Source: a virus
Taxonomy: Duplodnaviria > Heunggongvirae > Uroviricota > Caudoviricetes
Strand: one strand, 5' to 3'
Length of the DNA: 52,480 nt
Virus record (IMG/VR): IMGVR_UViG_2740892112_000005
In this document: positions 1-52,480 of the stretch, one piece after another
Numbering within the stretch: the stretch's first letter is position 1
Layout of the letters: each line of letters starts with the position of its first letter
Position numbers and translations under genes: made by a program
The notes under the pieces: generated by a model
Database searches by the model: none
Told to the model about the DNA's origin: nothing
The model's input: only the letters and a program-made list of their open reading frames with translations

Positions 1-453
1 TCAGGACCACGAGCCTGTGCCACCTGCAACACCCGATACTGTTGACACACCACCTCCCTCGAAATGCCCCAAAAGATTTGATGCAGAATCAAAAAACAAT
101 ACACTACAAAATACAGGGGTCATTGTTATCTGGAAGCTAACCGTATTTGTATACAGATCATCCAAATCATCTGTATATAAGTCACCAAACAGCACACCAC
201 CACCTGGAGATGATAATCCTCCTGCATTTCCCGAAAAATGTTTTCCACCTTCACTGGTGATCTGAGTGTCTACTTTTATATAAAATATTGCACTAGCTAA
301 TGTAGTTTTTGCTGGGTATTTATTTTCTGCCGCAGCTATCTTGCTTGTAATACAAGATACTTTATCCTTATCAAGATATTCTCCATATCTTCTTTGTACA
401 TCATCCATAATCTGCTGTCTAAGGTTTGAACATTTAGTCATAGTAGTCACCAT
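1..453 (-). CDS. hypothetical protein, N-terminal 150 aa only (ORF runs off the left edge of the window); Gly-rich segment; AT-rich DNA
   Basis: ORF starts at 453 and has no stop before position 1; region 270-640 is markedly AT-rich compared with the prophage; no recognisable motif. Confidence 0.3.
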   Translation of the reverse strand: MVTTMTKCSNLRQQIMDDVQRRYGEYLDKDKVSCITSKIAAAENKYPAKTTLASAIFYIKVDTQITSEGGKHFSGNAGGLSSPGGGVLFGDLYTDDLDDLYTNTVSFQITMTPVFCSVLFFDSASNLLGHFEGGGVSTVSGVAGGTGSWS

Positions 454-638
454 TAAAAGTAATTATGGGATTGCAATTCATAGATTGCATTATAATTAAT
501 TGACCATAGACAGCACTTTTTCAAGTTACAAAAGTAAATAAAAAGTAAACAAAATGATAAAAGAAATATCAGAATGCCATTCATAATTCTGCAGTTACAT
601 CTGTAATAATAACTCATTGATGCTAAAGCAATAAAAGT

Positions 639-971
639 ATGAACAATCCTAATCCATGTATGACGTGTGGTGCCTGTTGTGCATTTTTCCGCGTCTCTTT
701 TTACTGGGTTGAAACAGATGATGCTGGCGGCACCATCCCCGTAACGATGACAGAACAAATCTCTCCCTACCATCAATGCATGCAGGGCACTAACCAGAAA
801 AATCCTCGCTGTGTGGCCCTGATCGGCCAACCGGGAGTCAATGCCTACTGCAGCATTTATGAACATCGCTCATCCACCTGCAGAGAATTTCCGATGTCCG
901 GAGAACACGGCATCGTGAATGAAGCATGCAACCGCGCTCGTGCAAAATATGGGCTACCCCCTCTTTATTAA
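639..971 (+). CDS. YkgJ/UPF0153-family putative Fe-S (zinc/iron-chelating) protein
   Basis: 110 aa with N-terminal CxxCxxCC motif (CMTCGACC) plus further conserved Cys; followed by hairpin and T-run. Confidence 0.5.
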
Positions 972-1063
972 ACGCGATCATAATCACGGCAATGGCATGT
1001 TTTATATAACATTCTTAGAGGGCGTAACAACAAGCTTGTCGTTTCAAGCGATTTCTTCCGATT

Positions 1064-1089
1064 GGGGAGCCTGAGCGCTCCCTTTTTTT
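1064..1089 (+). terminator. intrinsic terminator downstream of ykgJ-like gene
   Basis: GC hairpin GGGAGC...GCTCCC followed by TTTTTTT. Confidence 0.45.
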
Positions 1090-1385
1090 CAGCTAAAAAT
1101 CAGCATACAGCCATACAATCCCGCACAGGCCACCACCGGCACCACAAAATCCATCAGGCTTGCCACATCCCACGCGTGCGGATCAAAACCGCCCCACCAC
1201 GGCATCTTATGTCGGTGACCATCACCAAAACGCTTAATCCAGCGATATTCTGCCTGGGTATATTCGCGGGCAACAAAAAACGTACAGGCAATGGCTGCAC
1301 CATAAGCCCAGTCACCGGTAATGCACCCAACCAGCCCCTGTACCGCCACAGCACAAATTGCATGAAGTATCGGCGTGATATCCAT
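1089..1385 (-). CDS. small hydrophobic membrane protein, unknown function (last gene beyond the tail-fibre locus)
   Basis: 98 aa, three hydrophobic stretches consistent with TM helices; no recognised motif. Confidence 0.35.
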   Translation of the reverse strand: MDITPILHAICAVAVQGLVGCITGDWAYGAAIACTFFVAREYTQAEYRWIKRFGDGHRHKMPWWGGFDPHAWDVASLMDFVVPVVACAGLYGCMLIFS

Positions 1386-1394
1386 CTGCTATCC

Positions 1395-1673
1395 TTAAAA
1401 CCACTCCCTGAGCGGGCGCTCTGGTGTAACCACCCACTCACGGAACACGGAATCATCAAATCCATCGTCAAGAAGACGGATATTAACAAAGTACCCTTCG
1501 TTTCGCGTGTATTCTGGTTCTCCGTCATCAGAAACATCTGTCTCCCTGAACGTAAAACCAATCTCATCAACCAGAACGGCATTCTGCAGCTCTTCGTCCT
1601 CTTCCCAGTTAAGTTTCCTGAGAAATGCCCTGAAATCTGCTTTATCACTGAAACGCAACGTGAAATCTCTCAC
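1395..1673 (-). CDS. small acidic protein downstream of side tail fibre gene (possible tail fibre chaperone/assembly or accessory protein)
   Basis: 92 aa, very D/E rich; start overlaps stop of the tail fibre ORF (1670-1673), suggesting translational coupling. Confidence 0.35.
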   Translation of the reverse strand: MRDFTLRFSDKADFRAFLRKLNWEEDEELQNAVLVDEIGFTFRETDVSDDGEPEYTRNEGYFVNIRLLDDGFDDSVFREWVVTPERPLREWF

Positions 1674-3733
1674 TCCACAACCTCCCCAAGCTGCGCATCT
1701 GTTAGCTCTTTATGCCAGAGACGAAAATTCCTCACATGCCCAAATAAATGGCGTAATCCTGCTGTAGTTTGTCCACCAATGCGAATGGTTGCTGTACTCC
1801 GGATATATTCCCATTTGGTTTTAGTTTCGCTGCTTAACTTACCGTTACTGACTACACATGTGGACCGTTCGGACTTTACCCGCATACCAATAAGCATTTT
1901 TTCCAGCCCGGCATTTTCATTTATTCGTCGGTCTGAACCACCTATATCACAATACGGAAAACCGTCGTACCCACCTGATGAACCAAACCCCATTACGATC
2001 CCCGCATCTGCCTGATGCCGGTATGTGTCAAAAACACGCGGTGCTGCATTTGGCGTTTTATACCAGTTCTTATGTACCTCACAAAGAACCGTAAAAGGAA
2101 GATTATAAAGATTATTCTTAATCGGAACTGTAACCATATCGCTTGCCCGCGTTACCGGTGCCGTCCCCGTAACAATAAAAGATGATGCGCCTGTACCAGC
2201 CTCAATCTGTGGAGTGGTTACATCGAGATAATCCCCTGATGCAACCATCTGCCCTGTATCCGGAGAATACTGGACAAAACCACCAACCGTATTTTCTGTT
2301 GTATCTGCTTTTAATGTAGCCTCAAAAAATATCCAGCCAGTTGCATCATCCTTAACAGACCTTGCTGTAACACGGCTTGTCTGACCTGTCTTGCTAATTA
2401 TGCGGGTGGTAAGGTTCAGGTTTGCTGCTCCTATTGATGTCCTTACCTCCCCATCATAATGTTCAAATAAAATACGAACGGCGATATTATCAACTTCACT
2501 TTTTACCCGACAGGATATAGTTACATGCTTTTCGTCCCCTGAAGTATCAACCCCTCCGGTACTCGAATACAGTCCGATAATGGTATGCGCTTTACTTGTA
2601 CCAACAATCGAATCCTGTACGACAAACCGGCCATAATTAAACCCGAAACTATCTGTGCCTGTTTCTGTAACGTCCAGTGAAGTTGACTTATTCCACTTCG
2701 AAGGGTCTGTACTGTTCTGGAAGAAGTTCGTTCTTTGCCCCTCAATAAGCAGGCCATCACACTCAAATCGTGGCTCATTAATTTCCGCCGTTTTCAGTTC
2801 GCCAGATTTGTTGATATATGTTGCCGTTGATGCGCGACTGAAATTAACCTGTTTATCACTGGCAACCTGAACCACATTATCACCAATCTTCACTTTTTTA
2901 TAACCCGGAGAATAGCCCGTAATCATATCCAGCGAATCATTAAAGGGTATCCACACATCCGGCAGCGGCTGTAAAACATATCTGTACGGCTCTGCTGTCT
3001 GGTTTGCGTATTCTCTGGCAGCATCTTCACTTGCTTTTGCTGCCGTCTGGCTTGCTGCCGATGCTTTCGCCGAGTTCGCCGCCGCTGTTTCGCTCACCTT
3101 TGCGTTGGCTTCACTGTCTTTGGCATTCGTCTCACTGGTTTTCGCTGCCGTCTGGCTGGATTTTGCGTTTTTTTCGCTGGCCTTTGTGGCTGTCTCGCTA
3201 TTTTTCGCGCTGGTTTCTGATTTTTTGGCTGCTGTCGCGGAGTTTGCCGATGCAGTCTGCGAGGCCGCTGCCGCCTGTGCGCTGTTAGCTGCATTCGTTT
3301 CTGAGGTTTTCGCCGCGTTCTTCGATGATGCCGCTGCAGTTTCGGATTTCTTTGCTGCCGCTGCGCTCTGTGATGATGCTCCGGCATGACGTGCCACTTC
3401 ATTCACCATCAGCTCAAAACGGCGCAGTGCCTCCGGCATGACATCATCTTCCGTCATGGCGCCGAGAAAATCATTCAGCGTACCTGGTCTGGAACCTTCA
3501 TAGACGGTAATGGTCCCGGCATGTGAAGGCGGAAAATCTTCAACCAGCAGGGTGACGCTGTACTGGCCATACTCAACATCCATGCTGTAACGCCCGGCTT
3601 CATCCGGATTTTCAGAGGCCACCGTGTTCACCACCACCGTGCTGCTGGTTCGTCTGGCCTTCAGCACAATGGTGCAGTTCTGTACTGGTTTTCCTGTGCC
3701 ATCTTTAAGCACGCCAGAAATTTTTACTGTCAT
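1670..3733 (-). CDS. side tail fibre protein (Stf-like) with Ala/Lys/Ser/Thr-rich repeat region
   Basis: 687 aa; repetitive AAKxSETxA segment typical of lambdoid side tail fibres; sits after lom at the end of the tail module. Confidence 0.8.
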   Translation of the reverse strand: MTVKISGVLKDGTGKPVQNCTIVLKARRTSSTVVVNTVASENPDEAGRYSMDVEYGQYSVTLLVEDFPPSHAGTITVYEGSRPGTLNDFLGAMTEDDVMPEALRRFELMVNEVARHAGASSQSAAAAKKSETAAASSKNAAKTSETNAANSAQAAAASQTASANSATAAKKSETSAKNSETATKASEKNAKSSQTAAKTSETNAKDSEANAKVSETAAANSAKASAASQTAAKASEDAAREYANQTAEPYRYVLQPLPDVWIPFNDSLDMITGYSPGYKKVKIGDNVVQVASDKQVNFSRASTATYINKSGELKTAEINEPRFECDGLLIEGQRTNFFQNSTDPSKWNKSTSLDVTETGTDSFGFNYGRFVVQDSIVGTSKAHTIIGLYSSTGGVDTSGDEKHVTISCRVKSEVDNIAVRILFEHYDGEVRTSIGAANLNLTTRIISKTGQTSRVTARSVKDDATGWIFFEATLKADTTENTVGGFVQYSPDTGQMVASGDYLDVTTPQIEAGTGASSFIVTGTAPVTRASDMVTVPIKNNLYNLPFTVLCEVHKNWYKTPNAAPRVFDTYRHQADAGIVMGFGSSGGYDGFPYCDIGGSDRRINENAGLEKMLIGMRVKSERSTCVVSNGKLSSETKTKWEYIRSTATIRIGGQTTAGLRHLFGHVRNFRLWHKELTDAQLGEVVE

Positions 3734-3745
3734 ACTTTTCCACCA

Positions 3746-3781
3746 ATAAAAAAAGCCCGCAGCAGTGACGCCACGGGCTTC
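3746..3781 (-). terminator. hairpin plus T-run between lom and tail fibre gene
   Basis: On - strand: AAGCCCG...CGGGCTT stem followed by TTTTTTT, 20 nt upstream of the tail fibre start. Confidence 0.4.
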
Positions 3782-3884
3782 AGGACAGTGTAACTTTACG
3801 TTTCCTCAAACGCAGTTCACCCCATAAGGCGGATGAACCTGCGTATCATAACAATATTTACAGAAGATAAATCGGCGTCTGTTG

Positions 3885-4484
3885 TCAGAAACGGTATCCG
3901 ATACCAACAATAAATGCATCCGTTCGCCAGTCGCCACTGCCGGAGCCTTCATAAGCAATATCAATGGCCACGGATTCGGTCGGGTTAAACTGCACGCCAG
4001 CTCCCCACGCCAGAGAGGTATTGCTGTGGCGACCGTCATCACTTCCGGTCAGCACGTCGTGCGTTTTCCCCTTGTTGTCAGTTACGCGGAGATAATCCCC
4101 GGAGAAAGTCGACACACGGCTGTAAGCCACACCTGCCATCGCATAAGCACTGAACCATTCATTCACGCGCACAGACGGCCCCGCCATTACGCTGAACCAG
4201 CGGTTACGCACGGAATCTTCATGCCAGCGGGTATCGCTGTAATGCGTTTTTTGCTCATCTTTGGCATTGGCATAACTGAATGACGTCACCAGCCCCAGCG
4301 TGTCCGTAAACTCATAACGGTATTTCACGTTAATCCCGTTCAGATCATCGCTGCCAGGCATATCAGTATGGGTCTGAAGATACCCGGCGCTTAGTGTGGA
4401 CTGATGCTCTGCTGCGCTCGCTGGCGTACCAGCGGCAACCAGCCAGACTACTGCGGACAGAATAACAGCACATAATTTACGCAT
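3885..4484 (-). CDS. lom: Lom-like outer membrane protein (Ail/Lom family)
   Basis: 199 aa, signal peptide, beta-barrel-like alternating pattern, C-terminal ...GIGYRF; position immediately after J as in lambda. Confidence 0.85.
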   Translation of the reverse strand: MRKLCAVILSAVVWLVAAGTPASAAEHQSTLSAGYLQTHTDMPGSDDLNGINVKYRYEFTDTLGLVTSFSYANAKDEQKTHYSDTRWHEDSVRNRWFSVMAGPSVRVNEWFSAYAMAGVAYSRVSTFSGDYLRVTDNKGKTHDVLTGSDDGRHSNTSLAWGAGVQFNPTESVAIDIAYEGSGSGDWRTDAFIVGIGYRF

Positions 4485-4508
4485 AATTACCTCTCGCTTT
4501 TCTGCAAT

Positions 4509-4532
4509 AAAAAAGGCGCCATTTCTGGCGCC
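4509..4532 (-). terminator. intrinsic terminator between J and lom
   Basis: On - strand: GGCGCC...GGCGCC hairpin followed by TTTTTT. Confidence 0.45.
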
Positions 4533-4551
4533 CGTATTGGGGTTATAAAAT

Positions 4552-7500
4552 TCAGCTAATCGTGATGCCTGCAGTGGCTTTCTTCATCACAACAACCAGC
4601 AAATCGCTGATACTTGCTGTGGGATACCAGCCATTTACCCACCATGCTGATACAGAAAACTCCAGCGTCATGTGACCGCGACCAGCAGGCATATCAATAA
4701 CACCACTGTAAACCAGCGTATTATCCAGCGCGGTACGGTTATAAATTTCAGCACCGTTTTTCTTCACTATCAGGCGGCATGACGAATAAGTATCGCTGTT
4801 CTCCCGCTCATGTCTGGCACCGCTGAAAGCCACCGCCGGAATAACAATCTGCCGGTTAAACGGCTGATCGTCATAAACCCTGACGGTAATGGTTCCTGAT
4901 GGCCAACGCTCCGGTGCACGGGAGTCACGAGGGAAAGCCTTACCCACTGTTTTAACGAGATCGCCTTCAATCTGGTTTGCAGACAGTTTCCCTCTGATGA
5001 CACAGTTCTCGTTAATGGTGACATTATTGAGCGTGCCGGTATTCGCCGTGATGGCTCCACTGATATCCGCATTGCGGGCTGTCAGCCTGCCATCCGGCGT
5101 CAGGGAAAACGTCGGAGGATTGCCGGATGACGTGATGCTCACCGCAAACAGTCGCTTCAGGAACACGTCGTTCATGAACAGCTGATTCCCCTGCGCCACA
5201 AACAGCGGCGTGGTGTTGCCGTTCTCCGGGGTAATCATCGCAATGCGATCGGCCTGCAGCAGAATGTTACTCAGGGTCTGACCATCAACATCCTCAATCC
5301 CCGCGCCAATCCCGGCCACATAGGGAATACCGTTTTTTGTTTTCTGCACCTTCAGCATATACATGGCATTCAGCTCATTGCGCGTGTCTGACTGAACCCG
5401 CTGGATTTGCTGTATGGTCACGGCCTGGTCACCCAGCTTTTTATCCGTGGTCGAGGTAATTTCACTCCCTTTTTTATCCACGTACTGGCGGACCTGTGCT
5501 ATCTGTCGGGCGTTTTCTGACTGCCCCTGGCTGACAGTCTGTGAGATTTCACTGCTCACCCGGTCCACTTTCTGGCTCACCTGCGCGATGGCCAGTGTCT
5601 GGTCCTCATTCTTTTTCGCAACCAGCTGCGTGAGGCTGTTTTCCGCCTTCCCGATTTTCCGGGTCACTTCTGCGATATCCGTGTCCATCCGCTGACGGAT
5701 ATCTTCTTCCAGTTGCGTGACCTCCGTACGCAGCGCTGAAGCATCAATGCGCTCTTTCAGTGCCTGGCCCAGAAGCGTCTCATCTATCAGCCCCCGGAAA
5801 ATTTCCAGATACCCTTCACCATCATTGCTGGGCTGCCCGCTGGCTTCCACAAAAGCAGATTTTCCCACCAGGTTGACGCTTCGCACGTAAAACCAGAAAT
5901 CCGTCCCCGGCTTAATCCGGCTCCCCTGGACAGTCCACTGACTGCCGGTCCCCAGATAACGGGCAGATTTTTCCACCTGTGCTGTGTTCGTGATGCGTTT
6001 TTCTGAGAACCAGAATTCAAACTGTACCGTCGGGTCATACACCGCAAGACGCGGGACCGCCGTTATCTGAAAATACCCCGGCGTCAGTTCAATGGTGGCG
6101 GGTTTTGCTGGCGCGTTAATCCGGAAGGTGGTGGTGGCCGGTTCGCCCTGCTGGCCATAACTGTTAATCGCCCTGACCGTCAGGGTGTATTCCCCCAGTG
6201 GCAGGCCACTGAAACGGTGCTCCGTATCGGCAGTGATGGCGGTGGTCACCAGTCTGGCATCCGCTCCCTTACCACTGGTCAGGCGCAGACTGAAGCGCAC
6301 ACCCTTCACCACCCGCGGCGTGTCCCATTTCGCCTGCGCCAGATACTGGCCGTCAGCTGCGCTCACCTCCACCGTCAGGTGCTGCACTGCCGGTGGGATG
6401 ACGCTGTTCAGGGAACCTGACTGCGGCTCAAAGCGGGCACCGTTATCCACGATGGCTTCTTTTTCCGGTACGTGCTGCACCGCCGTGATGGCAAAGGTGC
6501 CGTCCGTGTTTTCCCGGACGGAGACACAGCGGAACAGGCGACGGCGCAGTGACGGCAGGGAGAGTCCCCACACCCCGTATGTCTCCACACCATCAGGCAG
6601 GGTACTGACCTGTATCCGGTCCGGCGCGGGGTGTTCGGTGATGTCCACACTCACCGGCTTACCACTGCCGTTAATCAGGTTCACCGTGGCGGCACCGGTC
6701 TCCGGCAGTGTCACTTCACGGTCCAGCGTCAGGGTGCGGGTGGCAGCATCAATGGACAGGACACGTCCGCCGGTCAGGGTCCCGGCATAGTCGTTATCAC
6801 AGATTTCAATGATGTCACCGGGTGTGTGCCGCAGCCCCTGAGACCCGAGCGTGAAATCCACCGTCTGCGTTTCCAGCAGTTCGGTCTTTATCACCCACAG
6901 CCCGGCACGGTGGGCCTGACCGCGGCTGGTACAGCCGAACGCGTCCATCTTCAGCAGGTTGCGTCCGTAGCGCAGTATGGCTTCCGGGTCTTCCACCAGT
7001 TCCGTGGATGTCTGCCAGCCGTTCTGCGGGTCGGTGTAATTCACCTCCACCGCCGTGTGCCGGTCCTTCAGGGCACTGAAGCTGTAGCGGAATCCCACGC
7101 CGTTATCATCCACCACCACATCGCTGTTGGTGTACGGCCACACCACATCCGACGGGCGGTCCTGAACGAACGTCAGCGTCTGACCGTTCCATACCGGCAT
7201 ACAGCGCATCGCAGAGCAGAAATCACTGAGAACGTCCCACGCCTTACGCTGTTGTGCCAGGTACGCATTAAAGGTCATCCGCGGCTCGGTCCCCCCGAAA
7301 CCATCCGGGACCGTCTGGTCGCAGTACTGCCCGATGGCATACAGCGCCCACTTGTCCACATCCGCCGCCCCCAGACGTTTTCCCATGCCGTAGCGCGGGT
7401 GAGTCAGCATGTCCCACAGACACCAGGCCGGATTGTTGCTGTATGCCGGTTTCAGACTGCCGTCCCAGATACCACTGTACGTGCGTTTTTCCGGGTCATA

Positions 7501-8244
7501 GTTTGACGGCACCTGAATGATGCGACCGCGGATATGGTAGTTCACCGTCATCTGCTGGCCGCCGAACTGCTCCGCATCCACCTGCAGCCCCACAATGGCC
7601 GTGTTCGGGTAGCACTGTTTCACATCGATGATTTCAGTGTACGATGACCAGAGCGTTCTGTTCTGCAACTGGTCCGTGGTGCTGTCCGCCGTCTCCCGGA
7701 CCATCCGGATGTTAAAGGGCCGGGGCGGCAGATTATCCAGAATCACCGAGGCCAGGAACTGCGAGGTGGTCTTGCCGTTAATGGTGACATCCTTTTCCGT
7801 CACCCAGCGGCCATTACGCTGTAACTGAATCAGCAGGCGGACGGATGCCGGGTTACGGTCGCCCTTTGACGTGGTCTGCACCAGTGACTGCACCCCGAAG
7901 GTAACCCGCAGGCGGTCAATGTTCGCGGACGTAATGGTGCGCGTCACCGGCTTTGCCTTCGTCACTTCCACACCCAGTCCGGTTTCAGCTCCGGAGGACT
8001 CAAAGCCTTCCGGTGGTGTCTGCTCCTGCTCCCCGGCACGCCAGACCGCCGTCACACCGTGTATCACGGGATTGCCGTCCGTGTCCGTCAGCGGGGTTTT
8101 GTTCACCAGAATACTCTGCAGTCCCTTCACCGGACCTTCTATCGGTCCCTCACCAATCGCATCAATCACACTCATCATCTGCGTGGATTTGAGATTATCC
8201 TTCGCCTCACGAGGCGTGTGTGCCTTACCGCCACCTTTTCCCAT
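4552..8244 (-). CDS. J: tail tip / host specificity protein J (central tail fibre)
   Basis: 1230 aa; size, position after I and general lambda gpJ-like sequence character. Confidence 0.9.
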
Positions 8245-8347
8245 ACAGCCTTCCCCTGAATAAATTAACCGCCACTTGCCATTCCGTACAGAAGTCGGAT
8301 ATCCTTCGCCCGAAAAGCATGAAACACATTTCTGCCATGCTAAAGAG

Positions 8348-8383
8348 AAACCCCGGTATCAGCAGATACCGGGGTTTTCTTTC
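8348..8383. terminator. bidirectional hairpin terminator inside the I-J intergenic insertion
   Basis: 8-bp stem CCCCGGTA/TACCGGGG flanked by T-rich tracts on both strands. Confidence 0.4.
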
Positions 8384-8449
8384 ATGCCCACCGATAATCC
8401 TGTTGGTTAAAACCGGTAATGGCATAAAAATTCTGAATATCTTCACATT

Positions 8450-8477
8450 TTCACAAAATCCCTGTGGCACTTATAAT
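8450..8477 (+). promoter_or_regulatory. near-consensus sigma70 promoter (TTCACA-16 bp-TATAAT) in the I-J intergenic insertion
   Basis: Direct read of -35 TTCACA at 8450-8455 and -10 TATAAT at 8472-8477 on + strand. Confidence 0.4.
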
Positions 8478-8483
8478 TTCTCT

Positions 8484-8578
8484 GCGTTAATTTTTTTTGT
8501 CGTGACATAAGAATAATTATCTATAGTTGATCTTCGTAACGCTCCCGCAGCTCCGCAACTCTGCGGGATTTTTTTATT
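8484..8578 (+). ncRNA. candidate small RNA (about 95 nt) from promoter to intrinsic terminator, antisense to tail operon direction
   Basis: No ORF of significance between promoter and terminator (CCCGCAG...CTGCGGG + TTTTTTT at 8544-8578). Confidence 0.3.
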
Positions 8579-8582
8579 CTTT

Positions 8583-9263
8583 TTACCCCTGCCGCCCGAT
8601 AACCACGACCTTTCCGCCCCCGCCTTCATCACGGGTGCTGATGTCCTGGGATATACGGCGGGAGCCAACCAGCATTTCCCCGTAAGGCACCGGCATCGGG
8701 TTCCCCTGGGCAATCATGTTATCCAGCGAGGAAAAGTACGTGTTCTGTCTGCCGTTATCCGTTGCGCGGTAATCCGGTGTTTTTGCCTTCGGGGCCAGCA
8801 TCTGGGCCACTCCGCCCAGTATCATGCTGGCACCCAGTGAAAACAGCATCGTGGTGGCAGAAAAACCACCGGCACTCAGGGCTGTACCCCATAACGCCAT
8901 CGAGCCTCCGGCCGTGAAGAAAGAGCCCACGATGGCTGCCGCCCCCAGCACAATCTGCAGTCCGCCCTTTCCGGCTCCGGCCAGTCGCGGCACAATGTGG
9001 ATGACCGTTCCCTCACCCAGCTGTTCGTGAAGACGGGCGTACACCGCCTCCGGTGCCGTGTCATCACCGGCAATACGTATCTGGTACCAGCCTTCGTTCA
9101 TCTGACGGCGAAAGCCCGGCACCTGTAACGACAGGGCACGGATGGCTTCCGCTGCCGTGTTCACATACAGGCTGAGGCGGCGGCCAAATCGTTGCAAATC
9201 CCCGTGAAGGCAGATGCGTGCCAGTGGCGGTGACGCCAGACAGAATGCGTTCGTCGTTGCCAT
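8583..9263 (-). CDS. I: tail assembly protein I
   Basis: C-terminal Gly/Ala-rich hydrophobic region like lambda gpI; true start probably internal because ORF overlaps K. Confidence 0.8.
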   Translation of the reverse strand: MATTNAFCLASPPLARICLHGDLQRFGRRLSLYVNTAAEAIRALSLQVPGFRRQMNEGWYQIRIAGDDTAPEAVYARLHEQLGEGTVIHIVPRLAGAGKGGLQIVLGAAAIVGSFFTAGGSMALWGTALSAGGFSATTMLFSLGASMILGGVAQMLAPKAKTPDYRATDNGRQNTYFSSLDNMIAQGNPMPVPYGEMLVGSRRISQDISTRDEGGGGKVVVIGRQG

Positions 9264-9904
9264 TTTTCGGAATACCTCTCCCGTTTACTCAGTTGTTCAG
9301 GCAGATGGTGAAGCAGCTCACCGTTGCCGCAGTAAATGGCGGCATGGTTCGGTACCGAAGCACCAAAGCAGCACAGCAGAATATCGCCCGCCTGTGCAGA
9401 GGACAGGGGCACCCGGTAAAAGCCGGTGACCGCCATATTGTCCAGGTAAAGGTTCTGACCGTTGCGCCACCAGTCATCCTCGCGATGAAAATCCGGCATT
9501 TCAGTCCCCGCCAGATGGTATGCATCCCGGAACAGGGTGTAACAGTCCGTCACCCCGTGCTCAAAGCGCCGTCCCGTCAGGTGCGGCACGCAGCGGAATT
9601 TGTGAATGTCACCCCGGCAGACCAGCCACCAGGGCAGTGCGCTTTTTATCTGCAGCCGCCGGTCAGCCTCGCTCAGCCAGGGCAGCCCACCGGGATGACT
9701 GTGGACCAGTGCCACAATCTCCCCCTGCATCTCTGCCCGCAGCCAGTCTTCCGGTGCAATACGAAAATACGCCTCCGGCTCTGCAGAGATATTCACACAA
9801 GGGATATACCGCTCCCCCTCCGGCGTTCTCACCACTAAGCCGCACGACTCCGCAGGCACACACCGCCGGGCATGCGCCAGAATCGCTGATTCTGTCTGTG
9901 TCAT
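9161..9904 (-). CDS. K: tail assembly protein K (MPN/JAB plus NlpC/P60-like)
   Basis: HSHP...metalloprotease-like motif and Cys/His hydrolase-like C-terminus typical of lambda gpK. Confidence 0.85.
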   Translation of the reverse strand: MTQTESAILAHARRCVPAESCGLVVRTPEGERYIPCVNISAEPEAYFRIAPEDWLRAEMQGEIVALVHSHPGGLPWLSEADRRLQIKSALPWWLVCRGDIHKFRCVPHLTGRRFEHGVTDCYTLFRDAYHLAGTEMPDFHREDDWWRNGQNLYLDNMAVTGFYRVPLSSAQAGDILLCCFGASVPNHAAIYCGNGELLHHLPEQLSKRERYSEKWQRRTHSVWRHRHWHASAFTGICNDLAAASACM

Positions 9905-9909
9905 TGGAT

Positions 9910-10608
9910 TTACTGCGAAAGTTTGTTAATGGAAAGGAAACCGCCAAAATTAGCCACCATGCCGCGCATCTCACACCCGCGCATGCACTTGCTGCATCTG
10001 TCCTTACGGATATCCGTGGTGGGGTTGTCGAACTCATCCGCCACCGCAGGACCGTTATACCCGCATTCATCTCCCCGGTAATCCCACATACAGGTGTTCG
10101 CCAGCATGATGCGACCGGGAAACAGCGCCCCGTCCGTCTCGGTCGGTGTAGCCAGCACAAACGAGGCCGTCATGGCTGTCAGCTGCGACATCTGCTCCAC
10201 CACCCAGCGGTCACTCAGCTCCTGCTCCGGGTCCGCCTCCGGATTGCCCGCAACGAAATTCACCGCATCCAGAAAACGGGCATACACCCGGCGGCGGACC
10301 ACCGTGGCCCCCACCAGACTCTGCAGGTCTTCCGCCATCCCGGTGACCAGACCGAACAGATTGGACACCGTCAGCGACGGTCTGGCACTGCTGCCCCGGC
10401 CGTTCATCTCAAAACCGCTGCCGTCAATCGGGTATGCCTCATACTTACGCCCCTGCCAGGTGACCGGCTCCCCTTTTTCATTCAGCTCATTACAGAAAAA
10501 ATACCGCTCACCGCCCTGTACCGTCAGGTCGATTTCCCAGAGTACCACCCGCGGTGACTGCTCTGATTTAACCGACTCGTTCAGACTTTCTTCGTGAATA
10601 TCCTGCAT
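9910..10608 (-). CDS. L: minor tail protein L
   Basis: 232 aa with C-terminal Cys cluster typical of gpL; position between M and K. Confidence 0.9.
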   Translation of the reverse strand: MQDIHEESLNESVKSEQSPRVVLWEIDLTVQGGERYFFCNELNEKGEPVTWQGRKYEAYPIDGSGFEMNGRGSSARPSLTVSNLFGLVTGMAEDLQSLVGATVVRRRVYARFLDAVNFVAGNPEADPEQELSDRWVVEQMSQLTAMTASFVLATPTETDGALFPGRIMLANTCMWDYRGDECGYNGPAVADEFDNPTTDIRKDRCSKCMRGCEMRGMVANFGGFLSINKLSQ

Positions 10609-19973: not shown

Positions 19974-21995
19974 TCAGCCGCCGGACGCAGTTCCGTAGTT
20001 CACACCGGTGATCACCGCCACTGCCGCGGTACGGCGACGACGCCAGTTGATCCAGCGCTCCGCACGGATGGCCACGCTGCCGGTCTGGAACATGGAGACC
20101 AGCTCCACCGGTGACGGTGTGCTGCTGTCGCTGGTCGGTTCAGACTGCATCTCCAGTGACGCTTCACGGGACATATCCACCGCCACACCGCCGTCATCAG
20201 CCAGATAAATATCCGGCGCATTCACCAGCACCAGCTGGTCACCCACGTACTGGGAGACAATCACCGGCAGGCCCTGGAAGGTGCCGCCAAGCAGGGTCAT
20301 GTCCGGATATTCCTTCTGACCCAGCGCATTTTTACGCATGGACAGCGCCAGGGCATTTGTGCTGGACATCAGCCAGACCGCACCGGTGGGCTGCAGGTTT
20401 GCTGCCACAAACTGACCAAACGCGGCTTCCGCATCCGTATCCGGGTTACCGGTTGATGCCGTGCCCTTCACATCATGGGTGATGGACGCAGGGGAAACAT
20501 CGGCCACCGCCGCTTTTTTCGGGTCCACAAAGTCTGTGTCCAGACGCGCCACCACCGCTTCCGCCAGTGCATTACGGACCAGCGCATCGGCGGCAGGACT
20601 GGAAAAACGGATCAGCTCTTCCGTCAGTACCGCAATAGCCGCCACCTTCGCATGACTGAAGGTGATGGATTCAAAATCAAACTTCGTCAGGGGTCTGGCC
20701 TTACCCTGCCCCACCCAGCCGGCAGCACCACCGGACACCTGGGCATGCACGCGAATATTGAACGGCACCTGACGAAGTGCCGGGATCCCGCCATGACCAA
20801 ATCGCCCGATAATGGTCTGCGGACGCAGATAATCAATAAAGTCCTGCGCATATTCCTGATATTCAGACAGGCTGCCTGCCCACTGTGGGTCCGTGGTGGT
20901 CCCTGCCCCCACCGCCGACTTCAGGACATGATGCAGACGGCTGTCATCCGGATACTGACGACGGGCCACTTCCAGGGCTTCAGAGCGGACACCTTTAGCC
21001 GCGGCCAGTGATTTGGCAAAGCGGGCGAAACCAATCCCCTTCTCCAGTTTCTGCTCAACACGGATCACCGGCGCTGAAGCCACCGTGGCCACATTCCCGT
21101 TACCGGCCTGTTTCACCGGCTGTGCCGTGGCGGCCTTACTGGTTTCCAGTTCACGCAGACGCTTCAGGTGCGCATCCACCTGACGGATTTCCGCTGCGGT
21201 GTTGTCGTAGTGCTCTTCCTCTTCCACATCCAGTGTGCGGCCTTCCTCTGCGGCTTTGGTCATGACCTCCTCAAGGGAGGCTGCCAGCGCCGCACGCTTG
21301 TTTTCAAAACTTTTAATCTGTTCACCAGTATTCATTGCTGACTTTTCCTTATGAAAAGAGGTTATTGACTGTGCCGAAGCGCCGGCAGAAGATGCGATTT
21401 TCACCACCGGTTTCCGGTTGCCGGACGCGGCAGAAAACGGGCGGTCGAAAGATTTAATGGTCTGGATGGTGCATTCCGCATTCGCGGGCACGGTGACGGC
21501 AGACACCTCCATCAGCTCCCAGCGCAGAAAATGCAGTCCGCCTCCGTCCAGATAAGTGTATTCATGGGGCCGGAAGCCCACAGAAAGCCCCCTGACCAGC
21601 CCGGTCTTAATGGCAGCCCATGCCTCATCCAGCCGGGCAGCCAGTTGCGACGGCATATCCGGTACGGGCTTCACCAGTGTTGCCGTGATTTCCAGCCCTT
21701 CCCTGATCCGACGCACCGTACACTGGCCTACAGGGCGGGAATGGTCATGCTGCCAGAGAAACGGGATCGTACTGCCAAACTCCGCCCCCTCCGGCTCCAG
21801 GATGTCACCATCCCGATCCGGAGAAGGCGTTGACGCAATCCCGGTGATCACCCGTTCATCCTCACTGAAGGATTTCACCGTCAGCAGGGAACAGGCCCGT
21901 TTAAGAGTCACATCAGCCTCCTGAAAATAAAAAAAACCGCCGCAGCGGTTCATGATGGTTACAGGGTGAGCAGGGTTATATGAAAAAAACCTCAT
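19974..21995 (-). CDS. prohead protease (S78/U35-like) fused to delta/scaffold segment and HK97-fold major capsid protein
   Basis: N-terminal protease-like segment (…SPDRDGDILEPEGAEF…PFLWQHD…), coiled-coil middle, C-terminal ~400 aa capsid-like; single uninterrupted ORF of 673 aa. Confidence 0.8.
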   Translation of the reverse strand: MRFFSYNPAHPVTIMNRCGGFFYFQEADVTLKRACSLLTVKSFSEDERVITGIASTPSPDRDGDILEPEGAEFGSTIPFLWQHDHSRPVGQCTVRRIREGLEITATLVKPVPDMPSQLAARLDEAWAAIKTGLVRGLSVGFRPHEYTYLDGGGLHFLRWELMEVSAVTVPANAECTIQTIKSFDRPFSAASGNRKPVVKIASSAGASAQSITSFHKEKSAMNTGEQIKSFENKRAALAASLEEVMTKAAEEGRTLDVEEEEHYDNTAAEIRQVDAHLKRLRELETSKAATAQPVKQAGNGNVATVASAPVIRVEQKLEKGIGFARFAKSLAAAKGVRSEALEVARRQYPDDSRLHHVLKSAVGAGTTTDPQWAGSLSEYQEYAQDFIDYLRPQTIIGRFGHGGIPALRQVPFNIRVHAQVSGGAAGWVGQGKARPLTKFDFESITFSHAKVAAIAVLTEELIRFSSPAADALVRNALAEAVVARLDTDFVDPKKAAVADVSPASITHDVKGTASTGNPDTDAEAAFGQFVAANLQPTGAVWLMSSTNALALSMRKNALGQKEYPDMTLLGGTFQGLPVIVSQYVGDQLVLVNAPDIYLADDGGVAVDMSREASLEMQSEPTSDSSTPSPVELVSMFQTGSVAIRAERWINWRRRRTAAVAVITGVNYGTASGG

Positions 21996-23637
21996 ACGCT
22001 TTCTTTTTCGGTTCCGGATTCAGGGACATCAGGGACACCGCATTGAAGAGCGCCATCAGCGGGTCAATTTTTCCCCGTCCGCTGGCCTGTTTGGTAATAA
22101 GGATGGCGTTACCTTTAGGCTCCACCCGGGCATTGCCGACACACCAGGCCATCAGGGGCTGGCCACCATGCACCAGTACCCCTTCAGCCAGTTTGCGCTC
22201 GGTGGTTTTGATGGCCCCGCCCAGCTTCCAGCCCTGGCTTATCCCCACCACAATTCCGTCGGGGATCCCGGCTTCCGCCAGTGAATCCAGAATCTGCCCC
22301 ACCCCTGACGGGTCAATACCGATATGGTCCAGTAACTCAGCCTCATGAATGCGACGCACATATTCCGCCACTTCCGCCGTGTCATCCCCGACACGCCGGA
22401 CAATGGTCATATCTCCACAGGCAACAAGATCCTGAAACCGGGACGCCTCGCTCTTCCGTCGGACCACCGCGGTTTCATGCGCCCAGGCATGGCCCCAGCC
22501 CAGCCATTCGCGGGTCTCCCGGTCACGCCCAATCACATACATCCCCAGCAGATCATCCAGCCCTCCGCCGTCAATCCCCACCGTCACCACATCAGCACGA
22601 CGCAGGATATCGTCCAGGCTGATACAACGGCCCTGCTCTTCCCAGAAATCAGCCCCCGCCCAGCGGTCAGAGCGCAGGGCAAGACCAATTTCCACATTGG
22701 CGTGTTTTGACATGAACCCCCGGAATGTCTCTTCACCGGCTTCCCGGGCTTTACGGTACTCCCGGTACAGAAAGGCCTCATCCACTGAATAGCCGAGATT
22801 CGGATTGACCATGGCGAGGTTTTCCATCAGCAGGTGAGCCCCGCTTTCCACCATTTCAGGAGGGTGTTCAAATATCACCGGCAGAAAGTGCGGATCATGA
22901 ATTTTGCCGTCGCGCACATCCCGGGCGTACTGCAGTTTCTGTCTGAACACCCCGGCAGGCGGTTCATTCGACTGGGTGGTCGTATACACCACAAACCCTT
23001 CCGGGCGGGAGGCAAGGCCGCCTATGGCTTCACGTAACATGTCCTCCGCCTTGCACTGCTTGCCAAACAGCCACAACTCATCAATCAGCGTACCCACGGA
23101 CTTGATACCGGACACCGTATTCGGATCGGCAGCCACCACCTTCAGGGTGGTGTCTGTCACCCTGTGGGTGATGGTCCGGATATGGGTCTGTACCTGGCAG
23201 AGGTCATCCAGATCATCGTCACGTCGTACCATATCCCGGGCAGGGTTGAAGGCGTTGGCCGCCACCTCCACAGTCGGGGCCAGAATCGTGTAACCCGCCG
23301 CCTGCCGCCAGTTCAGTAACAGTGCAGTCATCATGATCCCCGCGGCCAGCGTGGACTTCGAGTTTTTCTTGGGGATAAGGATAAAAACTTCCTTGATATG
23401 GCGTACACCGGTCTGCGCATCGTAGGAGCCAAACAGGGCCGCCACCAGGTCAAACACCCACGGTGCACAGGACTCCCCGAACGTCGGGCTACCAGGTGCA
23501 TCCACAATCCGCAGTTGTTTAAAAATCGCCAGGGCATGTGCGGCCTCGTCCGGATAAATCGGATCCGGAATAATCGACAGCCCCTTTTTCAGGCGCTCTG
23601 CCCAGTCCGGGCAGGCTGTGCTCCATACAGGTATCAT
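21976..23637 (-). CDS. terminase large subunit
   Basis: 553 aa; deviant Walker A (LIPKKNSKSTL) near N-terminus; upstream TerS and HNH genes. Confidence 0.85.
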   Translation of the reverse strand: MIPVWSTACPDWAERLKKGLSIIPDPIYPDEAAHALAIFKQLRIVDAPGSPTFGESCAPWVFDLVAALFGSYDAQTGVRHIKEVFILIPKKNSKSTLAAGIMMTALLLNWRQAAGYTILAPTVEVAANAFNPARDMVRRDDDLDDLCQVQTHIRTITHRVTDTTLKVVAADPNTVSGIKSVGTLIDELWLFGKQCKAEDMLREAIGGLASRPEGFVVYTTTQSNEPPAGVFRQKLQYARDVRDGKIHDPHFLPVIFEHPPEMVESGAHLLMENLAMVNPNLGYSVDEAFLYREYRKAREAGEETFRGFMSKHANVEIGLALRSDRWAGADFWEEQGRCISLDDILRRADVVTVGIDGGGLDDLLGMYVIGRDRETREWLGWGHAWAHETAVVRRKSEASRFQDLVACGDMTIVRRVGDDTAEVAEYVRRIHEAELLDHIGIDPSGVGQILDSLAEAGIPDGIVVGISQGWKLGGAIKTTERKLAEGVLVHGGQPLMAWCVGNARVEPKGNAILITKQASGRGKIDPLMALFNAVSLMSLNPEPKKKAYEVFFI

Positions 23638-24272
23638 CCGTTGCCCTCATTATCGTTATTCACCACCAGTCGGGGTGGCGGTGGCACCGCAAAACGGTTA
23701 GCCGCTTTTTTCGCGGCATCACCTTTTGCCGATTTTTTCCCGGTATCCCCTTTTTTATGGTGCGTGAACTGCGCCAGACGCCAGGCCGCATCCAGTGCCA
23801 GTTTCGGATCAATGCAGAGGTTTTCCACCAGGATCCGCCCCATGGCTTTCACCGGATCGGGAAGACCATCCTCCATATATTCAATACCAGGAGACATCAC
23901 CGCGGATGGTGGCATCTCCGGATTATTTTCGTCCGGCTGAGGTATTGCAGCCGCCTCACGGCGACGGGGTTTATCCTCCTGCTCTGATTTTTTCTGCCGG
24001 TAAACAGGAACCTCATCCACCTCCACCGTCTCGCATTGTTTACGGGCTATAAACGCAAGCACCTCCGGATCTTTTGCCAGCTGCGAGCCTTTAACCCTGG
24101 CGGTCTTCGCCGAATAACCGGCGGCAATGGCTGACGCTGTTTTGTTTTTCCCGGACATGAGCGCCAGCGCAAATTTTCGTTTTTGCGTTGTCAGCACAGC
24201 CTCCTCCCGGGTCCAGAACGCACTCAGCCGGGTATGGTTCAGCCCATTTTTCCCCGGCGTCTCATGCCGCAA
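23634..24272 (-). CDS. terminase small subunit
   Basis: 212 aa, N-terminal HTH-like segment, overlaps TerL start; ORF begins at a TTG codon in the supplied track, so true start uncertain. Confidence 0.65.
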   Translation of the reverse strand: MRHETPGKNGLNHTRLSAFWTREEAVLTTQKRKFALALMSGKNKTASAIAAGYSAKTARVKGSQLAKDPEVLAFIARKQCETVEVDEVPVYRQKKSEQEDKPRRREAAAIPQPDENNPEMPPSAVMSPGIEYMEDGLPDPVKAMGRILVENLCIDPKLALDAAWRLAQFTHHKKGDTGKKSAKGDAAKKAANRFAVPPPPRLVVNNDNEGNG

Positions 24273-24274
24273 AT

Positions 24275-24394
24275 GTTAACTGCTGCCTGGTTAACATTTG
24301 CTGAAAAAGCCTGTTAACATTTTTTCCGCACAACAAACTGAATAATAAAGATAAAAACCGCAAAAATGCCCGGGCAGCCAGTTAACATGTTAAC
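24275..24394. repeat. cluster of five GTTAAC(A) motifs including a perfect palindrome; candidate cos/pac terminase recognition region
   Basis: GTTAAC at 24275, 24290, 24313, 24381, 24389; located between HNH gene and terS. Confidence 0.4.
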
Positions 24395-24488
24395 TGCCCT
24401 GAAACGGGAATTTTTTCTCTGCGTGAGAGGGGGCGCGGTGTCCAAAGCGATCGTTTTTTACGCCGGATGATACCCCCCCCGGGTCGGG

Positions 24489-24854
24489 TTACAGTCCGAT
24501 GATGTCGTCCGCTCTGTCACTACCTCCGGACACCTCCGGCAGCGTCGGGTCCGGCATACCACCCGCCGCTTCACGAGCAGACTTTTGTCGATGGCATTCG
24601 GTACAGAGCGTCCAGAGATTCGTCTCCTCATTACCACCACCGAACTGAAGTGCAATTCGGTGATCGAGTTCACTGTCACAGAGGTCAACCACACGACCAC
24701 AGATACAGCACTGCCCGGCGTCCCTCAGCCAGATATGACGCTTGAGGGAAACACGTGCACTGCCACTGACACGACGCTGTTCCCCCTTCAGAATATTCAC
24801 CCGTCGGGTATTCAGTGTTTTGATTCTGCTCTGGAGTGTACGAAGCTCAGCCAT
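24489..24854 (-). CDS. HNH endonuclease (packaging-associated)
   Basis: 121 aa with CxxC...H...CxxCH HNH motif (CCICGRV...DHRIALQFGG...CTECH). Confidence 0.85.
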   Translation of the reverse strand: MAELRTLQSRIKTLNTRRVNILKGEQRRVSGSARVSLKRHIWLRDAGQCCICGRVVDLCDSELDHRIALQFGGGNEETNLWTLCTECHRQKSAREAAGGMPDPTLPEVSGGSDRADDIIGL

Positions 24855-24895
24855 GTAAAATCCCCGTCATATGGCAATCAGTAAAGGAAATAAAT

Positions 24896-25096
24896 ATGTC
24901 ATCGAAAAACCGGACCCGCAGAACCACAACCCGCAATATCCGTTTCCCCAATCACATAATTGAACAAATCAACATAGCCCTTGAGCATAAAGGGTCCGGT
25001 AACTTTTCAGCGTGGGTTATTGAAGCCTGCAGGAGAAGGCTGGCAACAGATGCAACGCATCTGCGCCCGACCAGCATGACAAATAACGAGAAATGA
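24896..25096 (+). CDS. YnfO/YlcI-like small DNA-binding protein (ribbon-helix-helix-like)
   Basis: Start at internal ATG with AAAGGAAA RBS; motif RFPNHIIEQINIALEHKGSGNFSAWVIEACRRRL. Confidence 0.5.
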   Translation: MSSKNRTRRTTTRNIRFPNHIIEQINIALEHKGSGNFSAWVIEACRRRLATDATHLRPTSMTNNEK

Positions 25097-25294
25097 ACGT
25101 TCGGTTTCTTCCACCATCGCACCGGACAGGCGACTATGAGGGGACAACGCCGCGCTCCGTTAACGCGGTAAACCCCGGTGTGTATCGTTTTTGATTATCC
25201 CCGCACACTCGCGCAGAGGAGTCTCCCTGTCGGGCTGCGGTCTCTGTTAATGCAGGAATACGGCGACAATACCGCGCATGGATAATAAGGTCGC

Positions 25295-25519
25295 TCAACA
25301 CACTGGCTGTAATGCAGCGGATACCATGCGGCATTTAGCGGCATTCATCGTACACTCCACGGTTAGCTCTTCATTCGTGGCATTCACCTGAAAGGTCCGG
25401 GAGTGTAATTGCGTACATTTACCACTGAACGAACCTTCAACAAGAACACGACCACGCTGCAAAATACGGAACGGAATTGTTCCCTGAAAAGGTTCTACGG
25501 TTACCCGTAATTTCTTCAT
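25295..25519 (-). CDS. hypothetical protein downstream of Rz
   Basis: 74-aa ORF overlapping Rz stop; no motif recognised. Confidence 0.3.
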
Positions 25520-26010
25520 GTATCCTCCGGATAATAAAAAGCCAGCTTAGTGCACTGAGTGCGGATATATTCCTGCGCCCCTTCCAGCTGCTTCTGCATT
25601 GTCATCAGCCGTTCTCTGAGGATGAAATAATCCCGTTCAGCGGTGTCTGCCAGTTGGGGGCCGGTTGCATTATCCACGCGGGCGGTGCCGGTGGCTTCAC
25701 GCACGGGACCTGGACAGGTGGCGTTGATACGCAGGCGCTTACGACCAGCGGCAACGTCAGCGCGAAGAGTTTCATTTTCAGCTCTCGCATCGGCTAATTC
25801 CCTCGAGTATTTTGCATCGAGCGCAGCAACATCACGCTGACGCATCTGCATGTCAGTAATTGCCGCGTTCGCCAGCTTCAGTTCTCTGACATTTTTGTCG
25901 CGCTGGGCTTTGTAGGTTATGGCGTTATCACGGTAATGATTCAGCCCCAGACTAAGCGCACCACAGGCCACCAGCAGGGCAATGATGACCACGCACAGTA
26001 CGCGGTTCAT
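25516..26010 (-). CDS. Rz: i-spanin Rz
   Basis: N-terminal TM then ...[17 protein letters not shown]...[26 protein letters not shown]..., very close to lambda Rz. Confidence 0.9.
25605..25790 (-). CDS. Rz1: o-spanin Rz1 lipoprotein embedded in Rz in +1 frame
   Basis: Lipobox ...LPLVVSAC, proline-rich [27 protein letters not shown] like lambda Rz1. Confidence 0.75.
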
Positions 26011-26308
26011 TTCACCACCAGCGTATCTGACCGATGAAATAACCGGAGGCCATAATCACAAACACCAGCCAGATAAGAATGAACTTCCAGGTGGATAATT
26101 TTTCAGCCATCACTCGAATCTCCCGAATCAGTTTGCTAAAATCAAACACACTTTCTCCTTTGACTTTTCCAGAGTCAGGAAACACAAAACCCCGCTTGCA
26201 GCCAACAAACGGGGTTTTTACTTTTATTCACTTAGTTTTTGTCAGTTCGCAGGATTTCGTGTTATCCGTCCGTGTGAGCAAACCGCATTTTTCAGCAAAA
26301 TATTCTGC

Positions 26309-26842
26309 TTATCTGTCAATTCCCCAGCACGCCAGCGCACTCTCCTGGTCGCGACGGGATACCTGACCGTAACAGTTGTTTGAACGAATACGGCAGTCTC
26401 TGCCACCGTCCTTAATCCACCAGCGAATCGCTTCGCAGGCACCTTTTCGATCACCTGCATTAATTCGTCTGTAAAACGTCGACGGGAAACACTTACCGGG
26501 ACCAATGTTGTACGGACAGAATGACGCGATCCCCGCTTTCTGGGGTTCGGTCAGTGGCACTCTGATGTTTTTCTCCACCCATGCCAGCGCCTTATCACGC
26601 TCAATGGCGTTAACCCGGTCGCATTTTGCCTTCGACAACTTCATGCCTGGAACAACAGGTTTACCATCCACCATGATGGCACCACGGCAGATGGTCCAGA
26701 TCCCCGCACCATCACGGTATGCCGTGGTGTGGTTACCTTCCTTTTCATCCAGAAACTGGTCGAGAATGTCAGGCGCAGGCGCACCAGCGGCAATCAGCGC
26801 CAGAACGGCAGCCGACAGGCCGTATCTGATTTTTGCGTTCAT
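26309..26842 (-). CDS. R: SAR endolysin (phage lysozyme, GH24-type)
   Basis: N-terminal weakly hydrophobic Gly/Ala-rich signal-anchor, E...D...T catalytic spacing (DEKEGNHTTAYRDGAGIWTICRG). Confidence 0.85.
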   Translation of the reverse strand: MNAKIRYGLSAAVLALIAAGAPAPDILDQFLDEKEGNHTTAYRDGAGIWTICRGAIMVDGKPVVPGMKLSKAKCDRVNAIERDKALAWVEKNIRVPLTEPQKAGIASFCPYNIGPGKCFPSTFYRRINAGDRKGACEAIRWWIKDGGRDCRIRSNNCYGQVSRRDQESALACWGIDR

Positions 26843-26905
26843 GGATATTTATCAGGATTTATCGGTTTCTGCCCACGGACAGGTTTATCTGTTCCGGTCA
26901 GTGAA

Positions 26906-27256
26906 TTAAGGTTGTGATTCCGGTGGAGTCTTCAGAGAACCAGTAATTCTTCCCGGTAGATTTCCTTTGTAGGTTATCCATACATTCTGCGCCTCTAAAA
27001 TCACGGGGCGCTTTTCCGGCAACGGTTCGTTCCCTTCACATAACCCGGCAGCAACATCCATGAAAAACTGCTTCGCCTGCTTTTTCGCCTCAGCTTCGTA
27101 AAACTCCAGCGTGGCACCTTCAGTACGGTCAAGACTAATAGCCACATCTGGCAACAACAGTGACGGATACCCACCAACTTCCAGTGCCACAGTAACAGTA
27201 ATCTTATCCGGGTAATTATTTATCCCTTTAACAACCAGTTCGTATTTTTTCTTCAT
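26906..27256 (-). CDS. hypothetical protein inserted between holin and endolysin
   Basis: 116 aa, soluble, no motif; 4-nt gap from pinholin stop. Confidence 0.45.
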   Translation of the reverse strand: MKKKYELVVKGINNYPDKITVTVALEVGGYPSLLLPDVAISLDRTEGATLEFYEAEAKKQAKQFFMDVAAGLCEGNEPLPEKRPVILEAQNVWITYKGNLPGRITGSLKTPPESQP

Positions 27257-27260
27257 CGCT

Positions 27261-27476
27261 TTACTCTCCCCGCGCCGCCTTACGCCGGTCCTCTCTGATT
27301 TTGAAATACAGGTTAGTCAGATATGTCAGCAGCCCAAACAGCAGACTCCCCAGCACGCCTATTGCCGCCCACTGAGACGGGGAAACCCTGTCCAGCAACT
27401 GCAGGAACCAGTAGCCCGTTCCCACCGCTGACGTGGTGTATGACACACCTGTTGTGATTTTTTCCATCTGGTACAT
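27261..27476 (-). CDS. S: class II pinholin (phage 21 S-like)
   Basis: 71 aa from internal start MYQMEK (dual-start motif); ...[51 protein letters not shown] nearly identical to S21. Confidence 0.85.
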
Positions 27477-27552
27477 ACCCCGTCTCCCGTTATCCGGAAG
27501 CTCACAACAATATAAAGACCACCGGCACACACCGATGGTCCCTTGCGCAGGC

Positions 27553-27798
27553 TTACATCATCATGTCGCTGTCAGGTGTGGGTTCACCGCCATCTGAAGC
27601 ACTCCCGTCACCCGCGATACCTTCCGGCTCCGGAACCGCTGGTACGCCCAGCAGCTCATCCAGAATGGCATCCACTTCTGCATCAAGACGCGCCTCAAGG
27701 TTCTGGCGGAGTTTCTGTTTCAGTGCACTCCGGACTTCTTCAGAGCGCAGGACTTCCTTCACTGCCTCAGCAGTGACCAGGGATGTGATTTCTGACAT
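27553..27798 (-). CDS. small acidic hypothetical protein upstream of lysis cassette
   Basis: 81 aa from internal Met MSEITSL... Confidence 0.35.
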
Positions 27799-27835
27799 GG
27801 GATTTTCTCGTTGAAAGGTGTTGTCAAGAAAGTGA

Positions 27836-28018
27836 CTACGGAATGAGCGGATCTTCGGGTTTGCTTCCGGCTGACTGACTGGCGCTGATTCTCTCAGCGG
27901 CCCTTTTATCAATCTGCCTGCGCCAGAAATCGCGCACTGCCCTGTACCCACCCGAAAGAAGATACATAACACAGACTGCCGTACAGAAGTACAGCATCAC
28001 CTGATGAATAAATGTCAT
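27836..28018 (-). CDS. small membrane protein (one TM, basic C-terminus)
   Basis: 60-aa ORF with hydrophobic N-terminal segment. Confidence 0.3.
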   Translation of the reverse strand: MTFIHQVMLYFCTAVCVMYLLSGGYRAVRDFWRRQIDKRAAERISASQSAGSKPEDPLIP

Positions 28019-28153
28019 AATTTCTTACCGTTATGGTTGACAATGAGAACTGTTTTCATTTAAAAAACCGATATACGAAAGCATCTTTTCTTTACATTCT
28101 CCATTGGAATTACCTCCGCCAGCGTCCATTCCTGCCGCTGGCGGCTTTTTTTA

Positions 28154-30115
28154 TCATGCCGCGATGTCCGCGTTGTTCACTTCCACCTTCACACTGTCAA
28201 TCAGCAGCGTATATGTCGCCGCCTTTGATATGCCTGTCAGTTGCAGTTTGTCCGCCGCCCCTGATGCCGGAGATTTCACCAGTGTGAACGGCGTCCCCCG
28301 TTTCTCATCCAGTACCGGCGTCACCTGAATGCTGTTGTTTCCGGCAAACTCAAAAGCCAGTGTGTGCCATCCGTTATCAAAGACCCCGAACGTATCCAGC
28401 TTCGCATTCGGCTTCTTGTGGTGCATCGCGTTCAGGTTCGTCGCATCCGTCTGCAGGAAGAAGGACATCAGCATGTCGTTGCCTTCCTCTGCCAGCGTCA
28501 CTCCCTCCGGCAGGGACGACAACTGCCAGTAAATGCCCAGGGCAAACTGATTCGGCACCAGTGAACCCGGCAACTTAAACCGTACGCTCACACGTCCCCC
28601 CTTCTTCAGTAACTCCACTCCCTGTCCGGCTGCATCATGCTCCAGAAACCAGATGTGGTTTTCCGGTTTATTCAGTTGCAGGGCCTTACCTCCCGTAGCC
28701 CCCGCATCACTGACCACCGCTTCAGCAATGTTTTTGTTAACATTGTCTCCGCTCGCCGGTTTGTGATAATAGCGCCAGCCCTGTGATGCCAGGTCTTCGC
28801 CGGACGCCAGCAGACTCATCAGGGTTCGGTTACTGACCGGGGCTTCCGGCTCTCTCTCCGTACCTTCACCGGAAGGTCCGGTGGGCTTCACCGTATCAGG
28901 CTGTTTTCCGGTAATGAATTCAGCGTTTCTCCCGGCATGCACAAGAATCGCCGTTGCCAGACGGTCGGAAATAATCCCACGACGTGCCCATGATCCAAAA
29001 TGCGTTTTACGGTCAGCCGTCGTCCAGGTTTTGGCGTCCGTTCGACCACCGGCTCCGTAATACCCAATATCCGCAACATCCGGATCTTCTGACGGCTCGT
29101 TGGTACCCACATTTCGCCCGTTTTCATCCGTCATAAACGGCACAAAGAAGATTTTTTTTGCGGATTTCGTCTTGTATGCACCATACACCGCATCGTATTG
29201 CGAAGAATAAGTCTGCTTCCAGTAGTAGGTCGTGTCGCCACAAATCCAGGGAACCGATGACGGAGAGCCCCCGAGACACTGACCTCCGAATTCCGACAGG
29301 TCAGAACGATATTTTTCCACCATGGAATCAAACAGCCCCGGCTGAGTGGCGTATGCACCCTGTTTCAAATCAAACTCGCCCTGCATCCAGACCACTGCAA
29401 GCAGAATATTTTTAGGGTTGGCCTTCAGTGCGGCCTGAGTACGGGTAAGCAGGTCCTTGTACAGTGGCTTATCAACACCCCAGCGTGCCGAGGTCTCGCT
29501 TGCGCCGGTGGATTCGCTGAAGGTACCTTCATCGCCCGCCAAAAATGCAGAACCACCACGGCAGCACGGAACCAGAAGAATACCGGCATTCGCCGGAATA
29601 AACGGCAACAATTTCTTCGCGATATGTAATCCCTGCCCCACGCATCCATACTGAGCTGCGCTGGCTTTCGGGTGTGAAAACTTACTCAAATCCTGAACAT
29701 CATGCAGGCAGTGGTCCGCAGGAATAATGTCATTGTAGTTACAGGACGCACCACCCGGCGTGACAGTGCTGCGACGCGCCAGCTGTTTAATACGCGGGTC
29801 CGGACGGTCATATGTCTCCGGCAGCGGAAGCCCTTCACCATACGCCATACCGTTTGACTGCCCGGCCAGGGCAACAACAAAGTAATACTCCGGGTTGCTG
29901 GTGGTGCTGATAACTGCGCCTTCTCCATCCGACGGCTTCACCACCACAGGTGTGGTGACATCACCTTCCGCCGCAATGGCCTGCATCAGGGTATAAGGCG
30001 TGATGGCCACCGGACTGCCAAATGGCTGCCACCCCTCCTTCAGTTTTTGTGTCAGTCGTTTCGCAAGGTCTGACGGCGATGCCGCCCTGACAACATCATA
30101 GTGTTTAAATGCCAT
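28154..30115 (-). CDS. nanS-p: prophage-encoded sialate O-acetylesterase-like protein (nanS-p / YjhS-like, as found downstream of stx in Stx phages)
   Basis: 653 aa; SGNH-like esterase N-terminal segment (…VALAGQSNGMAYGE…); position between tRNA/stx slot and lysis genes. Confidence 0.75.
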   Translation of the reverse strand: MAFKHYDVVRAASPSDLAKRLTQKLKEGWQPFGSPVAITPYTLMQAIAAEGDVTTPVVVKPSDGEGAVISTTSNPEYYFVVALAGQSNGMAYGEGLPLPETYDRPDPRIKQLARRSTVTPGGASCNYNDIIPADHCLHDVQDLSKFSHPKASAAQYGCVGQGLHIAKKLLPFIPANAGILLVPCCRGGSAFLAGDEGTFSESTGASETSARWGVDKPLYKDLLTRTQAALKANPKNILLAVVWMQGEFDLKQGAYATQPGLFDSMVEKYRSDLSEFGGQCLGGSPSSVPWICGDTTYYWKQTYSSQYDAVYGAYKTKSAKKIFFVPFMTDENGRNVGTNEPSEDPDVADIGYYGAGGRTDAKTWTTADRKTHFGSWARRGIISDRLATAILVHAGRNAEFITGKQPDTVKPTGPSGEGTEREPEAPVSNRTLMSLLASGEDLASQGWRYYHKPASGDNVNKNIAEAVVSDAGATGGKALQLNKPENHIWFLEHDAAGQGVELLKKGGRVSVRFKLPGSLVPNQFALGIYWQLSSLPEGVTLAEEGNDMLMSFFLQTDATNLNAMHHKKPNAKLDTFGVFDNGWHTLAFEFAGNNSIQVTPVLDEKRGTPFTLVKSPASGAADKLQLTGISKAATYTLLIDSVKVEVNNADIAA

Positions 30116-30297
30116 GAATCCTCCCGGCCGGGATAATATTGTGAGTAAAATAAGGAGCGGGCTGAAGTCCGGAAGTTACAGGACAATGGCAGAAGAGAGA
30201 CGACAGCCCGCAATTCGAAAAAGACCGCGCAGTTGCGCAGCCTTATGAATTCTGGTTAAAATCCATTCGATTATAAAAATGTATATCTCATGCTGTT

Positions 30298-30322
30298 GCC
30301 CGAACCCACTCGGGCTTTTTTT
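30298..30322 (+). terminator. intrinsic terminator on + strand
   Basis: GCCCGAACCCACTCGGGC hairpin followed by TTTTTTT. Confidence 0.4.
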
Positions 30323-30590
30323 GCCCACAAGAAAGCCCCTCCGGAGAGGGGCTAAAGCCGCGTATCTGTATCATCATGCACATGGTGCCGGGTGCCTCCC
30401 GGTGAGTTCAGCCCGGTGCCACTAAACCCGCGTCATTCTCGTTTTGATAATCAGAGATTATACCGTCACCAGTCGCCCCTCCGCTCAGGGGGATTCACCA
30501 TGCGAAATTTTTTTAACAAATGCCCAGTCTGACAGGCAACTGTCAACTTACTGAATTGTGAGCAACATAGCATTTAACGGGGAACCTGTT
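30315..30590 (-). repeat. structured non-coding module, copy B (paralogue of 30815-31075), ending in an intrinsic terminator
   Basis: Shares with copy A the blocks CATGGTGAATCCCCCTG.GCGGAGGGGC, ACTCACCGGGAGGCACCCGGCACCATG and the terminator AGCCCCTCTCCGGAGGGGCT + U-run (- strand). Confidence 0.5.
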
Positions 30591-30599
30591 TTCTGCAGT

Positions 30600-30627
30600 A
30601 AAAAGGCCCACCGGAGCGGATGGGCCT
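30600..30627 (-). terminator. intrinsic terminator on - strand
   Basis: GGCCCA...TGGGCC hairpin followed by TTTTT on - strand. Confidence 0.4.
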
Positions 30628-30814
30628 GGAAGGATAGCGGTCATGTGATGCCGGTTTCCCGGTAACTCAGCACCGGTATCTGAGTCAACGTTTTCTCTAC
30701 TGGGTCATTTCCGATACGCCCTGCCTGCTGACAGGCTTTCATCACATCTGAAAATATAGCACCCTGACTGATACTGTAGTACCTAAGGTTCCAGAAACTG
30801 TGATGTATCCGGCA

Positions 30815-31075
30815 CAGAAAAGCCCCTCCGGAGAGGGGCTGGAGAGTGGCACTATGTGCCATTGCATGGTGCCGGGTGCCTCCCGGTGAGTTCAGTATCA
30901 GCACCTGAACCCGCACAGAAAGGATAAGGGTCGGTGACAAAACACCAGTTGCTGATTGCCCCTCCGCACAGGGGGATTCACCATGCCAGTTTCTTTTAAC
31001 AAACTCCCCGCAAACCAGACAACAGTCAACCGCCTGAATTGTGAGGTATTTAAAAATTTCAACGGGTAACTGATA
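30815..31075 (-). repeat. structured non-coding module, copy A, ending in an intrinsic terminator
   Basis: See copy B; terminator hairpin at 30821-30840 with U-run on - strand. Confidence 0.5.
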
Positions 31076-31080
31076 CCCTG

Positions 31081-31233
31081 CTAATCGCCTGATGCTTTCT
31101 TTTTCAGCAACGGGAAAGCAACAACCACCACACCCGCCACCAGCACACCGTCAGCCAGCACTGACATTATCCGGCTGCTGAAGTCCACCATCACCACCAG
31201 AAACAGCAGGAGCGCAACCACAGCCAGACGCAT
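31081..31233 (-). CDS. 50-aa hydrophobic peptide (two predicted TM segments), 8 nt downstream of TerB-like gene
   Basis: MRLAVVALLLFLVVMVDFSSRIMSVLADGVLVAGVVVVAFPLLKKKASGD; weak RBS, below the 60-aa ORF-track threshold. Confidence 0.3.
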   Translation of the reverse strand: MRLAVVALLLFLVVMVDFSSRIMSVLADGVLVAGVVVVAFPLLKKKASGD

Positions 31234-31241
31234 TTTTACCG

Positions 31242-31673
31242 TCACAGATGATTCTCCAGACGAAGGCCCAGAACACCGGCAATCTCTTCCAGCACCTTGC
31301 GCTCTTCCGGCTCTATTTCGCCGTCTGCTTCGGCAATGGCCACCGCCACATCCAGCACGTCTTCCGCTTCACGCGTATCGTGTTTCACATCCTCGATCTC
31401 ACGTAACGCCGCACGACGACCAATTTTAAAGTTCGTATCCAGCTGACCGATAATGGTTGCGCTAATCGCATTAATTTCTGACGTAAACGCGGACAAGGTG
31501 GGCTGGTTACGTAATACCTGTTCGATCTTCGCTTTCTCGGAAGCCTCACATTCACCATCGGCATAAGCCACCAGGTATGCAGCGTTAATCACTGCCTGTG
31601 CCAGATCGCGTTTTTCAAACTTTTTAATTTCCGCAGACGCTCTGCGGGTTTTCTTTTTGAAGATTCCAAGCAT
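31242..31673 (-). CDS. TerB-like (tellurite-resistance TerB domain) protein
   Basis: 143 aa from internal Met with AAGGAA RBS; paired motifs ...AVINAAYLVAYADGECEASE... and ...VLDVAVAIAEADGEIEPEE... typical of TerB-like repeats. Confidence 0.55.
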   Translation of the reverse strand: MLGIFKKKTRRASAEIKKFEKRDLAQAVINAAYLVAYADGECEASEKAKIEQVLRNQPTLSAFTSEINAISATIIGQLDTNFKIGRRAALREIEDVKHDTREAEDVLDVAVAIAEADGEIEPEERKVLEEIAGVLGLRLENHL

Positions 31674-31843
31674 TGTGACGTTCCTTTGGGTGGGTGAGCC
31701 AACGCCCGGGAGCGATCTGCCCACAGAGAAAGTCACACTGACCACTCCGTAAGCTCACCCCCGAAAGGCTCTGTGGTTGATATGCGCCGGGCGTGGCGCG
31801 GATACAAAAAAGGCCCGCAAAAGCGAGCCGGGAAAAATAAGTC

Positions 31844-31920
31844 TGGCGCGTTGTACTGGATTCGAACCAGTGACCGATTGCTTAGAAGGCAATTGCTCTG
31901 TCCGGCTGAGCTAACAACGC
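31844..31920 (-). tRNA. argO: tRNA-Arg (anticodon UCU)
   Basis: Cloverleaf folded by hand: GCGTTGT acceptor, anticodon loop CTTCTAA, T-loop TTCGAAT, 3' CCA encoded. Confidence 0.85.
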
Positions 31921-31934
31921 AGAATGCCGATAAA

Positions 31935-32011
31935 TGGACCGCCATCGAGGACTCGAACCCCGCGCAACCAGCTTCGAAGGCTGGCGCTCTATCCCGATGA
32001 GCTAATGGCGG
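31935..32011 (-). tRNA. argN: tRNA-Arg (anticodon UCG)
   Basis: Cloverleaf folded by hand: anticodon stem CCAGC/GCTGG, loop CTTCGAA, T-loop TTCGAGT, CCA encoded. Confidence 0.8.
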
Positions 32012-32020
32012 TATGTGATA

Positions 32021-32096
32021 TGGTGGCCCTTGCTGGATTTGAACCAGCGACCTGGCGATTATGAGTCGCTCGCTCTCACCACTGAGCTAAAGGGCC
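32021..32096 (-). tRNA. ileZ: tRNA-Ile2-like (anticodon CAU, ileX/ileZ-type)
   Basis: GGCCCTT acceptor, anticodon loop CTCATAA, very similar to E. coli ileX; cannot exclude elongator Met identity from sequence alone. Confidence 0.8.
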
Positions 32097-32136
32097 GGGC
32101 GCAGGATAATAACGGTACGTAACTAATCCTGCAATA

Positions 32137-33195
32137 TCATCCGTTCTGACTGGCTAAATCCTGAACTTCCCTGACCGTCTGTTCAAAACGTTCAGTCTCC
32201 AGCTCAACGCCTGTAGCACGACGCCCCAGCGCCATCGCGGCTTTGACTGTCGAACCCGACCCCATGAAGAAATCTGCAACCAGGTCACCCGGACGACTGC
32301 TCGCACTGATTATCTGCTGCAGCATTTCTGCCGGTTTTTCGCACGGATGTTTCCCGGGATAGTACTGCACCGGTTTATGCGTCCACACATCCGTGTACGG
32401 CACCTGCGCCGTCACGCCAAAATACCGCCGCAGATGCTTATATTCACTCTGCAGTTCCGCATACTGCCGGTTCAGTGAAGTATACGTCTCCAGCAGCTGG
32501 TGGTGGGGCTTTTCCAGTTCACCCCGCTGATGCTTCTCTTCTGCCACCCGGGCAAACAGCGCCTGTAATTTCAGATAATCACTTTCGTTCGGCAGCTGCC
32601 ACTGACTGGCACTGAACCAGTGCGACACCATGTTTTTCTTTCCTGTGGCATCCACTATCTGTTTTGCCGTTATCCCCAGGGCAGCGCGCGCATCACGAAA
32701 GTAAGCAATCAGCGGGGCCATCACATGCTGTTTCAGTGCCCTGCCCTTCGCCTCATACCCGGCATCTTTCGGACGATACGGCCCCTGATAATGTTCCGCG
32801 AACAGAATGCGCTCTGTGGCGGGGAAATACGCCCGCAGGCTTTCCTTGTTGCACCCGTTCCAGCGTCCGGACGGCTTTGCCCAGATAATATGGTTCAGCA
32901 CACTGAAGCGTTCACGCATCATGATTTCGATATCAGATGCCAGGCGATGACCACAGAACAGGTAAAGACTTCCGGCAGGTTTCAGCACCCGCCAGAACTG
33001 CGCCAGACACTGGTCCAGCCACTTCAGGTAATCATCGTCGCCCTTCCACTGGTTATCCCAGCCCTCAGGCTTCACTTTAAAGTACGGCGGGTCCGTGACT
33101 ATCAGGTCAACAGAATTTTCGGGTAACGACCGGATAAATTCCAGGCAGTCGGCGTTGATTAACTCACAACTGGATATTTTTACAGTATTAAGCAT
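32137..33195 (-). CDS. N6-adenine DNA methyltransferase (DPPY motif)
   Basis: 352 aa with DLIVTDPPYF catalytic motif and C-terminal SAM-binding region (…DLVADFFMGSGST…). Confidence 0.8.
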   Translation of the reverse strand: MLNTVKISSCELINADCLEFIRSLPENSVDLIVTDPPYFKVKPEGWDNQWKGDDDYLKWLDQCLAQFWRVLKPAGSLYLFCGHRLASDIEIMMRERFSVLNHIIWAKPSGRWNGCNKESLRAYFPATERILFAEHYQGPYRPKDAGYEAKGRALKQHVMAPLIAYFRDARAALGITAKQIVDATGKKNMVSHWFSASQWQLPNESDYLKLQALFARVAEEKHQRGELEKPHHQLLETYTSLNRQYAELQSEYKHLRRYFGVTAQVPYTDVWTHKPVQYYPGKHPCEKPAEMLQQIISASSRPGDLVADFFMGSGSTVKAAMALGRRATGVELETERFEQTVREVQDLASQNG

Positions 33196-33345
33196 GGATC
33201 ATTAAACCTGTCTCTGATAGGCTCATTCTGCTTTTGCGCAAAGCAGTGGGCCTGAGGTTTGCTTGTGATCCAGACGCATGAGCAGATGGCTGGTGAGTGC
33301 CCCTAACACCCACCAGCCGCCCATTTACCACAAATAAAAAAGCCT

Positions 33346-33543
33346 TCAGGACTGAAGGCGTCTGTAACAACCAAACTGATAGTCTGCCAGACCCGCCATA
33401 ACCAGCTGGGTCAGTATTAACTGGCAGCGTTCGCGTGAAAGGTAAGTATTCTGCGCTATCTCCCCGACTGTCGCCGGTTCGGTAACGCTTAATTCATTAA
33501 ACACCACTCTGGCGGTTTCTGTCATATCCTGCTGTTTTAGCAT
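33346..33543 (-). CDS. small hypothetical protein just downstream of tR-prime
   Basis: 65 aa from internal Met (MLKQQDMTETARVVFNELSV...). Confidence 0.35.
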   Translation of the reverse strand: MLKQQDMTETARVVFNELSVTEPATVGEIAQNTYLSRERCQLILTQLVMAGLADYQFGCYRRLQS

Positions 33544-33661
33544 GTCTTTTTCCCTTTTCCGGTTAACGTGACACACCAATAACTCTTGTCGAAAAAGCCA
33601 GCAAGCTGAAAGACAGGTATTCACCGCCACCAGCGCGTTTACTGTACTGACGCGATTTCAG

Positions 33662-33688
33662 TCATAAAAAACCCGCCAGGCGGCGGGG
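33662..33688 (-). terminator. tR-prime-like intrinsic terminator of the short late leader RNA
   Basis: CCCGCC...GGCGGG hairpin followed by TTTTTT on - strand. Confidence 0.6.
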
Positions 33689-33736
33689 TGTAAAAAATCT
33701 TCTAACGTCAGGCATAAAACGCCCATCGTTAGAGCA

Positions 33737-33764
33737 AATTTACCACAGATTCGGGAAAAATCAA
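33737..33764 (-). promoter_or_regulatory. late promoter pR-prime (TTGATT-16-TAAATT) with pause-inducing AACGATGGG element just downstream
   Basis: Immediately downstream of Q stop; -10 TAAATT and the +2 AACGAT element as in lambda pR-prime. Confidence 0.6.
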
Positions 33765-33769
33765 CAACA

Positions 33770-34591
33770 CTATCGCGTTACCCTCTTTAACTGCCGCTCC
33801 GCCCATGCCTCTTCAATGTCAAACCGAACCACCAACGTATCGTAAAAGCGTTTCACTGATTTTTTCCACGTATCAAGCGTGATAGCACTCGTCACTTTGC
33901 ATATGGCATTAAATGCCTCCGTTGATGGCAGCCTTTCACAGCCACGACCACCACAACGCTGGCAATCTCTGATAACAGGCATACCACGTTTTACCGACTC
34001 TTCACGATGAATGGCGACACCACGCCCACGGCAATCCTTACAGGCGGTGGAAACCTCACCCTTTCCGCCACACTCCGGACAGGCAACTTTTACCACCTCC
34101 CTGACTTTTTTCCATTCTTCCCAGTAAGACGGATACACGCCTTTTGTGCACTTTGCCCACACTGGTGGCTTACCATCCGGATACTGGATCTTGTTTGTAA
34201 AAACCTCGCTTTCAATAAATTTTTTTCCGTGACAGCAGGGGCACTGTTTTTTGCTCGCCGCGCTACGGGCATAATCTTCAAACGCATACGAAGCCATAAT
34301 GCGCATCACTACCGGTTTTATTTCTGCCGGAAGTTTTCTCAACGCCGCCACACGATCGCACCGACTGAGTGCATAATCTGCCAGTAATTCTGTTGCCCGC
34401 GCCCTGTCATTCATACTGATGCCCATTTTCCCCAGGAACGCAGAAAACCCCATCTCAGCCCGATTCTGTGTCATGCCCTGCGCGGCCATCACATCAGTGA
34501 TACTCAGCGCATCTTTTGACGTTGAGGCCGATGCATCGGTCAGGCCAGGGGATTTTGGGGAGTAGTATTTCGGTAAATCTTCCAGTTTCAT
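33770..34591 (-). CDS. Q: late antiterminator Q (phage 82/QuuQ-like, zinc-finger)
   Basis: 273-aa ORF with several CxxC pairs; sits between RusA and pR-prime. Confidence 0.7.
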   Translation of the reverse strand: MKLEDLPKYYSPKSPGLTDASASTSKDALSITDVMAAQGMTQNRAEMGFSAFLGKMGISMNDRARATELLADYALSRCDRVAALRKLPAEIKPVVMRIMASYAFEDYARSAASKKQCPCCHGKKFIESEVFTNKIQYPDGKPPVWAKCTKGVYPSYWEEWKKVREVVKVACPECGGKGEVSTACKDCRGRGVAIHREESVKRGMPVIRDCQRCGGRGCERLPSTEAFNAICKVTSAITLDTWKKSVKRFYDTLVVRFDIEEAWAERQLKRVTR

Positions 34592-34962
34592 TTTTTGACC
34601 TGCTCTTCATGCATTATGGGGTAAATCTTCACCCCCATACGTCCACCAGATACTGGCTGACCACGAACGATATTGATTTCATCAAACTGCTCATCGTCCA
34701 TTAACACTCCCGCATGCGTCAGCGCATCCAGCGGTGCTTTCAGGATATTGTCCAGGTCGCGACGACGCTTATCCGGTGGCTCTGCAATCACCTTTATCGC
34801 CAGCCTTCCGGACAGGCTTAATTTCAGCCGCTGCTGGCGAACAATAAGCGCCACAGCCCGGCGATAACGCTTTCCCTCCTCCGAGATAAAATATGTGCTG
34901 CCACGGCGTCGCCAGTAAGTGTTCACCGTCGGCGGGTAAGGTAAAACCAAATCTATGAGCAT
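34588..34962 (-). CDS. rusA: Holliday junction resolvase RusA
   Basis: 124 aa; ...YPPTVNTYWRRRGS...DLDNILKAPLDALT... typical RusA motifs. Confidence 0.85.
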   Translation of the reverse strand: MLIDLVLPYPPTVNTYWRRRGSTYFISEEGKRYRRAVALIVRQQRLKLSLSGRLAIKVIAEPPDKRRRDLDNILKAPLDALTHAGVLMDDEQFDEINIVRGQPVSGGRMGVKIYPIMHEEQVKK

Positions 34963-34974
34963 CAGTCACCTCTT

Positions 34975-36021
34975 TTACCCAAGCACGCCAGTTGCAAAGG
35001 CGTGATCAAGAAAACGAAAAATTAAATCAACCTGAGAACCATGCTTTTCTTCGAACGCCAGAGGATCCGCATGAAGCTCGTTGTGATGCTCCCGACACAG
35101 CGGTAGCGTGAAAATATCGTGAGATTTTGTCCCCATTCCGCCCTGACCATGACCAATCAGGTGATGGGGATCGTCGGCTGGCTTACCACAACACGCACAC
35201 GGCTGTGTCTTCACCCAGCGTGTGTATTTCTCGTTAACCCAGCGGCGACGTTTAGGTCGTTTCATGAAAGATTCCGGAGACTCAGGATCAACGGCAATGC
35301 TGACCACCGTCTCTTCCTGTGGCGGGTTTTGCTGGTGGGCGTGAGGCAGCGGCGCAAGATTTTTTGTGCGCTGCTTCAGTATGCTGGTGGCGGTCTGCTC
35401 TCCCGGTACGATGTCGCTTTCACGGTACATTGAGCGGATTTTTTCCGCACGCAACCCCAGCGAACGACGTAATACCGCTTCCGGTAGCGCGTCCGCCACC
35501 TGATTGCGGACCGCCCACCAGGATAATTCAGCCAGCGATAATTCCCGTTCCTGCGAGCCATTCATTGCATGGCGTATGACGTCAATCATCCATGCAGACA
35601 GGTTTTGGTGAGCAAGTTGCCCGAGTGATTCGGAGGTCTGGTCGCGCAGCTGGTTGTCGCAGTGCCAGCACAACACCATTGCGCCGGTACCATAACGGTG
35701 AATGACGGTTTCACTGTGGTGATAATCGCCGTGTGGCCACTGGCAGGATTTAACATGGCGCAGTAACCAATCAGACAATGCGCCAGCGCCACCAGCAGCA
35801 CGAATCACTCGTTCGTCGCTGAAAAATGGCAGTAATGATTTATCCTCCGCCAGCGGCTGGCGAACGGCAGGAACGACCCCGGACGGCAGATTACGCATGC
35901 TTTTCGGTTCCGGCTCCACCAGTACCCGGGTATTGTGGAATACCGGCATGGATTCACGGCCCGGCTTAACGATCACCAGCCCGAGTTCCGGTACCAGAAC
36001 AGGTCGAAGTAATACCCGCAC
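34975..36021 (-). CDS. YdfU/NinG-like DUF968 protein with HNH-like C-terminus
   Basis: 348 aa; C-terminal CACCGK...HHLIGHGQGG...CREHHNELH. Confidence 0.65.
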   Translation of the reverse strand: MRVLLRPVLVPELGLVIVKPGRESMPVFHNTRVLVEPEPKSMRNLPSGVVPAVRQPLAEDKSLLPFFSDERVIRAAGGAGALSDWLLRHVKSCQWPHGDYHHSETVIHRYGTGAMVLCWHCDNQLRDQTSESLGQLAHQNLSAWMIDVIRHAMNGSQERELSLAELSWWAVRNQVADALPEAVLRRSLGLRAEKIRSMYRESDIVPGEQTATSILKQRTKNLAPLPHAHQQNPPQEETVVSIAVDPESPESFMKRPKRRRWVNEKYTRWVKTQPCACCGKPADDPHHLIGHGQGGMGTKSHDIFTLPLCREHHNELHADPLAFEEKHGSQVDLIFRFLDHAFATGVLG

Positions 36022-36022
36022 G

Positions 36023-36307
36023 TTACCTCCAGATGCGTTGCTGGAATGTGCGGGACGGACGCGGTGGGCGTTCGGAATAAGGGAGTCTGACGTAGATTAT
36101 CCAGTGACGATAATCGAGGGTGAGGGCTTTCCTAAACTCATATCCACGTCTGCGGTAGTTATGAATCAGCCATTCGGCCTGTTCTTCAGTACAGGGATCG
36201 TGCTGATACCAGTCATATTTGAATGCGTGAGAACGCCACCCGTGCCTGCTGGCAAAGGCAGAATCAGAATTGCGAAATTTGAAATTATGCGCCATTGTCA
36301 TCTCCAA
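36023..36307 (-). CDS. hypothetical nin-region protein
   Basis: 94-aa ORF adjacent to YdfU-like gene. Confidence 0.4.
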   Translation of the reverse strand: MEMTMAHNFKFRNSDSAFASRHGWRSHAFKYDWYQHDPCTEEQAEWLIHNYRRRGYEFRKALTLDYRHWIIYVRLPYSERPPRPSRTFQQRIWR

Positions 36308-36354
36308 TGGCGCTGCAGGTTGCCAGTTGTTCAGGCTGGCTCACGTATTATAAC

Positions 36355-36528
36355 TTATTCCCGAACTACCTTGAAACCGAGTCTTTCCAAGTATTCAATG
36401 AATGCCTCAACAGATAACACTACATGATCATCAGGAATTAACGCTGTGTAGGTAATACCCCCATTCTCAACGCGCACAGCATAGAGGCCATCTTCACTAA
36501 AAATTTCACGTAATTCTTCGATTTTCAT
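36355..36528 (-). CDS. small hypothetical protein (AT-rich)
   Basis: 57 aa from internal Met MKIEELREIF with GGAAGGA RBS; candidate TTGAAG-18-TAGAAT promoter upstream. Confidence 0.35.
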   Translation of the reverse strand: MKIEELREIFSEDGLYAVRVENGGITYTALIPDDHVVLSVEAFIEYLERLGFKVVRE

Positions 36529-36660
36529 CAACAGAATCCTTCCAGATAAATAGCACTCCCCCTGTTCGGGGTCCATCCCTCTTCTCCCTGCGCGCTACTT
36601 AAGTATTTTTGATTCTATTCTGGCACCGTCCAAAACTTCAAACACGTTGAAAATAAAAAC

Positions 36661-36683
36661 AAAAAACCCGCCGAAGCGGGTAT
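36661..36683 (-). terminator. intrinsic terminator ending the AT-rich two-gene cassette; copy 1 of a duplicated hairpin
   Basis: On - strand: CCCGCTTCGGCGGG hairpin + TTTTTT directly after the peptidase stop; same 21-nt sequence recurs at 38497-38517. Confidence 0.5.
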
Positions 36684-36685
36684 AC

Positions 36686-37792
36686 TCAAACAATCTGGAA
36701 AATATTTCTTGGATTTGTAATAGGTCTGTTGATGGAGAACAACTCACGAATTAAATCTTGGCTCAAGCCAGTTTTCATAAGAATTCTTAGCCAGGTTGCA
36801 TCATCCAGCATTTCAATCGCCTCGGCCAGCATGCCGGGTTCTTCAGGGCGCAAAAGTTCATCACCAGGTTCAACTCTCGTATACCCTCTGGAATTAAGAT
36901 GCATATAGCCAGTTCTTGCCTGTTCCTGGGTCAATAAGCCTAATGCGCTGGCTCGATAAATACACATTTTAAGGCTGATTTTCCATCTAAGTTTAAATTC
37001 AACCAGAGCATTCCAGTCGAATTGCTTACCTCGTATTCGTGGAAATTCTTTAATGAAAGATAACCTGGGAACTAATAAGGCGCTCGAAAAGTGATCGGCT
37101 TGTGATTCCGTAAGTTTATCACCTGTCGTTATGCCCTCATGCATTACTAAATGCCCTAATTCATGACCTAAATCAGAGCGAAATCTACATATGCTTTTTT
37201 TAACATTGTTCCTGATGATAACAGGCCTGTTATTGTGAACAGTAAAAGCATCAACACGATCATCGACTCCCGTAACATGCGCAACGATTACCCCTAAACT
37301 CTCCGCCAATTTAACCATTGATGATATAGGGCCAAGACCTAAATTCCAGGCACGGCGACAATCTTCTGCCACTCGCTCAATATCATTCGGAGTAAGTAAT
37401 TCAGCCCCTGGGTGCTCCGGTATGTTAACGTCAGGAAATTCGATTTCACCTTCAACAGCAGAAATTATAATATTAAGAATCTCAGCCCTGGCCAATACAC
37501 TATTAGTCAGCGTTTGAGTCCTGGACTTCTTACTCCGAAAATGGCAGACATCACTTTCCAGAGCGTATTTTCGTTCAGTAAAAAGAAAACTGGACTTAAT
37601 CATAAGCGCTGAAGATATTAACTCAAGACATTGCTCCGATGGCCTGCACCCCTTCTCCAGTTTGCTAACGAATTGCTTTGTCTTGCCAATTTTTTCGGCT
37701 AACTCTTCACAAGAAAGCCCAACAGCCATTCTCGCTAGTTTGAGCTTATCACCCCGATACTCAGTGAAGTTATTCACCTGATGTTCCATCAC
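36686..37792 (-). CDS. fused XRE-family HTH / ImmA-IrrE (COG2856, M78-like) zinc metallopeptidase
   Basis: N-terminal HTH (…LSCEELAEKIGKTKQFVSKLEKG…), HEXXH motif (HELGHLVMH) in the middle; AT-rich. Confidence 0.7.
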   Translation of the reverse strand: MMEHQVNNFTEYRGDKLKLARMAVGLSCEELAEKIGKTKQFVSKLEKGCRPSEQCLELISSALMIKSSFLFTERKYALESDVCHFRSKKSRTQTLTNSVLARAEILNIIISAVEGEIEFPDVNIPEHPGAELLTPNDIERVAEDCRRAWNLGLGPISSMVKLAESLGVIVAHVTGVDDRVDAFTVHNNRPVIIRNNVKKSICRFRSDLGHELGHLVMHEGITTGDKLTESQADHFSSALLVPRLSFIKEFPRIRGKQFDWNALVEFKLRWKISLKMCIYRASALGLLTQEQARTGYMHLNSRGYTRVEPGDELLRPEEPGMLAEAIEMLDDATWLRILMKTGLSQDLIRELFSINRPITNPRNIFQIV

Positions 37793-38420
37793 TGCTCACA
37801 TCCAAATCTTTATCCTTCGTACGCCGACGAAGAGGCACCTTATTAATCTCCGCTTCGTCAGGGAGTGTGTTATAATCAAGAGGCATAAGCGGCATCGATG
37901 CTGTAGATTGATGAGAAACTATACTAATCTGAGCACCATAAGTATTAAATCCAACAAGAGCTACCTCCCAACGAGGCAGTGTGGACTCTAATTCACCATC
38001 GCCCTCTTCGGATAAAAAAGGCTCAGCTATGACTCGCCATGTAATATCTTGCTCAGCCTCAACATCACCAAACAATGAGAGCTGCTCATACTCTACTTTA
38101 TTTCGACGCAGACGATGTTTCTTTTTGGGGTTATTAATGCAATCTTTGGTAAATTGTAGCGGAACTTTATTTAAAGCAACTACATAGTCCAACCCCTTGG
38201 AAATCATCTCAAGGCCAGGAATTGCATCTTCATTTTGAATAAGATGATTTCTGACCCAATCATAAGCCCTTACACCTTCAGACCAGTTGCTGTCTAATGC
38301 GTGCTTATGATAGTACAGCTGCTCAAGTACGTTAGCGATCTCCGCCAACAAGTGGCGAACATAGTTTTCAGCAAGATAAGGTTGAAATTCCCAACAAGGA
38401 GCTAACTGATTTTCATTCAT
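37770..38420 (-). CDS. hypothetical 216-aa protein, upstream partner of the HTH-peptidase gene (candidate effector/toxin)
   Basis: Stop overlaps partner start by 23 nt; no recognisable motif; AT-rich; candidate TTGACA promoter upstream at about 38479-38484. Confidence 0.45.
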   Translation of the reverse strand: MNENQLAPCWEFQPYLAENYVRHLLAEIANVLEQLYYHKHALDSNWSEGVRAYDWVRNHLIQNEDAIPGLEMISKGLDYVVALNKVPLQFTKDCINNPKKKHRLRRNKVEYEQLSLFGDVEAEQDITWRVIAEPFLSEEGDGELESTLPRWEVALVGFNTYGAQISIVSHQSTASMPLMPLDYNTLPDEAEINKVPLRRRTKDKDLDVSSDGTSGE

Positions 38421-38496
38421 TTCAAGTTTCGCTTTTTTTAGAATTCGTAAACCACATATTTTCGCATTTTTCTATTTTTGTCAACCAGACTAATGC

Positions 38497-38517
38497 AAAA
38501 ACCCGCCGAAGCGGGTT
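38497..38517 (-). terminator. intrinsic terminator after hok-type gene; copy 2 of the duplicated hairpin
   Basis: CCCGCTTCGGCGGG + TTTTT on - strand. Confidence 0.5.
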
Positions 38518-38585
38518 AAGTGCGGGTGCGTTGAGGATGCCTGGCACATCAGAGGTGGCGGGAGATTACTCCCCCGCCGGGTCTC

Positions 38586-38741
38586 TTACTCCTCAGGTTC
38601 GTAAGCTGTGAAGACAGCGACCTCCGTCTGGCCGGTTCGGATTCGTACCTCGCAGAGGTCTTTCCTCGTTACCAGTGCCGTCACAATGACGGTTAAACAG
38701 ATGACGATCAGGGCGATTAGCATCGCCTTTTGCTGCTTCAT
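38586..38741 (-). CDS. hok: Hok-family type I toxin (hok/gef-like); the longer in-frame ORF to 38798 may correspond to the mok-like upstream frame
   Basis: 51 aa MKQQKAMLIALIVICLTVIVTALVTRKDLCEVRIRTGQTEVAVFTAYEPEE; AAGGAGA RBS; Hok family hallmark TM + C-terminal Cys/charged tail. Confidence 0.8.
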   Translation of the reverse strand: MKQQKAMLIALIVICLTVIVTALVTRKDLCEVRIRTGQTEVAVFTAYEPEE

Positions 38742-39032
38742 AGCCTGCTTCTCCTTGCCTTTCGGCACGTAAGAGGCTAACCTACGTGTGTAGAGCATAG
38801 ATATGGCCTCAGATTAATGTTAAGCGTCTTGCCGGACGCGTAATGTTAACTGGGGCTTTTCTCTATCTGCCTTTTGGTGTTCATGCCTGAGACAGATAGC
38901 CTCAAGCACCCGCTGCAATTCTACTTAACTCTCCTTTTCCCGCAAACCGTTTTTATCCCCAGCGGCAAATCGAATACACCACCAGCGCCACCGCCATCGC
39001 AATTCCTACCGTTGTTAATGCTTCAGGCCAGG

Positions 39033-39377
39033 TCATCGTAAAATATCCTCCACGCTTATCAGTCCGTTCCGCTCCAGATAACTCATCGCCTTATCCGGTA
39101 ATTTGCAGTCTGGCTTCGCTTTCCTCAGTTGCCAGGTTAACTGCTTTACCAGCATGGTTAACTCATCGACCAGACGCTGATATCCCACTGGTTTGTATTC
39201 ATGCAATTTACCGGCTGGCTCTGCTGCCAGCGATACCAGTGCGATTTCCAGAACAGCAATATCCATCTTATATGTGCGGATGATGTCATGGTCGATTGTG
39301 CCCGGTATGCACAGTCTCTGTGCTTCAATAGTCTCCTCTGCGTGAGCTATTAACTGCTCTCTGGTAAAAGTCGTCAT
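39033..39377 (-). CDS. hypothetical nin-region protein
   Basis: 114-aa ORF; start overlaps stop of upstream 55-aa paralogous ORF. Confidence 0.4.
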
Positions 39378-39541
39378 GCCGTAGCCCCTTCTTGATATTT
39401 TTCAAACCAGAACACAACCGGCTCTGCTTCCAGCGATGCCAGCGCAATCCGTGCCAGTTCCATTTGTTCACCACGGGTAAGCCCGTTTTCAAGCGGGTTT
39501 TTAATGAACAATTCAATACGTTCTTTGGTAATAGTGGTCAT
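39374..39541 (-). CDS. small hypothetical protein (55 aa), N-terminally similar to the next gene
   Basis: [20 protein letters not shown]...; ATGA overlap with downstream gene. Confidence 0.3.
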
Positions 39542-39551
39542 GTGTTACTCC

Positions 39552-39815
39552 TTAACCCGCAGTGCTTTCAACTGATGAGGGGAACAAAATCTTTTCATCA
39601 AACCCTGCATTCATATCATGGACAGCAACACACCAATCCATTGACGAACGATTATCAAGAGCCTCCATGATTTCATCCATGCGGCGCAGGTCATACAGGT
39701 AAATGCTTTTATCGCCAATGGTGTAAAAACCAATTTTTTTCGGTGATGGACAGCGATCAAGAACGTCCTGTAATTCGTTCAACCATGCCTGTTCTTTTTT
39801 TGTCAAAGTTGCCAT
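39552..39815 (-). CDS. hypothetical protein
   Basis: 87 aa from internal Met MATLTKKEQ with AAGGAAAA RBS. Confidence 0.35.
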   Translation of the reverse strand: MATLTKKEQAWLNELQDVLDRCPSPKKIGFYTIGDKSIYLYDLRRMDEIMEALDNRSSMDWCVAVHDMNAGFDEKILFPSSVESTAG

Positions 39816-39816
39816 A

Positions 39817-40035
39817 TCAGTTTTCCTTATACGGATTAATTTTATTGTGCAGTGTGTTGAACGGAGCCCATACCACGTCGTTATACAATTCAATAACTGG
39901 CTCAATTATTTTTCCGATTCCCCATACCAGAATTAACGGGGATATCGGTATCATCAACACGATAAACAGAATGAGAAACAAAAATTCTGTCGCTCTACTT
40001 TTTCGCGGATATTCTTTTCTGAATAATGTAGGCAC
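39817..40035 (-). CDS. small membrane protein
   Basis: 72 aa with central hydrophobic stretch. Confidence 0.35.
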   Translation of the reverse strand: MPTLFRKEYPRKSRATEFLFLILFIVLMIPISPLILVWGIGKIIEPVIELYNDVVWAPFNTLHNKINPYKEN

Positions 40036-40036
40036 A

Positions 40037-40252
40037 TCACTCTCCTTTGTTGCTCCTCAAAATTTTATGCCCTGGCGCAAAAGCACGCGTTTTGTCGGCA
40101 CTTATTCGCCACCCATCTTTACGTGCCTCTTTTGCACAGCCAGCCCATGACGTACCGATATACTCACCAAAATCTGGCGACTGATATTTGCCATCCGTAC
40201 ACTGGCGGCAATCACAATAGAGATGCATGGTATAACTTGCGGCAATACCCAT
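40037..40252 (-). CDS. small Cys-rich hypothetical protein
   Basis: 71-aa ORF. Confidence 0.35.
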   Translation of the reverse strand: MGIAASYTMHLYCDCRQCTDGKYQSPDFGEYIGTSWAGCAKEARKDGWRISADKTRAFAPGHKILRSNKGE

Positions 40253-40612
40253 TCAGCCTCCTTTGATGCCCGTGTTTACAACCAGGCAGGCCTCCTTGAG
40301 TACCCAGTCAATAGCGTCTTTCCATGCTCCGGTTTCAACTGGCGGATCCTCACGCCGTACCTGTTCATAAAAGCGCACAGCTTTAACCAGTCCTTCTGAT
40401 GTCACCGAAGCTGGCGGGGCCGTGAATAACGCCTGAATTTCATAGTTTGGTCTGTCGTTACAATCCTCTTTTGTCGGGACATATTTCCAGTCACCAACCC
40501 ACTGCTTCCCCTGAAAGTCTGTAACGCCTTTTTTCACGTAGCGATATCGCCATGCCACTGGTTTTGCCTGCCCTACCTTTTCATGCCCTTCCTGATAATT
40601 AATCTCGCTCAT
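40253..40612 (-). CDS. hypothetical nin-region protein
   Basis: 119-aa ORF, ATGA overlap with upstream small ORF. Confidence 0.4.
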   Translation of the reverse strand: MSEINYQEGHEKVGQAKPVAWRYRYVKKGVTDFQGKQWVGDWKYVPTKEDCNDRPNYEIQALFTAPPASVTSEGLVKAVRFYEQVRREDPPVETGAWKDAIDWVLKEACLVVNTGIKGG

Positions 40613-40785
40613 TCATCGCCCCACTCATCACAATATGCTTCGACCGGTGTTTTCCCTGCTTCATAATCATCACGCCATGCTTCAGCATCAGCGGCACTTC
40701 CACCGCGTAACTCTGCATAATCCATTAACAGTTCATGCCATTCTTCAAAACTGGCGTTATATTTAGTTGAACCAAAATCAGCCAT
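40609..40785 (-). CDS. small acidic hypothetical protein (58 aa)
   Basis: MADFGSTKYNASFEEWHELLMDYAELRGG...; below ORF-track threshold, found by reading the gap. Confidence 0.3.
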   Translation of the reverse strand: MADFGSTKYNASFEEWHELLMDYAELRGGSAADAEAWRDDYEAGKTPVEAYCDEWGDE

Positions 40786-41112
40786 TTTGTTCTTCCTCTT
40801 CGTCTTTTATTTCGTGGTATGAGTAATTGCAGTAGTTAAAGAAAATATCTTTAGCTTCATCCTGTATTTCATCTGGTGTTGCATCATCATCCACTTCGAA
40901 TTCATCCTCGAAATCTCCACCGGCTATTCCCGTTTCAATAATTATTTTGAATTTTCGCATTTCACTACCGCCCTTTCGGACGGCCTCCTGATGTTCTGAG
41001 GGTGCAGAAATCCCTCCGGTTAAGGATTTGATTTTATTTACAGTGCTAAATTTAATTATTCAGTTCTGGATTTTGTCGCCCTGCATATCCGCGCTTTCGC
41101 GTTACGCTCAAT

Positions 41113-41412
41113 CTAAATTAACTTTTCTATATTTTTCCGCCTTTCCTGTTCCTCCTGGCGCAATAGCCTTACATCATCTGCCAGTCTGGTTTCTCTTTTC
41201 GCCACAGAGAGCATCCAGTCAAACGGCTCCACAACTGCACCGCAGATTTTACAGCGGACCTGACGCTCTTTTTCGTCAACCCGAACAGAGGCGTGATGAC
41301 AATATGGTCTTTCCGATGGCTCATAAAGAAAATTAACCTGATTACGAGGGTCATCCTCTTTTACCGGAAATAAAACGATATTGCTTAACTCATCCTCTGG
41401 TTTTATTTCCAT
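41113..41412 (-). CDS. hypothetical protein with zinc-ribbon-like CxxC pair
   Basis: 99-aa ORF, ...VRCKICGAVVEP... Confidence 0.35.
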   Translation of the reverse strand: MEIKPEDELSNIVLFPVKEDDPRNQVNFLYEPSERPYCHHASVRVDEKERQVRCKICGAVVEPFDWMLSVAKRETRLADDVRLLRQEEQERRKNIEKLI

Positions 41413-41851
41413 GCTCCTCTCCTTTGATGCGAATGCCAGCGACGCGTAATGCGTGTTCTAAGTCAATCAGGTAAAGCCAACTGCCATTTTCTTTAGGTAT
41501 CATGACATGTCGCTCATCTGCATTTATCGGGTGTCCATATCGAAGGTCGTAGCGAGTCGGTAATTGAACTTCCCGCGCTTCCAGTTCAGCAATACGCTTG
41601 CTCCCATCAGAGATAACGCCTTCGTAATACTCACGCTGCTCGTTGAGTTGTGATTTTGCTTCTTCCAGTCCATCCAGCAAATCAGCGATAATATCCGCTT
41701 CCCGATGACGGATGTGACGCTTAAACGCAGCAAGAGCCGCATCACAATCCCGTTCAGCATTTGGGCTGTCCGGGATAGCCTGATACCACGCCAGCGTCGA
41801 CTGATAGTTTTGTGCTGCCTCACGAAGCGCCTCATAGTTAACCTCTCTCAT
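41390..41851 (-). CDS. hypothetical protein
   Basis: 153-aa ORF in nin region. Confidence 0.35.
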   Translation of the reverse strand: MREVNYEALREAAQNYQSTLAWYQAIPDSPNAERDCDAALAAFKRHIRHREADIIADLLDGLEEAKSQLNEQREYYEGVISDGSKRIAELEAREVQLPTRYDLRYGHPINADERHVMIPKENGSWLYLIDLEHALRVAGIRIKGEEHGNKTRG

Positions 41852-42213
41852 TGAGCCACCTCCTGATAAATCACTGCATGCCCCAGTTTCTCCGCCAGTG
41901 CCAGCTCTGCCTTAGCGCCCGCTGACCGCTGCCAGCCATTCAGCATGTAAATCGCATCCACACAACGAATCATTGCCATGCAAATATCCATGTAGTGCGG
42001 CTGTGTCAGCCCGTCCGGAAGTACTGCCGGGTTTAAGACGGTATGCCCTTCCCGTTTCAGTTCCTCTTCCGCCTTGTGAAACGCCTCACGGTTGAAATTT
42101 TCATATCCCGTCATTGGACCGGCAATATAAACTCTGACCCTCACTCCATCACCTCCTGAAAGTTTCCCCGATAGAACGCCAGCACACGCTGCATAACTTC
42201 GCTCTGGCGGCAC
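41848..42213 (-). CDS. DUF4406-like protein (nucleoside 2-deoxyribosyltransferase-like fold)
   Basis: Motif VYIAGPMTGYENFN...HTVLNPA...; true start probably internal. Confidence 0.55.
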   Translation of the reverse strand: MPPERSYAACAGVLSGKLSGGDGVRVRVYIAGPMTGYENFNREAFHKAEEELKREGHTVLNPAVLPDGLTQPHYMDICMAMIRCVDAIYMLNGWQRSAGAKAELALAEKLGHAVIYQEVAQ

Positions 42214-42548
42214 TCACGACAAATTATGTTCTGCCGTCTGTTGTAACGACGTATTTCTCCGTCAGGTAACTTTCGAATCAGTGTCGGGTCAGCAGCCTTC
42301 TCCGGTGTCTTACGCCATACGCGATACGCCTGCTCTGATGGAAATACCCCGCAACCAGAGAGCCAGACATCACCACTGGCCGCAAGCGCACCAGATAAAC
42401 GACGAATAGCGGTCTTACTGACACCCGTTTTATCTGCCAGTTGTCGAAAAGTTTCTCGTCCGCTCAGGCGCACGAATTCCACAATGCGCGCCTTCACTTC
42501 TTCCCGCTCTTCTGGTGTAAATACTTTTGCCATAAGCGCCTCCGGCAA
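42141..42548 (-). CDS. hypothetical DNA-binding-like protein
   Basis: 135-aa ORF, start probably internal (MAKVFTPEE). Confidence 0.35.
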   Translation of the reverse strand: MPEALMAKVFTPEEREEVKARIVEFVRLSGRETFRQLADKTGVSKTAIRRLSGALAASGDVWLSGCGVFPSEQAYRVWRKTPEKAADPTLIRKLPDGEIRRYNRRQNIICRECRQSEVMQRVLAFYRGNFQEVME

Positions 42549-43337
42549 TCACTTTTCCGATACAACACGGCGGGAAGAATCAGTAATCTGTCGAACAATA
42601 TCCCGGTGCTTGTTCACCTCCCGCAGCGCGGCGCAGACTCGCTCCCACTTCTGAACATCACTTTTCGCCCTGCGCAGCGCCAGGTTTGCCCTGCGAAGGG
42701 ACGGAAAAATCAGCTCATCTGCTTGCGTTTCGGTAAACGATGGCAACGGCTGCACAATGTCCGCCACAGTTTCTGTTTTAATTTCTTCCTGTGTTGCGGC
42801 TTCCCGGACTGGTAACGCAGCACCTGCTGGCTGAGGAAAGGCCTTACCATCACTTTCCGTTACCAGCGCGGCTTTCGGCTCTGCTGGTAAATTATCGCCC
42901 GGCATGCAGTAACGAAATTTACCGTTCTGATTAACGCGTGCCAGCCGCCCCGTTGCGGTTACCACCGCCAGCGTGGAGGCAACCTTGCGAGTACTGACGC
43001 CGAACTTACCCGCCAGTTCCTCACACGTTTTAGCACCATCCTGACCGATAAACTCAATCATCATGTCTGCGGTAACTTTTTGTTCGACCTCCCCGGTCAG
43101 CATATCCTGTGCTTCAGATTTTACTGGCCGCTCTTCGGTTACCCGGGATTCACCTTCGCCAGCCAGAAACCAGGTGTGACCAGTTTTATCAACGACGCCA
43201 TTTCTTTTGAGTTCCCACAGCTCGTTGAGAACCTCTTCACGACTGATATCAAGTCGCGCGGCCAGTTCTACCGATGTGGCTTTTCCCATTGCTTTCAGTG
43301 CGTCAAATACGGTTTCCATTAAAATTTCCTCCGACAA
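42549..43337 (-). CDS. hypothetical protein with N-terminal winged-helix-like segment
   Basis: 262-aa ORF. Confidence 0.4.
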
Positions 43338-43352
43338 AATCGTTTCTCAGAT

Positions 43353-43814
43353 TCAAATAAAACCAGCGGCCTTCCGGCGTTCGTATTCCTGTTTCAGCCG
43401 TTCAATTGGCGTTGGCCCTTGCGGGTGTTTCGCCCCTTCCAGTTGTCGTCGCACTGGCGGAACACTCATCCCGTTACCAACATGCTTTGCCCATTTCGTC
43501 AGTTGCCGTTCCGCAAGTCGTTTTAACTCACCCTGCGTCATCTGGCGCTCAATCCCTCTGGTACGCATTTCGAGGCAGATGTGGTACAGCACAGGCTGAG
43601 GCCACGGATATTTGTCGCTTCCGTCATATCGCCAGGACTCATCACGCCAGCGGCGGTACTCCTCCATCACAGCATCCACCGTCAGGCCAAATGGATTGGC
43701 CCCGCTTTCTGAAATCAGCGCCACAAACTCAGCCAGGTCCGGAGGCCATGTTTCACCCGCCCGGCAGCGGTCCATGCACTGGCGGCAGACCTGTCGGATT
43801 TGCTGCTCAGTCAT
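43353..43814 (-). CDS. replication-associated protein (second replication gene; start uncertain)
   Basis: Six-frame ORF 43353-44018 overlaps the initiator gene; start placed at an internal Met just past the initiator stop. Confidence 0.4.
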   Translation of the reverse strand: MTEQQIRQVCRQCMDRCRAGETWPPDLAEFVALISESGANPFGLTVDAVMEEYRRWRDESWRYDGSDKYPWPQPVLYHICLEMRTRGIERQMTQGELKRLAERQLTKWAKHVGNGMSVPPVRRQLEGAKHPQGPTPIERLKQEYERRKAAGFI

Positions 43815-44853
43815 CGCGCCAATCTGTGCAATCCAGAGCTTCGAAGGTGCGGCCCCGTTCTTCTGGGTCCAGCGGTTCGAATAAACCTCCCCCATGAGTT
43901 CCCACAGCTTCCAGACCGTTTCCGTCGCTGATAAATCCGTTTTCACGTTCCCACTGCTCACGTGCTGCCCGAATTTCCTGAACTGCCCGTGATGCGGTGC
44001 CACCTGGTGCTGCTGCATGGTTTACCCCCTTGCTGACTGGCTTAACCTGCGCCCTGACGTGATTTACGTGACGGGCGAATTTCTGCTCCCACTGAACCTG
44101 CGTGAAAACTTTCCCCTCCGCTGCCCAGTAGTCCCGGAAAGCGGCAAGTTCAGCAGGTGTAAATTCCGGCTCCGGCAAAGCCATCCCCCACAACGCAGCC
44201 CGTCGTCGAAAATCCGGCGACGGATGCCAGTCATCGACCATCGGAAATTTCCCGATGGGTTCGCTCAGTCCATCCAGGGATGCAGGTTCTGCTGCCTGCA
44301 ACGGCGTACCACTCGACTCACTGGTCGGAGCACTCTCGCGCACGTGCGCGTTATGTGTGGGGTTTAATTCTTTATCTGTATCTTTATCTGTCGTGACTCG
44401 TCGTGACATGTCGTGACATATGCGTGACTCGTCGTGACACCCCTCATTCTGTTTTCGTAATTTTTCCCTCTCGCGCTGCGCTCTCTTGCGCTCTGCCGGG
44501 GATTTCGCGGTTTGTGAAACGTTGCCATTGTCCTCTTTCAGTACCTGGCGTTTTTCCCATCCGGTGATTAAATCTCCATCAAGTACCCGCCCCTGCATTG
44601 CCTGTAAAATTGAATCAATTACTTCTTCCGTCACATCAAGCGCACTTGCTAAATCTTCCGTCGTGACATCAATGTGACCACGTAGTGACACGCCGTGACA
44701 TGTCGTGACATTTCGTGACGCGCTCACCAGAAGGTGGATATACACTGCCATCACTGTTGCAATTGGCTGCCCTGACACCCTGGCAATTGTTCGCCACTTA
44801 GGGTCATTTGGCATGTCATGCCATAATCTGAGCCAGGCGTTAGCCATACTCAC
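43807..44853 (-). CDS. replication initiator / replisome organiser (YdaU-like) containing the origin iterons
   Basis: 348 aa; N-terminal ...WLRLWHDMPNDPKWRTIARVSGQPIATVMAVYIHLL... family pattern; iteron clusters inside the CDS as in lambda O. Confidence 0.65.
   Translation of the reverse strand: MSMANAWLRLWHDMPNDPKWRTIARVSGQPIATVMAVYIHLLVSASRNVTTCHGVSLRGHIDVTTEDLASALDVTEEVIDSILQAMQGRVLDGDLITGWEKRQVLKEDNGNVSQTAKSPAERKRAQREREKLRKQNEGCHDESRICHDMSRRVTTDKDTDKELNPTHNAHVRESAPTSESSGTPLQAAEPASLDGLSEPIGKFPMVDDWHPSPDFRRRAALWGMALPEPEFTPAELAAFRDYWAAEGKVFTQVQWEQKFARHVNHVRAQVKPVSKGVNHAAAPGGTASRAVQEIRAAREQWERENGFISDGNGLEAVGTHGGGLFEPLDPEERGRTFEALDCTDWRDD
44389..44440. repeat. iteron cluster 1 (five TCGTGAC(A) units at 10-bp spacing); putative ori
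   Basis: tgtcgtgactcgtcgtgacatgtcgtgacatatgcgtgactcgtcgtgacac read directly. Confidence 0.6.
44659..44720. repeat. iteron cluster 2 (GTGAC-type units)
   Basis: cgtcgtgacatcaatgtgaccacgtagtgacacgccgtgacatgtcgtgacatttcgtgac. Confidence 0.55.
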
Positions 44854-44918
44854 CTCTTCTGATACCGAATCTTTTTACTCACAAATTGCCGGAAGTGATC
44901 CGGTATGAATATTGCGAG

Positions 44919-45344
44919 TCAATGCACAGCCACAATATTTCCTGCAGGGCCACCACGATTCATCTGGTTGAAACCAGCGATCGCCACTGCGACAAAATCA
45001 TCAGCGTCTCTCACCAGTCGTTCCCGCGTCTCCACCAGCTCCCGAAAATAAGCTGAACTGTGGCTGCGCATTCGGGCCACCAGCAGAGGCGGCATTGCTT
45101 TTTCGATCGCTGGTAACAACGCCTGAATTTTTTTAACCGCATCAGGAGTGTCTTTCTCCACCCAGCGGAAAATTTTCTGGGTATTGCGAGCCAGGGCTTC
45201 CGGATGGCTGTCGTCATATAATTCCGGGAACGTCATACCAAGCTCAAAATAAGCCCGGGTTATTTCAGCTGCCGGAACTTTTTCACCGTCCGGATGCGCC
45301 CAGGCATTCATCGCCATGCGGATGTGCTCATGCCTGATTTTCAT
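44919..45344 (-). CDS. ydaT: YdaT-like protein
   Basis: 141 aa; follows cro-like gene with overlapping stop/start as in Rac ydaS-ydaT. Confidence 0.6.
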   Translation of the reverse strand: MKIRHEHIRMAMNAWAHPDGEKVPAAEITRAYFELGMTFPELYDDSHPEALARNTQKIFRWVEKDTPDAVKKIQALLPAIEKAMPPLLVARMRSHSSAYFRELVETRERLVRDADDFVAVAIAGFNQMNRGGPAGNIVAVH

Positions 45345-45609
45345 GAATCAACTCCGATGCATTTGGTGTGTTAGCCTTGAATCCAACAGGTAAGCCGTCG
45401 GTTGGATTCGGGTAAATATCAGGCCGGAGTTCATGAGGTGTAACCTCGAAATTCGTTACTTCAGCAACACGTAATGCTTTTTCAGGGCTGAATCTTTCAT
45501 AGCCCCCCAGCACTCGACTTACATGCACCTGAGATAAACCCGTTAGCTTCCCAAACTGTAGCTGGGTGATATGTTTCTCTTTTAAATAGTCTCTTAAGTT
45601 CATAGCCAA
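45328..45609 (-). CDS. ydaS: Cro-like HTH regulator (YdaS-like)
   Basis: 93 aa, HTH ...ITQLQFGKLTGLSQVHVSRVLGG...; divergent from repressor. Confidence 0.65.
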   Translation of the reverse strand: MAMNLRDYLKEKHITQLQFGKLTGLSQVHVSRVLGGYERFSPEKALRVAEVTNFEVTPHELRPDIYPNPTDGLPVGFKANTPNASELIHENQA

Positions 45610-45710
45610 CCTTCTACGTTATGCCTCGAGCAAATATTAGCCCCGCTAATTTTAAAGATCAATAGCCAGACTATCTTTGATAATATTGGTAAAACAAATA
45701 AACTCTATGT
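45610..45710. promoter_or_regulatory. immunity-region divergent promoter/operator region
   Basis: On - strand TTGATC-17-TAATAT upstream of ydaS-like gene; imperfect inverted repeats (ATCAATAG / CTATCTTTGAT). Confidence 0.45.
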
Positions 45711-46172
45711 ATGAAAAAAACACGCGAAGTGATTGCAACTCCAGAAGCGAGCAAGAATTTAAAAGCCGCATGGAATGCAAGAAAAAAAGAGCTGAAGCTG
45801 ACTCAAGAGCTGGCGGCTGAGTTGTTGGGATTCGAATCTCAAGGCACCGTTAGCCAGTATCTGAACGGCAAGATACCGGTAAATACCGACGCTGCGCTAA
45901 AATTTGCGGCTCTGTTAAAGGTAAAACCAGAGGACATTCGAGAAGACCTTAAAGACTTAATGAATTATGTAAGATCATCAGATACTTATGATGATAACTT
46001 TTCAGGCAAAGGATGGAGGCTGGTCAATGAAGAACAGGCAGAGTTACTTAACCTCTTCGAGATTCTACCTGCGTCAGAAAAAGCCAAACTCCTTAACCAG
46101 CTACGTGGACTAAACAAGCTCTACGAGGAAGCCTTCGAGAACATGCTGGCACTAAAGAAACGTAACCAGTAG
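45711..46172 (+). CDS. prophage repressor, DicA/RacR-like XRE-family HTH protein
   Basis: 153 aa; N-terminal HTH (…LTQELAAELLGFESQGTVSQYLNG…), C-terminal LLNLFEILPASEKAKLL similar to DicA C-terminus. Confidence 0.7.
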   Translation: MKKTREVIATPEASKNLKAAWNARKKELKLTQELAAELLGFESQGTVSQYLNGKIPVNTDAALKFAALLKVKPEDIREDLKDLMNYVRSSDTYDDNFSGKGWRLVNEEQAELLNLFEILPASEKAKLLNQLRGLNKLYEEAFENMLALKKRNQ

Positions 46173-46196
46173 CCACCGCTCACTACCCCATCCACA

Positions 46197-46228
46197 ACAA
46201 AAAAACCGACGTCTTAGTCGGTTTTTTT
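46197..46228 (+). terminator. intrinsic terminator after repressor gene (A-run upstream makes it potentially bidirectional)
   Basis: AAAAACCGAC GTCTTA GTCGGTTTTTTT. Confidence 0.5.
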
Positions 46229-46325
46229 GTGCCATAACTTCTGCAAATCAGCTGTATAACTAATATTTTTCCCTTGAAAAAACATTTACATAGTTACCAA
46301 ATCAAAAATATCATACGCCATACTG

Positions 46326-46354
46326 TTGACTTAAAATATCCGCGTTACTAATAT
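46326..46354 (+). promoter_or_regulatory. early-left promoter (TTGACT-17-TAATAT)
   Basis: Direct read; upstream of small-gene operon leading to DicF/dicB/exonuclease/xis/int. Confidence 0.5.
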
Positions 46355-46425
46355 TTCTATCAAGAACAGCACGGCGCTGTAGGTTTTAGTTCCGCCACCC
46401 GGCGTTAAGGGGAAATGAGGTCAGC

Positions 46426-46581
46426 ATGGATACTATCGAGCTTGGCAACAACGAATCTCTGGTGTACGGCGTGTTTCCCAACCAGGACGGCACATTCACC
46501 GCGATGACGTATACCAAAAGCAAAACGTTTAAAACCGAAAATGGTGCCCGTCGCTGGCTGGAAAGAAACTCAGGTGAGTGA
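46426..46581 (+). CDS. small hypothetical protein (51 aa)
   Basis: MDTIELGNNESLVYGVFPNQDGTFTAMTYTKSKTFKTENGARRWLERNSGE; GGGGAAATGAGG upstream. Confidence 0.35.
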   Translation: MDTIELGNNESLVYGVFPNQDGTFTAMTYTKSKTFKTENGARRWLERNSGE

Positions 46582-46582
46582 T

Positions 46583-46711
46583 ATGGATTTCGACACAATC
46601 ATGGAAAAGGCTTACGAAGAATACTTCGATGGTCTTGCCGAAGGCGAAGAAGCTCTCAGCTTCAGTGAATTTAAACAGGCGCTTTCCAGTTCGGGAAAAT
46701 CTAACGGCTGA
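46583..46711 (+). CDS. small acidic hypothetical protein (42 aa)
   Basis: Starts 2 nt after previous stop. Confidence 0.3.
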   Translation: MDFDTIMEKAYEEYFDGLAEGEEALSFSEFKQALSSSGKSNG

Positions 46712-46740
46712 TAAGCGAAACAGCACCGCGAGGAATCAGT

Positions 46741-46980
46741 ATGCAGAAACGAGAACCCGTCATCATCGCGCCAGACTATACCGATGATGAACTTTATGAG
46801 TGGATGCGCCAGAAAATTAATGCAGTGCAGGATCTGAAATGGGCCAATGAAGCCAGGACTAAGCAGGCTGAAAATCTGTCCGCTCTGGAGCAGGATATCA
46901 CCAGGCTGGAAAAAAGCAGCGGCATTAAGCATTGCCAGAATGGTTACATACCCACGTTAATAGCTAACCAACGAGGCTAA
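46741..46980 (+). CDS. hypothetical early protein
   Basis: 79-aa ORF. Confidence 0.4.
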   Translation: MQKREPVIIAPDYTDDELYEWMRQKINAVQDLKWANEARTKQAENLSALEQDITRLEKSSGIKHCQNGYIPTLIANQRG

Positions 46981-46982
46981 TA

Positions 46983-47303
46983 ATGGAATTTAAAGATTTA
47001 CCAATGCCATTCCAGGAAATGGCAGCGAATATAGTTCGTTCCCAACTGGCGACTCTTGACCTGAGTACCGTAGAAAAAGAAACCATCGATACTATATCCG
47101 GTAACGTGCGTCGTGCCTTTATCGGTCTGTACGAAGAGAAGCAGCTCTCTGATAACCAGGATTTACATGAAAAATACTTCCTGGATCTAATGGACATCAT
47201 TGATAAGGGGTTTGGCTTGTTAATGAAAACGAAAGGGATTCGAATAGAACCCCTTGAAAATTACTTTGCAACAAAAAGCATTAATTCTTTTGATTCAAAA
47301 TAA
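46983..47303 (+). CDS. hypothetical early protein
   Basis: 106-aa ORF starting 3 nt after previous stop. Confidence 0.4.
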   Translation: MEFKDLPMPFQEMAANIVRSQLATLDLSTVEKETIDTISGNVRRAFIGLYEEKQLSDNQDLHEKYFLDLMDIIDKGFGLLMKTKGIRIEPLENYFATKSINSFDSK

Positions 47304-47556
47304 GAGAATTAATTACAGACTTAACATGCTCTTTCTCATGATTGAAGCTCTCATGATTGAAAGTGCCGGGTTGAAGCGAGTCGATATAATCAACAAGACT
47401 CTGTCGTACGACTTCATTTTTATCCATAACAGATGCAAGAAATGAAATTGCTAAAAGAGTTATATCACTACGCGCCGCAGCATGCTGCAATGCTTTATCA
47501 AAATTATTAATCTGGCGTATCAGGGAGTTAATGATTTCATCATTTTCAGTCGACAT
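47281..47556 (-). CDS. hypothetical 91-aa protein encoded antisense to the early-left operon
   Basis: Start at internal Met MSTENDEIIN with AGGAGGG RBS; AT-rich body; no motif recognised. Confidence 0.4.
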   Translation of the reverse strand: MSTENDEIINSLIRQINNFDKALQHAAARSDITLLAISFLASVMDKNEVVRQSLVDYIDSLQPGTFNHESFNHEKEHVKSVINSLILNQKN

Positions 47557-47891
47557 TTCACCCTCCTGAGGGTTGGTGATTAAGGAGTTCTCCACGGGTG
47601 AGGTGGAGTGCGTGCGCCGGACACGGGTGAGCATCCGGCACTGACAGTTTACTGAAAGGATATTTCCCTGAAAAGTCAGACCATAACGCGAAAGCGCTCG
47701 GCGAGGTAGCTGGTTCATAGATAGCCTGTCGTTAAATTTTCGTCGACCGTGCGCTTCCGGTTGTGGCAATCCGCGAAATGGCGCGGCGGTAAGTATGGCG
47801 GGGTTATTCCTTCCCCCGTTGAGGACACCGGGTTGTCAGGTTGACCATACGCTTAAGTGACAACCCCGCTGCAACGCCCTCTGTTATCAAT

Positions 47892-47949
47892 TTTCTGGTG
47901 ACGTTTGGCGGTATCAGTTTTACTCCGTGACTGCTCTGCCGCCCTTTTT
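47892..47949 (+). ncRNA. dicF: DicF small RNA (cell-division inhibitor sRNA) with intrinsic terminator
   Basis: TTTCTGGTGACGTTTGGCGGTATCAGTTTTACTCCGTGACTGCTCTGCCGCCCTTTTT matches the DicF sequence as I recall it; immediately upstream of dicB. Confidence 0.7.
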
Positions 47950-48118
47950 AAAGTGAATTTTGTGATGTGGTGAATGCGGCTGAGCGCACGCGGAACAGTT
48001 AAAACCAAAAACAGTGTTATGGGTGGATTCTCTGTATCCGGCGTTAATTGTTAACTGGTTAACGTCACCTGGAGGCACCAGGCACCGCATCACAAAATTC
48101 ATTGTTGAGGACGCGATA

Positions 48119-48307
48119 ATGGAAACGTTATTACCAAACGTTAATACGTCTGAAGGTTGTTTTGAAATTGGTGTCACTATCAGTAACCCTGTATTTACTG
48201 AAGATGCCATTAACAAGAGAAAACACGAACGGGAGTTATTAAATAAAATATGCATTCTTTCAATGCTGGCCCGTTTACGTCCGATACAAAAAGGATGTGC
48301 ACAATGA
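48119..48307 (+). CDS. dicB: DicB cell-division inhibitor
   Basis: 62 aa METLLPNVNTSEGCFEIGVTISNPVFTEDAINKRKHERELLNKICILSMLARL...; GAGGA RBS. Confidence 0.7.
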   Translation: METLLPNVNTSEGCFEIGVTISNPVFTEDAINKRKHERELLNKICILSMLARLRPIQKGCAQ

Positions 48308-48495
48308 ATACAGCATTTGCACTTGTTCTGACAGTTTTTCTTGTTTCCGGAGAGCCAGTTGATATTGCAGTCAGTGTTCACAGGACAATGCAGGAGTGTG
48401 TGACTGCAGCAACCGAACAGAAAATTCCCGGTAACTGTTACCCGGTCGATAAAGTTATTCACCAGGATAATAACGAAATCCCGGCAGGTCTTTAA
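48304..48495 (+). CDS. ydfD: YdfD-like small membrane/lysis protein
   Basis: 63 aa MNTAFALVLTVFLVSGEPVDIAVSV...; ATGA overlap with dicB. Confidence 0.55.
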   Translation: MNTAFALVLTVFLVSGEPVDIAVSVHRTMQECVTAATEQKIPGNCYPVDKVIHQDNNEIPAGL

Positions 48496-48587
48496 AACAG
48501 TTCCGTAATAAATATCCGGTTTCATTCTTATATGCCAGCAATGGCAGGGATTTGTTCACCCTTAAATCTGTAATGAGGTAAAACAAA

Positions 48588-51059
48588 ATGAGTAAAGTCT
48601 TTATTTGCGCCGCCATTCCGGACGAACAGGCAATAAAGGAAGAAGGTGCAGTCGCTGTAGCCACTGCCATTGAAGCCGGTGATGAACGTCGCGCCCGCGC
48701 AAAATTTCACTGGCAATTCCTGGAACATTATCCGGCTGCTCAGGACTGCGCTTATAAATTTATTGTCTGTGAGGATAAACCCGGCATACCCCGCCCTGCC
48801 CTCGATTCCTGGGATGCTGAATATATGCAGGAAAACCGCTGGGATGAGGAGTCTGCTTCCTTTGTCCCGGTTGAGACTGAATCAGATCCGATGAACGTCA
48901 CTTTTGACAAGTTGGCCCCTGAAGTACAGAACGCTGTCATGGTTAAGTTCGACACATGTGAAAACATCACCGTTGATATGGTTATTAGCGCACAGGAATT
49001 GTTGCAGGAAGACATGGCAACATTCGACGGACATATCGTTGAAGCGTTGATGAAAATGCCAGAAGTTAACGCCATGTATCCGGAGCTTAAGCTGCATGCC
49101 ATCGGGTGGGTTAAGCATAAATGTAAGCCTGGTGCCAAATGGCCCGAAATTCAGGCAGAGATGCGCATCTGGAAAAAACGTCGCGAAGGTGAACGCAAGG
49201 AAACCGGAAAATACACGTCTGTTGTTGATCTCGCCCGCGCCAGAACCAATCAACAGCACAGTGAAAATTCAACAGGAAAAATCAGCCCGGTCATTGCTGC
49301 CATTCATCGCGAATACAAGCAGACATGGAAAACACTGGATGACGAACTGGCCTACGCTCTCTGGCCTGGTGATGTGGATGCCGGAAACATTGACGGCAGC
49401 ATCCATCGCTGGGCAAAAAATGAAGTTATCGACAACGACCGCGAAGACTGGAAGCGTATCTCGGCATCAATGCGCAAACAGCCTGATGCCCTTCGCTACG
49501 ACCGCCAGACTATTTTTGGCCTTGTCCGTGAACGTCCGATCGACATTCACAAAGACCCTGTGGCACTGAACAAATACATTACTGAATACCTGACTACAAA
49601 GGGCGTGTTTGAAGATGAAGGAAGAAATCAGAGCGCAACTGATACTCTCTCGTCGCCAGTACCAGAAACTGATGCAGTGGAAACGGCAATGCCGGACAAC
49701 GAAAAAACCGAATGCGAAGTGGAAGACGAACCATCTGTAGAGCGTGAGGGACCGTTCTACTTCCTTTTCACCGATAAGGACGGCGAAAAATACGGTCGCG
49801 CAAACAAACTTTCTGGTCTGGAAAAAGCACTGGCCCTGGGAGCTACGGAAATCACAAAAGAGGAATACTTCGCACGTAAAAACGGCACGTACTCTGGTTC
49901 ACAACAAAATACTGGTGCATCTGACACGATCGCACAACCAGAGCCGGTAAAAGTTACCGCTGACGAAGTAAACAAAATTATGCAGGCAGCCAATATCAGC
50001 CAGCCTGACGCCAATAAGTTGCTTGCTGTATCACGTGGTGAATTTGTTGCAGGGATTAGCGACCCGAATGATCCGAAATGGGTGAAGGGGATTGAAACCC
50101 GCGATTCAGTGAATCAGAACCAGCAAGAAACGGAACAGAACGGCCAGAAAGCGGAACAAAACAGCCCAAATGCGTTACAAAACGAGCCAGAAACGAAACA
50201 GCCTGAACCAGTGGCGCAACAGGAAGTGGAAAAAGTCTGCACCGCCTGCGGTCAGACCGGCGGCGGCAACTGCCCTGATTGTGGCGCGGTGATGGGCGAC
50301 GCAACATACCAGGAAACATTCGATGAAGAGTATCAGGTTGAAGTTCAGGAAGATGATCCGGAGGAAATGGAAGGCGCTGAACATCCACACAAGGAGAACA
50401 CTGACGGCAATCAGCATCACGATAGCGATAATGAAACTGGCGAGACGGCAGATCACTCAATTAAGGTGAACGGTCATCAAGAAATCACATCCACCAGCAG
50501 GACGTGTGACCATCTAATGATCGACCTTGAAACCATGGGAAAAAATCCTGATGCCCCGATCATCTCAATAGGTGCAATATTTTTCGATCCGCAAACCGGA
50601 GATATGGGACCGGAATTTAGTAAGACTATCGATCTGGAAACTGCTGGCGGGGTCATTGATCGGGACACCATTAAATGGTGGCTTAAGCAATCACGCGAAG
50701 CGCAATCTGCCATTATGACCGATGAAATCCCGTTAGATGATGCACTGTTACAATTGCGGGAATTTATCGACGAAAACTCCGGTGAATTTTTTGTTCAGGT
50801 CTGGGGAAATGGAGCCAACTTCGACAACACGATTTTGCGCCGTTCATACGAACGGCAGGGGATCCCCTGCCCGTGGCGTTACTACAACGATCGCGATGTA
50901 CGCACAATCGTTGAGCTGGGGAAAGCCATAGACTTCGATGCCAGAACGGCTATTCCATTCGAAGGTGAGCGCCATAATGCACTTGATGACGCCCGTTACC
51001 AGGCAAAATACGTTTCAGTTATCTGGCAAAAACTGATCCCGAATCAGGCTGATTTTTAA
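48588..51059 (+). CDS. RecE-like recombination exonuclease with C-terminal DnaQ-like (DEDDh) 3'-5' exonuclease domain
   Basis: 823 aa; segment ...LLAVSRGEFVAGISDPNDPKWVKGIETRD... resembles RecE; C-terminus has MIDLETMG...GNGANFD...HNALDDA exonuclease motifs. Confidence 0.7.
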   Translation: MSKVFICAAIPDEQAIKEEGAVAVATAIEAGDERRARAKFHWQFLEHYPAAQDCAYKFIVCEDKPGIPRPALDSWDAEYMQENRWDEESASFVPVETESDPMNVTFDKLAPEVQNAVMVKFDTCENITVDMVISAQELLQEDMATFDGHIVEALMKMPEVNAMYPELKLHAIGWVKHKCKPGAKWPEIQAEMRIWKKRREGERKETGKYTSVVDLARARTNQQHSENSTGKISPVIAAIHREYKQTWKTLDDELAYALWPGDVDAGNIDGSIHRWAKNEVIDNDREDWKRISASMRKQPDALRYDRQTIFGLVRERPIDIHKDPVALNKYITEYLTTKGVFEDEGRNQSATDTLSSPVPETDAVETAMPDNEKTECEVEDEPSVEREGPFYFLFTDKDGEKYGRANKLSGLEKALALGATEITKEEYFARKNGTYSGSQQNTGASDTIAQPEPVKVTADEVNKIMQAANISQPDANKLLAVSRGEFVAGISDPNDPKWVKGIETRDSVNQNQQETEQNGQKAEQNSPNALQNEPETKQPEPVAQQEVEKVCTACGQTGGGNCPDCGAVMGDATYQETFDEEYQVEVQEDDPEEMEGAEHPHKENTDGNQHHDSDNETGETADHSIKVNGHQEITSTSRTCDHLMIDLETMGKNPDAPIISIGAIFFDPQTGDMGPEFSKTIDLETAGGVIDRDTIKWWLKQSREAQSAIMTDEIPLDDALLQLREFIDENSGEFFVQVWGNGANFDNTILRRSYERQGIPCPWRYYNDRDVRTIVELGKAIDFDARTAIPFEGERHNALDDARYQAKYVSVIWQKLIPNQADF

Positions 51060-51123
51060 TGTTCAACCCCGGTCGTTGCCCACCAGCTATAGTGGCGGCG
51101 ACCATGATTAGCGAACGACGCTC

Positions 51124-51372
51124 ATGGCAAGACTTATTCTGCTCACTGAGTGGGCAAAAGAGGAATTCAGTGAACCGGTCCCAACTCCGAGTACGTTAAG
51201 TAAATACGCTAAAGCCGGAATGATATTTCCTCTCCCCAAAAAAGTTGGAAGACGCTGGCGAGTGGATCCGCAAGCTCGCTTTGTCGGAATGGTAAACAAG
51301 CCGGAGGTGATCGCCACAGATCACCCTGCTTTGAAGAGGATACTGGAAGATGGCGCGCCCGCGAAAATATAA
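51124..51372 (+). CDS. xis: excisionase-like small DNA-binding protein
   Basis: 82 aa, basic, overlaps integrase start. Confidence 0.6.
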   Translation: MARLILLTEWAKEEFSEPVPTPSTLSKYAKAGMIFPLPKKVGRRWRVDPQARFVGMVNKPEVIATDHPALKRILEDGAPAKI

Positions 51373-52480
51373 AACCGATGTTCCGGGATTATCTCCGTAT
51401 TTTGACAAAAGAAATAACAAAGTTTACTGGCGTTACAGGCATCCCATAACAGGCAAAAATCACGGTCTCGGCAGTATTGACCAGAAACTGGCAGAAACTA
51501 TTGCAGCAGAAGCGAACAGCCGTCTTGCCCGGCAGCAAATGGAACAAATGCTCAGTCTGCAGGAGAAAATTATTAGTGATACCGGCGGTTCATCAACCGT
51601 TACCATTTTTCTGAATAATTACAGAAAAATTCAACAGGAAAGATATGAAAACGGCGAGATCAAACTCAACACGCTGAAACAGAAAGCGGCCCCTCTCAGG
51701 GTATTTGATGAACGTTTTGGCACCAGACCGTTAGATGCCATAACCGTAAAAGATGTGGTATCAGTACTGGAAGAGTACAAGGCCAGAGGACATAACAGAA
51801 TGGGACAAATTTTCAGGAAAGTACTGATCGATGTTTTCCGGGAAGCTCAGCAAACGGGCGATGTCCCGCCAGGCTTTAACCCTGCAGAATCGGCAAAAAA
51901 ACCGCAGGTGCGGATATCAAGACAGCGACTGACTTTTGATGAGTGGATGATGATTTATAACGCAGCGGAAAAGGATGGTTACTTTTTACAGCGCGGTATG
52001 CTGCTGGCACTGATGACAGGCCAGCGCCTTTCAGATATTTGCAAAATGCAATTTTCGGATATCCGGGATGGTTATCTTCATGTCGAACAGCAAAAAACAG
52101 GAACCCGGATTGCCATCCCTCTGGCTCTGCGTTGCGATAAATTAAATCTCACCCTGGATGATGTAGTGTCATCCTGCCGCGATTGCGTTCTTAGTCCGTG
52201 GCTATTGCACCACCATCACGCGAAAGGGACAGCTAAGCGCGGCGGGATGGTTAAGCCAGCAACATTAACCGTTGCATTTAAAAAAGCCCGGGATTCTGTG
52301 GATTACAACTGGCGTGCTAATGGCACCCCACCCTCTTTCCATGAGCAGAGATCTTTATCAGAGCGATTGTTCAGAGAGCAGGGGGTTGATACCAAAATTT
52401 TGCTGGGCCATTCGAATCAAAAAATGACCGATATTTACAACGACGCACGCGGTAAGGAATGGAAAAAACTGGTCATTTGA
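51350..52480 (+). CDS. int: tyrosine-type phage integrase
   Basis: 376 aa; N-terminal arm-binding-like region, C-terminal catalytic region with R...H..R...Y spacing; ends exactly at the window edge. Confidence 0.85.
   Translation: MARPRKYKTDVPGLSPYFDKRNNKVYWRYRHPITGKNHGLGSIDQKLAETIAAEANSRLARQQMEQMLSLQEKIISDTGGSSTVTIFLNNYRKIQQERYENGEIKLNTLKQKAAPLRVFDERFGTRPLDAITVKDVVSVLEEYKARGHNRMGQIFRKVLIDVFREAQQTGDVPPGFNPAESAKKPQVRISRQRLTFDEWMMIYNAAEKDGYFLQRGMLLALMTGQRLSDICKMQFSDIRDGYLHVEQQKTGTRIAIPLALRCDKLNLTLDDVVSSCRDCVLSPWLLHHHHAKGTAKRGGMVKPATLTVAFKKARDSVDYNWRANGTPPSFHEQRSLSERLFREQGVDTKILLGHSNQKMTDIYNDARGKEWKKLVI

Follow-up and report, generated by a model that had tools for sequence, protein, structure and literature searches.

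A predicted pasB-family small RNA gene between tail genes J and I of an Escherichia coli prophage

Genes and features of the J-I gap

The window (the whole 52,480-bp stretch of DNA that was analysed) contains a long gap between two tail genes of an E. coli prophage. The genes and features of this region are listed below with their window coordinates and strand.

4552-8244, - strand: J, tail tip / host-specificity gene (ORF list; gpJ in RefSeq at the identical locus of ABU 83972)
8245-8582, 338 bp: J-I gap, between the tail genes
8245-8335, no strand assigned: J-proximal rest of the 'long' gap, with the J ribosome-binding region at its left end
8336-8386, no strand assigned: second hairpin, between the pasB promoter and J, with a core palindrome at 8349-8376
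8425-8449, + strand: A+T-rich block directly 5' of the -35 element
8450-8477, + strand: predicted sigma-70 promoter of the pasB-like gene, TTCACA-16-TATAAT (-35 at 8450-8455, -10 at 8472-8477)
8484-8575, + strand: predicted PasB-family sRNA, 92 nt, with the start placed at G8484, the 7th nucleotide after the -10 element
8486-8517, + strand: predicted A-U-rich 5' stem-loop (family consensus fold, RNAalifold)
8527-8535, + strand: core UUGAUCUUC, candidate seed, in the single-stranded stretch just 5' of the terminator
8543-8575, + strand: predicted Rho-independent terminator (stem 8543-8550 / 8561-8568, U7 at 8569-8575)
8583-9263, - strand: I, tail assembly gene (ORF list; Pfam PF06805 Lambda_tail_I, E 6.6e-16)

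In the direction of the tail operon, I is the upstream and J the downstream flank of the gap. The first-pass annotation of this DNA had described I and J as adjacent in lambda, which holds roughly, although a gap of 60 bp separates them there (between 15444, the end of I, and 15505, the start of J); the gap in the window therefore contains about 280 extra bases. The 340-bp insertion proposed in the same annotation is present and measures 338 bp (8245-8582). Gaps of this 'long' type were compared with those of E2348/69 and of the EcOnc22-24 loci of Sakai, which are all 240 bp in size. The 338-bp gap was found, without annotation, in 1,578 of the 5,426 complete E. coli genomes searched; a 100% match is present in ABU 83972 and in about 28 further genomes or records. 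The J-proximal segment 8245-8335 is identical or nearly so in all long-gap loci and is missing from the short-gap loci of E2348/69 and Sakai; a Pfam search with the ORFs of this segment gave no match. A protein-coding insert was rejected, as the ORFs of the gap (44, 81 and 96 aa) are without Pfam match, the long and short gap types are unrelated to each other and the indels that distinguish alleles are not multiples of three.

A promoter scan of both strands of the entire 52,480-bp window identified 8450-8477 as the sole promoter with at least 11 of 12 consensus matches (it has 11/12), the mean number expected by chance from dinucleotide shuffles being 0.36. This agrees with the + strand TTCACA-16-TATAAT promoter of the first-pass annotation, in which a hairpin followed by a U-run had also been placed at 8544-8578, within a few bases of the terminator as delineated here. 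The terminator stem, a perfect and G+C-rich duplex of 8 bp, is located 66 nt 3' of the promoter, and a strong promoter followed 30-150 nt downstream by such a terminator was obtained in 1 of 200 shuffled sequences. The A+T-rich block directly upstream of the -35 element is kept in all alleles, as judged by aligning the window to E2348/69, EC958, Sakai and other loci; it could serve as an UP element or as the binding site of a regulator. Part of it and the -35 element make up a 25-nt block (8431-8455) that is unique within the window and was recovered without any mismatch from more than 120 phage contigs. The predicted RNA of 92 nt has no ORF beyond two codons, in keeping with the RNA of about 95 nt without an ORF that had been proposed, and its 3' part (8543-8575) is presumed to be an Hfq-binding module.

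As the tail genes are encoded on the - strand, the promoter fires against the tail operon. The transcript 8484-8575 nevertheless lies wholly within the gap, overlapping no coding sequence (the I stop codon begins at 8583 and J starts at 8244): the end of the U-tract is 8 nt from the I stop codon, and the start of the sRNA is 240 nt from the J start, with no ribosome-binding site overlapped. Overlap with an opposite-strand gene or translation start, by which a cis-encoded antisense RNA would be recognised, was thus not found for this transcript, and within the late transcript the sRNA would be complementary solely to the untranslated I-J spacer.

Searches against Rfam at the gathering score, carried out for the whole window, gave no match in 8245-8582. 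When positions 8100-8750 were searched with E values up to 10, only weak matches were returned, the best scoring 27.3 bits against a cut-off of 48; these matches (SSRC34_2, STnc310, CopA, GcvB and others) were rejected as terminator look-alikes. Identity with AgvB or AsxR was likewise rejected, as both map downstream of Q rather than between tail genes and their Rfam models have no match here.

Between the pasB promoter and J, the second hairpin that the first-pass annotation had placed at 8348-8383, U-rich on both strands, was recovered and is very stable. The fold of 8335-8395 has a predicted dG of -28.7 kcal/mol on the + strand and -29.9 kcal/mol on the - strand (z -6.7 and -5.2, respectively, against shuffled sequences), and a T/U-rich run follows the hairpin on both strands, rendering it terminator-like both ways. 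The short-gap alleles have an unrelated hairpin with a tail-strand T-run at the same place, and every gap class was found to have a terminator-like hairpin with a tail-strand T-run between the pasB promoter and J. In one variant (L069), precisely the 47-bp module that forms the second hairpin is missing. A dispersed palindromic element was considered and rejected, since the second hairpin was never found apart from this locus; its apparent presence at two 'places' in each genome reflects a palindrome matching both strands. No - strand promoter that the hairpin 8336-8386 could serve was found (promoter scan, by eye), and a second, divergent sRNA ending at this hairpin on the - strand is unsupported.

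One possible role of the second hairpin is that of an insulator, shielding J from transcription that has not been antiterminated. The first-pass annotation had suggested that it could attenuate read-through from I into J. The prophage encodes a lambda-type Q antiterminator (33770-34591; PF03589, E 2e-49), and RNA polymerase modified by Q reads through intrinsic terminators. With a lambda-type Q present, late transcription should therefore ignore such terminators, and attenuation of I-to-J read-through by the second hairpin is unsupported.

Comparison with PasB and EcOnc22-24

PasB, or pathogenicity-associated sRNA B, was described in prophage PP6 of EPEC O127:H6 strain E2348/69 (Pearl Mizrahi et al. 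2021, PMC8550237), where it is an 83-nt RNA encoded on the - strand of NC_011601.1 from 1466343 to 1466261 (PMC8550237 table S6). The genes flanking PasB in E2348/69 are those of a tail assembly protein (I) and of gpJ, both on the + strand, which places PasB in the I-J gap and antisense to the tail genes; its 3' end is 6 nt from the I stop. The unit in the window occupies the corresponding gap and is likewise oriented against the tail genes. Alignment of the promoter regions gave about 90% identity with E2348/69, with the same TTCACA, TATAAT and 16-nt spacer, and the A+T block upstream of them is conserved as well. The two RNAs are similar in length and identical in their terminator stem and U7, and the 9-nt core UUGAUCUUC, also identical, is within the stretch in which the PasB seed has been proposed (Zhu et al., bioRxiv 10.64898/2026.05.13.724894). 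The transcribed part as a whole is, in contrast, only 69% identical (58/84 aligned columns), with a longest common word of 15 nt; the 5' body and the flanks of the core diverge, and the gap itself differs, being of the 338-bp long type with another second hairpin, whereas that of E2348/69 has 240 bp. The published 5' end of PasB is 15 nt downstream of the start expected from its -10 element; if the 5' end of the window RNA matches the published PasB end, the RNA would be 78 nt long and comprise 8498-8575.

PasB has been characterised experimentally in some detail. Northern blotting detected a band of the size predicted from RNA-seq, the stability of which was Hfq-dependent (PMC8550237), using a probe, AATCCCGCAGTGATCGCGGAGCT, that targets the terminator module (PMC8550237 table S6); deletion of hfq changed PasB levels by log2FC values of -6.79 and -2.39 (PMC8550237). 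In the RNA-seq data of the same study, the baseMean of PasB was 482 under activating and 1,082 under non-activating conditions, against 4.8 for I and 15 for J (PMC8550237 table S2), i.e. a level 30-200 times that of the silent flanking tail genes, indicating that PasB is transcribed independently within a silent operon. RIL-seq identified 37 partners of PasB, which has a U-tract of 7 and is nearly always the second RNA in chimeras (PMC8550237), a position regarded as canonical behaviour for an Hfq sRNA; no common target motif was found in that study. Among the RIL-seq entries listed for PasB, neither I, J nor the I-J gap appears as a partner, all partners listed there being encoded elsewhere. 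The independent promoter-terminator unit for an sRNA that the first-pass annotation had proposed is hence borne out by experiment for the PasB homologue in the same gap; its designation as functionally antisense is not, in view of a transcript that overlaps no coding sequence and of the partners just described.

The distribution of PasB has been surveyed by Zhu, Shabalina and Storz (2026, bioRxiv 10.64898/2026.05.13.724894), who reported variants differing by few nucleotides. Their survey employed blastn with the E2348/69 query, a word size of 28 and a query cover above 75%. When the window was searched with these settings, no match was obtained (blastn and megablast, word size 28), and blastn with a word size of 7 aligned only 33 of the 83 nt, all in the terminator. 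Given the few-nucleotide variation reported in the survey, the window allele and the very common MS10858-type allele, the most frequent allele in the phage-contig sample described below, fall outside what was called PasB.

A second set of homologues was recognised in EHEC O157:H7 Sakai, for which EcOnc22, EcOnc23 and EcOnc24 have been listed as three homologous copies in prophages Sp15, Sp14 and Sp11 (Tree et al. 2014, PMC4104026 table S2). They give a Northern band of ~85 nt, crosslink to Hfq and lose stability when hfq is deleted (PMC4104026 table S2). The coordinates of Tree et al. refer to NC_002695.1, and their offset to NC_002695.2 was calibrated using AsxR, the Rfam match of which at 1268629-1268681 corresponds to the published 1268494-1268542, giving an offset of about +135 to +139. 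All three EcOnc coordinates were located in 240-bp I-J gaps of NC_002695.2, on the strand opposite the tail genes. For any offset from 128 to 142, the Hfq-CRAC peaks extend over body and core and across the 5' arm of the terminator. Common to EcOnc22-24 and the window are the upstream block, an AAUCUUC core and the same terminator stem followed by U7; EcOnc22-24 differ in their body, which is of a third type, in their short gap and in a poor -35 element (TTCCGG) at canonical spacing, and the predicted length of their RNA is 91 nt.

Position and alignment indicate that EcOnc22-24 and PasB probably represent the same locus, a link that is mentioned in neither PasB paper. If so, the locus has received two independent experimental confirmations, in two pathovars and with two bodies. 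Two body types at this locus are accordingly known to be expressed and bound by Hfq, both of them other than the type in the window.

Family membership, alleles and consensus fold

Owing to the thin pairwise signal between PasB and the window allele, the family was sampled independently of the body, by means of the promoter block. Phage contigs were searched with the 25-nt block 8431-8455, yielding more than 120 loci, and the loci from phage contigs and from E. coli genomes were combined into a set of 127. Of these 127 loci, 118 have an I homologue that lies 154-165 nt 3' of the promoter block, and 124 have the N-terminus of J upstream of the pasB promoter; where found, I and J are always on the strand opposite the sRNA. 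The comparison with I-J junctions of related prophages that had been recommended as a check on the insertion thus returned a consistent arrangement. A total of 34 distinct transcribed alleles was obtained from this sample. They are built from interchangeable modules: the promoter, a RAUCUU core and the terminator stem are fixed across all 34, the body varies and 5' bodies have been swapped, a pattern as expected, at the sequence level, for an expressed sRNA.

Membership of the window RNA in this family was assessed using a covariance model built from 20 other alleles, from which the window allele and its close sub-class were left out. The model matched 8484-8575 over its full length with 90.5 bits (E 9.5e-17), the next match in the window scoring 16.8 bits. 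A search using nhmmer with E2348 PasB alone gave E 4.6e-4 at 8505-8574, and intermediate mosaic alleles were identified that connect the PasB type with the window type. The match to the leave-out model, taken together with synteny, makes assignment of the window RNA to the I-J gap sRNA (PasB/EcOnc22) family secure as judged by comparative sequence analysis, although it lies outside the operational PasB of the survey. The first-pass prediction of an sRNA is right, but the family is already known from EPEC (PasB) and EHEC (EcOnc22-24).

PasB-like bodies were found in 1,418 of the 5,426 complete E. coli genomes, at up to 8 places per genome, and canonical PasB, searched with a 164-nt query, in 1,099 genomes. 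The window allele is rare: of 20,395 records, 29 match it at 99% identity or more, and 73 reach 95% across the body. A search of species-representative genomes for the exact promoter block returned only E. albertii, besides two short contigs resembling contamination. Natural knock-outs of the locus also exist, in the form of insertion sequences in the promoter (L038 and L128).

The consensus fold was calculated using RNAalifold from 25 alleles and has two paired elements, a 5' stem-loop and the terminator, with the invariant RAUCUU in the unpaired stretch that separates them. In the 5' stem, 96% of cells are paired, compared with 41-62% when the partner strand is slid, and three pairs show compensatory changes between body types, e.g. 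A-U to G-C and G-C to U-A. These changes probably represent few events, so support for the 5' stem is moderate. The terminator stem CCCGCAG/CUGCGGG is invariant in 24 of the 25 aligned alleles and, being without variation, can yield no covariation signal. The 5' stem uses 15 nt upstream of the published 5' end of PasB, which suggests a longer primary transcript, of about 92-98 nt according to the fold model.

The minimum free energy fold of the window allele differs from the consensus, in that the 5' stem-loop competes with an allele-specific middle hairpin. Because of this hairpin, the predicted probability of the core being unpaired is 0.41 in the window allele, compared with 0.67-0.99 in the common alleles, and the fold with a free core is predicted to cost 1.6 kcal/mol more in the window allele. 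The RAUCUU motif itself is present without exception in 34/34 alleles, making the core a candidate seed.

Proposed function and alternative explanations

The gap in the window is best explained as containing a pasB-family gene that encodes a lysogen-expressed, Hfq-dependent, trans-acting sRNA of ~92 nt, a reading to which a probability of roughly 0.8 is assigned. The gene would be a self-contained, moron-like insertion pointing against the late tail operon. In the lysogen, in which the tail genes are silent, host sigma-70 RNA polymerase would start at about G8484 and stop at the hairpin-U7 terminator to give an RNA of ~92 nt, the 3' hairpin and U-tract of which would bind Hfq, leaving the stretch with the core UUGAUCUUC to pair with mRNAs elsewhere in the genome. 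Transcription in the lysogen, binding and stabilisation by Hfq, and pairing with numerous mRNAs encoded by both the core and the accessory genome have been reported for the homologues, from which expression, the exact 5' end, the seed and the targets of the window allele are extrapolated by analogy. Since only the 9-nt core is common to the window allele and PasB and the 5' two-thirds differ, the target set of the window allele probably overlaps that of PasB without being identical to it.

The RNA could instead act in cis on the tail operon, as an antisense RNA or attenuator that sets J relative to I or silences stray J expression in the lysogen, which is considered unlikely. In this case transcription converging on late transcription would yield an RNA complementary along its whole length to the late mRNA between I and J, and an additional role in trans would be compatible with this. 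The orientation opposite I (118) and J (124) wherever these were found in the 127 loci is as such a device would have it, as are a position fixed within a few bases of the I stop, the high stability of the second hairpin and, in particular, the presence in every gap class of a tail-strand terminator-like hairpin formed from unrelated sequences. However, the transcript overlaps neither a coding sequence nor a ribosome-binding site, ending 8 nt from the I stop and starting 240 nt from the J start, and the late operon is driven by a lambda-type Q that overrides intrinsic terminators. In the EPEC lysogen, moreover, I and J are nearly silent and PasB is abundant; PasB behaves as a canonical Hfq sRNA with 37 partners in trans, none of those among the RIL-seq entries listed being I, J or the gap; and lambda assembles tails without any insert. 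Control of J by the RNA or by the second hairpin is kept alive, at low probability, by the hairpin found in every gap class.

It is very unlikely that the window carries a decaying or neutral pasB-derived allele, the RNA of which is not made or is inactive, so that the insert would in effect be a recombination scar. The rarity of the exact allele (29 of 20,395 records at the 99% threshold, 73 at 95% over the body), the lower predicted accessibility of its core compared with common alleles and the natural knock-outs with an insertion sequence in the promoter (L038, L128) are all compatible with decay, but the promoter hexamers and spacing are those of the expressed E2348 allele and form the best match in the window, the terminator, U7 and conserved core are intact, the allele scores as a full-length family member, and its differences resemble the module swaps common to other alleles rather than random decay. 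Also highly improbable is that the I-J gap RNAs are a diversifying family whose substrate includes phage RNA, in which each allele has its perfect complement in the I-J spacer of late transcripts from any phage with the same allele and would enable a lysogen, with Hfq or RNase III, to cut or silence J of a relative, whether co-resident or superinfecting. The mosaic body, which changes fast behind a fixed promoter, core and terminator, would in that case be the trace of an arms race between prophages, and the conserved tail-strand hairpin would belong to the same device.

Beyond published work, the analysis points to a wider and mosaic family, connects PasB with EcOnc22-24 and hints at a longer primary transcript. 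The sRNAs of the I-J gap form a much broader, more mosaic family than is described in the PasB survey, and the body types missed by the BLAST settings of that survey are common. As the family is found in extraintestinal and commensal-like strains such as ABU 83972, the term 'pathogenicity-associated' may be too narrow. If different bodies give different targets, exchange of prophages would rewire post-transcriptional regulation of the host allele by allele.

In its organisation, the locus is reminiscent of the morons of lambdoid phages, a concept reportedly due to Juhala et al. in 2000. Between two genes that adjoin each other in lambda (with the 60-bp gap), it adds a unit of promoter, cargo and terminator, and expression in the prophage amid silent neighbours, demonstrated for the E2348 homologue, may by analogy apply to the window unit. 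It differs from a moron in that the cargo would be an RNA, not a protein, and in pointing against the late operon. PasA/PasC, PasD/STnc100, AgvB, AsxR and DicF are comparable in being short, in associating with Hfq and in having a promoter and an intrinsic terminator of their own; they are located between phage genes and expressed in the lysogen. Their genes, however, are at other sites, either in the immunity region or 3' of Q and the late promoter, and the I-J gap RNA is unrelated to them in sequence. Elsewhere in the window, Rfam models matched STnc100 twice, an AsxR-like sequence and DicF.

Promoter alleles and the 5' end of PasB

RNA-seq coverage was used to set the published 5' end of PasB, which falls 15 nt downstream of the start predicted from the TATAAT element; the stretch concerned is 2344-2359 of the EPEC E2348/69 locus, corresponding to 8484-8497 in the window. 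These 15 nt form part of the 5' stem-loop in which compensatory changes were found. The primary PasB transcript may be approximately 98 nt long and subsequently be trimmed, or the annotated 5' end may be only approximate.

Among the compared loci, two contigs from viral and GTDB sources (L038 and L128) carry an insertion that separates the -35 from the -10 element of the pasB promoter; both represent naturally occurring knock-outs of the small-RNA gene. The end of this insertion reads TGAACCGCCCCGGGAATCCTGGAGACTAAACTCCC..., and the element presumably resembles a member of the IS3 family such as IS629. The allele in the I-J gaps of the Sakai prophages Sp15, Sp14 and Sp11 (L133, L134 and L135), from which the Hfq-bound RNAs EcOnc22-24 originate, has merely TTCCGG at the -35 position, at canonical spacing; the EcOnc22-24 RNA has been seen on a Northern blot despite this hexamer. 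The conserved A+T-rich block upstream may be of greater importance than the -35 element in this allele, or an additional factor may take part.

The promoter block of the E. coli phages was also identified in species-representative assemblies of unrelated bacteria, namely on a 546-nt contig of Asaia platycodi (L128) and, together with a complete pasB-like allele, on a 3.4-kb contig of Streptomyces flavalbus (L130). Both contigs most likely represent contamination of those assemblies.

The promoter-to-J interval and the start of gene I

The interval between the pasB promoter and tail gene J is an insertion hotspot. The E. coli O157:H16 locus (L007) contains an insertion here (669-1424), encompassing an annotated gene for a 172-aa hypothetical protein and a partial ORF, on the strand of the tail genes, and 1000 and 1447 nt separate J from the promoter in two viral loci. 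In one viral contig of the long-gap type (L069), the 47-bp module corresponding to the second hairpin (window 8333-8379) is precisely missing. TTTCT direct repeats are found at the boundaries of this module, indicating either that the hairpin is a small insertion or that slippage removed it.

On the other side of the gap, the open frame of tail gene I extends over 681 nt (8583-9263; 226 aa), with an overlap of approximately 100 nt with the end of K. The two lambda genes overlap likewise (start of I, 14773; end of K, 14875). The RefSeq annotation of gene I in ABU 83972 (ECABU_RS06005) comprises 582 nt (193 aa), and its start may have been placed too far downstream.

Other regulatory RNAs and tRNAs of the prophage

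At least six regulatory RNAs, known or candidate, were identified in this single prophage, the pasB-like gene not being counted. Known prophage RNAs are clustered downstream of Q at 30268-32096, together with three tRNA genes.

Regulatory RNA, tRNA and Q features of the window
30268-30320, + strand, AsxR-like match (Rfam score 63.0, exactly the gathering score)
30323-30532, - strand, STnc100 copy 1, known prophage RNA downstream of Q
30810-31015, - strand, STnc100 copy 2, known prophage RNA downstream of Q
31847-32096, - strand, three tRNA genes downstream of Q
33770-34591, - strand, Q antiterminator
38736-38911, - strand, sok antitoxin RNA match (117 bits)
47893-47944, + strand, DicF match (76.7 bits)

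The AsxR-like RNA deserves attention because the prophage carries no stx genes within the window.

Follow-up and report, generated by a model that had tools for sequence, protein, structure and literature searches.

The gene lying between the pinholin gene S and the SAR endolysin gene R in the 52,480-nucleotide stretch of phage DNA analysed here (the window) is, with near certainty, a member of the YdfR/DUF1327 family, restricted to Escherichia and Shigella and carried in a variable slot between the S21-type pinholin and SAR endolysin genes of lambdoid prophages. Pfam, RefSeq and the K-12 annotation already record the gene under this family name and at this position, and the 116-aa gene is an ordinary, very common member of this named family.

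Results

A DUF1327 gene within a lambdoid lysis cassette

The minus strand of the window is organised as a typical lambdoid late region, running from tRNA genes through esterase, DUF1378, DUF826, S, the 116-aa open reading frame (ORF) and R to Rz/Rz1. The following features are referred to below:

31844-32096, minus strand: three tRNA genes, called by ARAGORN as Met(CAT), Arg and Arg (PGAP calls the first one Ile)
27261..27476, minus strand: S21-type (P21-type) pinholin S, 71 aa, with dual start M1/M4 (PF04971, E 9e-33)
27257..27270, minus strand: left junction, consisting of GGGAGAG (a Shine-Dalgarno sequence within the final holin codons), TAA and a 4-nt spacer
26906..27256, minus strand: YdfR/DUF1327-family gene, 116 aa, an ATG-start ORF (Pfam PF07041; PHROGs)
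27038..27256, minus strand: module A, the DUF1327 core, residues 1-73, predicted by AF2 as three beta strands and one long helix
26921..27019, minus strand: module B, the tail PEKRPVILEAQNVWITYKGNLPGRITGSLKTPP, residues 80-112, with a low-confidence model
26843..26865, minus strand: right junction CCGATAAATCCTGATAAATATCC, abutting the R start on its upstream side, without a Shine-Dalgarno sequence
26309..26842, minus strand: SAR endolysin R, a phage lysozyme, 177 aa (PF00959, E 5e-24)
26186..26218, minus strand: intrinsic-terminator-like hairpin between R and orf45, a 14-pair stem followed by a T-rich tail
26012..26149, minus strand: small membrane-protein ORF (orf45), 45 aa, with a GTG start at 26149 (phrog_6632, E 5.5e-20)
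25516..26010, minus strand: Rz spanin (PF03245, E 2e-49)
25605-25790, minus strand: Rz1 lipoprotein gene, embedded in Rz (PF06085, E 6e-21; lipobox LVVSAC)

An earlier interpretation made from the DNA letters alone (the sequence-only reading) had placed a soluble 116-aa protein at 26906..27256 between pinholin and endolysin, 4 nt after S, and its position, neighbours and gap all proved correct. The holin stop codon TAA (27263-27261) is followed by the 4-nt spacer AGCG and the ATG at 27256, and a spacer of 63 nt separates the 116-aa gene from R. Solubility was likewise borne out: with a pI of 5.5 and a maximum Kyte-Doolittle hydropathy of 1.16 in a 19-residue window, the protein shows no transmembrane segment by this measure.

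The same reading had called the protein unrecognised and devoid of any recognisable motif, which is incorrect. It scores 152.8 bits (E 3e-45) against Pfam DUF1327 (PF07041) over residues 1-112, where the cut-off is 25, and it matches PHROGs 406, 2091 and 1085, none of which has an assigned function; NCBIfam gave no match. Over its 2.4-kb lysis region, the window matches chromosomal prophages of human E. coli isolates, ABU 83972 among them, with 100% identity, and identical copies of the gene in E. coli chromosomes carry the NCBI/PGAP name "YdfR family protein". One further candidate relative, P0141, a 3093-aa repeat protein that scored E 3.5e-15 through 19 TVTVT/DLEF-rich repeats, was judged a compositional match and not a DUF1327 relative.

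The K-12 member of the family, YdfR (b1555), is encoded in the Qin cryptic prophage in the same order as in the window: essQ, a 4-nt gap, ydfR, rrrQ and rzpQ. The K-12 holin EssQ is 79% identical to the window holin and the endolysin RrrQ 88% identical to the window endolysin, whereas the two DUF1327 proteins align in BLASTP at 46% identity over residues 1-78 (E 8e-24) and have unrelated C-termini. The K-12 tail comprises 31 residues unrelated to module B, and its stop codon overlaps the rrrQ start, in place of the 63-nt spacer of the window.

A confidently predicted core and a low-confidence tail model

AF2 models residues 1-70 with mean pLDDT values of 74-91 in blocks of ten residues, while residues 74-115 fall below 50. 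In a 183-aa A+B+C relative, modelled to see whether the tail would gain order, its pLDDT was still <50. Foldseek searches against the PDB and BFVD returned nothing at E ≤ 1e-3, and a sequence-profile search of the PDB nothing at E ≤ 1. Structural hits resembling double-stranded RNA-binding domains (dsRBDs; alpha-beta-beta-beta-alpha fold) were taken as probable noise, given the small size of the beta-beta-beta-alpha unit and, in particular, the acidity of the protein. None of the structural and sequence searches pointed to a function.

Coding constraint and expression

In module A, pN/pS is 0.48 in frame, the two remaining frames giving 0.76 and 1.04, so that the 116-aa frame is under purifying selection and is real coding sequence. 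Module B gives a pN/pS of 0.55 with a pS of only 0.10; because pS is so low, the near-invariance of this module points mostly to recent shared DNA and not to strong protein constraint. Module B is also found behind a different N-terminus, in protein P0146. An alternative-frame ORF (MDNLQRK...) overlapping the 3' end of the gene was rejected, as it is short, occurs in 5 of 30 aligned variants and has an out-of-frame pN/pS of ~1.

We detected no promoter-like site for the 116-aa gene on the coding strand of the window and no terminator after it, the 63-nt spacer folding no better than shuffled sequence (z -0.83). Since this search found no promoter for the gene, which starts after a gap of 4 nt and has its Shine-Dalgarno sequence inside S, we infer that it is made together with S from the Q-dependent late transcript, its start being coupled to the holin stop. 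The protein is small and acidic and has no predicted transmembrane segment or signal peptide; together with the lack of an own promoter, this suggests that it is probably a cytoplasmic late protein.

A second terminator-like hairpin, with 13 pairs, was seen at 27514-27543 on the minus strand, in the gap that separates DUF826 from S. Further upstream, 28154-32096 on the minus strand has a layout like that of Stx phages, in which the tRNA genes are followed by a SASA/NanS-p-like esterase (DUF1737 + DUF6645), DUF1378 and DUF826. In the annotation of the matching ABU 83972 prophage, the tRNAs are followed by TerB-family and DUF3927 genes, and no toxin gene is listed. The Rz1 gene is absent from the annotation of the matching RefSeq record. 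A search of 25400-28200 against Rfam gave nothing above the gathering score.

Neighbouring lysis genes and the R-Rz interval

The endolysin has a Gly/Ala-rich, SAR-like N-terminus, and its E35-x8-D44-x5-T50 triad can be read directly from the translation. In the S21 system, the long form of the holin, S71, serves as antiholin; through the dual start of S, the cassette of the window already encodes an antiholin of its own.

Between R and Rz, the sequence-only reading had noted a 32-aa hydrophobic ORF and a bidirectional hairpin. The ORF exists, but the 32 residues are better read as the C-terminal part of orf45, which starts at the GTG at 26149, has a strong Shine-Dalgarno sequence, AAAGGAG, 5 nt upstream of that codon and ends 1 nt before the Rz ATG. 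Its maximum hydropathy is 2.13, with a C-terminal transmembrane segment, and its match to phrog_6632 spans profile positions 14-45 of 45. PGAP does not annotate orf45; we found it in 53 phage records and at about 27 of the surveyed loci. Homologues occur in Salmonella phage SPN3UB, in the same R-Rz slot (67% identity), and in Pseudomonas phages, in the tail-gene region (50%). The hairpin is present as described; its terminator-like fold is strong when the lysis strand is folded (-21.6 kcal/mol, z -4.4), weaker for the opposite strand (-14.4 kcal/mol, z -3.1). Q antitermination would be needed for late transcription to pass it. Together, the hairpin and orf45 look like an inserted module, and many related cassettes are without it.

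DUF1327 is common beside S21-type holins and narrow in host range

A scan of 5426 complete E. coli genomes located DNA resembling the DUF1327 gene at 6735 places, spread over 3159 of the genomes, a single genome having as many as 8 copies. DNA of S21-type holins was located at 13418 places in 4296 genomes, which gives about one DUF1327 gene for every two S21-type holin loci. In the deposited phage genomes, DUF1327 is present in 101 and the holin in 434, the DUF1327 carriers including Stx1a and Stx2c phages, H-19B, BP-4795 and mEp460. The sequence-only reading had left room for the gene to turn out to be a common, already characterised lysis-cassette component. Common and named it is, being present at about half of S21-type holin loci, but it is not functionally characterised.

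We also surveyed 80 prophage contigs from IMG/VR, picked for near-identical holins and hence biased towards query-like holins, of which ~78 loci were informative. The gene after S was a DUF1327 gene at 55 of these, an unrelated gene of 185-213 aa at about 12, and R directly at about 11. The view that S and R are normally adjacent is therefore reversed for E. coli prophages, where adjacency is the minority arrangement, and the comparison of synteny across S21-type cassettes shows DUF1327 after S as the commonest state in the survey and not as an unusual insertion.

An exhaustive HMMER pass over 1.84 billion protein representatives yielded 57 hits, many of them fragments. A scan of one genome per species found eight DUF1327 loci, six of them in Escherichia/Shigella (E. 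coli, E. ruysiae, E. albertii and Shigella) and two on contigs of metagenome-assembled genomes (MAGs). As judged from these searches, the family is confined to Escherichia/Shigella. The two MAG contigs, binned as Veillonella parvula (L087) and as Bacillota (L089), carry a Qin-like essQ-ydfR-rrrQ arrangement essentially identical to that of E. coli, and their placement probably reflects binning contamination from E. coli.

A variable slot with fixed junctions

At every locus inspected, DUF1327 lies directly downstream of an S21-type holin; in the window, K-12, phages Evi, PhiR42_1 and mEp460, and genome loci L083-L090, it also lies upstream of the lysozyme gene. Whether the gene after S is DUF1327 or R, nearly every surveyed locus has its start 4 nt past the stop of S, with deviations of 1-3 nt in a few cases, and the same Shine-Dalgarno sequence serves whichever gene follows. 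On the other side, CCGATAAATCCTGATAAATATCC-ATG is conserved before R in most loci with an occupied slot and has no Shine-Dalgarno sequence; where R follows S directly, a strong GGAGAG site is used in its place. This suggests that endolysin translation may differ between the R-adjacent and the R-displaced arrangements.

Between these junctions, the surveyed DUF1327 proteins are between 72 and 328 aa long, and the spacer to R varies from negative (gene overlap) to 881 nt. Four modules can be distinguished: A, the DUF1327 core (residues 1-73); B, the tail (residues 80-112); C, a coiled-coil segment; and D, of ~120 aa. They are combined as A+B (27 loci, including the window), A (9), A+B+C (8), C+D (8), A+B+C+D (6; 296 aa), A with the K-12 tail (5) and A+B+D (3). 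Module A is the sole part common to all family members. In the longer, 183-aa and 296-aa forms of YdfR (phrog_2091, phrog_1085), modules A and B are 85-100% identical to those of the window and the left junction is shared; these forms add the coiled-coil module C and the ~120-aa module D, whereas the window copy ends after B. The S-R interval is thus a slot of variable content between fixed junctions, and its proteins are mosaics of the four modules.

The alternative occupant of 185-213 aa (MNHEEMNQRFSRLENEIAELNKKL...), which has no Pfam match, was seen at loci L002, L011, L017, L021, L040, L061, L064 and L072. The coiled coil at its N-terminus shares homology with the segment by which the 183-aa and 296-aa DUF1327 forms are extended at the C-terminus. 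One of these loci (L002) additionally has a divergent 75-aa DUF1327 copy (Pfam E 2e-8).

The DUF1327 gene lies outside the minimal lysis machinery and is dispensable for a minimal cassette, since near-identical S and R genes also occur in cassettes that lack it.

Discussion

What the protein does may be approached through its K-12 relative. A recent study (PMC13232886, 2026), the sole functional study that we found in the literature on DUF1327 and on ydfR with holin, used RNase G as bait in a bacterial two-hybrid screen and recovered residues 1-72 of K-12 YdfR. A signal was also obtained for the full-length protein with Rne 1-597, the only Rne construct to do so, and Rne 1-598 co-eluted with Strep-tagged YdfR (PMC13232886). 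DNase-resistant nucleic acid co-purified with YdfR, although, according to the authors, the RNA may have come from a contaminant; overproduction altered few transcripts, and ydfR had almost no reads in standard growth (PMC13232886). By analogy with these results, we tentatively suggest that the window protein might use module A to bind the RNase E of its host late in lytic growth. The DUF1327 core would dock on the catalytic N-terminal half of RNase E, and possibly also on RNA, and the protein would act as a late-phase modulator of RNA decay rather than as a regulator of holin or endolysin, with the exchangeable C-terminal modules tuning the activity of the core or adding other ones.

A functional analogy may be drawn with other small phage proteins that target host RNase E, namely T4 Srd, phiKZ Dip and T7 gp0.7. 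All three are phage-encoded RNase E binders, and T4 Srd also binds the N-terminal half of the enzyme. Several observations speak against our proposal. Binding to RNase E is reported for K-12 YdfR only (PMC13232886), so that the mechanism is borrowed from a paralogue with 46% identity in the core and a different C-terminus. A pI of 5.5 is unusual for a direct RNA binder, and the position of every inspected DUF1327 locus after an S21-type holin would also fit a holin-directed role. Our explanation as a whole, comprising identity, slot, expression and mechanism, is one that we regard as likely, a judgement weighted mainly to identity and genomic role and not to RNase E.

A holin-directed role would make the protein a cytoplasmic regulator of lysis timing, an acidic protein whose target is either the pinholin, at its basic cytoplasmic C-terminal tail, or the SAR endolysin in its membrane-tethered form, and which so delays or sharpens triggering. 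We consider this unlikely. Such a reading rests on position: all inspected DUF1327 loci adjoin an S21-type holin, almost always through the 4-nt coupled junction, and the gene would be co-expressed with S in a fixed order. The cytoplasmic antiholins T4 RIII and P1 LydB, likewise small, soluble and encoded near lysis genes, offer a model for it, but no homology between them and the window protein was detected in Pfam, PHROGs or NCBIfam; nor did these resources give any homology to holin regulators or any match in a lysis category. The Keio ydfR deletion scored as envelope-leaky in a CPRG screen (Paradis-Bleau et al. 2014, PMC3879167), but empty wells score within the same range in the CPRG table of that study (PMC3879167), and in our judgement the phenotype is maybe a polar effect of the kan cassette on rrrQ. 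In addition, the dual start of S already supplies an antiholin, near-identical S and R occur in cassettes that lack the gene or hold an unrelated one in its slot, and a hypervariable slot with many truncated forms is unlike what would be expected of a tuned regulator.

The same variability could instead mark decay, with the 116-aa A+B protein a truncated remnant of an A+B+C+D protein of up to 296 aa, kept by its linkage to the lysis genes and contributing little or nothing. The nested series A, A+B, A+B+C, A+B+C+D and C+D, with lengths of 72-328 aa and spacers from overlap to 881 nt, fits such a history, as do the moderate purifying selection (pN/pS about 0.5), the tail without a confident model and the many database entries that are frameshifted or duplicated. 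Yet in-frame pN/pS is clearly under the out-of-frame controls, A+B is the commonest architecture (27 loci), functional phages, among them Stx phages, BP-4795 and mEp460, carry the gene, and its start, Shine-Dalgarno sequence and frame are intact across thousands of genomes, all of which makes a decaying passenger improbable. Loci that diversify by shuffling of this kind often encode conflict-related functions, and a moron-like cargo protein for anti-defence or superinfection exclusion would also suit the shuffled modules and many alternative occupants of this hypervariable slot and the narrow host range of the family. The anatomy of the gene is at odds with the moron that the sequence-only reading had listed among its candidates: it lacks both a promoter and a terminator of its own, and its start codon and the holin stop are coupled. 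With the 4-nt gap to S, this would mean late-only expression, too late for most anti-defence roles and silent in a repressed prophage. K-12 ydfR also had almost no reads under standard growth (PMC13232886). PADLOC, a library of defence and not of anti-defence proteins, gave no match at E ≤ 0.1. An anti-defence or exclusion function therefore strikes us as very improbable.

The survey offers a framework for work on either RNase E or lysis timing: the junctions of the slot are fixed, the slot itself is hypervariable and modular, and adjacency of S and R is the minority state. The DUF1327 gene is among the most abundant E. coli phage genes without an assigned function, is present in several copies in Shiga-toxin-producing strains, and shares its late transcript with the adjoining lysis genes that control the release of toxin and phage. 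In its broadest form, which we hold to be doubtful, the proposal is that the core may be a phage-borne RNase E docking module with exchangeable modules B, C and D, representing a previously unrecognised class of late RNA-decay modulators. If docking on RNase E were true, this class would be co-translated with the pinholin in about half of E. coli S21-type cassettes and would diversify by module shuffling.

Follow-up and report, generated by a model that had tools for sequence, protein, structure and literature searches.

A tandem array of three STnc100-family small-RNA genes facing an AsxR-type anti-sRNA gene in a lambdoid prophage

Results

Organization of the locus

The DNA analyzed (the window, 52,480 nucleotides in full) carries a minus-strand late operon in which Q is followed by a DNA methylase gene, three tRNA genes, the TerB and DUF3927 genes, three STnc100-type RNA genes and nanS-p. 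This is the late gene that directly follows the array, and after it come the holin, lysozyme and Rz genes. The locus is a tandem array of three STnc100-family genes, here named B, M and A in the direction of late transcription, facing one AsxR-type anti-sRNA gene. Its features were as follows, with the supporting evidence in brackets.

31242-31745, minus strand: TerB-family protein, moron gene (Pfam TerB, 59 bits; RefSeq of the identical E. coli ABU 83972 locus)
31081-31245, minus strand: DUF3927, moron gene (Pfam DUF3927, 71.7 bits; RefSeq of the identical ABU 83972 locus)
30987-31075, minus strand: leader/promoter region of copy B, beginning directly after the DUF3927 stop codon
31040-31045, minus strand: CTCACA of the conserved block CCTCACAATTCAG in the copy B leader
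30993-31022, minus strand: putative copy B promoter, with -35-like TTGTCT (31017-31022), an 18-nt spacer and extended -10-like TGT-TAAAAG (30993-31001) (sequence)
30810-31015, minus strand: STnc100 copy B, first in the late-transcription direction (Rfam, terminator scan, covariation)
30864-30986, minus strand: copy B core, from P1 to its 3' strand
30841-30863, minus strand: copy B linker, CAAUGGCACAUAGUGCCACUCUCC
30821-30840, minus strand: copy B terminator hairpin, tail to about 30811 (terminator scan)
30598-30771, minus strand: divergent third copy M (Rfam, 30.1 bits; minimum-energy fold)
30753-30761, minus strand: copy M extended -10-like element, TGcTATATT
30643-30747, minus strand: copy M core, with helices P1 AUGUGAUG/CAUCACAU, P2 GCCUG-UCAG-CAGGC, P5 UGACUCAG/CUGAGUUA and P6 CCGG-GAAA-CCGG
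30628-30642, minus strand: copy M linker, GACCGCUAUCCUUCC
30604-30627, minus strand: copy M terminator with T-run
30533-30590, minus strand: copy A leader, downstream of the copy M terminator (alignments A1 and A2)
30557-30562, minus strand: CTCACA of the conserved block GCTCACAATTCAG in the copy A leader
30510-30539, minus strand: putative copy A promoter, with -35-like TTGCCT (30534-30539) and TGT-TAAAAA (30510-30518)
30323-30532, minus strand: STnc100 copy A (Rfam, minimum-energy fold, terminator scan)
30380-30503, minus strand: copy A core
30354-30379, minus strand: copy A linker, GCAUGAUGAUACAGAUACGCGGCUUU
30334-30353, minus strand: copy A terminator hairpin, tail to about 30324 (terminator scan)
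30233-30322, plus strand: AsxR-family anti-sRNA gene, convergent with copy A (Rfam, comparison with published sequences)
30233-30262, plus strand: promoter-like elements of the AsxR-like gene, TTGCGC (30233-30238), an 18-nt spacer and TAAAAT (30257-30262)
30268-30322, plus strand: AsxR-like RNA, with a 5' variable part (CGAUUAUAAAAAUGUA), a conserved 3' part and a terminator (30298-30315) with U-run
28154-30115, minus strand: nanS-p, SASA-family sialate esterase (ORF list, RefSeq)

A repeat search returned a 31-nt stretch that recurs exactly in direct orientation (30381-30411 and 30865-30895), a longer repeat of 88 nt with 80% identity (30475-30562 and 30958-31045) and a three-member repeat family around the terminators. 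The minus strand carries two identical copies of the hairpin AGCCCCTCTCCGGAGGGGCT, at 30353-30334 and 30840-30821, both with a T-rich tail behind them, and arms with the sequences CATGGTG and CACCATG lay about 110 nt apart. Other terminator-like sites were located at 30627-30604 (minus strand) and 30298-30315 (plus strand), and a terminator scan over 1.25 kb gave eight sites, some of them nested and together representing four distinct hairpins, versus 1.4 ± 1.2 in shuffled sequence. An earlier, sequence-only reading had described two paired modules with an identical terminator hairpin, plus additional terminators. The pair and the shared hairpin lie where that reading put them, but the modules number three, with copy M between the other two, and the additional terminators, although present, are the 3' ends of copy M and of the AsxR-like gene rather than separate features.

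Comparison with Shiga toxin phage Sp5

In prophage Sp5 of E. coli O157 Sakai, the order is tRNA genes, stx2AB, STnc100 (EcOnc27), a convergent AsxR gene and the nanS-p homologue ECs_1207, with the STnc100 match (207.7 bits) directly after stx2B. TerB and DUF3927 in the window hold the position of stx2AB in Sp5. The modules had been thought to occupy the stx slot itself; the Sp5 comparison shows that they lie 3' of it. As in other lambdoid sRNA dyads, a convergent sRNA pair is found between a moron CDS and nanS-p, ahead of the lysis genes. EcOnc27 (sRNA103) of Sp5 is the positional orthologue of the window genes, being 3' of a moron, convergent with an AsxR-type gene and upstream of nanS-p; Sp5 has one copy after stx2AB, whereas the window has three after TerB and DUF3927. 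Homologues of PasA and PasC were absent downstream of nanS-p.

Assignment to the STnc100 family

For family assignment, the whole window was scanned with Rfam, as the sequence-only reading had proposed. Copies A (30323-30532) and B (30810-31015) matched STnc100 (RF02076) on the minus strand at 165.5 bits (E = 2e-37) and 139.7 bits (E = 7.9e-31), respectively, far beyond chance and above the gathering threshold of 47 bits. Both matches cover the full length of the 206-position model; fold, terminator and prophage location are likewise held in common, and no essential difference from the family was found. With relaxed thresholds, copy M was seen at 30.1 bits (E = 2.6e-4; 30598-30771, minus strand). 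This copy and a further STnc100-like core adjacent to dicF (38.7 bits) retain the fold but score under the family threshold. The array cores matched no structured-RNA family other than STnc100 in the Rfam scan of the window, and the Rfam entry (Gammaproteobacterial sRNA STnc100) gives no function.

Both modules recognized at the outset are copies of a catalogued prophage small-RNA family, STnc100, which is represented in Shiga toxin phages by EcOnc27/sRNA103. The suggestion that they are phage-encoded folded sRNAs with their own terminators is borne out by this membership and by the validated orthologues EcOnc27 and PasD. Both the family and the dyad arrangement were already known (Tree et al. 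2014; review PMC7873438), and the locus itself adds little, amounting to a blind but correct rediscovery. New here are the sub-threshold third paralogue, the modularity of a scaffold with a variable linker, and the dicF-adjacent copy.

Orthologues of the array genes have been studied in several pathogenic strains. Tree et al. 2014 (PMC4104026) reported convergent Hfq-bound sRNAs, placed between a moron CDS and a conserved downstream ORF, from Sp5 and from seven or more further Sakai prophages, the Sp5 pair consisting of AsxR (EcOnc02) and EcOnc27. EcOnc27 was crosslinked to Hfq and confirmed by Northern blotting, and its 247-nt form was destabilised without Hfq (PMC4104026); the published Northern probe is the reverse complement of positions 3068-3102 of L001, within the Sakai STnc100 match. 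In EDL933, EcOnc27 goes by the name sRNA103, and its overexpression led to higher levels of the fimZ and espA transcripts (PMC7873438). These effects come from overexpression only, and a direct target is established for no STnc100 member. EDL933 carries 11 STnc100 copies, which are transcribed and of which one was Northern-positive (PMC5331693), and sequence records of Stx2 phages show a statistical link between variation in their STnc100 copy and HUS risk (PMC12711010).

PasD1 and PasD2 (EcOnc13; EPEC E2348/69) are Hfq sRNAs validated by RIL-seq and Northern blotting (PMC8550237), and a 2026 preprint already relates them to STnc100. They resemble the window genes in the P1-P2-P5 core, in the position between DUF3927 and a sialate esterase gene, and in the terminator. 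They differ in lacking P6 and in having a longer C/U-rich linker that carries the seed UGUGAG (experimentally inferred); PasD scores 41.4 bits, under the STnc100 threshold. PasD2, which is Hfq-dependent and annotated as 172 nt, begins at the first base of P1. The UGUGAG seed was absent from the minus strand of all three window copies.

Conserved fold of the core

Two homologue sets were used for structural analysis, the search of other prophages having yielded homologues across IMG/VR and GTDB in several genera. The first, from IMG/VR, was anchored on the P6/P1-3' block and comprised 120 loci; the second, from GTDB genomes, was anchored on the P1-5'/P2 block, and an nhmmer profile confirmed 86 of its 120 loci. 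The 17-base pattern scan (about 600 Gb) had also matched unrelated phyla (Streptomyces, Mycobacterium and various MAGs) at no more than the number of chance matches expected in that amount of sequence, and these were removed by the profile. As each of the two blocks served as the search pattern in one set, the apparent conservation of that block is inflated there.

RNAalifold, applied to 76 sequences from the viral-contig set plus the window and Sakai copies, predicted P1, P2, P5 and P6 unaided, with a compensatory change in 17 of 28 pairs. With the terminator counted as part of the named structure, pairing was possible in 95.7% of cells, versus 38-50% when the partners were slid; changes on both sides were seen in 23 of 34 pairs, and double-change cells numbered 152 versus 26.8 in shuffles, none of 500 shuffles being as high. 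In the independent multi-genus set, 79.8% of cells were paired versus 40-49% when slid, and P6 there also had a small number of compensatory changes. A core of several helices, which the CATGGTG/CACCATG stem closes, is supported by covariation across about 190 distinct homologues, and the long-range stem enclosing smaller hairpins that had been proposed from the letters of the window finds support in both sets.

In the consensus fold, P1 encloses P2, a variable hairpin, P5 and P6, and the terminator hairpin comes next. Copies A and M and Sakai EcOnc27 took on the STnc100 family architecture when folded by minimum energy; in copy B, the minimum-energy fold contained P1, P5 and P6, whereas the P2 hairpin was missing. 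Copy M reached this architecture in an unconstrained fold although all of its helices differ in sequence (core z = -4.3), and a 91%-identical M variant keeps the P2 hairpin with yet another sequence. In another strain, where the B-M-A array precedes iraM and not nanS-p, P2 is CUGCC-GGAA-GGCGG. Three unpaired segments, AAUC in J1/2, GCGG in the loop of P2 and AGGCA in the loop of P6, showed an invariance of 94% or more among over 100 distinct cores that came from many genera.

Two further structural proposals were examined and rejected. A tRNA-like arrangement of P1 and P6 as acceptor and T arms is contradicted by a P6 loop of 5 rather than 7 nt, by the missing CCA and by the lack of a D-loop-like GG in a subfamily. 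Kissing between the P2 and P6 loops is contradicted by a variable P2-loop base that has no compensating change in P6.

The inverted repeat also bears on the idea that the modules are a MITE or IS remnant duplicated by transposition, for which the CATGGTG/CACCATG arms, the tandem duplication and the presence of STnc100-type copies at up to 12 places per genome could be cited. The arms, however, change by compensatory substitution, so that pairing is kept and not sequence; the copies occupy one syntenic position in the prophage late region instead of being dispersed; no transposase was found, and the module ends have neither terminal repeats nor target duplications. We consider a transposon origin, which the sequence-only reading had named as an outcome that would count against it, to be close to negligible.

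Coding potential of the modules

The judgment that no convincing ORF is present was upheld. RefSeq has no CDS from nanS-p to DUF3927 (30116-31080) in the identical E. coli ABU 83972 sequence, a Pfam search gave no match, and reading frames were not conserved. Some observations could nonetheless be taken to mean that the modules encode small proteins: ORFs cross them on both strands, PHROGs 23557, 24488 and 27294 (55-59 amino acids) match such ORFs, likewise on both strands, phage records annotate a "hypothetical protein" over the modules, and Ribo-seq of EDL933 gave ribosome-coverage values above 1 for some STnc100 copies (PMC5331693). Against this, sense ORFs through P1 span anywhere from 5 to about 80 codons, with indels shifting the frame among homologues; the differences between M variants fall 8:10:9 over codon positions 1, 2 and 3; the AUG lies inside P1 and has no Shine-Dalgarno sequence; and the covariation of the helices is an RNA-level signal. 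A coding function is thus most improbable, and the PHROG families over the modules are probably mis-called ORFs.

Putative promoters and RNA ends

Upstream of P1, the TTG and T..AA columns were invariant or nearly so (alignment A2). A -10-like element was found 3-14 nt upstream of P1 in 121 of 160 distinct homologues, versus 35 of 160 in a control window, and the copy M element TGcTATATT was kept between variants despite differing flanks. A strict sigma-70 scan, requiring T at position 6 and at least four of six matches in both hexamers, returned no minus-strand promoter, and no LexA box was found in the leader. A sigma-54 promoter, suggested by a Salmonella ChIP-exo paper, was discarded, as no GG-N10-GC motif was visible by eye.

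For RNA ends, the published data on orthologues were compared. The Northern bands of Sakai EcOnc27 (about 235 and 247 nt) exceed the 171 nt expected for a start at P1, and a distal start or processing is possible. The alternative to an own promoter would be a 3' UTR-derived sRNA, with a 5' end processed from the upstream mRNA. Signs of an own promoter are the fixed-distance -10-like element and the PasD2 start at P1; the 235/247-nt Sakai species would agree with a 5' end, by initiation or cleavage, about 30-40 nt past the stx2B stop codon. Once old Sakai coordinates are converted to new ones (a shift of +135), the peak of EcOnc27 crosslinking to Hfq extends over P6, the 3' strand of P1, the linker and also the terminator. 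The U-tails (UUUCUUGU, UUUUCUGU and UUUUUAC) are short or interrupted and not ideal for Hfq.

Variability of the linker

The linker between core and terminator had a pairwise identity of 0.38, versus 0.88-0.96 for the scaffold blocks, and fell into 19 clusters in 75 sequences. The three copies in the window have three unrelated linkers, two of which are C/U-rich (CACUCUCC and CUAUCCUUCC); such linkers could pair with ribosome-binding sites. The Sp5 linker, AGUAUACAGAGAUUAGGCAUAUACCAA, differs from those of the window, and the targets suggested for sRNA103 (fimZ and espA) therefore need not carry over.

AsxR-like gene on the opposite strand

Over 30268-30320, the plus-strand gene scored 63.0 bits with the AsxR model (RF02703), a value equal to the threshold of 63; with AgvB it scored 43.4 bits, under the threshold of 56. 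It resembles AsxR, AgvB and EcOnc03 (RF02703, RF02702) in a conserved 3' part of about 40 nt, in the terminator, in the promoter position and in having a convergent partner, and Sakai AsxR occupies the same position. Two substitutions separate the 3' part, UAUCUCAUGCUGUUGCCCGAACCCACUCGGGCUUUUU, from AsxR, both in the segment CUGUU (CAAUU in AsxR), which is identical in EcOnc03; the 5' variable region is CGAUUAUAAAAAUGUA here and CGAUUAUUAAAACGAG in AsxR. Judged by these sequence comparisons, the gene is an AsxR-family anti-sRNA and, unlike the STnc100 modules, the sponge-type RNA of the locus. The suggestion that the modules might be regulatory or sponge RNAs was accordingly right as to an sRNA family but placed the sponge in the wrong genes. 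FnrS was tried as a target but found no support: RNAduplex gave -6.7 kcal/mol at an unrelated site, compared with about -10 for AsxR at the FnrS terminator. The sponged sRNA may therefore differ.

Distribution of copy M and of tandem arrays

Of 5426 complete E. coli genomes, 673 (about 12%) contained copy M, unannotated and in two variants. Annotation at the Rfam threshold overlooks structurally intact relatives such as copy M and the dicF-adjacent copy, and the prophage sRNA repertoires of ExPEC are therefore under-counted. In enterobacterial genomes, STnc100 ranks among the most abundant families of sRNAs.

Tandem copies were seen in 19 of 123 loci in the first homologue set, with up to five or six in a Pantoea plasmid prophage. 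Whether the prophage came from E. coli, Enterobacter, Superficieibacter or Pantoea, the copies lay between Q/morons and the lysis genes. Outside Escherichia only the core was conserved (profile positions of about 50-165). Linkage of the core to DUF3927 or NanS-p was confined to E. coli-type phages, and no gene partner was consistent across genera.

Proposed function of the array

We favor, with a probability of about 0.7, the reading that the locus is an sRNA cluster with insulating terminators, made up of three STnc100 genes for linker-seeded Hfq sRNAs and a convergent AsxR-type gene. The site is the slot that, in lambdoid prophages, separates the late promoter/moron region from the lysis genes. 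Family identity, fold, layout and the lack of a coding signal are established by the present analysis. Each STnc100 gene consists of a putative (extended) -10 promoter 5' of P1, a core of about 105-125 nt forming a multi-helix junction closed by P1, a short, mostly single-stranded and hypervariable linker, and a Rho-independent terminator. Three independently transcribed RNAs, predicted to be about 150-180 nt long, would be made in the lysogen; here we infer the promoters and the RNA ends for this strain. By analogy with the orthologues in the literature, discrete transcripts would be expected, Hfq would be bound through the 3' part of each STnc100 RNA, and the linker, as the seed, would probably base-pair with host or accessory mRNAs or sRNAs. 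The three different linkers imply three sets of putative targets for the paralogues. The family has the look of one scaffold fitted with interchangeable linkers. Should the linker act as the seed, as it does in PasD, a tandem array would give a prophage several regulators cheaply, and the 19 linker types would become a list of testable specificities.

The terminators may have a role of their own. The four back-to-back terminators would block tRNA/moron transcription, and transcription in the opposite direction, from entering nanS-p and the lysis genes unless the polymerase is Q-modified. It is conceivable, but rather unlikely, that the array acts mainly in cis in this way, as a terminator stack insulating the nanS-p/lysis cassette until Q antitermination, the RNAs being by-products. 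Such a role would agree with three terminators on the late strand and one opposite (the eight sites against 1.4 expected), with the constant position across genera and with arrays of five to six copies. A hairpin with a U-run would suffice for it, however, and would not account for a core of some 120 nt whose helices covary and whose loops stay invariant across genera, nor for a positioned -10 element before each copy. The orthologues, moreover, are abundant, stable and Hfq-crosslinked, and the copy in the dicF-dicB spacer has no terminator. Insulation is compatible with the sRNA explanation as a second function.

STnc100-like core next to dicF

A fourth core lies elsewhere in the window.

47893-47944: DicF
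47942-48151: STnc100-like core in the dicF-dicB spacer, directly after DicF (38.7 bits; 18-bp P1, without a terminator)

Like Qin/Kim-type prophages with their dicBF operon, the window carries DicF; an STnc100-like core comes immediately after it. This copy retains the fold with a different sequence, and it lies inside the operon mRNA just before dicB instead of forming a free-standing sRNA gene.

The near-invariant unpaired loops of the core are not accounted for by a simple base-pairing sRNA model. Together with the core between dicF and dicB, they leave room for a core function beyond scaffolding. The invariant core might itself be the functional RNA domain (binding a protein or ligand, acting as a decoy, or serving in RNA processing, e.g. 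as an RNase substrate), with linker and terminator as add-ons, linker pairing secondary or absent, and arrays acting by dosage. We regard this as a minority possibility, about on a par with a mainly cis-acting array. The loops, the conservation of the core alone outside Escherichia and its occurrence with an 18-bp P1 in the dicF-dicB operon mRNA all speak for it. On the other side, it has no known partner and no gene that co-occurs consistently across genera, Rfam matches no other structured-RNA family, and PasD is an abundant Hfq sRNA although it lacks P6. Were it true, such a domain would be common to the late-region sRNAs of Enterobacterales prophages and the dicF-dicB spacer, in arrays of up to six cores. 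The sRNA-cluster reading remains the one we prefer.

A fourth STnc100-like core beside dicF

The window also carries RNA genes and elements outside the cores of the three tandem STnc100 copies, including a fourth STnc100-like core, as follows.

30268-30322, plus strand: AsxR-family anti-sRNA gene with the 5' seed CGAUUAUAAAAAUGUA, diverged
30557-30562 and 31040-31045, minus strand: CUCACA in the conserved leader block of STnc100 copies
32021-32096, minus strand: tRNA gene, called tRNA-Met (CAT) by ARAGORN and tRNA-Ile in RefSeq for the identical gene
38736-38911, minus strand: sok antitoxin RNA (117.1 bits)
47942-48151, plus strand: fourth STnc100-like core (Rfam 38.7 bits, E 6.6e-07, under the threshold of 47)

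The fourth core occupies the dicF-dicB spacer, directly 3' of DicF (47893-47944), and the start codon of dicB lies at about 48119. Its fold has the architecture of the STnc100 family, with an 18-bp P1 closing stem and a P6 helix of CCUGG-AGGCA-CCAGG, and it has no terminator of its own.

Larger arrays and overlying protein families

Among the homologues seen, the largest STnc100-type arrays were those of two loci, L155 (3120-4482) and L171 (899-1985) (Pantoea sp. App145 plasmid pAPP145_2), which hold five and six cores in tandem, spaced roughly 100-500 nt apart; lysozyme/Rz-like genes lie downstream of the L155 array. In the window, ORFs overlying the RNA genes on both strands of 30279-31069 are matched by PHROG families 23557, 24488 and 27294 (55-59 amino acids). 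Because substitution patterns carried no coding signal, these look like protein families made from mis-called ORFs.

Potential RNA targets

The CUCACA in the STnc100 leader is the motif that targets of the PasD seed, UGUGAG, are reported to share as their target site, and would fall within the STnc100 RNA only if transcription started upstream of the proximal promoter. The window's AsxR-family RNA, whose gene faces the array, no longer has the pairing to the FnrS terminator that is predicted for AsxR itself, and may therefore sponge a different core sRNA.

Other RNA genes in the window

In E. coli E2348/69, the Hfq-binding sRNA PasB is encoded between a tail assembly gene and gpJ. Window positions 8421-8577 share 77% identity with that intergenic region and probably encode a homologue of PasB on the strand opposite the tail genes. 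The RefSeq label of the tRNA gene at 32021-32096 matches that of ileZ of Stx phages, likewise labeled tRNA-Ile. The window has the set of three tRNAs, Ile(CAU)/Arg(UCG)/Arg(UCU), that precedes stx2 in the Stx2 phage Sp5. In this prophage's early region, the sok RNA adjoins a toxin gene of the hokD type.

Follow-up and report, generated by a model that had tools for sequence, protein, structure and literature searches.

Two genes lie on the minus strand between positions 31081 and 31673 of the window, by which we mean the whole 52,480-nucleotide stretch of Caudoviricetes DNA that was analysed. The upstream gene, tciA (31242..31673, stop included), encodes a 143-aa TerB-domain protein, and tciB (31081..31245, stop included), which overlaps its 3′ end, encodes a 54-aa protein of the DUF3927 family. 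Both open reading frames are real genes, and neither is new: they are catalogued in Pfam, PHROGs and RefSeq, the last as WP_001304604.1 (‘tellurite resistance TerB family protein’) and WP_000216690.1 (‘DUF3927 family protein’) of Escherichia coli ABU 83972 (NC_017631.1). The ABU 83972 locus is 99.96% identical over 12.8 kb (window 37800..25000), with identical gene calls, down to the GTG at which the small gene begins, and no difference of substance; to judge by this match, the window is the ABU 83972 prophage or a near-clone of it. We are nearly certain that the two-gene cargo is the tciA–tciB module, so called after tciA/tciB of phage P1, and that a lambdoid E. coli prophage carries it in its late operon as an exchangeable cassette, precisely where Stx phages have stxAB. 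A preliminary description of this DNA had recognized the two reading frames but overlooked that the pair was already named and annotated. The P1 names tciA, tciB and tciC reportedly go back to the annotation of Lobocka et al. 2004. In a set of 5426 complete E. coli genomes, this tciA–tciB allele group turned up in at least 790, and its relatives are spread over widely differing phage lineages, which places the module among the most widespread phage accessory modules of putative role; the literature searched on tciA/tciB, DUF3927 and TerB in phages yielded annotation mentions and no functional study.

The TerB assignment of TciA, proposed earlier from the letters alone, was borne out by profile searches, which matched Pfam PF05099 (TerB) far above its cut-off (60.2 bits against 24.4, E = 2.9e-16; TciA residues 26–138 on profile positions 2–109 of 118) and PHROG 632 from end to end (residues 1–143 on 1–143 of 143, E = 8.8e-69). 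A TciA profile run against the PDB found Klebsiella TerB (2jxu, E = 7.4e-13) and 2ou3 (E = 7.4e-5). AF2 modelled TciA as seven helices with a pLDDT of 88.7, and the best Foldseek matches to this model were 2h5n (probability 1.00, TM 0.55–0.63) and 2ou3, with weak E-values of 0.013 at best. The two ADGE-containing repeats that had also been described are present (A38-D39-G40-E41 and A116-D117-G118-E119, one in each A-D-G-E...E repeat) and reflect a true internal duplication, as aligning one half of TciA with the other scored 67 against a shuffle mean of 23.5 (s.d. 4.1), a score reached by none of 500 shuffles. Across 23 homologues, D117, G118, E46 and E124 never vary, and conservation of D39 and G40 reaches at least 90%. 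The charge of the protein is bipolar, with basic residues 1–24 (net about +6) preceding an acidic helical body (residues 25–143, net −12). Over 45 alleles, dN/dS was 0.058, indicating purifying selection.

TciB matched Pfam PF13064 (DUF3927; 71.7 bits, cut-off 25, E = 5e-20) and PHROG 1470, ‘TciB-like’ (E = 1.5e-22). DUF3927 proteins are nearly always free-standing and of about 50–65 aa, and TciB identity runs at 28–55% from lambdoid prophages through to jumbo and N4-like phages; a tblastn search of the phage collection with the 54-aa protein, a short query subject to low-complexity filtering, returned JLK-2012 as its sole match. Hydropathy marks two hydrophobic segments (residues 7–20 and 33–47), with basic tails at both ends and a conserved centre, D21-F-x-S-R25...D32-G33, between them, in keeping with the earlier suggestion that the TerB gene is partnered by a gene for a small membrane protein. 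The charge-free hydrophobic stretches span just 14–15 residues, so a true two-pass TciB would need to place D21 and D32 within the bilayer.

The start of tciB required correction. The preliminary description had a 50-aa peptide beginning 8 nt downstream of the TerB gene, with a weak ribosome-binding site and uncertain translation. Instead, the 54-aa protein starts at GTG 31245, in a 4-nt overlap with the tciA stop (GTGA), and its ribosome-binding site is not weak, because GGAG lies 8 nt 5′ of the GTG as a good Shine–Dalgarno sequence. The alternative ATG at 31233 is missing from most alleles because codon 5 is Leu in most E. coli alleles, and the N-terminal M-x-x-K-x-R is kept in the homologues of P1, P7, Fostie, jumbo phages and N4-like phages. 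For tciB, dN/dS was 0.28 in frame, whereas the two alternative frames gave 1.05 and 2.18. A conserved family, purifying selection and a conserved coupled start all favour a real gene.

It could be supposed that these are functionless hitch-hiking reading frames, or that the small one was mis-called, given that no phenotype is known and that the small frame is short and hydrophobic. This supposition is effectively refuted by dN/dS and by the linkage survey described below. Purifying selection acts on tciA and tciB alike, and solely in the frame that is annotated; lambdoid, jumbo and N4-like phages all conserve the pair; and of 80 related loci, no more than about 7 have a truncated tciA or lack a tciB call.

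As earlier proposed, the pair sits in the late region, within an operon whose features all lie on the minus strand. At its head is a Q-type antiterminator gene (33770..34591), annotated in RefSeq as ‘antitermination protein’ by way of the 99.96% identity. A candidate pR′-like site, TTGATT-N16-TAAATT (33764..33737), was read from the sequence, assigned by its position and with only 8/12 agreement, and the terminator scan placed terminator-like hairpins after it at 33736..33720, 33687..33672 and 33359..33342. Three tRNA genes, ileZ(CAT)-argN(TCG)-argO(TCT) (31844..32096; ARAGORN, Rfam tRNA and RefSeq), lie directly upstream of the pair in the same transcription direction, as had been described; the CAT-anticodon tRNA is called Met by ARAGORN and Ile (that is, ileZ) by RefSeq. 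Directly after argO comes a terminator-like GC hairpin with a T-run (31812..31829; terminator scan), which is common to Stx phages. On the other side, 65 nt beyond the tciB stop, lies an STnc100 array (30323..31015; Rfam RF02076, repeats and terminators) of two full copies (31015..30810 and 30532..30323, scoring 139.7 and 165.5 bits against a gathering score of 47) and a degenerate copy (30771..30598, 30.1 bits), each ended by a terminator hairpin. A nanS-p-type sialate O-acetylesterase gene follows (28154..30115; DUF1737 + SASA + DUF6645; Pfam and RefSeq), and after it come holin, endolysin and spanin genes, with the class II holin gene of the RefSeq annotation (27476..27261) located 3.6 kb downstream of the pair.

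That the pair occupies the stx position proved to be exact. By blastn break points against two Stx2 phages (L003 and L004), which share flanks with the window on both sides, the exchangeable cassette of leader, tciA and tciB spans 31045..31794 (minus strand) and stands in for the 1328-bp stx2AB segment of those phages. Homology runs through the methylase and tRNA genes to window position 31795, 49 nt past argO, and restarts at 31044, which corresponds to 46 nt past the stx2B stop, and again at 30561. The break points 31795 and 31044 equate to positions 3005 and 4334 of the Stx2-phage locus, with stx2A-stx2B between them at 3048–4288, and Stx-phage positions 4334–4568 align with the STnc100 region. 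Stx2 phages such as Stx2_112808 and Stx2a_1447 share with the window the upstream methylase, ileZ-argN-argO and terminator hairpin, the downstream STnc100 and nanS-p, and presumably the same Q-dependent late expression. They differ in the number of STnc100 copies (one, against 2.5 in the window) and in the cargo itself, which is unrelated: an AB5 toxin in Stx2 phages, compared with a cytoplasmic TerB protein and a membrane miniprotein here. tciA–tciB occupies the slot to which Stx phages owe their medical importance.

Allele comparison shows that the cassette also brings the tciA leader, about 135 nt long (31674..31811, minus strand), which ends in an AAGGAA Shine–Dalgarno sequence 7 nt before the ATG and hardly varies among 30 distinct alleles, including those that diverge farther upstream. 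As a structured RNA the leader gained weak support, with no Rfam family, z = −1.74 and one compensatory pair. In 14 related loci the post-argO hairpin is duplicated, flanking an extra two-ORF insert, and it recurs as the joint between adjacent cassettes.

We surveyed the TerB–DUF3927 linkage in 17 phage TerB loci, hand-picked from a spread listing rather than drawn at random, applying a home-built HMM to the downstream reading frames. A DUF3927 gene directly followed the TerB gene in 12 of these 17 loci, and the junction between the two genes measured −8 to +4 nt (overlap or gap) in 12 of the 17, diverse as they were. Two loci, both in Pseudomonas phages, encoded at the tciB position another kind of small membrane protein, likewise coupled, and the remaining three had a TerB gene and no small partner, from which it follows that TciA can act alone. 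Looking in reverse from five divergent DUF3927 genes, we found TerB upstream in all four cases with a complete upstream gene; at three further DUF3927 places on cut contigs, a fragment of an upstream reading frame abuts or overlaps the DUF3927 start. Carriers include the strictly virulent jumbo Machinavirus, Schitoviridae FSL SP-058 and Pantoea LIET2. The P1 homologues lie within the C1-repressed ban operon; the pair is upstream of lysis genes in Fostie, an Actinobacillus phage and Klebsiella phage 1 LV-2017, and in Fostie and LV-2017 it is also downstream of an annotated Q gene; and in two metagenomic phages it comes just after cro. TerB and DUF3927 are thus a tight, translationally coupled module of both temperate and strictly virulent phages, and wherever regulation could be read the module was within a lytic transcription unit.

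This placement bears on the possibility, raised in the preliminary description, that the pair is expressed from lysogen promoters. At least three terminator-like hairpins intervene between the pR′-like site and tciA, and a crude minus-strand scan from the post-argO hairpin to tciA, which could miss a promoter active in the lysogen, found no sigma-70 consensus promoter. Together with C1 repression of the P1 homologues and the presence of the pair in virulent phages, these results speak against lysogen expression. The same observations make it quite unlikely, in our judgement, that the module serves lysogenic conversion, with prophage tciAB protecting its host against tellurite, pore-forming colicins or superinfection. 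The ‘tci’ name implies such a role by analogy with the plasmid ter operon, and lysogenic conversion would suit a position that is the classic moron and virulence-cargo slot, a cassette with its own conserved leader and a module so common in E. coli genomes. However, TerB without TerC, TerD and TerE is not considered enough for tellurite resistance (PMC8421299), and no terC, terD-family or other ter gene is annotated in the 12.8 kb around tciA (in the 99.96% identical RefSeq locus).

The module was also compared with named systems. Both families, their order and the overlapping stop and start are common to the window and to P1 and P7, where TciA is 41% (P1) and 51% (P7) identical and TciB 44% (P1) and 43% (P7). 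The P1 and window pairs both adjoin phage tRNA genes downstream of a DNA methyltransferase gene, and both are named by homology only. P1 differs in its control, which runs through the C1-regulated ban operon and not through a late operon dependent on Q, and in possessing a third gene, tciC (35 aa, single-TM; also in P7), which the window lacks: the best tblastn match of P1 TciC to the window had E = 6.4 and lay elsewhere in it. TciA shares its domain family, helical fold and acidic D-G motifs with the TerB of terZABCDEF (Klebsiella, PDB 2jxu), but the sequences are distant, and a DUF3927 miniprotein takes the place of the partners TerC, TerD, TerE and TerZ. A TerB domain combined with a membrane anchor, as TciA–TciB may be, is also found in DjlA (TM + TerB + J domain) and DUF533/YebE; in the window pair, any anchor would be a polypeptide of its own, and there is no J domain. 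TciA scored below threshold against both (DjlA 28.6 bits, cut-off 162; DUF533 24.8 bits, cut-off 29.6).

The neighbouring lysis genes raise a further explanation, that TciB and TciA, made just before the holin, tune its triggering in an antiholin-like or pro-holin manner. The pair is directly 5′ of holin/endolysin genes in several temperate phages, the window pair belongs to the same late operon as the class II holin gene, and the size and hydropathy of TciB are of the holin class. Against this, Pfam and PHROGs returned for TciB, at E ≤ 1, only DUF3927 and PHROG 1470, neither of them a holin family; the P1, jumbo, N4-like and cro-proximal loci have no annotated lysis gene in flanks of 1.5–3 kb; and CRISPRi knock-down of P1 tciA, tciB and tciC left plating normal, with no defect (PMC10695390). 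We consider a role in lysis timing to be improbable. The effects on envelope stress, superinfection or lysis timing that the preliminary description suggested are speculative.

TerB domains are also parts of validated defence systems (10.1101/2025.09.30.679545), which suggests that TciA, held by TciB, might be a counter-defence decoy that imitates or titrates away the signal on which host TerB immune sensors rely. Its targets would be SngA of Shango, BnzA of Bunzi and DinB of Dionysus, and these systems would be blinded during infection; we regard such a decoy as unlikely. A decoy would be at home in virulent and jumbo phages, for which lysogenic conversion brings no gain, and would be expressed from lytic units, as in the P1 and cro-proximal examples. 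On the other side, the closest solved relative of TciA is a classical Ter-operon TerB, and a phage anti-TerB factor was not found in the literature searched. Nor did TciA convincingly match a defence model: membership of a TerB defence system such as Shango or Bunzi was rejected, the best PADLOC-DB match of TciA being PDC-S48 (14.9 bits, E = 0.0025) and TciB matching nothing, in a release that predates Dionysus. No helicase/ATPase or pore-forming effector gene is found among the annotated neighbours of tciA–tciB.

We propose that tciA–tciB acts in lytic development, likeliest as a membrane-tethered TerB complex. The scheme as a whole, in which this complex guards the inner membrane during lytic growth, we consider plausible, if still somewhat short of probable. 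Translation of the two genes would be coupled and would draw on lytic-cycle transcripts, which here would arise by Q-antiterminated read-through from pR′ across several terminators. TciB would insert as a helical hairpin into the inner membrane, leaving its two short basic tails in the cytoplasm, and TciA, a soluble and acidic two-repeat TerB protein with a strongly basic N-terminal segment, would dock on TciB and on the anionic membrane surface; the membrane logic of this proposal derives from the hydropathy of TciB and the bipolar charge of TciA. So tethered, the complex might sense or buffer a signal close to the membrane, for instance a cation or the energised state of the membrane, and might thereby keep the inner membrane of the infected cell functional until the phage’s own holin fires, despite pore-forming insults from colicins, superinfecting phage or host membrane-targeting abortive-infection effectors. 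TerB domains have been described as amphitropic and proposed for membrane surveillance (10.1101/2025.09.30.679545).

More tentatively, TciA and TciB may be a dedicated two-part, lytic-only phage device that manipulates a membrane-proximal signal, either blinding host TerB-type sensors or guarding membrane energisation against abortive-infection pores, a possibility that we consider rather less likely than not. If true, such a device would explain the spread of the coupled pair over lambdoid, P1-like, N4-like and jumbo phages, and would be the first function for any phage TerB. Tight linkage, conserved coupling, presence in virulent phages and placement solely in lytic units, wherever regulation was readable, are constraints for assigning a function, and they speak for regarding the label ‘tellurite resistance’ as probably misleading.

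Several apparent DUF3927 fusions (P0124, P0184, P0250, P0292 and P0293) were considered as evidence of interaction and set aside as apparent frameshift or chimeric products, containing for instance TerB read out of frame, a histidine-phosphatase fragment or an ABC fragment; no genuine TerB–DUF3927 fusion was present among the candidates inspected. When the natural frameshift fusion P0124 was modelled with AF2 as a stand-in for the complex, the pLDDT was 41.7.

Two minus-strand ORFs fill window positions 31673..31081. The first, tciA, runs from an ATG at 31673 to a stop at 31244..31242 (-), has AAGGAA 7 nt 5' of the ATG and encodes 143 aa; the second, tciB, is best read as a 54-aa ORF from a GTG at 31245 to a stop at 31083..31081 (-). 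Upstream of tciA, in the same direction, are tRNA genes CAT (ileZ), TCG and TCT (32096..31844, -) and, further up, genes for an N6/N4 DNA methylase (33195..32137, -) and a Q-type antiterminator (34591..33770, -). Downstream of tciB lies a nanS-p-type esterase gene (30115..28154, -), with STnc100 sRNA copies and lysis genes. From 37800 to 25000, the window is 99.96% identical, without gaps, to E. coli ABU 83972 (NC_017631.1), in which the RefSeq annotation gives exactly these genes, the small one in its 54-aa form. The pair is tciA/tciB of phages P1 and P7, the P7 annotation already cites O157 prophage homologues, and the feature is already known and annotated; P1 also has tciC, which the window locus lacks.

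The preliminary description, mostly accurate overall, was right on identity: TciA is solidly a TerB-domain protein. It matched Pfam PF05099 at 60.2 bits (gathering score 24.4) and PHROG 632 'tellurite resistance' from end to end (E=8.8e-69), and a profile built from eight phage homologues matched the solved Klebsiella TerB 2jxu (E=7.4e-13). Its AlphaFold2 model (pLDDT 88.7, seven helices) found its best PDB matches in 2h5n and 2ou3, two structures of the TerB superfamily. The two ADGE repeats already noticed are real and reflect internal duplication, as residues 5-53 align to 81-131 with a score of 67; shuffles averaged 23.5 (sd 4.1), and none of 500 scored as high. The protein is bipolar, with an N-terminal segment of +6 and a helical body of -12. 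The locus falls outside the classical Ter system, since TerC and TerD genes are missing, and PADLOC defence models gave no convincing match for it.

TciB matched Pfam DUF3927 (71.7 bits, cut-off 25) and PHROG 1470 'TciB-like'. It was for this small gene that the preliminary description needed correction: a 50-aa peptide had been read from ATG 31233, 8 nt after the TerB stop and with a weak RBS. In homologues from P1, P7, Fostie, jumbo Machinavirus, an N4-like Salmonella phage and others, the start lies four codons further 5' and the N-terminus is a conserved M-x-x-K-x-R; most alleles among 80 related viral contigs read V-T-V-K-L-R, and the internal Met codon is absent from them. The conserved start, a GTG, overlaps the stop codon of tciA (GTGA) and is preceded at 8 nt by GGAG. 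The 54-aa protein has a basic N-tail, hydrophobic stretches at 7-20 and 33-47 and a basic C-tail, and between the two stretches is an invariant centre, D21-F-x-S-R25...D32-G33. In the annotated frame, dN/dS for tciB was 0.28, compared with 1.05 and 2.18 in the other two (19 alleles, Nei-Gojobori), and for tciA it was 0.058 (45 alleles, pooled Nei-Gojobori), which indicates that both are real, selected genes.

TerB proteins of ~143 aa related to TciA occur in 130 phage records. Among 17 phage TerB loci, hand-picked from a spread listing, 12 have a DUF3927 ORF starting -8 to +4 nt from the TerB stop, and such recurrent overlaps or short gaps are a signature of translational coupling. Carriers among these 12 include strictly virulent phages (Erwinia and Salmonella jumbo Machinavirus, Schitoviridae FSL SP-058 and Pantoea LIET2) as well as the phage-plasmids P1 and P7 and temperate phages of Klebsiella, Actinobacillus and Escherichia. 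In two further loci, from Pseudomonas phages AF (L009 2432-2653) and Zuri (L098 1943-2146), the place of DUF3927 is taken by a different coupled small membrane protein of 67-73 aa. This protein has a single hydrophobic helix at its N-terminus and, towards the C-terminus, the conserved motif C-x-x-Y-G-x-Q-T-E-R-E-T-x-Y-A-x-F-V-G-C-M-V, and may serve phage TerB as an alternative partner in the membrane; no small partner was found downstream in the other 3 of the 17. The Zuri annotation labels look shifted, with 'dCTP deaminase' on the TerB gene and 'tellurite resistance protein' on the small ORF. Seen from the DUF3927 side, an exhaustive profile search yielded only 122 cluster representatives, nearly all free-standing and of 50-65 aa. 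For five divergent ones the contigs were inspected: a TerB gene was immediately upstream in 4/4 places with a complete upstream gene, and in the other three, where the contig is cut, the DUF3927 start adjoins or is overlapped by a fragment of an upstream ORF. Apparent DUF3927 fusions to other sequence were frameshift or chimeric artefacts. That the pair is junk, the last-ranked alternative, is effectively refuted by purifying dN/dS and by this conserved pairing, and we give it next to no credence.

Regulation was readable in several carriers. The P1 homologues sit in the ban operon, under C1 operators; in Fostie, an Actinobacillus phage and Klebsiella phage 1 LV-2017 the pair is upstream of lysis genes, in Fostie and LV-2017 also downstream of an annotated Q gene; and in two metagenomic phages it follows cro. 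In the window, a pR'-like TTGATT-N16-TAAATT (33764..33737, -), scoring only 8/12, lies just after the Q stop and is followed by terminator-like hairpins at 33736..33720 and 33687..33672 (-), then a 65-aa ORF and a terminator at 33359..33342 (-). Such an arrangement yields a short leader RNA of the 6S/StxS type in lambdoid and Stx phages. Between the pR'-like site and tciA there are at least three terminator-like hairpins (33687..33672, 33359..33342 and 31829..31812), and a minus-strand scan ahead of tciA detected no consensus sigma-70 site. Wherever regulation can be read, the unit therefore appears to be a lytic-cycle one, in keeping with the proposed expression with late genes; the other proposal, lysogen promoters, is the less likely half, given both this and the virulent carriers. 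The same two observations argue against a purely lysogenic-conversion role, and conversion to tellurite, colicin or phage resistance, ranked second among the alternatives, seems improbable to us; phage genome authors have also doubted tellurite resistance from a lone phage TerB (PMC8421299). Modulation of the lysis clock, ranked third, we consider more doubtful still.

TerB domains elsewhere are fused to membrane anchors and described as amphitropic, and a role in membrane surveillance has been proposed for them in the defence systems Shango, Bunzi and Dionysus (10.1101/2025.09.30.679545). We tentatively favour a model, in which we infer interaction, topology, ligand and phenotype alike, whereby TciA would have TciB as its partner in the membrane, the complex so tethered would sense or buffer a membrane-proximal signal in the infected cell, and membrane function would thereby be protected up to programmed lysis. 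The first-ranked alternative, an anti-defence decoy against TerB-type host sensors, is unlikely, though the least so of the alternatives. Our literature search found no functional study of the pair; CRISPRi knock-down of P1 tciA, tciB and tciC caused no defect in plating (PMC10695390), and a 2026 preprint lists TerB among conserved neighbours of prophage PasA/PasC sRNAs (PMC13192938). The module is very common in phages and strongly conserved, and the constraints gathered here make its function directly testable.

The proposed stx position was borne out. Stx2_112808 (L003) and Stx2a_1447 (L004) share the window's methylase-tRNA flank at ~97% identity, including the hairpin at 31829..31812 (-); homology with both ends at 31795, 49 nt past argO, and returns at 31044, 46 nt after the stx2B stop (and also at 30561, because STnc100 is duplicated in the window). 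A 750-bp leader-tciA-tciB cassette thus takes the exact place of the 1328-bp stx2AB segment. In JLK-2012 (L002) the cassette follows other tRNA genes (Asn, Thr and Gly annotated; Asn and Gly found by ARAGORN), and in PPyecE_EH1910 it follows a toxin-antitoxin-like pair, with no tRNAs there. tRNA genes adjoin tciA-tciB in unrelated phage types: P1, P7, jumbo Machinavirus (L008, L091), JLK-2012 and 60/80 IMG/VR loci. Ile(CAT)-Arg-Arg usually ends ~170 nt upstream in lambdoid prophages, and Trp and Cys ~145 nt upstream in the jumbo phages; P1 and P7 have Asn and Thr upstream and Ile(CAT) directly downstream and, in P1 as in the window, a DNA methyltransferase gene precedes the block. Behind this adjacency could be either a linked module or a 'moron' zone common to these phages.

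The 135-nt tciA leader (31674-31811, -) is almost invariant in 30 distinct alleles, even with unrelated DNA further upstream. By RNAalifold, a long-range helix would enclose an inner hairpin, but this fold is thinly supported, with z=-1.74, a single compensatory pair and no Rfam family; the leader could be a cis-regulatory or processing element. In 14 of the 80 related prophage contigs (IMG/VR loci L030 (2236-3000), L039, L041, L043, L054, L058-L061, L063-L066 and L068), an extra ~600-nt segment lies between the last tRNA and the leader, carrying two small ORFs, of ~76 aa (VKKLMVTIGPFETEV...) and ~69 aa (MFVSEVLMEDKDNKGW...). On both sides of it is the same terminator-like hairpin, then TTTTTTGTATC; this hairpin may be a joint where cargo cassettes swap.

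The spacer between tciB and nanS-p holds an array of STnc100 (Rfam RF02076), with full copies at 31015..30810 (-, 139.7 bits) and 30532..30323 (-, 165.5 bits) and a degenerate third at 30771..30598 (-, 30.1 bits, below gathering score), each closed by a terminator hairpin, whereas the Stx2 phages compared have one copy at the matching point, directly after stx2B. Beside the array, on the strand opposite the late operon, is an AsxR-like anti-sRNA (30268-30320, +). Its AsxR match, at 63.0 bits, just equals the gathering score, and its AgvB match (43.4 bits) falls short of that family's gathering score, 56; a terminator-like hairpin with T-run occupies 30298-30315 (+).

Follow-up and report, generated by a model that had tools for sequence, protein, structure and literature searches.

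A cassette of 1,835 bp in the window (the whole 52,480-nucleotide stretch of DNA that was analysed) is probably a RosmerTA-type toxin-antitoxin and anti-phage defence cassette, which a lambdoid E. coli prophage carries as a moron in its nin region. Both of its proteins belong to catalogued families, the two genes are strictly co-inherited, and the cassette is inserted relative to near-identical prophages. RosmerTA has been listed in the catalogues of defence systems since 2022 (Millman 2022). By its profile matches the cassette is a member of this already catalogued family and not the undescribed system that the initial annotation had proposed; the two proteins match the named PADLOC models RmrT PDLC03929 and RmrA PDLC03943, and because such standard tools label both genes the gain at the level of the system is small. 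The accompanying proposal, that a fused regulator and protease restrains a toxin, was right in kind and matches the RosmerTA literature (Millman 2022; Ernits 2023). Rosmer was reported to combine a Zn-peptidase antitoxin with a functionally uncharacterised toxin, and ΔrmrA was not transformable (Millman 2022); phage defence has been reported for the OLC-716 and Kita Rosmer systems only (Millman 2022; Ernits 2023). The genes and boundaries of the cassette are:

38497..38516, - strand: upstream hairpin copy, ACCCGCTTCGGCGGGTTTTT on the - strand (exact 20-nt repeat, terminator-like call)
37770..38420, - strand: rmrT, predicted toxin, 216 aa, soluble (ORF, PADLOC RmrT, PHROG 5786)
36686..37789, - strand: rmrA, antitoxin/regulator, 367 aa, or 368 aa from the GTG at 37792 (Pfam, PADLOC RmrA)
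36662..36681, - strand: downstream hairpin copy, 4 nt past the rmrA stop codon, cassette 3' boundary (exact repeat, terminator call)

The moron is self-contained, with its own promoter, two overlapping genes and its own terminator, and it lies in the nin region directly after the terminator of hokD, the gene upstream of the cassette (an Rfam sok match is located at 38736-38911). It is AT-rich, as had been seen initially, and is in fact the most AT-rich part of the window, with a GC content of 0.415 (36682-38496) vs 0.522 for the window as a whole, and no other segment of 1,815 bp, taken in 50-nt steps along the 52 kb, has a GC content as low. The two open reading frames on the - strand are 37770..38420 (216 aa) and 36686..37792 (368 aa from GTG), and the 23-nt overlap first reported for them is correct for the GTG start of rmrA. 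RefSeq uses the ATG at 37789, one codon past the GTG, which gives 367 aa and a 20-nt overlap; an ATG start is also found in the gene calls of three of four other genera, and the Xenorhabdus pair overlaps by 14 nt. All five sequence observations of the initial annotation stand, with coordinates slightly corrected.

The exact 20-mer AAAAACCCGCCGAAGCGGGT occupies both 36662-36681 and 38497-38516, a repeat that shuffled sequence is not expected to give. On the - strand both copies have the form of an intrinsic terminator, ACCCGCTTCGGCGGG with a T-run after it. The upstream copy ends the hokD transcript and is the 5' boundary of the cassette. The duplication of the hairpin had been recognised at the outset and is an exact repeat, while its length, given as 21 nt, and its coordinates are corrected to those above. 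The duplicated hairpin was also considered as a recombination scar and was downgraded on two counts. At least 120 DNA stretches from many genera contain the 20-mer, a generic terminator, so the identity of the hairpins is weaker evidence of recombination than it seems, and a Buttiauxella prophage has the same hairpin 3' of rmrA with no copy upstream. Because the Buttiauxella hairpin follows rmrA in this way, the terminator moves together with the cassette. Related E. coli prophages that are otherwise near-identical have only one hairpin at this site and no cargo; this supports the earlier idea of an insertion and is stronger evidence for it than the identity of the hairpins. In other prophages the slot past the hokD terminator is occupied by another Rosmer pair, or by a Doc-family toxin gene preceded by a small gene. 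Found cleanly occupied by this cassette, empty or occupied by other cargo, the hokD-terminator site is a handy natural example of moron exchange among lambdoid phages.

The region between the upstream hairpin and rmrT contains the following elements:

38443..38486, - strand: cassette promoter with two flanking direct repeats (sequence, conservation in related cassettes)
38486..38476 and 38453..38443, - strand: the direct repeats GGTTGACAAAA and GGTTTACGAAT, which flank the promoter

The TTGACA -35 element noted initially is located at 38484..38479 (- strand), 64 nt before the ATG of rmrT, and is followed by a 17-nt spacer and the -10-like sequence AAATAT at 38461..38456. The -35 is invariant in all eight related cassettes. 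The -10 matches the consensus at only 3 of 6 positions, which is why a consensus scan made no promoter call here, and this weak -10 counts against our preferred explanation. GTTGAC is unchanged in the same number of related cassettes (8/8), six of which have the second repeat about 33 bp downstream, and the repeat motif has only three occurrences in the window on both strands. We infer that the GTTKAC direct repeats are a candidate RmrA operator. An involvement of the SOS response, raised earlier, found no support: the promoter lacks a LexA box, and the sole LexA-like palindrome is within the coding part of rmrA.

The assignment of rmrA draws on these features:

about 37577-37753, - strand: XRE-type HTH of RmrA (Pfam HTH_3)
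about 36947-37264, - strand: M78/ImmA-IrrE metallopeptidase domain of RmrA (Pfam Peptidase_M78)
37151..37165, - strand: HEXXH predicted zinc-binding/catalytic motif HELGH, residues 209-213 (sequence)

By Pfam, residues 17-63 are HTH_3 and residues 177-282 are Peptidase_M78, after which come about 85 C-terminal residues, and the motif GHELGHLVMH is present, all in agreement with the XRE-type HTH and HEXXH motif first recognised by eye; the probable third zinc ligand is E228 (ESQAD, codon 37106-37108). In the verified RmrA of E. coli OLC-716, to which RmrA is 29% identical over about 300 residues (E 2e-35), the aligned residues are HELGH...EQDAD. The PADLOC match to PDLC03943 covers the full length, has an E of 6.2e-105 and is accompanied by matches to 13 further RmrA models. 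The NCBIfam model of the spr1629-family antitoxin aligns from end to end (residues 12-356 against 2-368 of 377; E 1.5e-45) with a score of 155.9 bits, which is below the curated equivalog cutoff of 335 bits (NF052239/NF052238 RipAB family test); judged by this score, RmrA is a homologue and not an equivalog of the spr1629 antitoxin.

RmrA shares its XRE HTH and M78/ImmA-IrrE metallopeptidase with ImmR/ImmA of ICEBs1 and CapH/CapP of CBASS. It differs from them in that its domains are fused and in that its partner is an upstream toxin-like gene, not an integrase or CBASS operon; no CBASS genes or integrase operon were found near the cassette, where the neighbours are hokD and genes of the nin region. 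Since its domain content is that of ImmR and ImmA fused, and PADLOC also gives weaker capP/capH matches, the HTH-M78 protein could be read as an ImmR/ImmA-like switch of prophage induction, with the 216-aa protein an accessory and not a toxin. We consider this highly improbable, because the prophage has an immunity region of its own about 8 kb away (cI-like, YdaS and YdaT genes), the location of the pair is the nin region or, for Serratia, the interval from Q to the holin gene, it is also carried by non-phage elements, and related prophages lack it entirely.

For the predicted toxin, the search by profiles and structure that had been recommended for the 216-aa protein gave RmrT by PADLOC and no significant match by Foldseek. 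The PDLC03929 match covers the full length (E 4.6e-25, residues 7-209 vs 5-195 of 198), and RmrT also matches PHROG 5786 (E 8e-85). The family is small, with 37 representatives. Nothing was found for RmrT in Pfam, in NCBIfam (E up to 1) or in PDB sequence searches, and it has no match to the NCBIfam model of the spr1630 ClpXP-sensitive toxin. That model does detect one staphylococcal Rosmer toxin. A distant relationship to the verified RmrT was tried and rejected (BLASTP E 7; hhalign probability 2% between family alignments). Because Rosmer systems consist of an antitoxin paired with diverse toxins, this unlikeness is not disqualifying; it does mean that the toxicity of RmrT and its role in defence are an extrapolation from the antitoxin and from how the genes are arranged. 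Compared with four other Rosmer toxin sequences (hhalign, single sequences) RmrT gave no significant alignment; in two of the four comparisons the local alignment that came out best, also not significant, was the PKK...QLSLF segment. The AlphaFold2 model (pLDDT 79.8, pTM 0.70) has only two long helices, 18-37 and 45-62, in an α/β core and an unstructured C-terminus, and Foldseek searches with it were made against the PDB and viral structures. RmrT of a RosmerTA pair might also be a nuclease with a degenerate PD-(D/E)xK fold that would cut DNA or RNA once freed from RmrA, which we regard as unlikely.

The RosmerTA assignment agrees with the organisation of the verified systems. As in OLC-716, the toxin gene comes first and overlaps a gene for an antitoxin of about 370 aa with XRE-HTH and M78 Zn-peptidase domains, and both systems are on mobile elements; the difference is that the toxin family here has neither BLAST nor profile-profile similarity to the verified RmrT. 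RosmerTA of the Gordonia phage Kita is also carried by a phage and joins RmrT to RmrA, an antitoxin of the ImmA type (Ernits 2023), although the Kita toxin is membrane-depolarising with a predicted C-terminal membrane segment, whereas the C-terminus of the toxin here is modelled as unstructured.

The conservation of the neighbourhood, also put forward at the outset as a check, was found both within and beyond E. coli. Among 5,426 complete E. coli genomes, rmrT and rmrA are present in the same 237 (4.4%), always together, and the carriers include E. coli 042 and ABU 83972. An HTH-M78 gene comes directly after the toxin gene in all eight toxin relatives (25-84% identity) whose downstream sequence was available, the only ones counted; their settings are prophages, integrase islands and one Tn7-like element. 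No match to the cassette or the toxin was found among 50,697 deposited phage records (blastn, tblastn). Among the matches listed, disruptions affect the toxin gene only, by an IS5 (FDAARGOS_1249) and by a gap of about 140 bp (PS1Thumoskin9), and coverage of rmrA is 80% or more in 237/237 genomes; two toxin against zero antitoxin disruptions is not a significant difference (roughly p = 0.13, gene lengths considered). The cassette is near-clonal, with 224 of 238 records at least 99% identical. This near-clonality, the toxin-antitoxin architecture, the position next to hok/sok as a second post-segregational killer, and the Doc-family toxin gene with its small upstream gene in the same slot elsewhere would all fit a module of addiction or stabilisation only, one that kills cells which lose the prophage and contributes nothing to defence against other phages. 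Such a restricted role seems to us quite unlikely, as verified Rosmer systems defend against phages (Millman 2022; Ernits 2023) and the family is also found on Tn7-like elements and small islands, typical places for defence cargo; moreover, one module could serve both addiction and defence.

Returning to RosmerTA as a defence cassette, a possible target of its toxin is suggested by a short motif:

38070..38084, - strand: QLSLF codons, toxin residues 113-117 (matches the consensus β-sliding-clamp-binding pentapeptide)

QLSLF is the second most conserved block of five residues in the 36-sequence alignment of the family. A loose clamp-binding pattern, defined after the sequences had been seen, fits 30 of the 36 members, and variants in the family reproduce the penta- and hexapeptide clamp classes (e.g. 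QLSLPL). Similar motifs are present in 5 of 14 Rosmer toxins vs about 5.6% per protein in shuffles, the pattern here too being set post hoc. In the AlphaFold2 model the block of residues 111-120 has a pLDDT of 65, compared with >90 for the core, and a helix at 108-115 spans the first three residues of QLSLF, so the hydrophobic residues of the motif may be merely structural.

A close parallel is RipAB (Spr1630/Spr1629) of Streptococcus pneumoniae, a Rosmer-family toxin-antitoxin system with a toxin that targets DnaN and in which clpX becomes essential; RipA binds DnaN, and RipA suppressors map to the hydrophobic pocket of the clamp (PMC12795458). Two Rosmer systems render clpP or clpX essential. 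To our knowledge, DnaN, for RipA, is the only known target of a Rosmer toxin. Our system is like RipAB in the end-to-end alignment of RmrA with the spr1629 antitoxin model and in a consensus clamp-binding pentapeptide in the toxin, which would give the same target. It differs in that RmrA is below the cutoff, the toxin has no spr1630 match, and the RipA family has no canonical QLxLF; this motif is absent from one RipA-family member and from its staphylococcal relatives, the only ones returned by a search for RipA homologues. SocAB of Caulobacter crescentus, in which SocB reportedly blocks the β clamp and SocA is said to hand SocB to ClpXP, offers a possible working analogy of a clamp-binding toxin under proteolysis, although SocA is not an HTH-M78 protein and no homology is expected.

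By analogy with RipA, we tentatively propose that RmrT might occupy the hydrophobic cleft of DnaN through QLSLF and stall replication. In the mechanism as a whole, RmrT would be toxic, as the literature on the family indicates, and RmrA would neutralise it, while its HTH would probably act at the two GTTKAC repeats to repress the conserved promoter. Should a phage infect, or control by RmrA or ClpXP fail, RmrT would be freed, and the freed toxin would arrest the cell or block phage replication before progeny are formed. A broader proposal, in our view less likely than not, is that the RmrT family, and possibly several sequence-unrelated families of Rosmer toxins, are β-clamp poisons acting through QLSLF/QLxLxL and, as a separate matter, that the hokD-terminator hairpin marks a hotspot for the exchange of cassettes among lambdoid phages.

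The cassette is a common E. coli variant, yet the searchable literature yielded no experiment on its toxin family and no paper mentioning the RefSeq protein accessions; QLSLF offers a cheap and direct way to probe the target of a Rosmer toxin. If the broader proposal is true, Rosmer would be a replication-blocking defence against phages that depend on the host clamp, under the control of an HTH-protease antitoxin and perhaps of ClpXP, and different toxin-antitoxin and defence modules would swap behind a shared promoter start at the hokD hairpin.

The cassette, an AT-rich two-gene insert on the minus strand, encodes a predicted toxin (RmrT) and, downstream of it, a predicted antitoxin (RmrA), and comprises the following features.

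37770..38420, minus strand, rmrT ORF, 216 aa
36686..37792, minus strand, rmrA ORF, 368 aa from GTG; 367 aa from the RefSeq start, ATG 37789
38484..38479, minus strand, -35 element TTGACA, perfect, followed by a 17-nt spacer and AAATAT
36662-36681 and 38497-38516, two exact copies of the 20-mer AAAAACCCGCCGAAGCGGGT, both scoring as intrinsic terminators on the minus strand

The low GC content noted in the initial annotation was confirmed, as the cassette has a GC of 0.415 versus 0.522 for the window and is its minimum, with none as low among 1,815-bp windows sampled every 50 nt. Colinearity with E. coli 042 identifies the second most AT-rich part, about 45550-47450 (GC about 0.42), as the immunity region of the prophage, with ydfB, ydfC, a DUF1391 gene and a gene for a cI-like HTH protein. 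The 23-nt gene overlap of the initial annotation holds from the GTG start; RefSeq records of identical sequence start rmrA at the next codon, which reduces the overlap to 20 nt, the value found in three of the four cassettes examined from other genera (14 nt in Xenorhabdus). The reading of RmrA as an HTH joined to a HEXXH protease agrees with its Pfam domains, HTH_3 and Peptidase_M78; HELGH is intact and the ESQAD glutamate lies further downstream.

The 216-aa protein gave zero matches in Pfam, NCBIfam and PDB sequences. The HMM search that the initial annotation had suggested identified it as RmrT in PADLOC-DB (PDLC03929, E 4.6e-25, residues 7-209 aligned with 5-195 of 198), and the downstream protein matches RmrA (PDLC03943, E 6.2e-105) as well as 13 other RmrA models. 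RmrT and RmrA are the two components of RosmerTA. RosmerTA systems combine diverse toxins with an ImmA-protease antitoxin, frequently carrying an N-terminal HTH (Ernits et al.); the same authors validated RosmerTA of Gordonia phage Kita, whose toxin is membrane-depolarising. The proteins were compared with the verified pair of E. coli OLC-716, taken from the supplementary table of Millman et al. The two RmrA proteins share 29% identity over about 300 residues (E 2e-35), whereas similarity between the RmrT proteins was absent by BLASTP and profile-profile comparison of the two toxin family alignments returned a probability of 2%, that is, no similarity. The antitoxin, the gene arrangement and the catalogue models for both genes indicate a locus of a known kind. 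Judged by sequence, it is a RosmerTA cassette, and its toxin family differs from the experimentally tested RmrT. The proposal of a toxin held by a fused regulator/protease was thus right in kind, but the system is not an undescribed one, because PADLOC models name both genes and RmrA resembles a verified homolog.

Related systems have been connected to ClpXP. A prophage toxin-antitoxin system of E. coli E101 renders clpP essential (Rousset et al.); Millman et al. refer to that study to illustrate the Zn-peptidase-antitoxin configuration. The position of the E101 suppressor T46S coincides with threonine 46 of OLC-716 RmrT, beside the invariant T47, which hints that the E101 toxin may belong to the OLC-716 RmrT family. 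RipAB, a Rosmer-family pair of S. pneumoniae, renders clpX essential, and the NCBI name of the RipA family is "ClpXP-sensitive toxin".

The two genes occur together, as the initial annotation had expected of a functional module. The cassette was found in 237 of 5,426 complete E. coli genomes, and gene-by-gene searches returned 237 genomes for rmrT and 237 for rmrA, with at least 99% identity in 224 of 238 records and rmrA coverage of at least 80% in all genomes carrying it. Two disruptions were present among the matches listed, both in the toxin gene with rmrA intact: an IS5 insertion in FDAARGOS_1249 (NZ_CP069459.1, locus L013 1571-3130) and a gap of roughly 140 bp in PS1Thumoskin9 (H95, NZ_CP180607.1). 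Such a pattern is compatible with the antitoxin being unable to disappear before the toxin, though with two events it lacks significance. The toxin family has few members (37 cluster representatives at E <=0.001, of 1.84 billion), and an HTH-M78 gene lies immediately 3' of the toxin in all eight relatives with downstream sequence available (25-84% identity). These relatives reside in lambdoid prophages of Xenorhabdus, Enterobacter, Buttiauxella and Serratia, a Vibrio-type integrase island, a RecT/YqaJ phage and a Tn7-like element. The Serratia cassette lies between Q and the holin gene, outside the nin region, which indicates that the cassette moves as a unit.

In the window, the neighbor of the cassette is, by sequence, a genuine hok/sok locus (RefSeq hokD; Rfam sok match at 38736-38911, 117 bits). 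According to the annotation of E. coli 042, which has an identical stretch, cassette and hok/sok lie between replication genes on one side and DUF968, RusA and Q antiterminator genes on the other, hence in the nin region of a lambdoid prophage, where the initial annotation had put it. A 73-aa ORF (36355-36576, minus strand) directly 3' of the cassette, of which RefSeq marks only a 75-nt fragment as a partial pseudogene, is considered to lie outside it because it is also present in empty-site genomes.

A query of the two flanks joined around one hairpin copy matched contiguously in 68 E. coli genomes, and in strain 025542-1 these two flanks are joined at one hairpin, so that the site is empty there. 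At the same position strain 61_150228 carries a Doc-family toxin gene and a small upstream gene between two hairpin copies. Escherichia phage Tritos has a different Rosmer pair between hokD and the DUF968 gene, with the same kind of flanking hairpin and the promoter start CTGGTTGACAAA as in our cassette; the RmrA of this pair shares 32% identity with ours, and other RmrT models of PADLOC recognise the toxin. The site directly 3' of the hokD terminator is a cargo slot in lambdoid prophages (empty, this Rosmer pair, Doc-family or another Rosmer pair), with hairpins of one kind on both sides whenever it is filled. Slot sites are at 36662-38516 in the window and, in three further loci, at L002 1965, L003 1912 and 2754, and L140 740 and 2605. 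The proposed insertion at a terminator gains from the empty site. The cassette boundaries coincide exactly with the repeat, which is 20 nt rather than 21. Recombination at the terminator is tempered by two observations: as a generic terminator sequence, the 20-mer is present in at least 120 DNA stretches across many genera, and Buttiauxella has the identical hairpin 3' of rmrA without an upstream copy, indicating that the terminator belongs to, and travels with, the cassette.

Conservation of the cassette includes the 80 nt 5' of the toxin gene, and the -35 element reported initially was found there. GTTGAC is invariant in eight of eight loci (toxin identity 25-100%), followed after a spacer of 16-17 nt by a -10 region of AAATAT, GATAAT or CATAAT. 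A second copy of GTT(G/T)AC(A/G)AA occurs about 33 bp downstream in six of the eight, and the pattern has only three occurrences in the whole window, both strands included. The direct repeats GGTTGACAAAA and GGTTTACGAAT (38443-38486, minus strand), 33 bp apart around the promoter, are conserved in related cassettes of several genera, are rare elsewhere in the window and constitute a candidate RmrA operator. We infer an autonomous σ70 promoter with two putative direct-repeat half-sites for the RmrA HTH; binding at both, RmrA would repress its own promoter. The cassette promoter has no LexA box; a LexA-box-like perfect palindrome, CTGT-N8-ACAG, occurs at 37227-37242 within the rmrA coding sequence (codons for TVHNNR), with no promoter nearby and a chance expectation of about 0.03 in a 2.2-kb stretch. 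The leader AAAAAAGCGAAACTTGAA (38421-38442, minus strand), which abuts the toxin ATG, is almost invariant in E. coli, Enterobacter, Buttiauxella and Serratia and has no clear Shine-Dalgarno sequence, which may point to translational control.

The AlphaFold2 model of RmrT (36-sequence alignment, pLDDT 79.8, pTM 0.70) is an α/β fold of two helices and six strands with a disordered C-terminal tail. The tail (residues 196-216; 37773-37835) reads LRRRxKDxDLDVxxNGTSGD in close relatives, with an RR pair conserved family-wide, and might serve as a degron, or as a site that RmrA recognises or cleaves. Residues 113-117 are QLSLF. Clamp-binding peptides follow a pentapeptide, QL[S/D]LF, or a hexapeptide, QLxLxL, for example QLSLPL in Hda, and QLSLF of RmrT matches the consensus β-clamp-binding pentapeptide. 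The block ranks second in conservation among 5-residue blocks of the family alignment, and a loose clamp-binding pattern fits 30 of 36 members, with pentapeptide variants (QLTLF, QLPLF, QISIF, QYELF) and hexapeptide variants (QLSLPL, QFVLPL, QLNLAF). Model confidence dips at this motif, which separates a basic PKKKHR patch from an acidic linker whose length varies; a modelled helix (108-115) spans its first three residues, which counts against clamp binding. We surveyed 14 Rosmer toxins, namely those adjoining RmrA homologs in 12 phage or prophage records, our RmrT and OLC-716 RmrT; a 13th record, Paenibacillus phage Dash, lacks a toxin gene directly upstream and falls outside this set. Five carried a clamp-like motif.

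QLSLF, RmrT of this cassette
QLSLF, Zymomonas toxin
QLSFF, phiCD27 toxin
QYNLF, Enterococcus phage toxin
QLKLDL, verified OLC-716 RmrT

The background is about 5.6% per protein in shuffles and one in 13 RmrA controls, figures to be read with the pattern having been drawn up after the sequences were seen. Also counting against the idea, within the OLC-716 RmrT family the motif shows only average conservation, and a canonical motif is absent from a staphylococcal RipA-family member (NF052238 match) and its relatives. RipA (Spr1630) of S. pneumoniae is reported to bind DnaN, with suppressors in the hydrophobic pocket of the clamp (2025; PMC12795458), in a paper where a binding motif goes unmentioned. 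Tentatively, RmrT might bind the β-clamp through QLSLF, which we hold to be less likely than not; that it is a nuclease seems rather improbable to us. The interest that the locus retains is in a toxin family outside the tested RmrT, whose motif resembles clamp-binding peptides, and in the slot 3' of the hokD terminator where cargo is exchanged.

Follow-up and report, generated by a model that had tools for sequence, protein, structure and literature searches.

The dicBF operon has been much studied: its sRNA DicF controls metabolism, cell division and the virulence of EHEC, and DicB gives protection against phage. Two studies describe the ydfC-dicF region as a long untranslated RNA in which RNase E makes the DicF 5' end (PMC5069750, PMC9438474), and cleavage at this end in K-12 is credited in PMC5069750 to Faubladier et al. 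1990. For the K-12 dicF precursor, the published role is that of a plus-strand RNA only.

Genes that lie antisense to lytic genes are regarded as typically accessory, and for one of them transcription in lysogens from a promoter of its own has been shown (PMC7067206). Among the systems closest to the locus described here is the exclusion gene sieB (superinfection exclusion B). In lambda, sieB is the sole antisense gene of the pL operon and abuts N, and PMC10883804 describes P22 sieB as prophage-expressed. The K-12 Rac prophage has the order racR, ydaG, ydaF (DUF1391), sieB, KilS, an STnc100-like element, kilR, ydaE, racC and recE, in which sieB runs antisense to the rest, overlaps ydaF by 4 bp and lies 168 nt from KilS, a northern-verified sRNA (PMC8175672). 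Against the DicF model the KilS region reaches 39 bits, and after it come the STnc100-like element and kilR, a gene for a cell-division inhibitor. Here we compare these systems with a small minus-strand gene that lies between ydfC and dicF.

An antisense gene in the early-left region

We analysed a 52,480-nt stretch of DNA (the window) from a virus of the Caudoviricetes, IMG/VR record IMGVR_UViG_2740892112_000005. Between about 45.3 and 51 kb lies the immunity and early-left region of a lambdoid prophage of the Qin/Rac type, and positions 46980-47950 share 100% identity with several human E. coli isolates, e.g. strain M1/5 (NZ_CP053296) and an O25:H4 strain. An initial sequence-only reading had pointed to a 91-aa minus-strand ORF with an AGGAGGG ribosome-binding site, convergent with early-left neighbors that all lie on the plus strand. 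The ORF (w91) was found at 47281-47556, and the flanking genes are indeed all on the plus strand: HTH repressor, ydfA (DUF1391), ydfB, ydfC, a 106-aa gene, dicB, ydfD and an 823-aa exonuclease. The order runs from the repressor and ydfA through antisense w91 to DicF, an STnc100-like match (sub-threshold) and dicB. Three points go beyond that reading: a 590-bp two-gene block, a recurrent cassette slot and a sieB-equivalent position. The genes and the block are as follows.

45711-46172, plus strand: HTH repressor
46981-47570: 590-bp block, absent from K-12 Qin, holding both convergent genes (106-aa plus, 91-aa minus)
46983-47303, plus strand: 106-aa gene of the dicBF operon (WP_000394526.1, phrog_6937), convergent with w91 and overlapping it by 23 bp
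47281-47556 including the stop codon, minus strand: w91, 91-aa ORF with ATG at 47556-47554 (RefSeq WP_000102678.1, hypothetical protein)
47334-47363, minus strand: two tandem copies of a 15-nt unit, encoding HESFN-HESFN
47557-47570, minus strand: translation-initiation segment CCTCAGGAGGGTGAA, absent from K-12 Qin, with AGGAGGG at 47567-47561, 4 nt 5' of the w91 ATG
47893-47944, plus strand: DicF sRNA (Rfam RF00039, 76.7 bits, gathering score 48, E = 3e-15)

Judged from its substitution pattern, w91 is a protein-coding gene under moderate purifying selection, because its frame has the lowest dN/dS of the six, its length variants are in-frame and an open frame of this size has a chance probability of only ~0.001. 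Two alleles differ at 43 of 276 positions, with the frame open in both and conservative replacements; dN/dS between them (Nei-Gojobori) was 0.30 for the w91 frame and 0.48-1.6 for the other five. All indels seen were in-frame, e.g. a 15-nt indel in locus L008, and the HESFN unit occurs in one, two or three copies among genomes, giving proteins of 86, 91 or 96 aa. The chance estimate is per start, for a 91-codon open frame at 35% GC, the overall GC content of the ORF (range 31-41%, compared with 43-57% in the flanks). It is very improbable that w91 is an unexpressed chance frame. Its lack of a known domain and the overlap of its 3' end with another gene would fit such an explanation, but besides the low dN/dS, the frame stays open both between alleles at 84% identity and among relatives at ~28% identity, a strong Shine-Dalgarno (SD) sequence precedes it, RefSeq annotated it independently and it falls into a PHROG-related family.

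w91 was carried by 198 of 5426 complete E. coli genomes, and the same allele was found with different repressor types. A DNA-level search of 50,697 deposited phage genomes returned no copy, so w91 is known from prophages only.

The dicF spacer and its signals

BLAST against K-12 Qin set the borders of the 590-bp block. Window positions 46388-46980 matched K-12 locus positions 1470-2062, ending 20 nt past ydfC, at 96% identity, and positions 47571-48600 matched 2063-3091, beginning at the next base on, at 97.3% over 1030 nt. The K-12 Qin dicF precursor thus differs from the window in having no SD segment, no antisense gene and no 106-aa gene. Upstream of the w91 ATG the block contributes 14 nt only, namely the SD segment. 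Beyond it lie the shared spacer and the signals considered below.

47571-47892: conserved ydfC-dicF spacer; on the plus strand the dicF precursor/ydfC 3' UTR, on the minus strand the region upstream of w91
47590-47639: two adjacent hairpins, CTCCAC/GTGGAG at 47590-47608 and GCCGGA/TCCGGC at 47616-47639, each with the 10-mer CACGGGTGAG
47646-47674, minus strand: best candidate sigma-70 promoter for w91, TTTTCA-17-TAAACT, weak, with its candidate -10 at 47651-47646 and a predicted start near 47639, which corresponds to K-12 genome coordinate 1,649,131
47233-47255, minus strand: predicted terminator-like hairpin AAGGGGTTC-TATTC-GAATCCCTT followed by TCGTTTTC, with 9 bp and a T-tract, inside the plus-strand gene

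The sequence-only reading had given the 91-aa gene a long GC-rich leader, or else a leader with a processed RNA element ahead of DicF. The high GC content was confirmed (49-57%, against 31-41% in the ORF), but the spacer cannot be called the leader of this gene: from 47571 on it is conserved Qin-type sequence, and since it is 97% identical to K-12 Qin, which has no w91, it is not peculiar to w91. By sequence identity it is the known dicF precursor region, common to thousands of loci, which agrees with the processed RNA element of the same reading. A match to a known precursor segment had been named there as part of what would count against the gene; several unrelated antisense genes nevertheless adjoin the proximal end of this segment. 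The proximal 140 nt (47554-47696) were 79% identical in a Salmonella Rac-like prophage, and an Rfam scan of both strands of the spacer gave no match.

The spacer had also been read as free of ORFs on either strand, which does not hold for the window, where the minus-strand frame upstream of the w91 ATG is open to a TTG at 47769 (162 aa) and contains an in-frame ATG at about 47717. Some records annotate 127- or 145-aa forms of w91. We rejected the extended 127-, 145- and 162-aa forms: the extension is interrupted by stop codons in L087-type variants and is therefore not coding, and the ATG after the SD is the real start.

The two hairpins are a constant part of the spacer. Their 10-mer has only two exact copies in the 52 kb, 29 nt apart, and the pair was kept in 51/51 leader variants with almost invariant arms. 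The many potential stems noted earlier held up for the minus-strand RNA, which folded better than shuffles (z = -3.5 in the window, -3.3 to -4.2 in three homologues and -2.7 to -4.2 when four are counted), but not for the plus-strand RNA, which did no better than shuffles (z = -1.0 in the window, -1.7 to -2.0 in the three homologues and -1.1 to -2.0 over the wider set). Absolute folding energies of the two strands were similar, so the strand difference in z is mostly a composition effect. Counted like-for-like over three hairpins, five wobble-only pair types favored the minus strand and three the plus strand, and this difference was not significant.

These folds bear on the possibility that function lies in minus-strand RNA or transcription itself, with a spacer promoter damping leaky expression of toxic DicF and DicB and with the ORFs as passengers. 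Conservation of the spacer in K-12-type loci that have no minus-strand ORF would suit this possibility, as would the z values of the minus strand and the wobble pairs in hairpin A, which fit the minus strand. We nevertheless find it improbable: the z asymmetry and the wobble count carry the limits just given, plus-strand dicF processing is enough to explain conservation of the spacer, and the ORFs are under purifying selection, with at least three families keeping a strong SD at fixed spacing.

With no more than 14 cassette-specific nt before the ATG, any promoter of w91 must sit in the shared dicF spacer. A consensus promoter scan of the minus strand of the spacer found none. The best candidate from a position weight matrix (PWM), TTTTCA-17-TAAACT, scored 8.3, where the best hits in shuffles had a median of 7.9, and was not above chance; neither was a second candidate upstream of dicF (TTAACA-16-GAGAAT, 48054-48027). 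The motif TAA[AG]CTG forms a conservation island in an otherwise variable stretch among E. coli and Salmonella variants, but is also part of a hairpin with co-varying arms. Downstream, the terminator-like hairpin spans 26-48 nt past the w91 stop codon, appears in both the minimum-energy and the centroid structures and has z = -2.8 over a 99-nt stretch. Another minus-strand terminator-like hairpin lies inside ydfC (46937-46920). The early-left operon has its promoter, TTGACT-17-TAATAT, at 46326.

A recurrently occupied slot beside dicF

The site that w91 occupies is used repeatedly. At least four sequence-unrelated families of small minus-strand genes, 66-93 aa, start at an ATG here, and the slot they share combines a fixed SD with the conserved dicF upstream region at its proximal end. 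Segment CCTCAGGAGGGTGAA also precedes, in other prophages, three sequence-unrelated families (91/92-, 73- and 77-aa), with divergence starting at the ATG. The main configurations pair a plus-strand and a minus-strand product.

w91 window: plus strand 106 aa, minus strand 91 aa
E. coli loci L012-L014: plus strand 133 aa, minus strand 92 aa
E. coli loci L009-L011: plus strand 124 aa, minus strand 73 aa
PPompW-type phages: plus strand 135 aa, minus strand 77 aa
mEp460: plus strand 121 aa, minus strand 66 aa

By BLASTP the minus-strand proteins were mutually unrelated, except for w91 and the 92-aa protein. The mEp460 66-aa gene uses the same site with its own upstream sequence, a 69-aa gene (L217) has the same leader with a variant SD, and the 73-aa gene has a TTG-started relative among the occupants. 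Every occupant belongs to a PHROG of unknown function, and most are small, acidic and soluble.

To describe slot states we used 104 viral contigs anchored only on the conserved leader hairpin. The K-12-type empty state was found in 65/104, the slot was occupied in 34/104 and 2/104 had the plus-strand gene only. The exact sequences of five occupant genes were each present in at least ~1000 contigs. Junctions at empty sites differ, at 47571 (K-12) or 47593 (124-aa-only type), while occupied sites have a single junction, which suggests from sequence comparison that empty sites are deletion derivatives. The occurrence of different small proteins behind conserved flanks likewise suggests that slot contents are exchanged by recombination in those flanks. 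STMMW_26411 of Gifsy-1, which is anaerobically induced (PMC7067206), was considered as a possible slot gene; in the LT2 Gifsy-1 record that place lacks an antisense gene, and a tblastn search of phages with the 93-aa protein gave no match. A recurrently occupied antisense slot beside dicF is previously undescribed: full-text literature searches found no gene opposite dicF, no dicF defence hotspot and no ydfC antisense transcription.

The plus-strand genes vary with the slot. Their N-terminal ~55 residues (MEFKDLP...) are conserved and their C-termini differ, so to speak by cassette: 133 aa with the 92-aa gene, 135 with 77 and 121 with 66. Each cassette type has a plus-strand gene that overlaps the minus-strand 3' end by 11-41 bp. 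In Salmonella the partner of a 93-aa minus-strand gene, again overlapping it by 41 bp, encodes a 71-aa protein whose match to the E. coli 133-aa protein is confined to the C-terminal domain of the latter. These pairings would be expected if w91 and its convergent neighbor formed a cognate module of a lysogen effector and an early-lytic neutralizer, following the logic of P22 SieB/Esc, in which the 3' overlap would give mutual antisense control. Co-inheritance is, however, expected from physical linkage alone. The 124-aa plus-strand protein occurs without a minus-strand gene and also with the 73-aa gene, and the 106/109-aa partner of w91 is this same protein truncated by the cassette end, so that a single C-terminal domain accompanies the 73-aa gene, the 91-aa gene or no minus-strand gene at all. 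The minus-strand gene is thus separable, and w91 has no private partner domain. Type II or similar toxin-antitoxin systems are expected to be co-directional operons, whereas w91 and the 106-aa gene are convergent, and neither protein had a significant match in Pfam, NCBIfam or PADLOC or homology to a toxin or antitoxin family. A cognate module is therefore distinctly unlikely.

Relatives, position and candidate role of w91

Homologues of w91 were confined to E. coli, E. albertii and Salmonella, making it an orphan family of Enterobacteriaceae only. An indexed word search of 5.8 billion proteins returned 15 clusters, every one from E. coli, and an exhaustive phmmer search of 1.84 billion representatives gave no credible addition to these close E. 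coli relatives. A profile that included the 92-aa protein of the same genomic position reached 92/93-aa E. coli and Salmonella proteins at 26-32% identity, collinear over their full length (hhalign E = 6.8e-5, probability 63%). A remote homology search had been suggested for the 91-aa protein; it yielded these diverged relatives, but all are hypothetical and none is named. Against family databases, hmmscan found no Pfam-A family at E ≤ 0.1, NCBIfam gave noise only, the top match in PADLOC-DB 2.0 was a non-significant one to BrxA (E = 0.014, 12.7 bits), and PHROGs returned a weak match to one family of unknown function. The protein is acidic (pI 5.4) and soluble, with a GRAVY of -0.31 and a maximum Kyte-Doolittle 19-residue mean of 1.43, i.e. 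no hydrophobic segment. AlphaFold2 predicted three helices at moderate confidence (pLDDT 67) and a model of the 106-aa protein with pLDDT 69; Foldseek searches of both models against PDB and BFVD found no neighbor below E = 0.4. A full-text literature search found no paper that mentions the accession numbers of these genes.

Like sieB in Rac, lambda and P22, w91 is a single antisense gene, convergent with the first early-left genes and beside a division-inhibitor module. The Salmonella 93-aa homologue lies in a Rac-like prophage, in the place of sieB and beside a DicF-like RNA (36 bits), and Rac KilS with its distal spacer is 69% identical to this Salmonella segment. Comparison of gene order and sequence thus puts w91 in a sieB-equivalent slot without making it a SieB homologue. 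SieB is a membrane protein of roughly double the length (annotated coordinates give 162 aa in Rac, compared with 91 aa), whereas w91 is acidic, has no hydrophobic segment and is modeled as a soluble three-helix protein, and the two share no sequence similarity (Pfam-A, none at E ≤ 0.1). Rac sieB also does not share the proximal upstream sequence and SD of the slot.

w91 falls into a known class, that of accessory genes carried in antisense by prophages. Like morons (lambda rexAB, lom and bor; STMMW_20121 of ST64B), it is present or absent among near-identical prophages, here with flanks 96-97% identical, is poorer in GC than the sequence on either side, is antisense to lytic genes and has a predicted terminator-like hairpin at its 3' end. 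Unlike classical morons, which bring their own promoter, it is preceded by its 14 cassette-specific nt only. The sequence-only reading had proposed an exclusion or toxin-like gene expressed in the lysogen. A genuine gene in the place and orientation of sieB agrees with this proposal, but our searches gave neither homology to SieB or to defence proteins nor a convincing promoter.

We give roughly an even chance to the reading that w91 is an independently transcribed moron in the sieB-equivalent antisense slot, silenced by convergent transcription and probably excluding superinfecting phages. Expression in the lysogen is probable. In a quiescent prophage, w91 would be transcribed alone, against the repressed dicBF operon, with a transcript that would end at the hairpin past its stop codon; after induction, convergent early-left transcription would silence it. 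Its product would act on another protein, most likely excluding or interfering with superinfecting phages, or else modifying the host. Because place and orientation match sieB of Rac and lambda, an accessory or exclusion role is our best guess and a plausible one.

Among phage proteins, small acidic helical ones serve as early lytic inhibitors more often than as excluders expressed in the lysogen. If w91 were such an inhibitor of a host or defence protein, of the anti-restriction or anti-defence type and transcribed rightward after induction, its size, acidity, helical model and solubility, shared with most slot occupants, would be as expected, and an arms race would likewise fit so many unrelated families, and such strongly diverged alleles, at a single site. 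The failure of both the consensus scan and the PWM to find a lysogenic promoter also fits. Orientation speaks against it, since in lytic growth transcription of w91 would collide with the strong convergent early-left operon and all remaining early genes lie on the opposite strand, and PMC10883804 describes its positional equivalent in P22, sieB, as prophage-expressed. We consider a lytic role unlikely, and an accessory gene expressed in the lysogen remains the reading we prefer for w91.

Extended to the other occupants, this preferred reading leads to a more tentative proposal, which we regard as possible but less likely than the one for w91 itself. The proximal dicF/KilS upstream region and the fixed SD may form a dedicated antisense "sieB slot" platform, into which the w91, 92/93-, 73-, 77- and 66/69-aa families would be swapped as lysogen-expressed exclusion or anti-phage factors, turned off by convergent dicBF transcription upon induction and possibly controlled by the CACGGGTGAG hairpins in the 5' UTR.

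Even if the slot genes are ordinary passengers, the locus has value for annotation: w91 truly starts at its ATG (47556), and the longer forms of 127, 145 and 162 aa are artefacts. Caution is needed when the "untranslated" ydfC-dicF spacer is deleted or used as a read-out, since a second, antisense transcription unit may be affected. With roughly one in three sampled DicF leaders occupied, the slot provides a compact candidate set of lysogenic-conversion or exclusion genes, and this set is present in E. coli lineages of clinical importance, ST131-like strains among them. The finding would gain importance if the slot genes are indeed exclusion or defence factors.

Alleles of the antisense gene

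The antisense 91-aa ORF between the early-left genes and DicF (w91, minus strand) occurs as two alleles that share 84% nucleotide identity over window positions 47300-47556, with a dS of 0.40. This divergence is limited to the ORF, and the flanks, compared by eye, carry only scattered differences and are about 98% identical. The pattern looks like allelic replacement via recombination, with one of the putative breakpoints at the Shine-Dalgarno sequence. The protein also varies in length through a tandem repeat:

47334-47363, within w91: HESFN repeat with a 15-nt tandem unit

Depending on the genome, the unit is present in one, two or three copies, giving proteins of 86, 91 or 96 aa, respectively. 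We found no antisense gene in the early-left region of the LT2 Gifsy-1 record. Transcription of STMMW_26411, an uncharacterised Gifsy-1 gene of S. Typhimurium D23580 and a conceivable occupant of the corresponding antisense position, has been reported in anaerobic conditions only (PMC7067206).

Variation in the neighbouring reading frames

Mosaic structure was also found within the family of the convergent 106-aa gene (46983-47303, plus strand) when it was compared with the proteins P0092 and P0096. Some members had an alternative N-terminal module, MEFKDLPKEIQTIAATTLGDSLVKIDPAYTKKE, with the central and C-terminal parts unchanged. The window copy of ydfC (46741-46980) contained one additional A relative to two compared loci (L006 and L007), in an A-run near 46909-46915, and the resulting frame encodes 79 aa versus 72 aa in K-12. 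The identical genome in RefSeq has ydfC labelled 'frameshifted'.

RNA elements around dicF and elsewhere in the prophage

The spacer upstream of dicF contained a repeated 10-mer, and a further RNA-like element followed dicF:

47593-47602 and 47622-47631: CACGGGTGAG, present twice without mismatch and spaced 29 nt
47956-48096, plus strand: STnc100-like element between dicF and dicB (38.4 bits, sub-threshold)

Each CACGGGTGAG copy belongs to a conserved hairpin, where it sits within the loop or right at it, and there was no further exact copy across the 52 kb. Other RNA features of the prophage were located elsewhere:

30268-31015, 31847-32096 and 38736-38911, jointly: AsxR, STnc100, tRNA and sok RNA features

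The match to AsxR, the anti-stx2 sRNA, scored 63 bits, exactly at threshold, and is adjoined by two full STnc100 copies; the prophage also contained, in other places, three tRNA genes and a sok antitoxin RNA.

The E. coli dicF-dicB spacer was also matched in other phage records, at 98% identity in Aeromonas jumbo phage AP1 (window 47882-48128 vs MT713136.1 249906-250152) and at about 89% identity in Actinobacillus phage vB_Apl-pPE4, which could reflect contamination or unusual transfer. In K-12 Rac (locus L224, 2723-2909, minus strand), an STnc100-like element again accompanies a DicF-like RNA between sieB and kilR, with the DicF-like match inside the annotated sRNA KilS. The sieB-kilR interval of Rac shares this pairing with the dicF-dicB region of the window.
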